From positions 1 to 37,670 of the IMG/VR virus record IMGVR_UViG_3300031519_000078: DNA of 37,670 nt. One strand, written 5' to 3'. This DNA comes from a virus (taxonomy: Duplodnaviria > Caudoviricetes). Of this stretch, positions 1-37,670 are shown in pieces (the stretch's first letter is position 1; each line of letters begins with the position of its first letter). The notes under the pieces are model-generated. The model ran no database searches. It worked only from the letters and a program-made list of their open reading frames with translations, and was not told where the DNA came from. Position numbers and translations under genes: made by a program.

Positions 1-84
1 CTTCAATTTTCATAAAACCACAATCAGAGGGTCAAAAGCCGATCATATATCGGCCAATCCAGAAAATAAACAGGAGTTTTAGCA

Positions 85-561
85 ATGAGTCAAGGCAGAA
101 AAGCAATCAGCAAAAGCCTAAAAATTGTACAGGGAACGCACAGGCCGACGCGGGACAATAAGCAGGCCCCGACAGTGGCCTCAGAAATTCCAGAGATGCC
201 AAAAGGCTTGAGCACTAGAGCTAAAAATTATTGGAAAGATTTAACCGAACTGTTGCATTCAATGGGTGTAATAACATTAGCAGATCAAGCCGCACTTGAA
301 ATGCTTTGTGAAACATACTCAGAATGGAAAAGTTTGTGTAGTGATATTCGAACAGTTAGAAAAGGAAAAAGTACGTACACAACAGTAACAGAAGAAGGCT
401 CTGAAATGATTAGGCCGCTACCTGAATTTAGCCAGCGAGCAGACGCGGCTAGACGTTTTCAAAGCGTTTTGTCAGAGTTTGGTTTAACGCCAGCAGCTCG
501 AAACAAAGTTAAAGCAATAGGCAGCAAAGACAGTGGAAGTGATCCGTGGGACGCTATCTAA
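85..561 (+). CDS. terS: Terminase small subunit (P27 family)
   Basis: N-terminal GRK...LK..QG and C-terminal EFGLTPAAR motifs; lies upstream of terL. Confidence 0.9.
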   Translation: MSQGRKAISKSLKIVQGTHRPTRDNKQAPTVASEIPEMPKGLSTRAKNYWKDLTELLHSMGVITLADQAALEMLCETYSEWKSLCSDIRTVRKGKSTYTTVTEEGSEMIRPLPEFSQRADAARRFQSVLSEFGLTPAARNKVKAIGSKDSGSDPWDAI

Positions 562-564
562 TTA

Positions 565-2247
565 ATGCGTGATTATGTAGGCATAGCTAACCAGTACATT
601 AGCGATGTATTAACCGGCACGGTGCTAGCCTGCAACTTTGTAAAATCCGCGTGTGAGAGACAAAGAGACGACCTAGAAAAACAGGGGTTTATTTATTCGT
701 TTGATGTTTCGAGAGCTTCGCACGTTTGCGCGTTTATTGAATTACTGACACACATAAAAGGCGAGTGGCGAGGGCGCAGGATAACGCTAGAACCCTGGCA
801 GATTTTCATACTAACAAGCGTGTTCGGGTGGATTGATTACGATGGCTATCGACGTTTTAAAACAGTTTATACCGAAGTGCCTAGAAAAAACGCTAAATCT
901 ACGTTATCAAGTGGAGTGGGTTTATATTGTTTGCTTGCAGATGGCGAGGGAGGGGCAGAGGTTTTCAGCGCGGCCACGACTAGAGATCAGGCGCGTTTGG
1001 TGTTCAATGATGCGGCGGCAATGGTTAACAATAACGCGGGATTACGCAAACGGTTCAACGCTCAGGTTATGGGTAAGGCGATACCGCACACGATCTTTAC
1101 TCAAGAAACAGGGAGCAGCTTTAAAGCGCTTTCACGCGACCAAGGAGGAAACTTAGACGGCTTAAACGTTCATTGTGGAATAATCGACGAGCTACACGCG
1201 CATAAAACGCGGGACGTTTTCGACGTAATAGAGACAGCAACGGGCGCAAGAAGGCAGCCGCTTATCTGGTTGATAACCACGGCTGGCTTTAATCGTGCTG
1301 GGATTTGCTACGAACAACGCACCTACTCAAGAAAAATCCTTGATGGATCGCACGAGGACCAAGAATACTTTTCTATAATTTACACGACAGATGAAAGTGA
1401 CGATTGGGCCGACCCGATCGCATGGGAAAAAGCCAATCCTAATTGGGGTATCTCAGTAAATCCACAAGACATAGAGCGCAAGGCGCGCAAGGCTTTAGAG
1501 CTGCCCAGTGCAACAAATAACTTCCTAACAAAGCATTTAAATATATGGGTTAACGCGGATTCGGCCTGGATGGATATGCGCAAGTGGGACGCACAAGCCG
1601 ATCATTCTTTGACGCTCGAACAGTTCGAAGGTGAACCGGTTTGGTTAGGCTTAGACCTTGCCAGCAAGATAGATATTGCGGCGCTTGTGTTGTTGTTTAT
1701 GCGGCGCATTGATGGAAAAACGCATTTCTATCTATTCGGTAAATACTGGCTACCAGAAGAAACAATAGAGAACAGCGACAACAGCCAGTACAGCGGGTGG
1801 GCAAGACAAGGGTTATTAAAAGAAACACCAGGCGCTATTATAGACTTAGACAGCATAGAGGAAGAAATTAAAGCCGAGTGCTCTATATATCAAGTAGAGG
1901 AATGTTGTTATGACCCCTTTCAGGCTACTCAACTAGCTACTCATTTAATGAATGACGGCCTTGAAATGGTCGAAGTAAGGGCAACAGTACAGAATTTTAG
2001 CGAGCCTATGAAAGAACTAGAGGCTTTAATACTCGACGGCAGGCTACACCACAACGGTGATCCTATCTTAACATGGATGATATCAAACGTAGTGTGTCAT
2101 ATCGACGCGAAAGAAAACATTTATCCACGAAAAGAGAACGAGCAAAACAAAATTGATGGCGTTGTGGCGGCAATAATGGCGCTAAATAGGGCGTTGTTTC
2201 ACGAAGAATCGAGAACAGACTACAGTGAAGGGCTTTTGGTCGTATGA
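565..2247 (+). CDS. terL: Terminase large subunit
   Basis: LEPWQ, Walker A VPRKNAKST, Walker B IIDELH, ITTAG, nuclease GLDLA and KIDGVVA motifs. Confidence 0.97.
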   Translation: MRDYVGIANQYISDVLTGTVLACNFVKSACERQRDDLEKQGFIYSFDVSRASHVCAFIELLTHIKGEWRGRRITLEPWQIFILTSVFGWIDYDGYRRFKTVYTEVPRKNAKSTLSSGVGLYCLLADGEGGAEVFSAATTRDQARLVFNDAAAMVNNNAGLRKRFNAQVMGKAIPHTIFTQETGSSFKALSRDQGGNLDGLNVHCGIIDELHAHKTRDVFDVIETATGARRQPLIWLITTAGFNRAGICYEQRTYSRKILDGSHEDQEYFSIIYTTDESDDWADPIAWEKANPNWGISVNPQDIERKARKALELPSATNNFLTKHLNIWVNADSAWMDMRKWDAQADHSLTLEQFEGEPVWLGLDLASKIDIAALVLLFMRRIDGKTHFYLFGKYWLPEETIENSDNSQYSGWARQGLLKETPGAIIDLDSIEEEIKAECSIYQVEECCYDPFQATQLATHLMNDGLEMVEVRATVQNFSEPMKELEALILDGRLHHNGDPILTWMISNVVCHIDAKENIYPRKENEQNKIDGVVAAIMALNRALFHEESRTDYSEGLLVV

Positions 2248-3782
2248 AGTATTTAAAAAATCTAGCTTCAAACATTGCTAACACTGTTGAGCGCCAATTC
2301 AGCGGATTGAAACACCCTGCGGGATGGCTAACAGATATATTAACCGGACCGGTTAATAACAGCGGTGTAACAGTTAACGAAAATACCGCCATGCAATTAG
2401 GCGCGGTATCCGCTGCCATTGGTGTAATATCAAACGGCGTGGCTACGCAATGCCTGAAACCGTTCAGGGTGACCGATGAGCGCACGGAGATTGCAAAAGA
2501 CCACCCAACTTACAGGCTACTAACAAGACGCGCTAACAAGAACATGAGCGCGTTTATTGTTATTAAGTTAATACAATCGCAGGCGCTCAGGTGGGGAAAT
2601 GGCTATGGGTGGATAGAGTTCAATAATGCCGGTTTTCCGGTTGCCATTTGGCCGTTGAACCCTGGCCTAACAACTCTATACTTGATGGAAGATAACACTG
2701 TAATCTATCAGACCACTCTACACAATCAGCAAACGGTCTACCTTGACGCTGAAGAAGTGATTCACATTAAAGCGCTTTCTAGTGATGGGTATTTAGGTAT
2801 CTCACCAATACGCCAACACGCGGAAGAGCTGGGAATTCAGATAGCGGCGCAAAACTTCGGCGCTGAATTCTTCGGCAATGGCGCAACGGTTCAGGGTATA
2901 TTAAAACATCCTGGCAAGCTTGACGAACCAGCACGGGCGGCCATTCGTAACAGTTGGGCCAGTGCTACCAGCGGCACCGGGAACCGGCACAAAACACCGG
3001 TATTACCCGATGGGATGGACTATACACGGGTAGGCATACCACCGGAAGAGGCGCAATTTTTACAGACACGGCAGTATGGCGATAGAAAAGTAGCGCAGAT
3101 TTACGACATACCGCCACACATGATAGGCGATTTAAAAGACGCGACCTTTTCAAACATCACAGAGGAAAGCATTAACTTTGTAAGGCGCACTTTATCACCG
3201 TGGTTTATCCAGTGGGAACAAGAAATAACATATAAATTACTGAGCACAAAAGAGCAAAACACCATTCACATTAAGTTTGATCGGTCCGATTTATTGCGAG
3301 GTACGCCAAAAGATGAGGCCGAGAAAGACGTGAAACTTGTTAATGCTGGAATCATTACGCGCAACGAAAGCCGCGAGTTGAGGGGCATGAACCCAATAGA
3401 CGGGCTTGATGAGGTTCTTGTGCCGCTTAACATGATCAAGCAAGACGAAGCCGAAAAACTCAAAACCGGCAGCGACTCAGAAGGCGATAGCGACGAGGAG
3501 CCAGAAGAAAAAAGTTTGATAGATGCCATGCCACTACTTACCCGATTCAGCGAGCTACTAGACAGCGCACAAAAGCGCGTAAGCCGCGACAAGTCACAAG
3601 CCACATGGTTAGGCGGTGGCGCTGAACGGTTCATACAGCGGCATTTAGGGCCGATTGCGAGCGCGTTAGGCACTGAATCATTGACGCAAACATTTACAGA
3701 ACAGTTTATTGACGCACAAAATCGCGGGATATTTTGCACAGAAGACACAATTTATAACACCCTGAAGGAGTTAACCAGCTAA
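2244..3782 (+). CDS. HK97-family portal protein with C-terminal extension
   Basis: WGNGY, EVIHIK, GISPI, AQFLQTR, IPPHMIG and TRNESR motifs. Confidence 0.95.
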   Translation: MKYLKNLASNIANTVERQFSGLKHPAGWLTDILTGPVNNSGVTVNENTAMQLGAVSAAIGVISNGVATQCLKPFRVTDERTEIAKDHPTYRLLTRRANKNMSAFIVIKLIQSQALRWGNGYGWIEFNNAGFPVAIWPLNPGLTTLYLMEDNTVIYQTTLHNQQTVYLDAEEVIHIKALSSDGYLGISPIRQHAEELGIQIAAQNFGAEFFGNGATVQGILKHPGKLDEPARAAIRNSWASATSGTGNRHKTPVLPDGMDYTRVGIPPEEAQFLQTRQYGDRKVAQIYDIPPHMIGDLKDATFSNITEESINFVRRTLSPWFIQWEQEITYKLLSTKEQNTIHIKFDRSDLLRGTPKDEAEKDVKLVNAGIITRNESRELRGMNPIDGLDEVLVPLNMIKQDEAEKLKTGSDSEGDSDEEPEEKSLIDAMPLLTRFSELLDSAQKRVSRDKSQATWLGGGAERFIQRHLGPIASALGTESLTQTFTEQFIDAQNRGIFCTEDTIYNTLKELTS

Positions 3783-4375
3783 TGAACATAGAAAGGCGCT
3801 TTTTTAATAGCGAAGTACGCGCAGGAGAGAGCAGGGTTACAGGCTACGGCTCAGTGTTTGAGAGCAAGTCTGAAGACTTAGGCGGGTTTGTCGAGATTAT
3901 AGCGCGTGGCGCGTTCGATGATAGGCTTGAAGATGACGTAAGAGCGCTTTTTAATCACGATTCAAGTCTGATACTAGGGCGCACGAAATCGGGAACGCTA
4001 GACCTTAGCATTGATGATAACGGTTTACGTTATGAAATTGATTTTCCAGATACTACCTACGCCAATGATTTGCAGGTGAGTATCAAGCGTGGCGATATAG
4101 ACCAAAGTAGTTTTTCTTTTTTAGTTGAAGAGGACGATTTCACAGAAGTAGACGGGACCATTGTTAGGACCATTAACAAAGTATCGAGGCTATTTGATGT
4201 TAGTCCAGTTACCTATCCCGCCTACCCAGATGCAACCGTGGGCCTTCGATCGCTAGAACAATACATTCAACGCAGAGACCAAAACCGAAACACACAAGCG
4301 AAAGCTAAAAGAATGCTAGAGGCCAATCTACGAAGCCGACAGCTAACACTTGCAGAAATAAGCCGCGTTCTATAG
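3782..4375 (+). CDS. HK97-family prohead protease
   Basis: GYGSVF, ALFNHD, SSFSF and DVSPVTYPAY motifs. Confidence 0.95.
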   Translation: MNIERRFFNSEVRAGESRVTGYGSVFESKSEDLGGFVEIIARGAFDDRLEDDVRALFNHDSSLILGRTKSGTLDLSIDDNGLRYEIDFPDTTYANDLQVSIKRGDIDQSSFSFLVEEDDFTEVDGTIVRTINKVSRLFDVSPVTYPAYPDATVGLRSLEQYIQRRDQNRNTQAKAKRMLEANLRSRQLTLAEISRVL

Positions 4376-4408
4376 AACGATTATTTCAGCACAACAGCGC
4401 ATTAATTG

Positions 4409-4434
4409 AGGCCGTATTAAGCGGCCTTTTTTTT
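4409..4434 (+). terminator. Hairpin plus U-tract between the protease and capsid genes
   Basis: AGGCCG-TATTAAG-CGGCCT followed by a T run. Confidence 0.65.
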
Positions 4435-4473
4435 GTGCGCAATAAATGAAGACCATTAATAGAGGTTTATATT

Positions 4474-5685
4474 ATGAAACTACAGGATCTACTACAGGAA
4501 CGCGGCCAAGTTGCTACGCAAATGCGCGCAATGCACAAGGCAGCAGAAGACGAAGAACGCGGGTTTTCTTCAGATGAGCAAAGCAAATGGGAAGAAATGA
4601 CCACAACCCTAGAGGGCTTTGATAAGCGGATCGAGACCAGCAAACGCGCCAGCTCATTAGATGAGTTTACGCAAGAGCAACGCGAAGAGAAGCGGTTAGG
4701 CAAGCAGGAGCAAGGCAAGGAGCAGAGCAAAGAAGAGCGAGCGCGTGAAGCGTTTGGCGCGCTCATTCGATCCGATCAACCCGGCTCCTCTGGTCTCAGT
4801 GCTGAACATCAGGCCGCGTTAGTCCGTGCTCAGTCAGTCGGCACCAATTCAGCGGGTGGCTATCTTGTTCCTACTGACCTACAAAAAACCATTATTGAAA
4901 AAATGGTGCAATTTGGCGGCATTAGAAACCTGGCTACAGTTATTAGCACCGACACAGGCAACACGTTAGATATCCCAACCAACGACGACACAGGCAACAG
5001 TGGGGCTATTCTAGCGGAAAACGCACAAGACAGTGAACAAGATGTAGCGTTTGGTAGCGCGGCACTGGGAGCCTATAAATACACTTCTAAAATTATCCGC
5101 GTACCCATCGAGCTAATGCAAGATAGCGCGTTTAATCTAGAGGCGTTTTTAATCAAAAAATTCGGGGAGCGTTTAGGCCGAGCAACAGCGGCACACTATG
5201 CAGCGGGAACAGGTTCATCACAGCCGCAAGGCTTGAATCAATGCACAAGCGGCAAAACAGCGGCAGCAGTGGCAGCGGTAACGTATATAGAAATGCTTGA
5301 TTTAAAGCACTCAGTTGATCCAGCTTATAGAATCGGGGCTAATTGGGTATTTAATGATACAACTCTATTGGCGCTTAAAAAGCTACTTGATGGAGACAGC
5401 CGTCCATTATGGCAACCGGATATTTCAGGCGTAACGCCAGCAACGATTGACGGCGACACCTACGCCATCGACCAAGGTTTGCCAAACATGGCGGCAAGCG
5501 CTAAATCAATTGTTTACGGTGATATATCCGGCCTTTGGATTCGTGACGTTATGGGAATGGCGATCACTCGCATGGTTGAGCGTTATGCTGATTATCATCA
5601 GGTTGGATTTGTTGCAATTATGCGCACCGATTCAAAGATAATTGACGGAAACGGGATGCGCGCCCTAACAATGGCAGCGTCTTAA
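4474..5685 (+). CDS. Major capsid protein (HK97 fold, N-terminal delta domain)
   Basis: Coiled-coil N-terminus; GGYLVP, ELMQDS, GTGSSQPQG and PLWQP motifs. Confidence 0.95.
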   Translation: MKLQDLLQERGQVATQMRAMHKAAEDEERGFSSDEQSKWEEMTTTLEGFDKRIETSKRASSLDEFTQEQREEKRLGKQEQGKEQSKEERAREAFGALIRSDQPGSSGLSAEHQAALVRAQSVGTNSAGGYLVPTDLQKTIIEKMVQFGGIRNLATVISTDTGNTLDIPTNDDTGNSGAILAENAQDSEQDVAFGSAALGAYKYTSKIIRVPIELMQDSAFNLEAFLIKKFGERLGRATAAHYAAGTGSSQPQGLNQCTSGKTAAAVAAVTYIEMLDLKHSVDPAYRIGANWVFNDTTLLALKKLLDGDSRPLWQPDISGVTPATIDGDTYAIDQGLPNMAASAKSIVYGDISGLWIRDVMGMAITRMVERYADYHQVGFVAIMRTDSKIIDGNGMRALTMAAS

Positions 5686-5741
5686 TAGTTTTTTTTAATG
5701 GTGTGTGTGAGCGTTTAGGCGCTCACTCTAAAGGGGTTGTT

Positions 5742-5975
5742 ATGTTAATTAAAATGCTGGTAGGCATGAGTGGGCCACGAATCACGAGAAAACCGGGGGA
5801 GGTGCTAGAGGTCGGAGACAATGAGGGTAAATCGCTAATTCTTGGCGGTTCAGCGGTCCCAGTAAAGCAAGGCACAGAAAAGGCGGCATTAAATGAGAAT
5901 GAAACTGATAACGCAGCCACTCAGCGAGCCGGTAAGCGTCTCGGAATTAAAAACACAGCTAAGAATAGAGCATAG
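5742..5975 (+). CDS. Small head-region protein
   Basis: RBS AAGGGG before ATG 5742; usual position after the capsid gene. Confidence 0.55.
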   Translation: MLIKMLVGMSGPRITRKPGEVLEVGDNEGKSLILGGSAVPVKQGTEKAALNENETDNAATQRAGKRLGIKNTAKNRA

Positions 5976-6447
5976 TGAAGATGACGCCTATTTATTTGGT
6001 TTAATCGTAGCGGCTCGACAGTACGCAGAAAAAGCAACAGGTAACGTTTTCATTACTCAAACATGGGACATTCCTTTTACTGATTTTAGTTCGTTAGAGA
6101 TCCCTATTAGGCCGATCAAATCAATTGAATCTATCACCTACGTAGACACAGACGGCAACAACCAGACACTGAGCGATTCAGTCTATTTCCTTGATGATTA
6201 CGGTTTTAGAGCACACATTAATCTAGGCTATGGCGAGCAATGGCCAAGCATCAGGGACCAGAAAAACGCTGTTATTGTTCGGGTAGTGGCGGGTGCAAAT
6301 CAAGCACCTCAATCTATAAAACACGCGGTTATTCTAATGGCGGCACACTGGTACGAGAACAGAGAAGAAACCAGCATGGACAAACTCAAGCCTATTCCTT
6401 TGGGCGCTGAACGGCTGCTAACACTTGACGAAAATAGGTACTTTTAA
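5893..6447 (+). CDS. Head-tail connector (gp6-like)
   Basis: EPVSVSELKTQLRIE and AHWYENRE motifs. Confidence 0.9.
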   Translation: MRMKLITQPLSEPVSVSELKTQLRIEHSEDDAYLFGLIVAARQYAEKATGNVFITQTWDIPFTDFSSLEIPIRPIKSIESITYVDTDGNNQTLSDSVYFLDDYGFRAHINLGYGEQWPSIRDQKNAVIVRVVAGANQAPQSIKHAVILMAAHWYENREETSMDKLKPIPLGAERLLTLDENRYF

Positions 6448-6773
6448 TGAGAGCGGGAAAGCTTAGAAAAAGGGTACAGGTTCAAGCGCTACAAAACACA
6501 GTTGATAACTTTGGCTCACTTGTTGAAGCGTGGGCCACTGCCTTCTCACGCTGGGCAGATGTTAGACCTATCAGCGGTAAAGAGCCATACACTAACGAGC
6601 AGCATTTAGCCGAACTAAATACAGTTGTTGAGCTTCGATATGATAGCCAGTCTGCAACCATTACGCCTAAACATAGAATTAAATACGGAGAACGAATTCT
6701 AGAGATTGAAAGCGTTGTGAACATTGGGGAGCGTAACAAAGAATTAATTTTGCTTTGTTACGAATATGTTTAA
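6447..6773 (+). CDS. Head closure protein / head-tail adaptor (SPP1 gp16-like)
   Basis: MRAGKLRKRV and WADVRPISGKE motifs. Confidence 0.9.
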   Translation: MRAGKLRKRVQVQALQNTVDNFGSLVEAWATAFSRWADVRPISGKEPYTNEQHLAELNTVVELRYDSQSATITPKHRIKYGERILEIESVVNIGERNKELILLCYEYV

Positions 6774-7330
6774 TGGATTTTAATATTCATGTAAAAGGCA
6801 TGAAAGAGCTAGAAGACAAGCTAATTAAATTAGGCGCTGAAGTAGGGCACAAGGAGCTTAAACGCGGACTTATGGCGGCAAGCCTTCCGACAGTTCAACG
6901 AGCCAAAGCACTAACAAAGCCAAGCTTTAAAGACGCTATACAGCGAAGAAGCCATAGAACCGGCAAATTAAAAGTTAACAAGATAGGGCAGGCAGCCGGA
7001 GGAAATCAAGCGGCCGGGGTATCAATCATAGTAAACAGAAAGAGCGCACCTTACGCGCATATGTTCGAGGCCGGCACAGTTGAAAGATACACAAAAGGGA
7101 AAAACAAACACAGTACGCCAGGTGGTGCTAAATCTGGACAAGGAAAAATAAAAGGGCGCAAGGTTAAAAACCCAGGCGGCAAAGGTAAAAAAGGGTACAG
7201 AGGAGCCTATAGGGGCAAAGTTGAGAAAGAGCCGTTTTTTATGGTCGCATGGGAATCAGAAGGCGGCACTAAGGCGGTAGACGCATTTAAGAAAAAACTA
7301 TCAAATCGAATTAAGAAGCTTACAAAATGA
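6773..7330 (+). CDS. HK97 gp10-like tail completion protein
   Basis: VKGMKELEDKL, YAHMFEAGT and PFF motifs; start probably at ATG 6773, overlapping the previous stop. Confidence 0.85.
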   Translation: MDFNIHVKGMKELEDKLIKLGAEVGHKELKRGLMAASLPTVQRAKALTKPSFKDAIQRRSHRTGKLKVNKIGQAAGGNQAAGVSIIVNRKSAPYAHMFEAGTVERYTKGKNKHSTPGGAKSGQGKIKGRKVKNPGGKGKKGYRGAYRGKVEKEPFFMVAWESEGGTKAVDAFKKKLSNRIKKLTK

Positions 7331-7692
7331 CTACAAGCACAATACACCAGGCATTAATTGATCACGCTGGTTTAGGCGCGTTGGTGGGTGATCGAATATA
7401 CAGAGGCCGACTACCTCAGAGCCCTACATACCCTTTAATAATGTTTGTGTGCGCTGAAGAGCCGGAGAACTTATTAATTGGTGAATCTGAATCAGAGCAT
7501 CACATGATTCAATTAGAGTGCTATGCAACAAGCTACACGCTTTTAGATAGCATCAAAGAGCAGCTAAAAAGGGCGCTTTATGATTCATCTGATTTTGTCG
7601 CAATATGTACCGCAATTTCAGATGATCAATACCAAGACGAGCAAAAAAATTATTCTATTTTCTTAGACTTTTCAATCTGGTTTCAACCATAA
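7327..7692 (+). CDS. Tail terminator protein (DUF3168-like)
   Basis: LVGDRIY...PQ..TYP motif; synteny. Confidence 0.8.
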   Translation: MTTSTIHQALIDHAGLGALVGDRIYRGRLPQSPTYPLIMFVCAEEPENLLIGESESEHHMIQLECYATSYTLLDSIKEQLKRALYDSSDFVAICTAISDDQYQDEQKNYSIFLDFSIWFQP

Positions 7693-7708
7693 CAAAGAGG
7701 TGATTTAA

Positions 7709-8125
7709 ATGACTGCTATTAATTCGCAAGGCGTAGTGCTGAAACGTGGCGATGGTGCTGACCCTGAAGTATTCACGGCTATCGGAGAGCTAACAGGGAT
7801 TGATGGTGTTGGTAGTGGTACATCGGCAGAGATTGACGTTACTACACTTTCATCTACCGCCAAAGAATTCATTCTAGGCTTGAAAGATGAGGGTGAGGTG
7901 ACTTTAACCATGAACCTAGACACAGCCAACGCACCACAAACAGGGCTACGCACGGACAGAGATAACAAGACCCTTAGAAACTTTGAACTAACATTAACAG
8001 ACAGCGGACCCACTGTTATAACGTTCAGCGCTTATGTTAAAAACTTTCCACTGGGAATATCAGTAGACTCACAGATAACCCTATCACTAGCGTTACGAAT
8101 TAGCGGACCGGTTACGTGGGCATAG
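7709..8125 (+). CDS. Major tail tube protein
   Basis: EIDVTTLSSTAKEFILGLKDEGE motif of lambda-like tube proteins. Confidence 0.9.
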   Translation: MTAINSQGVVLKRGDGADPEVFTAIGELTGIDGVGSGTSAEIDVTTLSSTAKEFILGLKDEGEVTLTMNLDTANAPQTGLRTDRDNKTLRNFELTLTDSGPTVITFSAYVKNFPLGISVDSQITLSLALRISGPVTWA

Positions 8126-8132
8126 GTAAAGC

Positions 8133-8498
8133 ATGAAACAATTAACACTTAAAGACATTCTAAACGTAGAAGACGTAAAAACGAAGCGCGTAGAGCTGCC
8201 TAAATGGGGCGGCTTTGTAATTATTCAGCAGATGACCGCCAAGGCGCGAGACGCTTACGAGTTAAGCCTATTAAAGACAGATGAAAGCGGAAAGTCACAA
8301 CGAGACTTAGAAAATATTCGAGCAAAAATTGTGGCTGCTTGTGTTCTTGATCCAGGCGGAGAACTGATGTTCAAAACACCAGATCACGTTAAAGCGTTAG
8401 GTAACAAGAACTCTGAAGTTGTTGATTTTCTATATTCGCAGTGCCAAGAGTTTAACGCTATAAGTAACGAAGATATCGAGGAACTAGCGGGAAACTAA
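8133..8498 (+). CDS. Tail assembly chaperone (gpG-like)
   Basis: Lies between tube and tape measure genes; ends in slippery G GGA AAC. Confidence 0.85.
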   Translation: MKQLTLKDILNVEDVKTKRVELPKWGGFVIIQQMTAKARDAYELSLLKTDESGKSQRDLENIRAKIVAACVLDPGGELMFKTPDHVKALGNKNSEVVDFLYSQCQEFNAISNEDIEELAGN

Positions 8499-8815
8499 AA
8501 CACCGACCAACTAGGCTATTCTTGCATAGATACGCGTGCAAGATTGGTTGGCCGGTCCCTTTGTTAGAGCAAATAATGACAATGGATGACATACGCGAAG
8601 CGATGGCTTACGCGAAGCTTGAACCCTGGCACGAAGAGCGCGCAGATTTGAGGGCGGGAATAATTGCCAGCGTAATAGCTAACGCGAACCGTTCAAGCGG
8701 TTCAAAAGCCTTTAAGGCGTCCGATTTTATGCCTAAATATTCACAGGATGAACCGGACAATAAACCCTTAGTTGATAAAATTAAAAAGGTGTTAATCAGT
8801 GGCAACTCTGGCTAG
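8492..8815 (+). CDS. Tail assembly chaperone frameshift extension (gpT-like)
   Basis: The -1 frame is open from the slippery site (KLKHRPTRLFLHRY...RADLRAGIIAS). Confidence 0.8.
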   Translation, partial: KLKHRPTRLFLHRYACKIGWPVPLLEQIMTMDDIREAMAYAKLEPWHEERADLRAGIIASVIANANRSSGSKAFKASDFMPKYSQDEPDNKPLVDKIKKVLISGNSG

Positions 8816-10679
8816 TCTCGCAATAGATTTGACAGCAAATAGCGCTAAGATGTTAACGGAGCTTAGAAAGGTCAATAAGCACCTTGATACCTTTGAAAAA
8901 AAAGCAAAAGCCGTTTCTAAAAATGCTAAAATTGCCCTTTCTGGAATAATTACAGCTGGGACCACTACCCTATTAGTGGATAGTGTATTACAGGTATCGG
9001 GAAGCTTTGAGACATTGCAGGCTTCACTAGAAACTACGTTTGGTAGCCAGAAAAAAGCGGAGCTACAATTCAAAAAACTAACAGAGTTTGCGTCAAAAAC
9101 GCCACTAACAATACAGGAGGTAACAGACGCAAGTATAAAAATGAAAGCCTTTGGGCTTGACCCTTCTATTGATTCAATGGAAAGCATGATAAACACCTCC
9201 GTTACACTAGGAAAATCTCTTGATCAATTTGTAGAGGCTATAGCGGATGCTGGGAGAGGACAGTTTGAGCGGTTAAACGAGTTCGGTATAGCAGCCAGAA
9301 AAAACGGTGAATCTGTTTCTTTTACTTTTCAGGGTGTAACTAAAAGTGTATCTAATAGCTCAGTTGATATTATTCAATATTTAAACGACATTGGAAATAA
9401 CCAGTTTGCAGGAGCACTAAAAAAGCAAGCCGAAACCTTGCCGGGTATTCTTTCAACGTTAGGCGGTGCGGTTGACTTGTTAGCCGTTAAGTTTTCAGAA
9501 AAAAGCGGTTTGGCTAAATTTGTAAAAGAGTCATCGCAAGCTATAACCAGTTTAATAAATAGAATATCAACCGGTAGACCGGCAATAGCAGAACTAAAAG
9601 CAGAGCTAGACAGGTTTCAAGAAGGCGGCACAGGTAGCGGAAGGAACAAGGGTGAAGCGCTCGAAAATAATAGGCTGGAACGAATAAAAGAAATTAATAA
9701 GCAGATTCTAGAAATACAAGCAGAGTCTGGGAATATAGAAAGCGCACAAAAACTATTAGATATGATTGATTCCAGCATATCTTCAGTTGAAGAAAAAACC
9801 AGTGGAGCAGACCGATTCTCAGGAAGAGGAAGGAACAAGAGTGAAAACCCAGACTTTACGCAGCTAGACAAACTTAACGAAGAAAGAGACGCCTATATTG
9901 AGCTTATAGAAACTATAGAGGGTGAGAAAGCGGACGCGACAATAGCCGCTCAAGCGGCCAATGATGCGAGAATAGCGCAAGCAAAAGCAGAGCGGCAGGA
10001 GGAGCTAGGAAATTCTGTTGAGAAGTTAACAGAAAAATACGCCACAGAACAAGAATTGTTAGTATCAAAATTCGAGGAAGAGACAAAACTTTTAGAGCAG
10101 TATTATTCAGGCAAGGAAGGCATGGAGCAAAAGCACGCTGACACACTAAGAAGAATAAAAGATAAGTACTTTTTAGATGTCAATAAACTATACGCGAAAG
10201 GCGGGAAGGATGAGGTTAAAACAGAGAAAAAAACATTCGGCGAATTAATCGCGGCCTCAGCTGCTGGAAGTAGTAACCTATTTGACATAACAAAGAACCT
10301 GATTCTTGACAAGGCCAAGGTTCTACAGCAACAGGCCATATTAGGGGCCTATACGGCTGGTAATGAACAGGGTGGGCCTTACGTGGGCGCGGCTTATGCT
10401 TTGATAGCAGCGGCGGCTAGTACCGCGATAATATCGAAGATATCGGGCGCGGGTGGTGGCGGTGGTGGTGGTGGCTTGCCTTCAGTGCCTGAACCAGGCG
10501 ACGACGATCCACCGATTCCAGGGCTAGACGATGCAGCAAACGATGAACCCAGAAACAAAACCGTTATATTAGACATAACAGGCATAGACGATGAGGCGCT
10601 ATTAACAAAAGGGCAAGTAAGAAAAATAGTAGATCAAATAAACGACGAACGTGAAGCCAATGTGAGGATAGTAATATAA
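8799..10679 (+). CDS. Tape measure protein
   Basis: MATLASLAIDLTAN start, FASKTP motif, helical Ala/Gly-rich sequence; synteny. Confidence 0.9.
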   Translation: MATLASLAIDLTANSAKMLTELRKVNKHLDTFEKKAKAVSKNAKIALSGIITAGTTTLLVDSVLQVSGSFETLQASLETTFGSQKKAELQFKKLTEFASKTPLTIQEVTDASIKMKAFGLDPSIDSMESMINTSVTLGKSLDQFVEAIADAGRGQFERLNEFGIAARKNGESVSFTFQGVTKSVSNSSVDIIQYLNDIGNNQFAGALKKQAETLPGILSTLGGAVDLLAVKFSEKSGLAKFVKESSQAITSLINRISTGRPAIAELKAELDRFQEGGTGSGRNKGEALENNRLERIKEINKQILEIQAESGNIESAQKLLDMIDSSISSVEEKTSGADRFSGRGRNKSENPDFTQLDKLNEERDAYIELIETIEGEKADATIAAQAANDARIAQAKAERQEELGNSVEKLTEKYATEQELLVSKFEEETKLLEQYYSGKEGMEQKHADTLRRIKDKYFLDVNKLYAKGGKDEVKTEKKTFGELIAASAAGSSNLFDITKNLILDKAKVLQQQAILGAYTAGNEQGGPYVGAAYALIAAAASTAIISKISGAGGGGGGGGLPSVPEPGDDDPPIPGLDDAANDEPRNKTVILDITGIDDEALLTKGQVRKIVDQINDEREANVRIVI

Positions 10680-10680
10680 A

Positions 10681-11433
10681 ATGGGTTACATACTCTATGA
10701 TAACGTTCTGCGAGGCTCCACGGTCACCTCTGACGACTCTACCGGCATAGCGAGCGCGTTAGATGGCCGTACTAGCTCAAGCGCTTTGTGGACCGATACA
10801 GGCGCAACTAGGACCACTGTTATTGATTGCGCGACAGCTCAGAGTGTGGACGCGCTAGGGATTGGCCGCAACAATCTAGGCACTCAAAACGCAACAGTTG
10901 TTATAGCTGGATCATCTAACAACTCAAGTTATACAACGCTTTTTACGATAACGCCAGCTGATGACAGCGTGGTGATGGAATCAATCAGCTCAGTTAGCTA
11001 TCGTTATTACAGGATACAGATAACAGCACAAGATGCAGACGTATATATAACAGACATAGCGTTAGGCGTCAGGCTTGACCTAGAGCGAGACCAGAAAGGC
11101 GGGTACATATCGCCTGAATTCGCAGACGGTGACCAGATCACACCCAACACAACACGCGGCCAAAACTTGGCAGGCTTGACGCTTAAAACCGGATTTAAAA
11201 GCGTCACTATTAACCTACCCTATTATACACGTAGCGGATTCTTTTCTTATTGGGCGGACTTTATAGCGAGCGCTAAACAATACCCGTTTTATATTGTTTG
11301 GGATTTGGCAGGCAATGAACAGCCTTTTTATTGTTGGTTTAAAAAGAAAATTCCACAGCCTCAGTTTTCTAAAAACGTACCCGGTTACGCTTATTTGAAT
11401 GGCAGTATGATTCTAGAGGGTCTAACAGTTTGA
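10681..11433 (+). CDS. Putative distal tail protein
   Basis: Follows the tape measure gene; contains a discoidin-like YRYYRIQIT segment. Confidence 0.55.
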   Translation: MGYILYDNVLRGSTVTSDDSTGIASALDGRTSSSALWTDTGATRTTVIDCATAQSVDALGIGRNNLGTQNATVVIAGSSNNSSYTTLFTITPADDSVVMESISSVSYRYYRIQITAQDADVYITDIALGVRLDLERDQKGGYISPEFADGDQITPNTTRGQNLAGLTLKTGFKSVTINLPYYTRSGFFSYWADFIASAKQYPFYIVWDLAGNEQPFYCWFKKKIPQPQFSKNVPGYAYLNGSMILEGLTV

Positions 11434-13013
11434 GTTATTCGGATGATATAGCAAAAGTTAGCCGCTCATTAACCTACATTGTTAAAATAGGTCTGACAGA
11501 GCCAGACACTGAAAACGCGCAATGTTATGTGACAGAAGGCGAGATTCCACCCACAGAAGGCTATCACGCTTGTATTAACCGGGTGGAATGGATACCCGCA
11601 CGCGCTACGGTTGAGGGTGGTCTAGGCTATTTAGGGGAAGTTTCCATAAGCCTATCGGATTTTAAATATGGTGCGCGTGGTACGTATTTTGGCAAAATGA
11701 TTGGAAAGAATCCGTACTATTTAAACCGTATGTTAGAAATCTATGTAGGGTATTATCAACACGGTGATACTTTTAACCTATCCAATTTTCAAAAAAGAAC
11801 CTACTTTTTAAAACGCATTGATGGACCAGACGACAAAGGCAACGTAAAAATACAGGCGGCAGATGTTTTATCACGCTTAAACGAGTCAGAGATTCCAGCG
11901 GCAACGTATGGCGAGTTGAGCGGATCGCTTGCAGCAGCGGCAACCGGCACTATAAACATAACAGACAATACAGGGTTTGCAGCCGGGGCAGGCTATGCCA
12001 TTATCGGTGACGAGGTCGTTTCCTACAGCGCTACCAGCGGCGCGGACAGCATTATCATAGATGGCAGAGGGCAGGCAGGGACGACGGACGAAGACCACGA
12101 CGCAGCCGACCCCGTGCGCTTTGTATATCAGAATAGTGGTAATGCGGTTGATGTAATCCGCGATATCATAGAAGACTACACAGATATAGATCATGCCTCA
12201 TACATTCCAGATACTGACTGGAACAGTGAAAGAGATAATAAACTATTATCGGAGGACGTTGATTTGTGGGTGATTGAACCCACGAAAGTTAAAGATATTG
12301 TTGATAAATTAGCGAATCAATCCTACTCCAATTTATGGTGGGATGATGCAGCGCAGGAAATAAAATTTCAAGCGCTAGGGCCGACACTAACGGGTACTGT
12401 GACGTGGACCGACGACGAAAATATACTAGACGGTAAAGCCACTATTAAGCGCGACCAACGCAGTATATTAACTGCGGTGTGGGTGTTTTTCGGCAAGAAT
12501 GACAAAACGTCAGGCGATGACGCAAAGAACTTTGATTCTGTATATATCAAAATAGATTCAGTTATTGAGGCGAACTTAGGCGAGGAGAAAGTAAAAAAAA
12601 TATACGCGGATTCTTTGCCGGACACTTCAACAGCAACAGCCAGCAAAATAAGCAACAGGTTAATATCACAAAATAAAGAGCCTATTGTATTTACGTGTTA
12701 TGTTGATGCAAAAGATAGCGCTGTAAATGTCGGTGACGCAGTAACAATTGACACCGATTTAATACAAGATTTTGAAGGCTATAACAAGCCGGTTATAATG
12801 CGCGTTATTGAAAAGGCGCAGAAGAAAAACAACCAGTACTTTTATAAGCTTGTAAAAACAGGGCAGGAAGTTACAGACAGGTACGCGATAATTGGGCCGG
12901 ACACGCTAGGCGCTTACACAGCGGAGAGCGAAAGCAGCAGAAACAACTACGGATTTATTGCCAACAACTCTAATTTAATGAGTAACGGCGATGACCCCTA
13001 TTTAATCCAATAA
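11430..13013 (+). CDS. Putative baseplate hub / tail tip protein
   Basis: Synteny; RGQAGTT..DH motif common in tail tip proteins. Confidence 0.6.
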   Translation: MSYSDDIAKVSRSLTYIVKIGLTEPDTENAQCYVTEGEIPPTEGYHACINRVEWIPARATVEGGLGYLGEVSISLSDFKYGARGTYFGKMIGKNPYYLNRMLEIYVGYYQHGDTFNLSNFQKRTYFLKRIDGPDDKGNVKIQAADVLSRLNESEIPAATYGELSGSLAAAATGTINITDNTGFAAGAGYAIIGDEVVSYSATSGADSIIIDGRGQAGTTDEDHDAADPVRFVYQNSGNAVDVIRDIIEDYTDIDHASYIPDTDWNSERDNKLLSEDVDLWVIEPTKVKDIVDKLANQSYSNLWWDDAAQEIKFQALGPTLTGTVTWTDDENILDGKATIKRDQRSILTAVWVFFGKNDKTSGDDAKNFDSVYIKIDSVIEANLGEEKVKKIYADSLPDTSTATASKISNRLISQNKEPIVFTCYVDAKDSAVNVGDAVTIDTDLIQDFEGYNKPVIMRVIEKAQKKNNQYFYKLVKTGQEVTDRYAIIGPDTLGAYTAESESSRNNYGFIANNSNLMSNGDDPYLIQ

Positions 13014-13029
13014 AAGCAGGTGTTATACA

Positions 13030-14022
13030 ATGTCCTACAGTAATATTACAAACCCAGAGGTCGCGGCTGACGCAGCGCTAACAACCGGTTTAATGACAAA
13101 GTTACGTGATAACCCCGAGGCGATAGCTCTAGGTTTGAGCGGTGCCACTAGAGTAACAGAGGCCGGTCTAGAAACGGGCGCAGTTCATCAGAACCAACTA
13201 GACACAACAACGCAAGATATAGACTTGACGGCTTCGGTTAATAACGCCTCATCTTACGGCACTTTTTTAATGACTTCGGCCCAATATTTTTTAGGCTTTA
13301 AATATGGCTCGCCTGATACTTCTAGTTCTTCTGCGTCCGTTTATTGCAGCGTGCAAACCGGTAGGGCACAAACTAATTTTAATACTGAGAATTGCTATGG
13401 TGAAGTAGGCGTGGCAGATACGGGTGCCTACACAGACCTAACGGTTGAATCTGAATGGCGCTATGTAACAGCTTCAGGGCCGTTTGATTTGGGAGACGGT
13501 GAGATCCCAACATTTATATTTGTATTAATGAGAGATGGCAAGCCGCGCATGGTGTCAGCTTGTGATATCCCACCGTGGGCATACAATGGACCAACAGAGA
13601 TAACGCCTACCCGTGTTTTTAGATCGGAAAATGGATCATTAAAAAAATATAAAACAGTCGTTAATATTAACGATGATGGAGAGATAGAGCGGAAGGAGGT
13701 AGAAATTAACATGGAAATGAAGAATAGAGACATTAATCTACTTCCGCAACCTTTCATTAAAGAGCCAGGTGATGAGGTGATATTAATTGATCCTGTTGAA
13801 ACATTACAGCTTAAAGAGCTTAGAACGGGCGGTTTAAAATTTAGCAGCCTTTTATTTAAAGATTATATTCGTTTGGACAATACGCCAATCAAAAGAAAAT
13901 CACCCAACGGCGTAAGACCAACACGTTACAAATGGAAAAACACACGGCGCAAAGCTGGCGAAATGATGGCAGATAGGCGGCAAGGCGTGGGGGCGTTTTC
14001 TAAAAAAATAGTTGACGTGTAA
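13030..14022 (+). CDS. Putative minor tail protein
   Basis: Last gene of the tail operon; N-terminal LMTKLRDN-type anchor motif. Confidence 0.5.
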   Translation: MSYSNITNPEVAADAALTTGLMTKLRDNPEAIALGLSGATRVTEAGLETGAVHQNQLDTTTQDIDLTASVNNASSYGTFLMTSAQYFLGFKYGSPDTSSSSASVYCSVQTGRAQTNFNTENCYGEVGVADTGAYTDLTVESEWRYVTASGPFDLGDGEIPTFIFVLMRDGKPRMVSACDIPPWAYNGPTEITPTRVFRSENGSLKKYKTVVNINDDGEIERKEVEINMEMKNRDINLLPQPFIKEPGDEVILIDPVETLQLKELRTGGLKFSSLLFKDYIRLDNTPIKRKSPNGVRPTRYKWKNTRRKAGEMMADRRQGVGAFSKKIVDV

Positions 14023-14040
14023 GCGCGAGGGCGCTATTAT
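14012..14040 (+). promoter_or_regulatory. sigma70 promoter of the CRISPR-like mini-array
   Basis: TTGACG-17 bp-TATTAT; inverted repeat AGCGC-GAGG-GCGCT in the spacer. Confidence 0.75.
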
Positions 14041-14054
14041 ATTTTCAGTTTGTT

Positions 14055-14170
14055 GTATACTGCCGGATAGGCAGCTTAGAAATATTAGTGACGAACTTAT
14101 GAGTATACTGCTGTACAAGCAGCTTAGGAATATTAATCGCAGACTTTGTTGTCAACTGCTGAACAAGCAG
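14055..14170 (+). CRISPR. Type I-F-like mini-array (3 repeats, two 20-nt spacers), no cas genes
   Basis: Repeats GTATACTGCCGGATAGGCAGCTTAGAAA (14055-82), GTATACTGCTGTACAAGCAGCTTAGGAA (14103-30) and GTCAACTGCTGAACAAGCAG (14151-70) resemble the I-F consensus GTTCACTGCCGTACAGGCAGCTTAGAAA; 48-nt period. Confidence 0.85.
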
Positions 14171-14197
14171 AAAAAAGGGGGCTTAATTGCCCCTTTT
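14171..14197. terminator. Probable bidirectional intrinsic terminator
   Basis: AAAAAAGGGGGC-TTAATT-GCCCCTTTT between convergent transcription units. Confidence 0.7.
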
Positions 14198-14455
14198 CTA
14201 TTCTAGATCTATCAGCTTTTCGCTGTATAAGCCATCAATAAAAGCATCCAGCGCCTTACGCGGCATAGGTCTATATGCTGGACTCTGGTTGCCCGTCTTA
14301 GTAGACCATGATTTGACTTTAGAGCGGGTGACGTTTTTTACTCCTTGCTTTTCAAAAATATCTAATACCAGCTCAATATCTTTGTGAATTCTCAACAACA
14401 AAAGAAGATGCCTAAAACAGTCGTTTGTGGGTATAAATTCCATTATAGTTAGCAC
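14198..14455 (-). CDS. DUF1456/YehS-like protein
   Basis: ND.FR....L...VTRSKVKSW...YRPMP...LDAFIDGL resembles a single YehS repeat. Confidence 0.55.
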   Translation of the reverse strand: MLTIMEFIPTNDCFRHLLLLLRIHKDIELVLDIFEKQGVKNVTRSKVKSWSTKTGNQSPAYRPMPRKALDAFIDGLYSEKLIDLE

Positions 14456-14459
14456 CTAT

Positions 14460-14936
14460 TTATATATAATATCGACGATCTAAAGCGGTATTTATTACCT
14501 CATTAAAAGTTAACCGTCCTTTTCTCAATCTTTCGCAAGTGCTAGGGTAAGGTATATCTAACTGCATACACAAATCACGCAAACTTTTATATTCATAGCC
14601 TTTGTAATTTACGGTTTTAGCCGGACGGCCTACCCTTCCAGGTTGCAGCTTTATAGCCTTACTAATCGAGCCGCCACACTGCCAAACACGCTTAGCCAAC
14701 GTTTTAGGGTTTACGTTCAGCTTGTGCGCGTCAATCAAATCTTTATACGTTCTATAAGTTTTCCCCTTATATCTTACCATATTGTGAAAATTCGGCGTGA
14801 ATTCAACAGCCTGCTTTACTGTTAACTTTCGCCTATATATTCTACCCATAATTGTCGGGTAATTATAACCGTTTTGTATACACAGATCCCTTATAGACCT
14901 GTACTTTCTACCTTTGTATTTTACGGGTATTTTCAA
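14460..14936 (-). CDS. Basic protein with three tandem putative HTH DNA-binding repeats
   Basis: V.YKG..Y.S..DL repeated three times at ~50-aa spacing; RBS AGGAGG before TTG. Confidence 0.65.
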   Translation of the reverse strand: MKIPVKYKGRKYRSIRDLCIQNGYNYPTIMGRIYRRKLTVKQAVEFTPNFHNMVRYKGKTYRTYKDLIDAHKLNVNPKTLAKRVWQCGGSISKAIKLQPGRVGRPAKTVNYKGYEYKSLRDLCMQLDIPYPSTCERLRKGRLTFNEVINTALDRRYYI

Positions 14937-14974
14937 TCTTTACCCTCCTTGACTTGCCCTGATTCAGTAAGGTA

Positions 14975-15003
14975 ATAATAACCTCTCGACCGGTCACAGT
15001 CAA
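14975..15003 (-). promoter_or_regulatory. sigma70 promoter with GACCGGTCAC operator
   Basis: TTGACT-17 bp-TATTAT; operator at 14988-14997. Confidence 0.75.
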
Positions 15004-15020
15004 GAGGTATTAATAGGTTT

Positions 15021-15491
15021 TTACAATTCGCTAGAATTTACTACTGTATAAAATCCATCAGCGTAACCACCAAGCTCAAACCATTCACCATTTAACTCCA
15101 TATCTCTAGAGAATCTTTCATGATCAATATAGAATTCCAAGTGTTCCGGAACTTCCATAACCTCATTCATATATTCAACAGCGTAATCTTTTGCCCTTTG
15201 ATCTACTATGTTAACGTTTTCATAGTTGTCAAATGCATATTCCAGAGGATAATTTAAAGTTTCAGCCAGAAAAAGAACCTTTCTAATCGTGTCCTGGTCA
15301 GCATCCGCAAACTCATTAAAAAATCGTTCTATCAGTCTGCAATCATCCGCAACTAGGTTACCTATTGCGTTACCTTCTAATAAGTGAATCTCATGATCAT
15401 GATCTTGATCAATGTTATTGTCTAGTGTTTCGATATCGCTGAAACTGAAAGAAGTGCTGCTGTATAAATTTACTGCTAAAAATGTACCCAT
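15021..15491 (-). CDS. ardA: ArdA-like antirestriction protein (DNA mimic)
   Basis: Very acidic; C-terminal EVPEHLEFYIDHERFSRDMELNG matches the ArdA motif; RBS GGAG before ATG 15491. Confidence 0.8.
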   Translation of the reverse strand: MGTFLAVNLYSSTSFSFSDIETLDNNIDQDHDHEIHLLEGNAIGNLVADDCRLIERFFNEFADADQDTIRKVLFLAETLNYPLEYAFDNYENVNIVDQRAKDYAVEYMNEVMEVPEHLEFYIDHERFSRDMELNGEWFELGGYADGFYTVVNSSEL

Positions 15492-15561
15492 GATGATGTT
15501 CTCCAATGTAGAGTTTAACGTTTGTTTGCGTTGCTTGGCTTGTGCCCCTCAACGTGTAACT

Positions 15562-15590
15562 ATATTAACAATGGACCGGTCACGCGTCAA
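15562..15590 (-). promoter_or_regulatory. ardA promoter with GACCGGTCAC operator
   Basis: TTGACG-17 bp-TAATAT; operator at 15574-15583. Confidence 0.75.
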
Positions 15591-15636
15591 CAACTATATA
15601 TAGAAATAATGAAATTAATTTAATCTCAATTAACTC

Positions 15637-15665
15637 TTGACAATTGACCGGTCACAGTCTAATAT
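15637..15665 (+). promoter_or_regulatory. Divergent promoter with TGACCGGTCA operator
   Basis: TTGACA-17 bp-TAATAT; operator at 15645-15655. Confidence 0.8.
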
Positions 15666-15675
15666 AGGTACATGT

Positions 15676-15765
15676 TGAGGCAGCACACACACAGAGAAAA
15701 GGGGGTATATCTCATGTCTGAGTAATGAAAACGTTACATGAGGCAGCACACACAGAGAAAAGGGG
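15676..15765 (+). repeat. Direct repeat of a leader/RBS element
   Basis: TGAGGCAGCACACAC(AC)AGAGAAAAGGGG at 15676 and 15739. Confidence 0.85.
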
Positions 15766-15771
15766 CAATGT

Positions 15772-15927
15772 ATGACAATGAGCGCAGCAGAGCGCAAGCG
15801 CTCAGAGCGTGAGCGCAAAGTGAAAGCGGGAATGGTCAGGTTTGAGGGGTGGACATATCCCGAGCTAAAAGACAAGATTAAAAAGTATGCAGACAAAACA
15901 AACGCAGCTTATGAAAATCAAAAGTAG
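15772..15927 (+). CDS. 51-aa basic protein, candidate RHH-like regulator
   Basis: MTMSAAERKRSERERKVKAGMVRFEGWTYPELKDKIKKYADKTNAAYENQK; RBS AAGGGG; absent from the ORF track. Confidence 0.7.
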   Translation: MTMSAAERKRSERERKVKAGMVRFEGWTYPELKDKIKKYADKTNAAYENQK

Positions 15928-16369
15928 AAAGGAGGTAGAGCAATATTTAAACAGTGATAAAATAGAGTGCTTAGAGTGCGGGAAGCGCTTCAAGTTTCTA
16001 CCCGTGCATATAAACAGAACGCACGGGCTAAGCGCTCCAGAGTACCGACAGCGCTACAATCTGCCAGCGGGAACACCTTTGGCAGGGTTAGAGTACAGGC
16101 GCGCACAGAGCGACAAATTGAAGCGCATGATTGATGCTGGGACACTCACACATGACCACCTTCCTAATGCTGTCGAAGCAGCCAGGAAATCAGAGCGGCC
16201 GAGGCGCACAGATTATGACCTGGCTGAACAGTCAGAAAGAGCGGCTAGCATAGAGCGCGATCAATTAGAGCTAGGATCTCGTCGAAAGGATGGCAGGGAC
16301 GCAGACAGAGCGCGAGAGTATCAGCGTGAGTATCGAACGCGGGAGAAAAGGGAGAAAAATAAAAAGTAA
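15887..16369 (+). CDS. Ros/MucR-family zinc-finger protein
   Basis: IECLECGKRFKFL..HI..THGLS..EYR..YNLP..TPL motif. Confidence 0.85.
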   Translation: MQTKQTQLMKIKSRKEVEQYLNSDKIECLECGKRFKFLPVHINRTHGLSAPEYRQRYNLPAGTPLAGLEYRRAQSDKLKRMIDAGTLTHDHLPNAVEAARKSERPRRTDYDLAEQSERAASIERDQLELGSRRKDGRDADRAREYQREYRTREKREKNKK

Positions 16370-16613
16370 GTGGTCCAAAAGTGGTCCCTTTATTTTTTAG
16401 GCAAGGGACTTTTTAGTGGGTGTTTGGCTATAAGCCTTGCTGCGTATGGTGCCCAGGGCCGGAATCGAACCGGCACGACCGTTAAGCCGAGGAATTTTAA
16501 GTCCCTTGTGCGTGTCCCATCACCCCTACAGGCCCCGAAAACACTAGCGCCTGCATTAGACTATAGTACCTTTTAGCGCCTATTTGGACCACCAAGTGGT
16601 CCAAAAGTGGTCC
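16368..16613. other. attP with integrase arm-type sites
   Basis: AAGTGGTCCAAAAGTGGTCC at 16368 and 16594, plus inverted TTTGGACCAC at 16583, flanking the tRNA fragment next to int. Confidence 0.85.
16447..16510 (-). other. attP core: 3' part of tRNA-Leu(UAA)
   Basis: Minus strand CACAAGGGACTTAAAATTCCTCGGCTTAACGGTCGTGCCGGTTCGATTCCGGCCCTGGGCACCA has anticodon arm, long variable arm, T arm and CCA; 5' end and D arm absent. Confidence 0.9.
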
Positions 16614-17546
16614 TTAGTTTTCGAGGACTTTATCAATATCAATGCTTGAACCATGGGCATATCGGCTTGTAACAGATAGCGAACTATGGCCTAAAATATC
16701 TCGCAGCACTGAAGCGGAGACGCCTTTTCTCATCAGTAGGGTGGCGTAACTATGGCGCAAGTCATGCAGCCTAATCTCTGGCCTATTGATCAGTTTTCTA
16801 GCAATCTCAAAATCACGTCGGAGCTTAGCTTCAGTTAAATCAAACGGTAAGCTCTGGCATATTGGCCATAAATTTCTAGGCACTGGGACAGTTCGACGCT
16901 TTCCACTCTTTGATTGATTTACAGTCAAATAACCATCCTGGAAATCAGTGCAATGAATTGCAAGCAATTCGCTACGCCTCAACCCTGTATAAGCGGCCAG
17001 CTTTATAAAGTCGGCTGTTACTGGCGATCTACAAGCAGCTATCAGCTCACCAATCTCGCTGGTGGTTAAATAATGATATCTTGCTGTGTTGCGTTCAGAG
17101 AGTAATGATATTTTTTCTGCCAGCGGAAAGTCTAATAGTCCCCACTCTCGATATGCAAGATTGAGCACGCGACGCACACAAGCAAGCCGCCTATTTACTG
17201 TCTGATTGCTCAAGCCGTTAGAGATAAAAACCTCTTTCATGTGAGTTGCATATTCTGGTACATCGGTCAAGTTTACATCTTTTAGATAGATAAGCGTGTT
17301 TCTTATGTGAGAGTGCATTGATTGAGGCGCGCCATTTTTTCCCCATTTTAAGCACGCCTCACCATATGTACAAGCTGGTGCTTTACCCAAAAACGCATTG
17401 TTTTCGGTTTGGTGTAGCCGTCTTTTTATTTCAAGCTCTATCTGTTCGGCTTCTTTCCTGGTGCCCCGAACAGTTTTTTTAATTCGTTGTCCATCGATTT
17501 GAACGCGGACGATATAAACACCATCTTTCTGTTGTTTAATTGACAT
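16614..17546 (-). CDS. int: Tyrosine integrase
   Basis: YTGLRRSE, HDLRH, LGH and RYAH catalytic motifs. Confidence 0.95.
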   Translation of the reverse strand: MSIKQQKDGVYIVRVQIDGQRIKKTVRGTRKEAEQIELEIKRRLHQTENNAFLGKAPACTYGEACLKWGKNGAPQSMHSHIRNTLIYLKDVNLTDVPEYATHMKEVFISNGLSNQTVNRRLACVRRVLNLAYREWGLLDFPLAEKISLLSERNTARYHYLTTSEIGELIAACRSPVTADFIKLAAYTGLRRSELLAIHCTDFQDGYLTVNQSKSGKRRTVPVPRNLWPICQSLPFDLTEAKLRRDFEIARKLINRPEIRLHDLRHSYATLLMRKGVSASVLRDILGHSSLSVTSRYAHGSSIDIDKVLEN

Positions 17547-17746
17547 TCTAATTTCCTGCTTCGCTTTCGTCTAAGTAAAAAGCTGTTTAAGTCGTGAGGG
17601 TCGATTCTATCCCCACGGCAGCTAGAACCCAAGCTAATTACAGGCAAGTAACCGCCTTTTATCCATCGATTAAGCTGTTTAACTGAGACGGCCGCACGAT
17701 CAGCGGCTTCTTTTTTAGTTATCAATTCCATTTGAATCAATTCCAT
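17438..17746 (-). CDS. xis: Excisionase-like HTH protein
   Basis: LITKKEAADRAAVSVKQLNRWIKGG.LP HTH; lies upstream of int. Confidence 0.75.
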   Translation of the reverse strand: MELIQMELITKKEAADRAAVSVKQLNRWIKGGYLPVISLGSSCRGDRIDPHDLNSFLLRRKRSRKLECQLNNRKMVFISSAFKSMDNELKKLFGAPGKKPNR

Positions 17747-17751
17747 TCAAA

Positions 17752-17928
17752 TCACTTCCCGAGAGTATTAACAGACCTGTAGTGTATCAATCCAATAATT
17801 AAATAAAAGAGAGATGTAAACAATAGAATCATAGAGAATACGCAGTCACCTTTTTGGTTAGCGTAGTATGCCCCAACACAGTGCGCCAGGGATTGCACAA
17901 GACATAACAAAGATATTAGCTTATTCAT
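17752..17928 (-). CDS. Small hydrophobic protein (58 aa)
   Basis: MNKLISLLCLVQSLAHCVGAYY...; two hydrophobic segments; fills the operon gap. Confidence 0.5.
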   Translation of the reverse strand: MNKLISLLCLVQSLAHCVGAYYANQKGDCVFSMILLFTSLFYLIIGLIHYRSVNTLGK

Positions 17929-17935
17929 ATAAACC

Positions 17936-18478
17936 TTATTCGTTCAAGCCTGTTTTTTCATCAAGTAGATCAGTTAATGTTGAATTAAATTCATTATCAT
18001 AAAATTTATTGTGATTGTGCGCGTGCTCATGGCATGGCGAGCACAATCCTACCAGCTGATACAGAAGCTCACAACCTACATTTCTATATGTGAGGTGGTG
18101 GACCTGGTCTATTTTAGCTAACCTGCAACCCTCACAAATACCACCGGCTCTATCAATAACTAGCTGGCGTTTTTGCTGCCATTTTTCAGATTCTAAATAG
18201 GCATTATACTTAACAAAAAAATCTCTTTTATGCAATTTACCCAACGCCTCATTGTTTCCAATAATTAGCCTGTAATCATCTTTAGAGCAACCTACTCTAT
18301 TTAGAAAATCTTCATCAAAGCAGGGCACTTTAGCATGCCCTAATTCATGAAAAGCTTTCTCTTTTTTAATGGCAGCACCCACGCGGTTACCGCACGCCAT
18401 GCACTGGTAAACCATTTGAAAAGATCCGCCTTTTATCTTTTTTTTGCGTATTTGAGTGATCTTGTGGGTGCAATGCAT
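17936..18478 (-). CDS. Zn-finger/HNH-like protein
   Basis: YNAYLESEKW, CEGC, VHHLTY and LCSPCH motifs. Confidence 0.75.
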   Translation of the reverse strand: MHCTHKITQIRKKKIKGGSFQMVYQCMACGNRVGAAIKKEKAFHELGHAKVPCFDEDFLNRVGCSKDDYRLIIGNNEALGKLHKRDFFVKYNAYLESEKWQQKRQLVIDRAGGICEGCRLAKIDQVHHLTYRNVGCELLYQLVGLCSPCHEHAHNHNKFYDNEFNSTLTDLLDEKTGLNE

Positions 18479-18481
18479 TTA

Positions 18482-18805
18482 TCAACTACCTATAAATCGC
18501 CACTTCATTTTATGCCTGTTTTCAGAGGCATAACAAAAAGCTTCATTTGTACAGTGTCCGTCTTGTTCAATATCCTGTTCTGCTAAATGAGCCATCAAAT
18601 CTTGCTGTAAATCCCATATTGCTTGAGCCAGGTAATCCCACTCTAGGGTGGCCATGTGATTGGCCATCATTTGCAGAGCTGTTAGCACTTCTAATAATTC
18701 TCCTTTAGCTCCCTCAATAATGGCCGCTTCTTTAATTGAATCATTTAAGTCGGTTTGTGATGCATTCAAGCGCTCTTTAAGTTTTAAATACTTTTCATTA
18801 CTCAT
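18482..18805 (-). CDS. Hypothetical protein
   Basis: ORF in the leftward operon. Confidence 0.6.
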   Translation of the reverse strand: MSNEKYLKLKERLNASQTDLNDSIKEAAIIEGAKGELLEVLTALQMMANHMATLEWDYLAQAIWDLQQDLMAHLAEQDIEQDGHCTNEAFCYASENRHKMKWRFIGS

Positions 18806-18836
18806 AAATAAATCCCTATATGCTTTTGCCTGTCGG

Positions 18837-19157
18837 TTATTGACTTGAAACTATTTTATAAATACCCCAATCTTTGGCATTGATTGGCCTACCATCAGAT
18901 GAGGTGTGCTTTACTTTTGGAACTATTCCAAGAACAGACACCCCATAAGGGGCCAGCTTTGGGTTTATGTTGTTTTTTATAACTGCAGATACATTGCTGC
19001 ATCCGCAATCAACAGTGACATCTAAAGATGTAGCGGTCTTTTTTTCCGCTAAGTATTCAAGTATGCGCCCTCCTTGTGAGCCTTCCTTGAATTGCCCTAG
19101 AATTTGTTTCATGGCCGCTTTTGTTAGCTTTGCTTTCTTTAATCTTTGGTTGTTCAT
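18837..19157 (-). CDS. Hypothetical protein, possible winged HTH
   Basis: RILEYL...ATS.DV...CG.SNVS. Confidence 0.5.
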   Translation of the reverse strand: MNNQRLKKAKLTKAAMKQILGQFKEGSQGGRILEYLAEKKTATSLDVTVDCGCSNVSAVIKNNINPKLAPYGVSVLGIVPKVKHTSSDGRPINAKDWGIYKIVSSQ

Positions 19158-19182
19158 GTTTCTTTAGTCCTATATTAAAATA

Positions 19183-19416
19183 TTAATTTAATTTAAACAA
19201 TCTACGGCCTTTAGCAATCTCGATTGTGTAGCTATGGCCATAATTCCGCTCATACTCGCGAGACATTTGATAGTGTATATCTATTAACTGCAATCGGTGC
19301 CGCTCAATCTGTGATGAATGCGCGCGCTCAACTTCAAATTGTAAGCGTTTAAGAGAGACAGAAGCGTCATACACTGCTTTTATACTCTTTGCTACTGCTT
19401 GCCTGCAGTGTTCCAT
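19183..19416 (-). CDS. Hypothetical protein
   Basis: RBS AAGGAG upstream. Confidence 0.55.
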   Translation of the reverse strand: MEHCRQAVAKSIKAVYDASVSLKRLQFEVERAHSSQIERHRLQLIDIHYQMSREYERNYGHSYTIEIAKGRRLFKLN

Positions 19417-19476
19417 GTTTGGCGTGCTCCTTGAATATAGGCAGGCTGTTAACCTGCCTATGGGCTTGAGGTTGAT

Positions 19477-19881
19477 CTATTCGGTTGCTGGGGTGTAGGG
19501 TTGAATGCGGCGACTGTCTACATGAGTTTCTGAGAATCGCCCATCGTCTCGTATTGAACCTAATTTAATATCTAGCGGCTCCCTGAAATAAGACGACCCG
19601 GGTTCTTCATCTGCATCAACTATTGGTTTATCAAGTACCTCTGTTACAACAAATGGACCCTTGATAGTTTTATTGGTTAGGTTTGTTTTCCAATCCACAA
19701 TATCACCAGGAACGAAGGTGTTTGACTCATTCATGGAATTAAACATCTGTTTACTTATTAAAGCCCTCTCATCATTAGTGAAGTTTTCCGGCTCTTCATT
19801 TTTCAAGCGAGACTCTAGTGCTTGGAAAAATCCAAGCAGCGACTCTTTATCTTCTTTTGAAATTTCAATTGATTCACTCAT
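19477..19881 (-). CDS. Hypothetical protein
   Basis: RBS GGAG; SH3-like FVPGDIVDW segment. Confidence 0.6.
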   Translation of the reverse strand: MSESIEISKEDKESLLGFFQALESRLKNEEPENFTNDERALISKQMFNSMNESNTFVPGDIVDWKTNLTNKTIKGPFVVTEVLDKPIVDADEEPGSSYFREPLDIKLGSIRDDGRFSETHVDSRRIQPYTPATE

Positions 19882-19892
19882 TGCAATTCTCC

Positions 19893-19928
19893 AAATTATA
19901 ATAAATTATAATAAATTATAATAAATTA
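19893..19928. repeat. AT-only tandem repeat (AAATTATAAT)x3.5
   Basis: Read directly from the sequence. Confidence 0.9.
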
Positions 19929-19932
19929 AAAA

Positions 19933-20433
19933 CTATCTAATATCTAAACGTTCAGAGCGCTCAAGCTTAGCGCCTGGTACCTTCATGCCTGCTTTTAAAT
20001 CCTCCTTTAGTTTCGCCTTGTTTAACTTCCTAACTCTTTCAAAACTCACATAATGCTCATCAATATCTGACTCATCATGTACGAGTAATTTTAATGGGTT
20101 CTTTCTTACTGACAAATTAAAATAATGCGCTTCAATCTTTTGTATCTTTGCGCGTTGCATATTGTGCATTATGTAGTATTTAACTTGCGCCACTTGATCG
20201 AGTATCTTACGCCTTCGGTAAAGCATTTTTTGCGCCTTCTCATCAATGGCGTCAGCAGTCGCCTGTAGGTTGCACGCATATTTTCCAAGCTCTATACATG
20301 CGGCCTCAACTTCAACTTGCATAGAGTCTAGGATGCTGCTTACAACGTCCGGCTTGATATCATCGAGTTCAAGTAGTGCCTTTAGTTCAGCTTCGGCTTG
20401 CCGGTAGTTTTCTGATAGTTCATATAAATTCAT
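19933..20433 (-). CDS. Siphovirus Gp157-family protein
   Basis: MNLYEL, SVRKNP and LK.G..VPGA.L motifs. Confidence 0.85.
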   Translation of the reverse strand: MNLYELSENYRQAEAELKALLELDDIKPDVVSSILDSMQVEVEAACIELGKYACNLQATADAIDEKAQKMLYRRRKILDQVAQVKYYIMHNMQRAKIQKIEAHYFNLSVRKNPLKLLVHDESDIDEHYVSFERVRKLNKAKLKEDLKAGMKVPGAKLERSERLDIR

Positions 20434-20445
20434 AAACCGTTATCC

Positions 20446-21015
20446 TTAAAAAGGCATGTCGTCATCATAGGCTTCGGCGGGTGGGTGTTGTCGGGTACCG
20501 GTTCCATTTTGATTGCTTGCTGGCTGGCGTGGCCTTGCTTTTTTATCAACAAGATTAGAGACGATCAAATCAATCTTTGCAGCCGGTCTACTCTCAATTA
20601 ATTCAGCAGCGGTTTGTTTTGTGTCAGCCGTGAAGGGTGCAACAATATTCATTTTATAACCTGCACTTCCATCTTTTTTAATGTAGTCCTCTCGTTGCAG
20701 AACCAAGCCGATAGGCTGGCAGAGTTGCGACCAAGTGTCGATTGATCTCTGACGCGTACAGGCTAGGAGCGCGTGAATCTGATTAATCCCTGGCGCTTCC
20801 GTGCCGTCTCTCTTCTTTGTGTAGATGTTTATAAAGCGTGCTTGTGCTCCATCCGAACGCTCAAACGTTAGTTCTATGCCTGCCGCTTGGCTGTTAGTGC
20901 TTTGCAATGGCTTGCATTCAACGATCTTGCCAGCATAGGCACCACTTTCACTAATACCGCCACTTCCAACTTCAGAGCCATTCACGGCCATTTCTTTATT
21001 CAAACTAACTAACAT
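20446..21015 (-). CDS. SSB-like protein (DUF669-type)
   Basis: Acidic C-terminal DDDMPF; follows the Sak4-like gene. Confidence 0.7.
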   Translation of the reverse strand: MLVSLNKEMAVNGSEVGSGGISESGAYAGKIVECKPLQSTNSQAAGIELTFERSDGAQARFINIYTKKRDGTEAPGINQIHALLACTRQRSIDTWSQLCQPIGLVLQREDYIKKDGSAGYKMNIVAPFTADTKQTAAELIESRPAAKIDLIVSNLVDKKARPRQPASNQNGTGTRQHPPAEAYDDDMPF

Positions 21016-21642
21016 CTAAATTACTCCTATCTCGTAGTATTGACATATTATGTCATCTATTGCATTTAAATCGTTTTCAATCTGAGTTGATGAGAACAGA
21101 CCCATCGGTGATTTAACCGTGTCGTTCCCATTGTTTTGAGTGCTGAACGTGTAACTATTGTTTTCCACGTGGGTGCGTAGAACGATCGTAAATAGCCCTT
21201 CGAGCGTTATCTTTTCGTCTAACATCTTGCCTATTGTTTTGCATTTTATTTTACCCATCTCACCGGTTTCGGTGTGAGAAAGGAAGTAAACGCGTAGGTT
21301 TTTGGGCGCGTTTATTGCGGACTTGATAACTTGATAAGCGTGTAAGCAGATTTCAGTGAATTTTTGAAAACCAGTCTCAGTAGCTCGGTTCATAAATTCA
21401 TCGGCCATTAAGTATTGAAAATCATCAATAATAATAATCTCTTTGCCAAGACTTTCAGACTTAGCAATAGCTGAACAGATTCTACGCCAATCACTAACTA
21501 CGTATGGCTTCCAGCCACTACAGCGGAAGGGGAGGGGCTTTTGTACCAGCTGTAACAGCATTGTTTTTGATGGGTTCATGTTGCGCATAGCTGCGCTCTT
21601 ACCCGTTCCTGATTCGCCCAGTATGAGCGTTGCGACTGCCAT
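21016..21642 (-). CDS. Sak4-like AAA ATPase / single-strand annealing protein
   Basis: GESGTGKS, IIIDDFQY, KTIGKMLD and KSPMG motifs. Confidence 0.85.
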   Translation of the reverse strand: MAVATLILGESGTGKSAAMRNMNPSKTMLLQLVQKPLPFRCSGWKPYVVSDWRRICSAIAKSESLGKEIIIIDDFQYLMADEFMNRATETGFQKFTEICLHAYQVIKSAINAPKNLRVYFLSHTETGEMGKIKCKTIGKMLDEKITLEGLFTIVLRTHVENNSYTFSTQNNGNDTVKSPMGLFSSTQIENDLNAIDDIICQYYEIGVI

Positions 21643-21840
21643 CTATGGCATTGCCGCATCAAGCGCTAGGTCAATCAGGGGGAGTACTACAATAAGCATC
21701 AATATACCCACCTTTATATCCGTGTAAATCTCTTTGTTAGCTCTCAATTTGTTACACCTCTTTGATTTTTAAATCCCTGTAATGCACGACAAAAGAAAAT
21801 AAAAGCGCAGCAAGCTAGGCACGCACCACCAATAAAAAAA

Positions 21841-22104
21841 TCAATGATCGTTCGTAGCGTTAAGCGCAAGCAATAGTTGATCTTCATCGTTTAGCGCCCC
21901 TGTTTGAATCATCTCTACGGCCTTGGCTACAGCTTCATATTGATTTTTGGAACTTGGATACAGAACAGCTCTGGAAATAGCGGTTATGAATTCATCACTT
22001 TCAGACAGATAACGCGCCACATCATTAGGCTCCATATCTGTTATATATTCGGATAGTTGTGCCCTATTCATTGTTCGCACTCCATTGCGTTGTAGTACAA
22101 CCAT
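21841..22104 (-). CDS. Hypothetical protein, first gene of the PL operon
   Basis: ORF downstream of PL; true start probably later (MNRAQ). Confidence 0.55.
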   Translation of the reverse strand: MVVLQRNGVRTMNRAQLSEYITDMEPNDVARYLSESDEFITAISRAVLYPSSKNQYEAVAKAVEMIQTGALNDEDQLLLALNATNDH

Positions 22105-22144
22105 AATAACTATCGTTATTTATTGAGTCAATAACATTAGTTAT
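22103..22144 (-). promoter_or_regulatory. PL-like promoter with two operators
   Basis: TTGACT-17 bp-TATTAT; ATAAC-N4-GTTAT at 22106-19 and 22131-44. Confidence 0.75.
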
Positions 22145-22278
22145 TTATTTTGAAAATAATTATTTAATTTTTTCTAGGCGATAGGGTGGCCTGTTTAGGG
22201 TAGGTTTTTGTTAAATTATGCGGGTATTCTACTGGTTAATGTTTGGCCGTTTACTTTTTGGGATTGAATTTTAGGCAC

Positions 22279-22308
22279 AAAAAAACCAGCGTAGAAGCTG
22301 GTTTTTTT
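22279..22308. terminator. Terminator downstream of cI
   Basis: A7-CCAGC-GTAGAA-GCTGG-T7. Confidence 0.8.
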
Positions 22309-22324
22309 GTTATCGGTTATCCTT

Positions 22325-22981
22325 TTATAGGCCGTCTCTATAGCTGCCTATTTTTACACCAATAATTTCATTCATGTCAGCGCTAACTCGGCACTTTTTA
22401 ACGTTATCTAGTGATGCACAGGAATAGGCACCATCTAGCTCCATGCTAAGCCTTCCTACCATCTTATATTTATGGCCTTTAACTAACACAAAATTACCAG
22501 GCAATGGCGGCCTAACAGTATCAATTAATAGATGTTCATTAGTAATTAATTCAGGATAATTGGAATTATCATTTATTTGATAATAAAAGCAGTACTCGTT
22601 GTTTTTACAGCTAATTAGCACAGGTAATTCCCTCAACCTTTTTCTATTTTCCACATGCGCTTTTAGCGCCTCCTTGTAGTTCGATAGTTGAGAATAGTCT
22701 AAGATTGGCACTGTCTCCAGTTTATTTGTTATATAGCCATATGCTGCTTTATTCTCCTGGCTACTGATGTATTTCACACCCTCACCATTTAATAGCCAAT
22801 TGACATTAACACCTAGAAATTTAGCAATCTTTGAGGCGTACGCGCTACTTTCGGCGGCATTCTTTTCGAGCTTGTAAATGGCAGGCTGTGAACAGCCTAC
22901 GGCTTCAGCTAGGACCGCTTGTGATATCTTTTGTTCATTACGCTCAAGTTTGAGTCTTTCACCAAATTTCATAGCTATCAT
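22325..22981 (-). CDS. cI: CI-like repressor (XRE HTH plus degenerate S24-like domain)
   Basis: SQAVLAEAVGCSQPAIYKLE HTH; divergent from cro; start possibly 22972, leaderless. Confidence 0.9.
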   Translation of the reverse strand: MIAMKFGERLKLERNEQKISQAVLAEAVGCSQPAIYKLEKNAAESSAYASKIAKFLGVNVNWLLNGEGVKYISSQENKAAYGYITNKLETVPILDYSQLSNYKEALKAHVENRKRLRELPVLISCKNNEYCFYYQINDNSNYPELITNEHLLIDTVRPPLPGNFVLVKGHKYKMVGRLSMELDGAYSCASLDNVKKCRVSADMNEIIGVKIGSYRDGL

Positions 22982-22984
22982 ATT

Positions 22985-23049
22985 ATTACTCTAGTTATAA
23001 AAATCAAACAATAAAAGTTGTTGCATATAATAACTATAGTTATTATAGT
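22985..23049. promoter_or_regulatory. OR/PR region
   Basis: Operators ATTACTCTAGTTAT (22985-98) and ATAACTATAGTTAT (23030-43); PR TTGCAT-17 bp-TATAGT. Confidence 0.75.
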
Positions 23050-23056
23050 AACTCTT

Positions 23057-23263
23057 ATGGACAAAAATTACCTTAAAAAAGCGATCAAAATTCTGGGCAG
23101 TCAACAAGCGTTGGCTGATGCGGTGGGTGTCAGTCAACCGGCTGTCTACAAATGGACACAACAGCACAATCCTATCCCGTTAGAGCGAGCTTTTCAAATA
23201 GAGCGAGCAACGCGGGGCGCGGTAACTGCCAAACAGTTAAGACCTGATTTTTTCGATCCCTGA
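23057..23263 (+). CDS. cro: Cro/YdaS-like repressor
   Basis: GSQQALADAVGVSQPAVYKW...IERAT.G.VT...LRPD. Confidence 0.9.
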   Translation: MDKNYLKKAIKILGSQQALADAVGVSQPAVYKWTQQHNPIPLERAFQIERATRGAVTAKQLRPDFFDP

Positions 23264-23358
23264 TTATACACCTATCTTATTAATCAATTAAAAAGATTAG
23301 GCCGACTGATTAAACATAAATTAACCGGTTGACCTAATCAAAAAATGACCGATCAGTA

Positions 23359-23577
23359 TTGATCGCTTATTCAGCAAGTGGGGAAAATATGGATTGTGAG
23401 CAATGCAGCAGAGAGCTGCCGGAGCGGCTTAGAGCGCTTGGGCGCGTTACGTGCTGCGATGATTGCAGCAGTGACTATATAGCCGAGTGTGAGCGATTAG
23501 CGCGGATAGAGATCGAGCGTAAAGACAGAGCACTAAAAAAACTATTTAGCGTTAACAAAGAGAGAGAGAGCAATTGA
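23359..23577 (+). CDS. Small Zn-finger protein (TraR/DksA C4-like)
   Basis: CEQC..ELPE.R.RALG..TCC.DC; start probably at MDCEQC. Confidence 0.5.
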   Translation: MIAYSASGENMDCEQCSRELPERLRALGRVTCCDDCSSDYIAECERLARIEIERKDRALKKLFSVNKERESN

Positions 23578-24113
23578 TAAATTGTAAAGTTGACTTGATC
23601 GGTGAGATGGGTGATACTTTTTGGGCGTTGGCAAAATCCAGCGTTCGGACTGGACCTCCGCAACTTCGAAGGCGCACAAGTCGCCATAGCTTTAGTCAGC
23701 GGCTTTTTTTGTGCGCGTTATCCCTTGTTATGGTGAGGGGAGAGGGCAGCGCTTGCGCTGGCCGTATCCTTCGAAGCGGTAGGTCCAACCCGATTCCCTC
23801 GCCACCTTTAGATTGGACCCTTTGCGTGGCGAGAAAACCGCCACATTCGAAGGTAACAATCATGAATATCCTATCTGCAATAGTGCGCGGCTCCTGCTCG
23901 CCTACGTTTTTACTTTCCAAATCTGATCAATCCAATCATTCAGCATCAAGCCTATTCCATCATGCGGCGCTTTGGCCGTTCTCGTTTTCAGAGCGTGGGC
24001 GTATTTTGGAAGCGTTTGCAAATCTCGATAAAAACGAATCAATCATAATTCGGTCTACAAATGGTCTTATAACGTGGGGTGTTATTTCATCTCTCGATAT
24101 GGAGGTGGCTTAG
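23574..24113 (+). CDS. Ash-family ORF, with an internal icd-position start at 23862
   Basis: AKS...RLFLCA...MV...G..NP pattern typical of ash ORFs that overlap c4 RNAs. Confidence 0.6.
   Translation: MINCKVDLIGEMGDTFWALAKSSVRTGPPQLRRRTSRHSFSQRLFLCALSLVMVRGEGSACAGRILRSGRSNPIPSPPLDWTLCVARKPPHSKVTIMNILSAIVRGSCSPTFLLSKSDQSNHSASSLFHHAALWPFSFSERGRILEAFANLDKNESIIIRSTNGLITWGVISSLDMEVA
23590..23618 (+). promoter_or_regulatory. Promoter of the c4/ash module
   Basis: TTGACT-17 bp-GATACT. Confidence 0.65.
23731..23804 (+). ncRNA. C4/CI-like antisense RNA
   Basis: Closing stem TGGTGAGGG/CCCTCGCCA; internal CCTTCGAA and GGTCCAA complementary to flanking TTCGAAGG and TGGACC targets. Confidence 0.75.
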
Positions 24114-24114
24114 C

Positions 24115-24978
24115 ATGCCTAGAATCAGAACAGTTAAGCCAGAATTTTTTCAACACTATGAATTGTACAAGGCCGAGGAAGAAAGCGGCTTACCGTTGCG
24201 TGTCGCGTTTAGCGGATTGTGGACGCAATCTGATCGAGAAGGACGATTCAAGTGGAGACCAGAACAGCTAAAACTTGGTTGCTTACCGTACGACAACGTG
24301 GACTTTTCACGCGTGCTCCACGCGTTAACCACGCGTGGTTTCATAGTAAAGTACGCCGTCGGTGACGCGTGGTTTGGTGTGATTCCTAGTTTTAGAATGC
24401 ATCAAGTCATAAACAACAGAGAGTCAGAGTCAAAACTACCAGCACCAGAGCAAGGCCATATTGAACAGCCTAGTAATGGCGGGGGCTTAGAGCATGATTC
24501 TGATTATGAGATAGACAAAAATCCACGCGTGGACCACGCGTGCCCCACGCGGCTTAAGCATGCACAAGGGGAAGGGAAAGGAAGGGAAGGGAAGGGAAAG
24601 GAAGGAGAGAGAGTGTCATCGGAGGATGACGCGCCAGCGCTGGAAGAACATGATGAACAAAAAACAGTCAACAAGAAAACTGACACTGTACCGTACCAAA
24701 AAATAGTTGATCTTTTCTTAACCAGGCTTCCAGAGCTGCCAGCAATCAAAAAACTATCAGTGGCTAGGCAACGGAAGATAAAAAATATTTGGAAATCTGA
24801 CCCAAAGTTTCAGAGTGTAGAGTTTTGGGGTGGTTACTTCGATCATATTAGACACTCTGACTTTTTAATGGGGAGATCAAAAGACTTTCAAGCAAGTTTT
24901 GATTTTTTGATTGATGGCGCAAAGTTTTTAAAAATCATTGAAGGCAATTATCACGGAACAAAAGGACAACCATCATGA
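24115..24978 (+). CDS. Replication initiator protein
   Basis: MPRIRTVKPEFF start after GGAGG; C-terminal SFDFLI...KIIEGNY; lies upstream of dnaB. Confidence 0.85.
   Translation: MPRIRTVKPEFFQHYELYKAEEESGLPLRVAFSGLWTQSDREGRFKWRPEQLKLGCLPYDNVDFSRVLHALTTRGFIVKYAVGDAWFGVIPSFRMHQVINNRESESKLPAPEQGHIEQPSNGGGLEHDSDYEIDKNPRVDHACPTRLKHAQGEGKGREGKGKEGERVSSEDDAPALEEHDEQKTVNKKTDTVPYQKIVDLFLTRLPELPAIKKLSVARQRKIKNIWKSDPKFQSVEFWGGYFDHIRHSDFLMGRSKDFQASFDFLIDGAKFLKIIEGNYHGTKGQPS
24308..24552. repeat. Iteron clusters (putative origin)
   Basis: CACGCG at 24308/24319/24330 and 24524/24535/24546, spaced 11 bp apart. Confidence 0.7.
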
Positions 24979-26309
24979 AATTATTCAGCGAAACAGCAGA
25001 GCGCGGCGTACTCTCGGCAATTGTGCGGGGGATCTCATCGATCGAGGAGCTAGTTGATTATTGCGAGATAAGCGATTTTGTTAACAACAAGATTAAATCA
25101 GCATTGCACACAGCGGAAGAATTAAGCGGTCAAGGCGTTGAGGTTAATTTAACAACAATGGCCGCTAGGCTTGAAGAATGTTTTACTAATGGGGATTGGG
25201 TGCGATTCTTGGGTGCAGCTGCGAAAGACTCAATAACACCACTTGCGCCATGCGCGCAAAAAGTGCGGGAATTATCAGACCGTAGGAGGCTTTGTGAAGC
25301 AGCTCAAGACGTATTGATGATTTGCAGTGACCCAAACATTAACATTGATGAGCAAGTGGATAGGGCTCAATCTAGAGTGCTGGGAGCGGTTGAGCGCAAG
25401 ACCGATAACCTGAAGGACGCCAAGCAGCAAATTAAATCCGTGATAGATCAAATAGAATTACGTGTTAATTCAAAAGGGTTTTATGGATTACATACTGGCT
25501 GGGATGATTTAAGCGATAGCTTGGGTGGCTTGCTGCCTGGTGAGCTGGTTACGGTGGCGGCGCGCCCTGGCATGGGAAAAACCAACTTAGCGTTAAACGT
25601 TTTTGCTAGTGTTGTGGGTGGTGGCGGTTCGGCGTTGTTTGTTTCTATGGAAATGGGTGCGGAAGAGCTAGGCGCTAGGATTTTATCGAATTGGGCCGAT
25701 ATTGAATATTCAAAATTCCACACAGGTGATCTTGATGGACACGATTGGACAAGGTTCACAGATACAGTTAAGAAAAAATATCATGAAGCTAAATCATTAA
25801 TTGATGATTCCAGTACTCAAACTATTGGAAGCATCAGAGCAACGGCTAGACGTATCAAACAGCGTGAAGGTTTGGACTTAATTGTTGTGGACCATATCGG
25901 CTTAATAGATCAAGACGGCGAAAGCGATACATCAAAAATATCAAAAATATCCAGAGAGCTAAAACGACTTGCAAAAGACATGAACTGTCCTGTCATGATG
26001 TTATCTCAACTGAATAGATCGGTGGAACAGCGCAATAACAGGCGGCCAATGCTTAGCGACTTGAGGCAATCAGGATCTATTGAACAGGATTCTGATGCAG
26101 TACTGCTACTGTATCGGGATGAGTATTACAACGAGCAGAGCGCTAATCGAGGGATTGGTGAAATAAATATTGCGAAAAATCGAAAAGGTACAACGGGAAC
26201 TGTTTTGTTGGGTACGCAATTTGATTACTGTCGATTTGTCGAAACTGACAGAGTTGTTCAAGAAGCGGTTGAATCAATCGCTAATAAATCTAGGGCAATG
26301 AATTACTAA
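24975..26309 (+). CDS. dnaB: DnaB-like replicative helicase
   Basis: AARPGMGKT, SMEM, LSQLNR, DLRQSGSIEQDSD and AKNR motifs. Confidence 0.97.
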   Translation: MKLFSETAERGVLSAIVRGISSIEELVDYCEISDFVNNKIKSALHTAEELSGQGVEVNLTTMAARLEECFTNGDWVRFLGAAAKDSITPLAPCAQKVRELSDRRRLCEAAQDVLMICSDPNINIDEQVDRAQSRVLGAVERKTDNLKDAKQQIKSVIDQIELRVNSKGFYGLHTGWDDLSDSLGGLLPGELVTVAARPGMGKTNLALNVFASVVGGGGSALFVSMEMGAEELGARILSNWADIEYSKFHTGDLDGHDWTRFTDTVKKKYHEAKSLIDDSSTQTIGSIRATARRIKQREGLDLIVVDHIGLIDQDGESDTSKISKISRELKRLAKDMNCPVMMLSQLNRSVEQRNNRRPMLSDLRQSGSIEQDSDAVLLLYRDEYYNEQSANRGIGEINIAKNRKGTTGTVLLGTQFDYCRFVETDRVVQEAVESIANKSRAMNY

Positions 26310-26346
26310 CCAGCTGTTACGCTGAAAATACAGGAGGTGTTAGTTT

Positions 26347-26562
26347 ATGAATTGGGAAAGTAGGGCAAAGAGTAACGAGCTACTGCTTGAGGCCGCGTTG
26401 ATAGAACTTGAGCGGATCGTGGACGGTGGGAAGCCATGTAGGCGGTTTATATCTCAATGCTGGAAAATGCACGTTGACAATGTTCACGTCTGCGATGATT
26501 CAGAAACTAACTACCATCCGCAACATTCAACGGGGGCACAATGTTTGAATTTAATAAATTAA
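26347..26562 (+). CDS. Hypothetical protein
   Basis: RBS AGGAGG upstream. Confidence 0.55.
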   Translation: MNWESRAKSNELLLEAALIELERIVDGGKPCRRFISQCWKMHVDNVHVCDDSETNYHPQHSTGAQCLNLIN

Positions 26563-26963
26563 TTAAATGCGTCTCAACATCTTTCTTGTTAACATCTTTT
26601 GCACACGCTGAGCTTACTAGTGTGCTGAGCTGGGAGCGGCCAACGGAACGGGAAAACGGGACGGAGTTGACCAAAGAGTCAATAAATCATTACAACGTGT
26701 ACTTTGAGCCAAATTCTGGTGGTGAGGTTCAGTTGCTCGGAGAGGCGGCACCTGGCACGCTCAGAATGCCGCTTAATTTGAGCGTGGAGGGGTGTTTGAG
26801 GCTCACGACTGTAACGGTGAGGGGTTACGAATCAGAGCCCTCTGAGGCCGTCTGTGTGGATTTTGGAGAGGTGGCTAAAAAAGCATCTATTAAGGTTGAA
26901 ATCAAGTGGATAGTAGAAGGTAAAGGTGTAGATAGGCTGGAAGTCAAAGAGAGGGTTAATTAA
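26541..26963 (+). CDS. Secreted FN3-like protein
   Basis: Signal peptide (..FAHA|E); LSWERPTERENG...Y.VY motif. Confidence 0.55.
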   Translation: MFEFNKLIKCVSTSFLLTSFAHAELTSVLSWERPTERENGTELTKESINHYNVYFEPNSGGEVQLLGEAAPGTLRMPLNLSVEGCLRLTTVTVRGYESEPSEAVCVDFGEVAKKASIKVEIKWIVEGKGVDRLEVKERVN

Positions 26964-27436
26964 TGAAGTTTGAAGAATTTGTAGAGAAGGTTGAGCGGTG
27001 GTCGTTGGTGCGCAAGATTTACGAAAATTCAACAGAGGCGCAACAGCAAGCAAAGATTTTAAAAAAGGTTGGCGAGTATATAGTAAGACTTGACAGAAAT
27101 TCAAGAGAAAAGTCTTTAGGGCTTATTTCTGTCGGCATTGTTAATGCTGCGCATTTATTCAATTCTGGTCGGTTAACTGTAACGCTTGGAGGCTACTGGT
27201 ATTTAGGTGACGTAATCAGCCCAGCATTAAAACAGAATTATGATTGCTCTATAAGCCGATTAGCGCAGTTTGCACAAGATAACGGTTATGATTTTAATGA
27301 GTGTTTAAAAAGCGCCTGGATGTCAATTGCAGACATTAGAGGCTTGTTTATAGATGGGCGGCTTGTTAGATGGGATGAGTTAAAGCTTGGTGATCGATGG
27401 GAGTTCATGGAAAGAGAAAGTAAATTTTTAAATTAA
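26963..27436 (+). CDS. Degenerate MazG-like protein
   Basis: VERWSLVR.I...Q..K...VGE and CL..AW..I...RG..IDG..V framework. Confidence 0.6.
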   Translation: MKFEEFVEKVERWSLVRKIYENSTEAQQQAKILKKVGEYIVRLDRNSREKSLGLISVGIVNAAHLFNSGRLTVTLGGYWYLGDVISPALKQNYDCSISRLAQFAQDNGYDFNECLKSAWMSIADIRGLFIDGRLVRWDELKLGDRWEFMERESKFLN

Positions 27437-27717
27437 TGGTTTTAGATTTAGAGGTGTTTTATATTATGGGTATAATAATTTTATCGGTTGGCATGGTTGC
27501 GGTTGCCTTGATTCTTGGCTTTGCTCTGTGCTTAGCAAATGATAGCGAGCTTTCGTTAGCTGACTTTTTGCCTGTTAAGGCGAAAGTAAGAGTTGAAGAA
27601 ATTGACCATATTCACGAAGCTCTTGATGATATTAAAATATTCATGGCTTCAACTACAGAAGAAATACGCGCGCTTAGAAAAGCGAACCAACCAAGCAGAA
27701 CATTAGGATCTATTTAA
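27436..27717 (+). CDS. Single-TM membrane protein
   Basis: Hydrophobic N-terminus. Confidence 0.55.
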   Translation: MVLDLEVFYIMGIIILSVGMVAVALILGFALCLANDSELSLADFLPVKAKVRVEEIDHIHEALDDIKIFMASTTEEIRALRKANQPSRTLGSI

Positions 27718-27737
27718 ACACTCAAGGAGTATTAAAC

Positions 27738-27926
27738 ATGGCGTTATGTTTAACAAGGAATAGCGGTGAGGCCATTATCATTGGCGGCCACACTCGCATT
27801 GAGGTTAGGGAGATGAAGACTAATAGAGGTAAGTGCTATCAGCTTATCATCGACGCGCCAAAAGAGGTGACAGTACATAGGGAGGAGATTCAAAATCGAA
27901 TCGACGAGCAACGAGAAGGAGAATGA
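27738..27926 (+). CDS. csrA: CsrA/RsmA-like protein
   Basis: L.LTR..GE.I.IG...I.APKEV.VHREEI. Confidence 0.85.
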   Translation: MALCLTRNSGEAIIIGGHTRIEVREMKTNRGKCYQLIIDAPKEVTVHREEIQNRIDEQREGE

Positions 27927-27945
27927 GAAGAGGGGGCCGTTCAGC

Positions 27946-28317
27946 GTGAGCGCAAAACAGAAAGAGCGTGAGAGGCTAGCGCGAGAAATGGTAGAGTTCG
28001 TGGCGGCGGGCGGTCAAGTGCAGGTGTTGCCTTGCTCGCTTGATACAAAGGGACGGGAAATATCAGAGTACAATGGACACGTTTACAAGTTGGATGACGG
28101 GAGGAAAAAGGCGAACGTTTCGCGCCACATGGTGGCAAGATCTAACATTGCTAAATGCCAAGTTATATACAATGAGCTGACCAGCAAAGAATGTATAATT
28201 GACGACCCGCGACAAACACAAGCGAAAGTGAAGCGACTAATGAAACAACGGCATGGTTTAGACTTCACTGATACAACTATACAGCGCTACATTAGGGAGG
28301 TCAGAAAGTCTATATAA
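27946..28317 (+). CDS. Protein with a SutA-like RNAP-binding N-terminus
   Basis: AKQKERERLAREMVEFVAAGGQVQVL. Confidence 0.6.
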   Translation: MSAKQKERERLAREMVEFVAAGGQVQVLPCSLDTKGREISEYNGHVYKLDDGRKKANVSRHMVARSNIAKCQVIYNELTSKECIIDDPRQTQAKVKRLMKQRHGLDFTDTTIQRYIREVRKSI

Positions 28318-28664
28318 TAACGCTACCCTGGCCGCCAACCGTCAACACGTATTACCGCAGCACTAGAGGCGGGGTGAAGATATCGGCGCGTGGCAGGGCT
28401 TACAAATCTATTGTGGGCGGCTTATGCGTTGATCAAGGGGTTTATGGCTTGGGGCTGTCTGGGTTGTTGCGGCTCGATATTAAAGCGGGGCCACCTGACC
28501 GACGTAGGCGTGATCTTGATAACTTATCGAAAAGTCTGTTCGACTCGTTGCAAGGCGCGGGTGTTTTCATTGATGACAACCAGATTGATGATTTCAGAAT
28601 GAGGAGAGACAGAGAGATTAAAAAGGGTACGGTTCTTGTTACTATTTACGTGTTAGGGGAGTGA
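28314..28664 (+). CDS. rusA: RusA Holliday junction resolvase
   Basis: LPWPPTVNTYY, PPDRRRRDLDN and DDNQID motifs; the conserved N-terminus lies upstream of the GTG at 28374. Confidence 0.9.
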   Translation: MITLPWPPTVNTYYRSTRGGVKISARGRAYKSIVGGLCVDQGVYGLGLSGLLRLDIKAGPPDRRRRDLDNLSKSLFDSLQGAGVFIDDNQIDDFRMRRDREIKKGTVLVTIYVLGE

Positions 28665-28975
28665 GTATGTTAACGTTCAAAGATGGGGTTAAGTTGTTCG
28701 GGATCAGGGGTGAGGTTGTTCTGTCGATCATGACAGTCTCGACGATATCGCAACGGCTGGCGATCGATACAGTTGTAACGAGTGTTACGGATGGTGTCCA
28801 CAGTCGAACAAGCTTACACTATTCCGGCTCGGCGGTAGACTTCAGAATTAGCCACATTGAGCCAGGGCGAGCCAAGAACCTTGTAGAGAGGATAAGGGCG
28901 GCGCTTACTGATGAATTTGATGTCGTGCTTGAATCTGATCATGTTCACGTTGAGTTCCAGCCAAAGAGGGTTTAG
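28661..28975 (+). CDS. M15/hedgehog-type Zn peptidase, probable endolysin
   Basis: SLHYSGSAVD and HVHVE motifs. Confidence 0.75.
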   Translation: MSMLTFKDGVKLFGIRGEVVLSIMTVSTISQRLAIDTVVTSVTDGVHSRTSLHYSGSAVDFRISHIEPGRAKNLVERIRAALTDEFDVVLESDHVHVEFQPKRV

Positions 28976-28978
28976 TTT

Positions 28979-29359
28979 ATGAGTGATTACCTGAATCATG
29001 TACAAGATCTTCTCAAGGGTTGGGGGAAGTGGGCGAGGCGGGGCGGTCTGAATTTAGGCTATCAACCTACATTCTTGTCACTATCACGCGCTAGACGACA
29101 GCTGAACCCTAATCTGGAAATGATCATGGACCTTAACGACGATGACGCGCTAGCGGTCGATGCTTGTGTGTCTGAGATGATTCTACAACATCCGCGACAG
29201 CACGAGGTGGCTATACATACGTATAGGTATAACGTGGCGGCGATGGTTAGCGCCAAGGCTTTGAGCTGCTCAAAATCAACAATTCTTAATGATCGCCGGT
29301 TTATCATTGAATATGTGGGTGAGTTGTTACCAAAGATCAAAGAAAAAACTAAAAATTAA
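28979..29359 (+). CDS. Antitermination protein Q-like
   Basis: LKGWGKWAR and DDDALAVDACV motifs; followed by promoter- and terminator-like elements. Confidence 0.75.
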   Translation: MSDYLNHVQDLLKGWGKWARRGGLNLGYQPTFLSLSRARRQLNPNLEMIMDLNDDDALAVDACVSEMILQHPRQHEVAIHTYRYNVAAMVSAKALSCSKSTILNDRRFIIEYVGELLPKIKEKTKN

Positions 29360-29493
29360 GGTTGCAAGTTGCGCGGAAAGTAGTATATTTCAAGTATGGT
29401 GACGAGATTGACGTTTAAAAGTGTTGTCCTACTTCCTGCCGTCGTCAAGTTACCATATATTTATGATTGAGCACTTGAGTTATAAGTGCTTGT

Positions 29494-29520
29494 AAAAGGC
29501 TCCTAATCGGAGCTTTTTTT
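29494..29520 (+). terminator. tR'-like terminator
   Basis: GGCTCC-TAATC-GGAGCT followed by a T run. Confidence 0.7.
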
Positions 29521-29606
29521 ATGCCTAAAATTTCACTCTGGCCATTCTTGGCCTTCTCCCTTGAGGTGCCTTCGTGGTGCCTTTTTTTATGGCTGTCAAT
29601 GAATGA

Positions 29607-29912
29607 ATGGAAATACCAGACGATCAAGTCATGAATGCTTTTGCGGCTGTTACCAGCGTGATAGGCGTACTATCCGGCACAGTTGTATATTTATATAAAA
29701 TATTAAGTAAAAGACAAGAACTGTCAGAGCAGCGAGCAGAACAGCGGCAAGAAGCGACCCACAAAAAACTAGACAATTGCGAGCATAGGCACAAAGAAAC
29801 TACCGAAAGGATAATTTCAATGTCTGAAGATATCGGAAGACTTAAAGGTCTTGAACAGATGCACGACATAGTTCTAAAAGAGATCAAAGGGCTTAGGCGT
29901 AGTGATCCATGA
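29607..29912 (+). CDS. TM plus coiled-coil protein (holin/antiholin candidate)
   Basis: First late gene; one N-terminal TM segment. Confidence 0.45.
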   Translation: MEIPDDQVMNAFAAVTSVIGVLSGTVVYLYKILSKRQELSEQRAEQRQEATHKKLDNCEHRHKETTERIISMSEDIGRLKGLEQMHDIVLKEIKGLRRSDP

Positions 29913-30333
29913 TACATTTACGCTTATTTCATTAGCGCTTACCCCATTAACAATAGCGGCGTGCTTTGCTGTTGTTTTGATATGGAGGAGTGCGGCATAT
30001 AAAGCGTATAAAAAGAAAATAAAAGTGGATATTGATTGGTTTATTCTTGGCGTGGTCGTTGGTTTTCTAGGATCAGCATTTGATAATCTTTACTGGGGCA
30101 TAGCTTGGACGGCTGACTATTTAAGGATTGATTCAAAAGATGAACTATTCAAGGCGGGCGTGTATAGCAATACGTTTTTTAGGCAATTATGCACAGCTTT
30201 AGCGGCTACTTGTCACATAAAAGCGGCGCTTGAATTGACGCCCGGATTTGTTAGGGGTCTATTGATGTTAAGTGGTGCCGCTGGATTGGCGTATTGCCTC
30301 GCATTATTACTTATAAGATTTAACACGGGGTGA
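29902..30333 (+). CDS. Multi-TM membrane protein (holin candidate)
   Basis: Three to four hydrophobic segments. Confidence 0.45.
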   Translation: MIHDTFTLISLALTPLTIAACFAVVLIWRSAAYKAYKKKIKVDIDWFILGVVVGFLGSAFDNLYWGIAWTADYLRIDSKDELFKAGVYSNTFFRQLCTALAATCHIKAALELTPGFVRGLLMLSGAAGLAYCLALLLIRFNTG

Positions 30334-30335
30334 AT

Positions 30336-30494
30336 ATGCTTAAAACGGTATTGATTGCGCTAGGCAGAGATAAAACACTGGATTTATTGATTGCTGGCGC
30401 GGAGGCTTTAAAAGAAATAGATATTAATCCGGACTCTGAAAAAGACGAGGCGGTCTTTAATTTCCTAATCAAATTAATAGAGGCGTTGCGCTAA
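30336..30494 (+). CDS. 52-aa hypothetical protein
   Basis: MLKTVLIALGRDK...; tightly packed between neighbouring genes. Confidence 0.55.
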   Translation: MLKTVLIALGRDKTLDLLIAGAEALKEIDINPDSEKDEAVFNFLIKLIEALR

Positions 30495-30496
30495 TT

Positions 30497-30682
30497 ATGG
30501 AGTTAGAAAAGTGTAAGCGGACAGGGTGCAGCGTTCGCGGAACAAAGCAAAAAGGGTGCTGTGATGATGTTGATGTGCTGCTTGAATGTTCGGCCTGCGG
30601 TTTGAAGGATGGACCCTACCCGCTCAAAGGCGTTGATGATATTTGGCAAGATGAAAAAAGAATTAGGGGCATTGATAAATAA
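30497..30682 (+). CDS. Small Cys-rich protein
   Basis: CxxxxC, CC and CxxC; RBS GAGG. Confidence 0.5.
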   Translation: MELEKCKRTGCSVRGTKQKGCCDDVDVLLECSACGLKDGPYPLKGVDDIWQDEKRIRGIDK

Positions 30683-33363
30683 TGACTATTGATAGCGTAG
30701 CGATAACTAAAAATGCTGTTTTAAATACAGACACTAACGTTATCCGAATCCCATCAACAGCGCAAAGCGGCGCGGTAGCGCTAACTGTTAGAGCTAATCC
30801 TATCGCGGCGCGTGTCGTTCAGTGCGGTGTACCACTCTTTGAGTCTTCCGTATCGAGCGCTAGTGAATTAGTTGTAAAGAATGAGCTAGGCCAAGAAATA
30901 CCGGCACAATTTGACATTCTAACAACGTGGCCTGACGGATCAATTAAAGTGGTATTGATCACGTGCAGCGTTGCAGCGTCAGCCAGCGCTACAAAGCTTT
31001 ATTCTCTAGAGTATGGCGCGGGTGTTACGCAATCGAGCTACAGCACAAATCTATCACTAACAACCAGCGCTACAGAATACACGATTGATACCGGAAAAAT
31101 CCGCGTGGTACTCGATCGAGACACGGGCGCACTTATTAAAAGCGTTCATGCTGACACCGCAGGCAATCAGACCTATTCAACGCAGGTGTTAGGCGCTTCA
31201 GAGCTGGCCAGTGTTGACGCGCTCGACGATACCGAGTATTTAGCATCAAACGAAACGGCTCCAACGTGGGCAGTATTGCGCAATGGTGCTATGAATGTGC
31301 AGCTTCGAGCAGTCGGCTACCTGCGCGACAATTCAAACAACACTTACACACAGTTTAGAGTTTGGATTGACCTCTTTAATGATAGTGATGAAATCGGTAT
31401 AGAGTACTGCATGGTTGATGACCGGCAGAGCGATACTAACCAGAGCATTGATATATTCACTATTGACTCCTCACTTGCTTCTAAAAGCATTGTGTGGACG
31501 TTTAACCACTCGTTAGCATCAAACCATAAATATATATTTGGTGGCGAGAATTTCAACTCAACCGGCGATTTAACGCAAGAAGAATATATATTCCAGTCTG
31601 GATACTGGGGAATAAATGGCGCGGGAAGAGTGACAGCGGACCCTAACGGCACGGGTGACGATGCAACCGGAAACAGCCAAACCTACAGCGGCATTCAATC
31701 CGGCAACAGAGCTAAAGGGTTCGCTAGTTGTCATAATGGGACGGTGGGTGTTAGCACCATTATGCGTAATTTTTGGCAGCTATGGCCAAACGAATTAAGC
31801 ATGGATACCAGCGCCACAAAGATACACCTACACCCGGACAAATTCAACGCGGGAACCGCTACCGTTAGATACTCAACAGACGGATTATTAAGGCGGCCTA
31901 ACACTGTTTTTAATTCAAGTCCTGGAATTGCTAAAACGTATCAAATGAAATTAATTGTTCATTCTGCTACACCGGTAGCCGATACGCTCGACAATATAAC
32001 CGACAATTTCAACAATCAATTACCTGAGCTTTTATGTACAGCAGAGCATTATTGCACTACTAAATTCTTGTATGATTTAATTCCAAACGAATCAGCAAAA
32101 GCGCTATTTCATAGCACACTTTTAGACAACGTTCTGCGCAAGTCTCGAACTGAGCACCCAGAGCGTGAGGAGCCATATGGTTGGCGAGATTGGGGCGATA
32201 GATACCGGCACGGCTACGAGGACCAGGTTAGTTCAGATGGTGGTGAAACATCCTATAGGATAAGCGGATTTTATAACGGGGCGCATATTGGCGCGGTGAA
32301 TTATTATATTCTGTTTTTTGAAACGCTGGAATCTGAGTGGCTACACCAGGGCGAGATTGAAACGCGCCATTTTATGGATCAAGACGTAAATCACGGTGAA
32401 GTTATCGGACGGCCTAAACCGGCTGAATTCTCGCCTTGGCCAGCCGGTAACGTGCGGTTAATCAAACACAGCAACGTAGAGCACGGCGCACGATACACGC
32501 ACGAAGGCCATACTCATTTATCCGGCTTGCTGCCTTATCACTGGCTTACGGGCAATCAAAGAGCGTTTGAAGTTGCTCAGGAGATCGGCACACACTACGA
32601 ATTCAGAGCGCCAGCGGATTACAGGCTGCCGAGGTCGGTTACATATAGCAGCGATGGGCTAACACGTGGATTAGTAGAGACAGAACGTGACTTTGGTTGG
32701 CCGTTTTTCGTAATGTTGAATTGGGTTAAGCTCTCAAATGATGCGGCCTATTTTAACGACGTTTGCACCCGTGTTATGCAGTTTTTAGTGGATTGGTGGC
32801 AAACACCCGACGATCACTACCAAGCTGATGTAATAGTGGGGCGCTCTGATTATCAGCAGGGTACAGGGTACTGGTTGCTTGATGAAATGGACAACGGCAT
32901 TAACGGGACGCATTCAAACGGCACTCAACCGTGGATGGCCGGGTCAATATTCCATGCATGTATTGAATGGCTCAACCTTGATGAACGATATAACACGGGC
33001 ATTGATCGGCAAGAAGTGCGGAACATGCTATATCAATGTATGCAGTTTGTTATGGATTGGGGGCTAAGGCCTGACCAGACTAATTTTTGGTACTCAGAAG
33101 TAAGGCAGAGCGATTCTAGCGGCGCTAGGCTGCTAATGGACCCATTCTCACAGTTGTACCTATGGTACAAAGAAGACCTTGCAGCAAGCCGCATAACCAA
33201 CCCTGAATGGTTCGACCATGCGTTATGGAAAACCGTTATTTTAAACAATTACACGTATTTAAAACAAACCGGCTACAGTTCAAACCGGTTCGGTTTTTAT
33301 GGGTATGAATTAATTTTTCCTAACACGTTTTGGCGGCTGGCTAAAATAATCGAGGCTGAATAA
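30682..33363 (+). CDS. YetA/PcRGLX (PL26)-like carbohydrate-active protein
   Basis: GVPL...IPAQ...WPDGS.K N-terminal motif; RNFWQLWP and YGWRDWGD; Trp/His-rich helical C-terminus. Confidence 0.6.
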   Translation: MTIDSVAITKNAVLNTDTNVIRIPSTAQSGAVALTVRANPIAARVVQCGVPLFESSVSSASELVVKNELGQEIPAQFDILTTWPDGSIKVVLITCSVAASASATKLYSLEYGAGVTQSSYSTNLSLTTSATEYTIDTGKIRVVLDRDTGALIKSVHADTAGNQTYSTQVLGASELASVDALDDTEYLASNETAPTWAVLRNGAMNVQLRAVGYLRDNSNNTYTQFRVWIDLFNDSDEIGIEYCMVDDRQSDTNQSIDIFTIDSSLASKSIVWTFNHSLASNHKYIFGGENFNSTGDLTQEEYIFQSGYWGINGAGRVTADPNGTGDDATGNSQTYSGIQSGNRAKGFASCHNGTVGVSTIMRNFWQLWPNELSMDTSATKIHLHPDKFNAGTATVRYSTDGLLRRPNTVFNSSPGIAKTYQMKLIVHSATPVADTLDNITDNFNNQLPELLCTAEHYCTTKFLYDLIPNESAKALFHSTLLDNVLRKSRTEHPEREEPYGWRDWGDRYRHGYEDQVSSDGGETSYRISGFYNGAHIGAVNYYILFFETLESEWLHQGEIETRHFMDQDVNHGEVIGRPKPAEFSPWPAGNVRLIKHSNVEHGARYTHEGHTHLSGLLPYHWLTGNQRAFEVAQEIGTHYEFRAPADYRLPRSVTYSSDGLTRGLVETERDFGWPFFVMLNWVKLSNDAAYFNDVCTRVMQFLVDWWQTPDDHYQADVIVGRSDYQQGTGYWLLDEMDNGINGTHSNGTQPWMAGSIFHACIEWLNLDERYNTGIDRQEVRNMLYQCMQFVMDWGLRPDQTNFWYSEVRQSDSSGARLLMDPFSQLYLWYKEDLAASRITNPEWFDHALWKTVILNNYTYLKQTGYSSNRFGFYGYELIFPNTFWRLAKIIEAE

Positions 33364-36300
33364 TGAGTAACACCATCGGCTTACCTATCAAGCATGATTT
33401 TAAGATTGTAAACGATGCTTATGCTAAAACGCTAACGCACGAAGACAAGCAAATTGATATAGAGATCGGCGACGAAAAAAAACCAGGACGGTTTGAGCCT
33501 CAATTAAAATCCAAGTTTTACGGCAATGAGTGCAATCTATCGGTTAGATATTTAAGCGACAATAAAAGCACCCTGCCGACAATTGAAGGAAATAAAATTG
33601 TTTGGGAAAACGACGACGAAAGAGCGGAAATCTATCAATTAGATGGTGGGTTTGAATTCTCGGTTATTCTCAAACATAGGCCAGATGATTGTGACATCAA
33701 TTTCAGCATACAACACAAAAACCTAATGTTTGCGAAACAGTTAGAGATAACCCAAGCGGACGCGGACGAGCTAGGGGTGACACTTGGCGAGGCGAGAGCA
33801 GGCAGGCCAGAGAACGTTATCAATTCGTACGCTGTTTATCATAGCAACCCAAACGCAGACACTAAAAAAATAGAAGGCTATCGAACGGGTAAAGCTTTCC
33901 ATATTTTCAGACCGTGGGCCGAAGATGCTAACGGTTGGCGCGTTTGGTGTGATTTAAATATTGTTGAAGGGCTTATAGTTGTAAGCTTGCCGGAAGCGTT
34001 TAGGCTTAACGCCACCTACCCTGTTTTAGTAGATCCCACATTTGGATATTCGAGCCAAGGAGCAACCGAGGTAACGATAGGCGACACGGGCGCGGGTGCT
34101 AGTAAAATGTTTTCAGATGCCGCTAACCAGCTGGCGAGCGTTGCGGCTAATAAATCCGTGACGAAGTTGTCTATGTATCTGAGATGCACAAGCGGAACCG
34201 GAACCGTTGAGGTCGGTTTATACGACCTAACAACCCTAGCATTAGTCGGAAAAACTACTTTAAGTTTTACCAATACAGCCGTTGAGCTGGTTGAAAATAC
34301 CGTTAGCCTTGCGATGACGGAAGGTGAAGATTATGTTATAGCGTATGGTAACACGGAAGATTCAGGGGTTGTTATTAAAGGGTATTATGATACCCCAGGC
34401 GGTACGCAGATGGTTAGGGCTAACCCTGAATCGGGCGCGTTACCGGCTACGTTTGTTATAGGTTCTGGTGTTTCGCAATTATACTCAATGTTTGCAACAT
34501 ACGGCGAAGCGGCAGCGGCGCCAGTATTTAGCGGGACTATCCCCAACTATTCAGGCGCAAGAACAACACCGGTTAGCATAGCGACAGGGCCATACTTTGA
34601 TAACGCGGAATCATTCAGCGTCGCTAACCTGCCAGCGGGAGCGGCTTTTAATACTGTTACAGGTGAATTAACTTGGACCTCACCCACCAACGGCGTTTAT
34701 AGTGCCATTGTTGTAACTGCAACGAATGGGTTAGGCTCTGACGATTCTAACGCATTCAGTGTTACTATTAACGCTCAAGCGCCAGTTAATACCGATCCGA
34801 TACTAAACCAAACCGGAAACAGAACTAACGCCATTACTAACCTAGACGCTTCAGGCTATTTTGACTTTGCCACATCTTACGCAGGAACTAACTTACCCGA
34901 TGGTTTAACGATTGCGTCAGGAACGGGAATAATCAGCGGCACGCCAACGGTTGAGGGTGTATTCTCCCCTCATGTGACGGCAACTAACGCCGACGGTTCA
35001 ACAGATTCAAACTCGTTTAACTGGACCATATCGGCACCCTTGCCCATTCCAACGGTTAGCGCTGTAAACAGTGGCAACAACCTACAGCGCAGCCAGTCTA
35101 TAGCGATTACGGGCACGAACTTCGAAGCCTCACAAGGCACCGGATCGGTTGAATTTAACAGTGTGGCGCTTACTGTTACGGCGTGGGCTGATGCCTCTAT
35201 AACTGTAACTGTTCCAGATGAGGGTTTTATATTCGGTTCTGTTCATGACCTTGTTATTGAAAACAATAGCGGCTATTCGGTCACTGAATCAGAGCAGTTT
35301 GTGCCAGAGTCAACGCACAGCTTTGTTACGATGGGTGTTAATTATGCCGGTTTTCCCAGTGATTCATTCATGTTTGGTGAGTCTGATTTGAGCGCTGTAG
35401 TGGTTGGTGATCAGGTTATGTATCAGCTCGCAGCGAGTCCACAGGGCACGGTATCAGTGGATGACCAAGGCGTTGCAGTGGTCAGCGGTGCAGGCTCGGC
35501 AGGAGACTACACGTTTGATTATCTCATCAATGATGCCAGTGATTTGACGGTATCGAGTAATGACACGGCTATTGTCACCCTAACTTCATCCGATACTGAC
35601 GTAACAGCGCCAACGTTCGCGACCGCTCCAGCGGTTTCTAACGTCGGTGAGACGACGTTAACGGCAACGGCTACAATCAATGAGACGGGTGATATATTCG
35701 TCGTGGTAGTGCCTTCAGCCGAGGCTACACCAACGCCAGCGCAGGTGATAGCGGGGCAAAACGCGGCAGGAGGAGCGCCAAGCGCAGCAGATAGCGCAAC
35801 AGCAGAAACGAGCATAACGGCAGCGATTACAGGTCTCACTAACAACACAAGCTATAAGGTTTGTTTTGCAGCTCAAGACGACGAAGGCACGCCAAACTTG
35901 CAGGCTAGCACCTCAGTAGTGAGCGCCACGACTACGGCAACGCCAGACATCACTCCGCCAACGTTTGCAACTGGGCCAACCGTGAGCGCGGTAACGCAGT
36001 CAACAGCGACGATTAACGCGACGATAAACGAAACTGGAACAATCTACTTTGTAATAATCCGGCAATCTGAAGACACGCCAAGCGTTGCAGAGATTATAAG
36101 CGGCATTCTTGAAGCTGGGGATGAGCCTATCACACCTGCGGCAATCGGTTCGGGTGCTGCTTTAAGTAGTTATCTAGTTAACAATCTAGCGGCAGGAATC
36201 CCATACAAAGCGTGTTTTGCGGCTAGGGATAGCGCAAGTAACGCGCAAGTAACGCCAACCCTTGTCAACTTTACGACCTCACAAGCGGGATCTGTTAGGT

Positions 36301-36539
36301 CTCTATCTGTTGAGCTGGTTGATGCTGATGGTGTGGCGGTTGCTAGTACTGTTGTTGATTGGCAACTGCAAGATGACTGGGGAATTGTTACAGATTCGGG
36401 CCAAGATACGACAGATGCCGATGGTGTGCTTGCTTTAACGAATCTAACAACGTCACCATTGGACGCTTTTCTAATTGTCAAAGACCCAGCCAGTGCCAAC
36501 GAAATAGGCGCTTACCCTGTCAGCGTAACGGAGAGTTAA
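33363..36539 (+). CDS. Large Ig-like / He_PIG / IPT / FN3 domain protein, putative fibre or adhesin
   Basis: LPDGLTI..GTGIISGTPT, ITGTNF and two D.T.PTFAT.P.VS.V repeats; Thr/Ala-rich. Confidence 0.7.
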   Translation: MSNTIGLPIKHDFKIVNDAYAKTLTHEDKQIDIEIGDEKKPGRFEPQLKSKFYGNECNLSVRYLSDNKSTLPTIEGNKIVWENDDERAEIYQLDGGFEFSVILKHRPDDCDINFSIQHKNLMFAKQLEITQADADELGVTLGEARAGRPENVINSYAVYHSNPNADTKKIEGYRTGKAFHIFRPWAEDANGWRVWCDLNIVEGLIVVSLPEAFRLNATYPVLVDPTFGYSSQGATEVTIGDTGAGASKMFSDAANQLASVAANKSVTKLSMYLRCTSGTGTVEVGLYDLTTLALVGKTTLSFTNTAVELVENTVSLAMTEGEDYVIAYGNTEDSGVVIKGYYDTPGGTQMVRANPESGALPATFVIGSGVSQLYSMFATYGEAAAAPVFSGTIPNYSGARTTPVSIATGPYFDNAESFSVANLPAGAAFNTVTGELTWTSPTNGVYSAIVVTATNGLGSDDSNAFSVTINAQAPVNTDPILNQTGNRTNAITNLDASGYFDFATSYAGTNLPDGLTIASGTGIISGTPTVEGVFSPHVTATNADGSTDSNSFNWTISAPLPIPTVSAVNSGNNLQRSQSIAITGTNFEASQGTGSVEFNSVALTVTAWADASITVTVPDEGFIFGSVHDLVIENNSGYSVTESEQFVPESTHSFVTMGVNYAGFPSDSFMFGESDLSAVVVGDQVMYQLAASPQGTVSVDDQGVAVVSGAGSAGDYTFDYLINDASDLTVSSNDTAIVTLTSSDTDVTAPTFATAPAVSNVGETTLTATATINETGDIFVVVVPSAEATPTPAQVIAGQNAAGGAPSAADSATAETSITAAITGLTNNTSYKVCFAAQDDEGTPNLQASTSVVSATTTATPDITPPTFATGPTVSAVTQSTATINATINETGTIYFVIIRQSEDTPSVAEIISGILEAGDEPITPAAIGSGAALSSYLVNNLAAGIPYKACFAARDSASNAQVTPTLVNFTTSQAGSVRSLSVELVDADGVAVASTVVDWQLQDDWGIVTDSGQDTTDADGVLALTNLTTSPLDAFLIVKDPASANEIGAYPVSVTES

Positions 36540-36543
36540 GCCA

Positions 36544-36942
36544 ATGTCGTTTATTTTACGGGATACCCGTTATAACGGTGGCCCGAGTTTAATATTTGAT
36601 AATGTAGTCTTCTTGGCACCGGTTAACCGTGCGCCAGTGTTCACAAGCGCAGCGGCTTTAACCGTATCACAAAACGACACAGGCACCCACACGCTCACGG
36701 CTACAGACGCAGACAGTGACGCGCTCACTTATGCGGTTGTCGGTAGTTGGCCAGCGTGGGCAACCCTGGCGGCTGACGTTATCACACTAGCGCCTGGTGT
36801 TGACATTACGCCAGCGGATTACGCGCTAACTGTTAGCGTCTATGATGGCGTGGCTACTGTCGAGCAGGTGATAACGGTAACTGTTGCCCTGGCTTTCTGG
36901 GGTTACGTGCCTCCAATCAATCGAATTGTTAGGTTCTTTTAA
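36544..36942 (+). CDS. Cadherin/Ig-like domain protein
   Basis: VNRAPVFTS...ATDADSDALTY. Confidence 0.65.
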   Translation: MSFILRDTRYNGGPSLIFDNVVFLAPVNRAPVFTSAAALTVSQNDTGTHTLTATDADSDALTYAVVGSWPAWATLAADVITLAPGVDITPADYALTVSVYDGVATVEQVITVTVALAFWGYVPPINRIVRFF

Positions 36943-37262
36943 TGCATATTGTAGAGCAGGATAAAAACGCAGTATCTAATTACTGGCTAGACTATTCGGT
37001 TGTTGTTGGTGCTGGCTTGACGGTTGACAGTGTGGCGCTTGATCCTGATGGCGCGCTTGCAGGTATAACAGTTGTATCTAAGGGTCTCAACCCTAGCGAA
37101 CTGACAGACAGCTCAGGCAATACATATCCAGTGGGCACAGTGTTAGGTGTCTGCATTCAAGGCGGCACACTTGGCGAGCGTTACGCACTGCTAAGCCGCG
37201 TTACTTCAGAGAGCGCAGAGATAGACGACAGAACGCTATTTATAGATATAGTAGACAAATAA
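36942..37262 (+). CDS. Putative fibre-tail adaptor-like protein
   Basis: QDKNAV..Y.LDY...GGT.G..Y...DDRT pattern. Confidence 0.5.
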   Translation: MHIVEQDKNAVSNYWLDYSVVVGAGLTVDSVALDPDGALAGITVVSKGLNPSELTDSSGNTYPVGTVLGVCIQGGTLGERYALLSRVTSESAEIDDRTLFIDIVDK

Positions 37263-37610
37263 ATGCCAGCACGTTCTAAGCGCTTATGTAATCGGCCAGG
37301 GTGCAGGGATACAACATATAAAAGATTTTGTGATAAGCATAACAACGATGGCGACAAGCAGCGGGCTAACGCTAACAGCCGTGGTTATAATTATAGGTGG
37401 GGCAAGTTTAGGAAGACATACATTAACGCTAATCCATTGTGTGTGTTCTGTCTTGATAATGGGACGGTGACAACGGCAACGGATGTTGACCATATTAAAC
37501 CATTGGCTGATTGCCCAGAGCTAAAATATAACGTTGAGAACCTCCGCTCGTTGTGCCATGCGTGCCACAGTCGGAGGACAGCAACGGACCAACCAGGCGC
37601 GAGAAAATAA
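37263..37610 (+). CDS. Terminase-associated HNH endonuclease (HK97 gp74-like)
   Basis: RGY..RW, PLCVFC, VDHIKP and NLRSLCHACH motifs; precedes terS on the circular map. Confidence 0.92.
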   Translation: MPARSKRLCNRPGCRDTTYKRFCDKHNNDGDKQRANANSRGYNYRWGKFRKTYINANPLCVFCLDNGTVTTATDVDHIKPLADCPELKYNVENLRSLCHACHSRRTATDQPGARK

Positions 37611-37670
37611 ATGAACTTTCTTTCTTTTTTCGCTTGACATGGGGGGCTGGATATGATAGGGAATGGGGGG

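Follow-up and report, generated by a model that had tools for sequence, protein, structure and literature searches.

The window, the whole stretch of 37.7 kb of DNA that was analysed, represents a temperate tailed phage, whose head and tail genes were recognised by reading of the translations and accompany an integrase, a repressor, Cro-like genes, a DnaB-like helicase and a Q-like antiterminator. A compact unit with a predicted promoter, three hairpin repeats of the I-F type, two spacer-like guides and a terminator hairpin (Table 1) is flanked by ORF 13030-14022, the final rightward gene of the tail block (read as a tail gene from its position and without a family match), and by a convergent leftward cluster. 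The leftward cluster contains a DUF1456-like gene, an HNH-associated gene and an ArdA-like gene. A search with homologue queries found neither AcrIF24 nor AcrIF11 among the ORFs of the window.

Table 1. Features of the mini-array and its surroundings, as positions in the window (sister, the related phage described in the text).
Feature	Position	Strand	Remarks
Promoter, predicted sigma-70	14012..14040	+	-35 TTGACG (14012-17), 17 nt, -10 TATTAT (14035-40); -35 inside last codons of ORF 13030-14022
Repeat 1 (R1), full 28-nt I-F repeat	14055..14082	+	Stem CTGCC/GGCAG, handle CTTAGAAA; Rfam CRISPR-DR4 37.5 bits
Spacer-like guide S1, 20 nt	14083..14102	+	19/20 identical in sister
Repeat 2 (R2), full 28 nt	14103..14130	+	Stem CTGCT/AGCAG, handle CTTAGGAA; CRISPR-DR4 33.1 bits
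Spacer-like guide S2, 20 nt	14131..14150	+	11/20 identical to S1; missing from sister
Repeat 3 (R3), stem-loop without handle	14151..14170	+	Stem CTGCT/AGCAG; stops at stem base
Intrinsic terminator hairpin	14171..14199	.	Common to unit and convergent gene; within tract 98/104 identical to sister
Predicted mature RNA 1, 48 nt (handle + S1 + hairpin)	14075..14122	+	Predicted from Cas6f cut site; 3' hairpin folds
Predicted mature RNA 2, 48 nt	14123..14170	+	Predicted likewise; 3' hairpin folds
DUF1456-like gene, 81 aa	14198..14443	-	Last gene of leftward cluster; 78% identical in sister
ArdA-like anti-restriction gene	15021..15506	-	Pfam ArdA 34.1 bits, cut-off 27; corresponding sister cluster holds acrIF11
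tRNA-Leu(TAA)-like attP and tyrosine integrase	16447..17546	-	Temperate-phage context

A preliminary description of this DNA had reported a promoter, three I-F repeats with a 48-nt period and a terminator, all of which are present where it placed them. The repeat starts are spaced by exactly 48 nt and the loops of R1, R2 and R3 are all of 5 nt; the compensated change in the stem between R1 and the two later repeats, and the truncation of R3 at its stem base, were also confirmed. With the Rfam model CRISPR-DR4, R1 scores above the gathering threshold of 35 bits and R2 just below it, and R3 (14.2 bits) is a stem-only remnant. These are the only such hairpins in the window, and a periodic pair or triple of them arose in none of 500 dinucleotide-chain shuffles. 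The promoter scores 10/12, and a scan of 2.2 kb found eight promoter-type sites against 5.8 by chance, so that the match alone is not above chance; the call is better backed by the sister phage, in which -35 and -10 hexamers stand at the corresponding place around a different intervening sequence. The terminator hairpin (14174-14197; -14.7 kcal/mol, z -2.67) was returned by the scan on the minus strand only. An A-run precedes it and TTTTCT succeeds it, and it is therefore read as bidirectional. In the fold of the whole transcript (z -2.28) all three hairpins and the terminator form, and both predicted 48-nt products retain the 3' hairpin, with an overall stability that in neither exceeds that of shuffles. 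As had been proposed, no cas gene was recognised in the window, either with a Csy3 profile (0/1), by Pfam on 39 ORFs, or in the ORFs of positions 1-10679 read as translations.

The runs that contain window DNA are labelled as brine and seawater metagenomes, and two of them, X1 and X2, are possible sources of it. Runs of two studies, among them X2 from a second study, contain contigs that match the two-spacer form without a difference, and a 151-nt record of run X3, from a third study, spans 14002-14152; the two-spacer form is therefore no assembly artefact. Run X1 also yielded 31-nt contigs with three differences from R1, and that sample therefore holds other I-F repeats.

Several further features of the phage were observed. 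The motif GACCGGTCAC occurs three times (14988, 15574, 15646; regions 14975-15008 and 15547-15680); its copies lie at a promoter-like site facing leftward and within an inverted repeat of 44 nt, which is next to a basic ORF of 51 aa (15772-15927). In the sister phage there are an ORF 43% identical to the latter and a variant of the motif. These features possibly reflect Aca-like autoregulation of the anti-defence cluster. In the interval that separates the Cro-like gene from the replication genes there is a match to C4 antisense RNA (23726-23809; 51.8 bits, gathering 45). Two large ORFs at 30682-36539 encode an 893-aa PcRGLX-like and a 1058-aa Ig/TIG-domain protein, which are unusual for a small temperate phage, and regulators of host type are represented by MucR/Ros-like, CsrA-like and weak SutA RNAP-binding-domain matches (15887-16369, 27738-27926, 27946-28317).

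A scan of viral sequences with handle and seed returned seven loci, comprising two ordinary 32-nt arrays, four chance matches and one true relative, the sister phage IMGVR_UViG_3300031569_000012 (locus L032), whose unit has S1 alone. The search for homologous units in related phages that the preliminary description had recommended has in this way produced one sister with a one-guide unit. Relative to the window, S2 and R3 are missing from it as a 49-nt gap, and its first repeat has a compensated C-G to T-A change and a 4-nt loop. This 4-nt-loop repeat was considered as a host marker and rejected, given that it occurs in host units and in two unrelated phages. Both promoter hexamers are kept at the same distance, while the sequence between them has largely diverged. 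The one-guide and two-guide forms co-occur in runs X1 and X2. S1 in the sister falls inside a near-identical tract (50/51 and 98/104), and its conservation is therefore not independent evidence of selection.

The genes next to the sister unit differ from those of the window, except for the DUF1456-like gene and the small basic protein (78% and 43%). The second gene from the one-guide unit (L032:2821-3261) encodes an AcrIF11 homologue, with 137.9 bits to NF052490 (cut-off 50) and an E-value of 5e-4 against AcrF11 of the PDB. The same cluster encodes an HTH protein with a weak Aca2-like match (E 0.011), and it has two further ORFs, of 241 and 95 aa, which are unassigned and are candidates for new anti-defence genes. 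AcrIF11 is reported to modify N250 of Csy1 and to block DNA binding and CRISPRi (bioRxiv 10.1101/2024.08.26.609590), and in P. aeruginosa it is described as confined to CreTA-negative genomes (bioRxiv 10.64898/2026.06.02.729485). A repressing guide in the sister should thus be cancelled by AcrIF11, unless the two are kept apart by timing or by the length of the complex. This tension favours a cas promoter over a toxin target, or temporal separation, or resistance of short complexes. A limited literature check met no link between AcrIF11 and such guides, and the main text of Liu et al. (bioRxiv 10.1101/2024.10.29.618823) makes no mention of AcrIF11.

The two guides of the window share 11/20 positions (p 0.016 for unrelated sequences), and positions 1-5 are identical. 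In I-F complexes, positions 6, 12 and 18 of the spacer do not pair. All three are among the nine differences between S1 and S2, a placement with p 0.0055 in a register test made on a single spacer pair that was picked after inspection. Such a pattern would result if the seed stayed constant while non-pairing positions drifted, and is what guides that pair with DNA should show. From its sequence, S2 is likely a diverged duplicate of S1. Related hosts probably have variants of a single promoter, of which each guide would address one.

Units of the same anatomy occur in other viruses and in bacteria. A generic pattern of handle, 17-23 nt and repeat stem matched 43 viral loci, several of them redundant, with a paired upstream hairpin in 24 of the 43; the spacers of these 24 are of 18-21 nt. 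One of these loci adjoins AcrIF24 (E 9e-49), which is the published setting. Near the other viral units, 130 ORFs were listed, of which 90 were scanned with NCBIfam after exclusion of redundant loci, of the sister and of some short ORFs; none matched an Acr, in a scan that missed the AcrIF24 detected by the separate search. S2 did not recur as a guide in other viruses, where none of 19 pattern matches has a repeat upstream. No I-F unit was seen in 13 terminase-related loci, where the compared DNA mostly ends before the equivalent position, and BLAST found no close relative either of the window unit among annotated phages and plasmids or of another unit among E. coli genomes. One family of one-guide 20-nt I-F units (L013, L018, L023, L027, L030, L034) was observed, each immediately preceded by an ORF of some 208 aa that is tail-fibre-assembly-like by reading and has no NCBIfam match; in three of these loci a short Rpn-like gene then follows.

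For bacteria, 62 cas8f loci were compared: a set of 400 genomes supplied 27 and a set of 97 supplied 5, while 30 were taken out of 40 detected in a set of 301. Fourteen of them hold a unit of the same anatomy, with spacers of 15-31 nt that measure 15-20 nt in nine; among I-F regulatory guides, a spacer of 20 nt is therefore nothing unusual. All 14 have a CC-flanked site in their own locus, with 12-15 matches at non-6n positions among the first 18, and in the six units that were inspected this site lies between guide and cas8f. In 10/14 units, spacer and target are on the same strand and 74-98 nt apart, and such guides may regulate their own promoter too. An additional CreR-like unit with a 33-nt spacer was noticed in the bacterial cas8f locus L319.

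The target of the window guides was sought in the same 62 cas8f loci (1.5 kb on each side), where the best site matched 11/17 positions against shuffled-spacer means of 11.2 and 11.4 (60 shuffles each). A metagenome search with CC and S1 alone (17 fixed bases) gave 31 loci, which were screened for I-F repeats and whose neighbours were judged by eye: 26 lie inside ORFs, five are intergenic and none has I-F repeats. Handle and seed matched 47 loci in GTDB contigs, of which 16 are ordinary arrays by eye and the others lack the hairpin, with no host regulator among them. A joint S1/S2 target pattern matched 59 of 401 genomes, with a reversed control at least as frequent (as read from the table rather than tallied), and was no more frequent than the control in five csy1-bearing genomes and a genus of four genomes. 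A site about 6 kb from a csy1 match in one genome (G033) was rejected, this csy1 being a broken orphan among unrelated genes. One metagenome match (L174:2501-2522) combines CC with 18/20 matches to S1 (19/20 to the sister guide); an extended -10-like sequence follows it immediately, and shortly after that a gammaproteobacterial metG. As a target it was judged a chance match, given that four of the 31 matches reach 18/20 where about three are expected by estimate; the MetG of this locus is merely 64-71% identical to MetG of four candidate genomes. Among viruses, three of 119 S1 matches (from 43/64 parts of the collection) are CC-flanked, the best with 16/20, and S2 gave six matches, all inside ORFs and with 15-16/20. 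Within the window there are three one-mismatch self-sites against 1.11 expected, and at least three occurred in 11/100 shuffles; the sister has none. The best CC-flanked self seed in the window is of 8 nt, inside a 626-aa ORF.

These target blanks are weak and do not show absence, because none of the genomes searched could be assigned as the host. The attP resembles gammaproteobacterial tRNA-Leu genes, up to 97% and none exact, so a host was not assigned: its 45-mer had no exact match in GTDB contigs, the best tRNA-Leu matches in a 400-genome sample of the class reach 95-97%, and in one order 19/97 genomes match within three mismatches, the best with one. I-F effector genes were found in 0/3, 0/5, 0/32, 5/97 and 0/36 genomes of the candidate host groups.

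The unit is best explained, with a probability of roughly 0.7, as a cas-less phage mini-array of the CracrIF type, in which short Csy complexes would repress a host cas or creT promoter and compete for Csy. Its anatomy, repeat identity, one-guide sister and anti-defence neighbourhood are observed; its transcription, processing, stoichiometry and repression we infer by analogy with CracrIF1 and CracrIF2. Cleavage of the transcript by Cas6f of the host would release two RNAs of 48 nt, each of which would build a short Csy complex with four Cas7f. Such a complex would bind a CC-flanked site in the host cas or creT promoter without cutting, and the 48-nt RNAs would also compete with immune crRNAs for Csy proteins. 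Two predicted RNAs of this length, each two Cas7f short, agree with the measurement for CracrIF2, the most similar case on record, whose 21-nt spacer and 49-nt product are reported to assemble mainly four Csy3 (Liu et al., bioRxiv 10.1101/2024.10.29.618823).

An unlikely alternative is a pure decoy, whose processed RNAs would tie up Csy in short non-cutting complexes irrespective of the spacer sequence, so that a non-targeting crRNA mimic would achieve an effect like that of a Racr. It would accommodate the target not found in metagenome, GTDB and cas8f-locus searches and the AcrIF11 of the sister, which would disable DNA binding anyway, and a non-targeting crRNA has been reported to lower I-F interference (Camara-Wilpert et al., PMC10651486). 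However, the S1/S2 differences fit the I-F pairing register, targets are present for 14/14 host units of the same anatomy, and in the V-A and I-E Cracrs tested, spacer mutation is reported to have abolished the anti-CRISPR effect (bioRxiv 10.1101/2024.10.29.618823). The preliminary description had offered both options. The register and the host counterparts with targets speak more for guides that bind DNA and repress than for pure sequestration. Published Cracrs are described as doing both (bioRxiv 10.1101/2024.10.29.618823).

It is highly unlikely that the guides have their targets elsewhere than in CRISPR loci, whether in a promoter of some other host defence or of a housekeeping gene, in a competing phage or in the phage's own DNA. 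The L174 site upstream of metG is at chance level, the CC-flanked viral matches are no better than those given above, and the self-sites are equalled in shuffles and missing from the sister, even though the window neighbour is ArdA-like rather than a known Acr and viral mini-arrays aimed at other viruses have been described (Shmakov et al., bioRxiv 10.1101/2023.03.03.530964). An inactive relic of a captured host regulator would likewise leave no target to be found, but this is extremely unlikely in view of three intact stems including a compensated pair, promoter hexamers kept in two phages despite the diverged sequence between them, and the existence of both one-guide and two-guide forms.

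The CracrIF-type reading can be extended to a guide module that works without AcrIF24 and with interchangeable anti-defence cargo. In this distinctly unlikely elaboration, the four-Cas7f complex would resist ADP-ribosylation in the sister; next to ArdA, the gene silenced by the guides may be a non-CRISPR defence or guard gene under CRISPR supervision, and not cas; and the array would grow from one guide to two by duplication. If true, the sister would be a second case of length-based discrimination, with a short complex resistant to AcrIF11. The acrIF11 link raises the question of whether short Csy complexes escape AcrIF11. The phage pair offers a clean natural example of array growth, and phage I-F regulatory guides are extended to an uncultured, brine-associated gammaproteobacterial phage lineage without acrIF24, in which an acrIF24-baited search would therefore miss the unit.

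Among known systems, RacrIF1 consists of one solitary repeat. It is reported to act through an upstream product of 70-76 nt, which binds Cas6f and Cas7f only, and to remain functional when the handle is altered (Camara-Wilpert et al., 2023, PMC10651486). Like RacrIF1-3, the window unit is a phage-encoded mimic of an I-F repeat with its own predicted promoter and would be a Cas6f substrate that competes for Cas proteins. Unlike a Racr, it has three repeats at a 48-nt period, each predicted product carries a 5' handle and a 3' hairpin, and rules of the SRUFinder type set such arrays aside. The intact handles of both R1 and R2 count for guides over a RacrIF1-like action and, by analogy, argue against a Racr-type Cas6f-Cas7f subcomplex without Cas5f and Cas8f. 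Canonical or inter-viral I-F mini-arrays have 32-nt spacers and full viral protospacers, whereas the spacers here are of 20 nt and the best CC-flanked viral match is 16/20. The earlier view that the unit is neither a solitary Racr nor an ordinary mini-array is borne out by its three repeats and short spacers.

Host I-F CreR/CreA mini-arrays are described as having a first repeat with a handle and a last one reduced to the hairpin (Shmakov et al., bioRxiv 10.1101/2023.03.03.530964), an arrangement which the window unit shares, and CreA1 of P. aeruginosa is reported with a 20-nt spacer and a 48-nt product (bioRxiv 10.64898/2026.06.02.729485). However, CreR/CreA lie inside the cas locus beside their target, while the window unit lies in a phage, with two guides and no nearby target.

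CracrIF arrays have reported spacers of 17-21 nt (median 19), products measured at 46 and 49 nt for CracrIF1 and CracrIF2, complexes with four Csy3, and a combination of promoter repression and Csy competition (Liu et al., bioRxiv 10.1101/2024.10.29.618823). The window unit differs from their setting in that its phage has no acrIF24, the adjacent cargo being an ArdA-like gene in the window and AcrIF11 in the sister, and in that neither a host CreR/CreA spacer with at least nine PAM-proximal matches nor a CC-flanked cas or creT promoter match was found in the 62 cas8f loci, 31 metagenome matches and 47 genome matches. The acrIF24 link of Cracrs is itself reported as frequent and not required (21/58 in the first screen), and more than one spacer is reported in 76/221 acrIF24-linked cracr genes (bioRxiv 10.1101/2024.10.29.618823). 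The novelty that the preliminary description had implied is thus not supported: short I-F phage arrays with several spacers are already described, the mechanism class is published, the unit is not new in kind, and it or the sister unit may already be in Tables S2-S3 of Liu et al. Like CracrIF, the window unit is phage-borne and outside any cas locus, with I-F repeat-like hairpins and a 5' handle, spacers of 20 and 20 nt within the reported range and predicted 48-nt products, and like Cracr arrays it combines several related guides with an anti-defence neighbourhood. By this analogy, it probably works like, and is, a CracrIF array.
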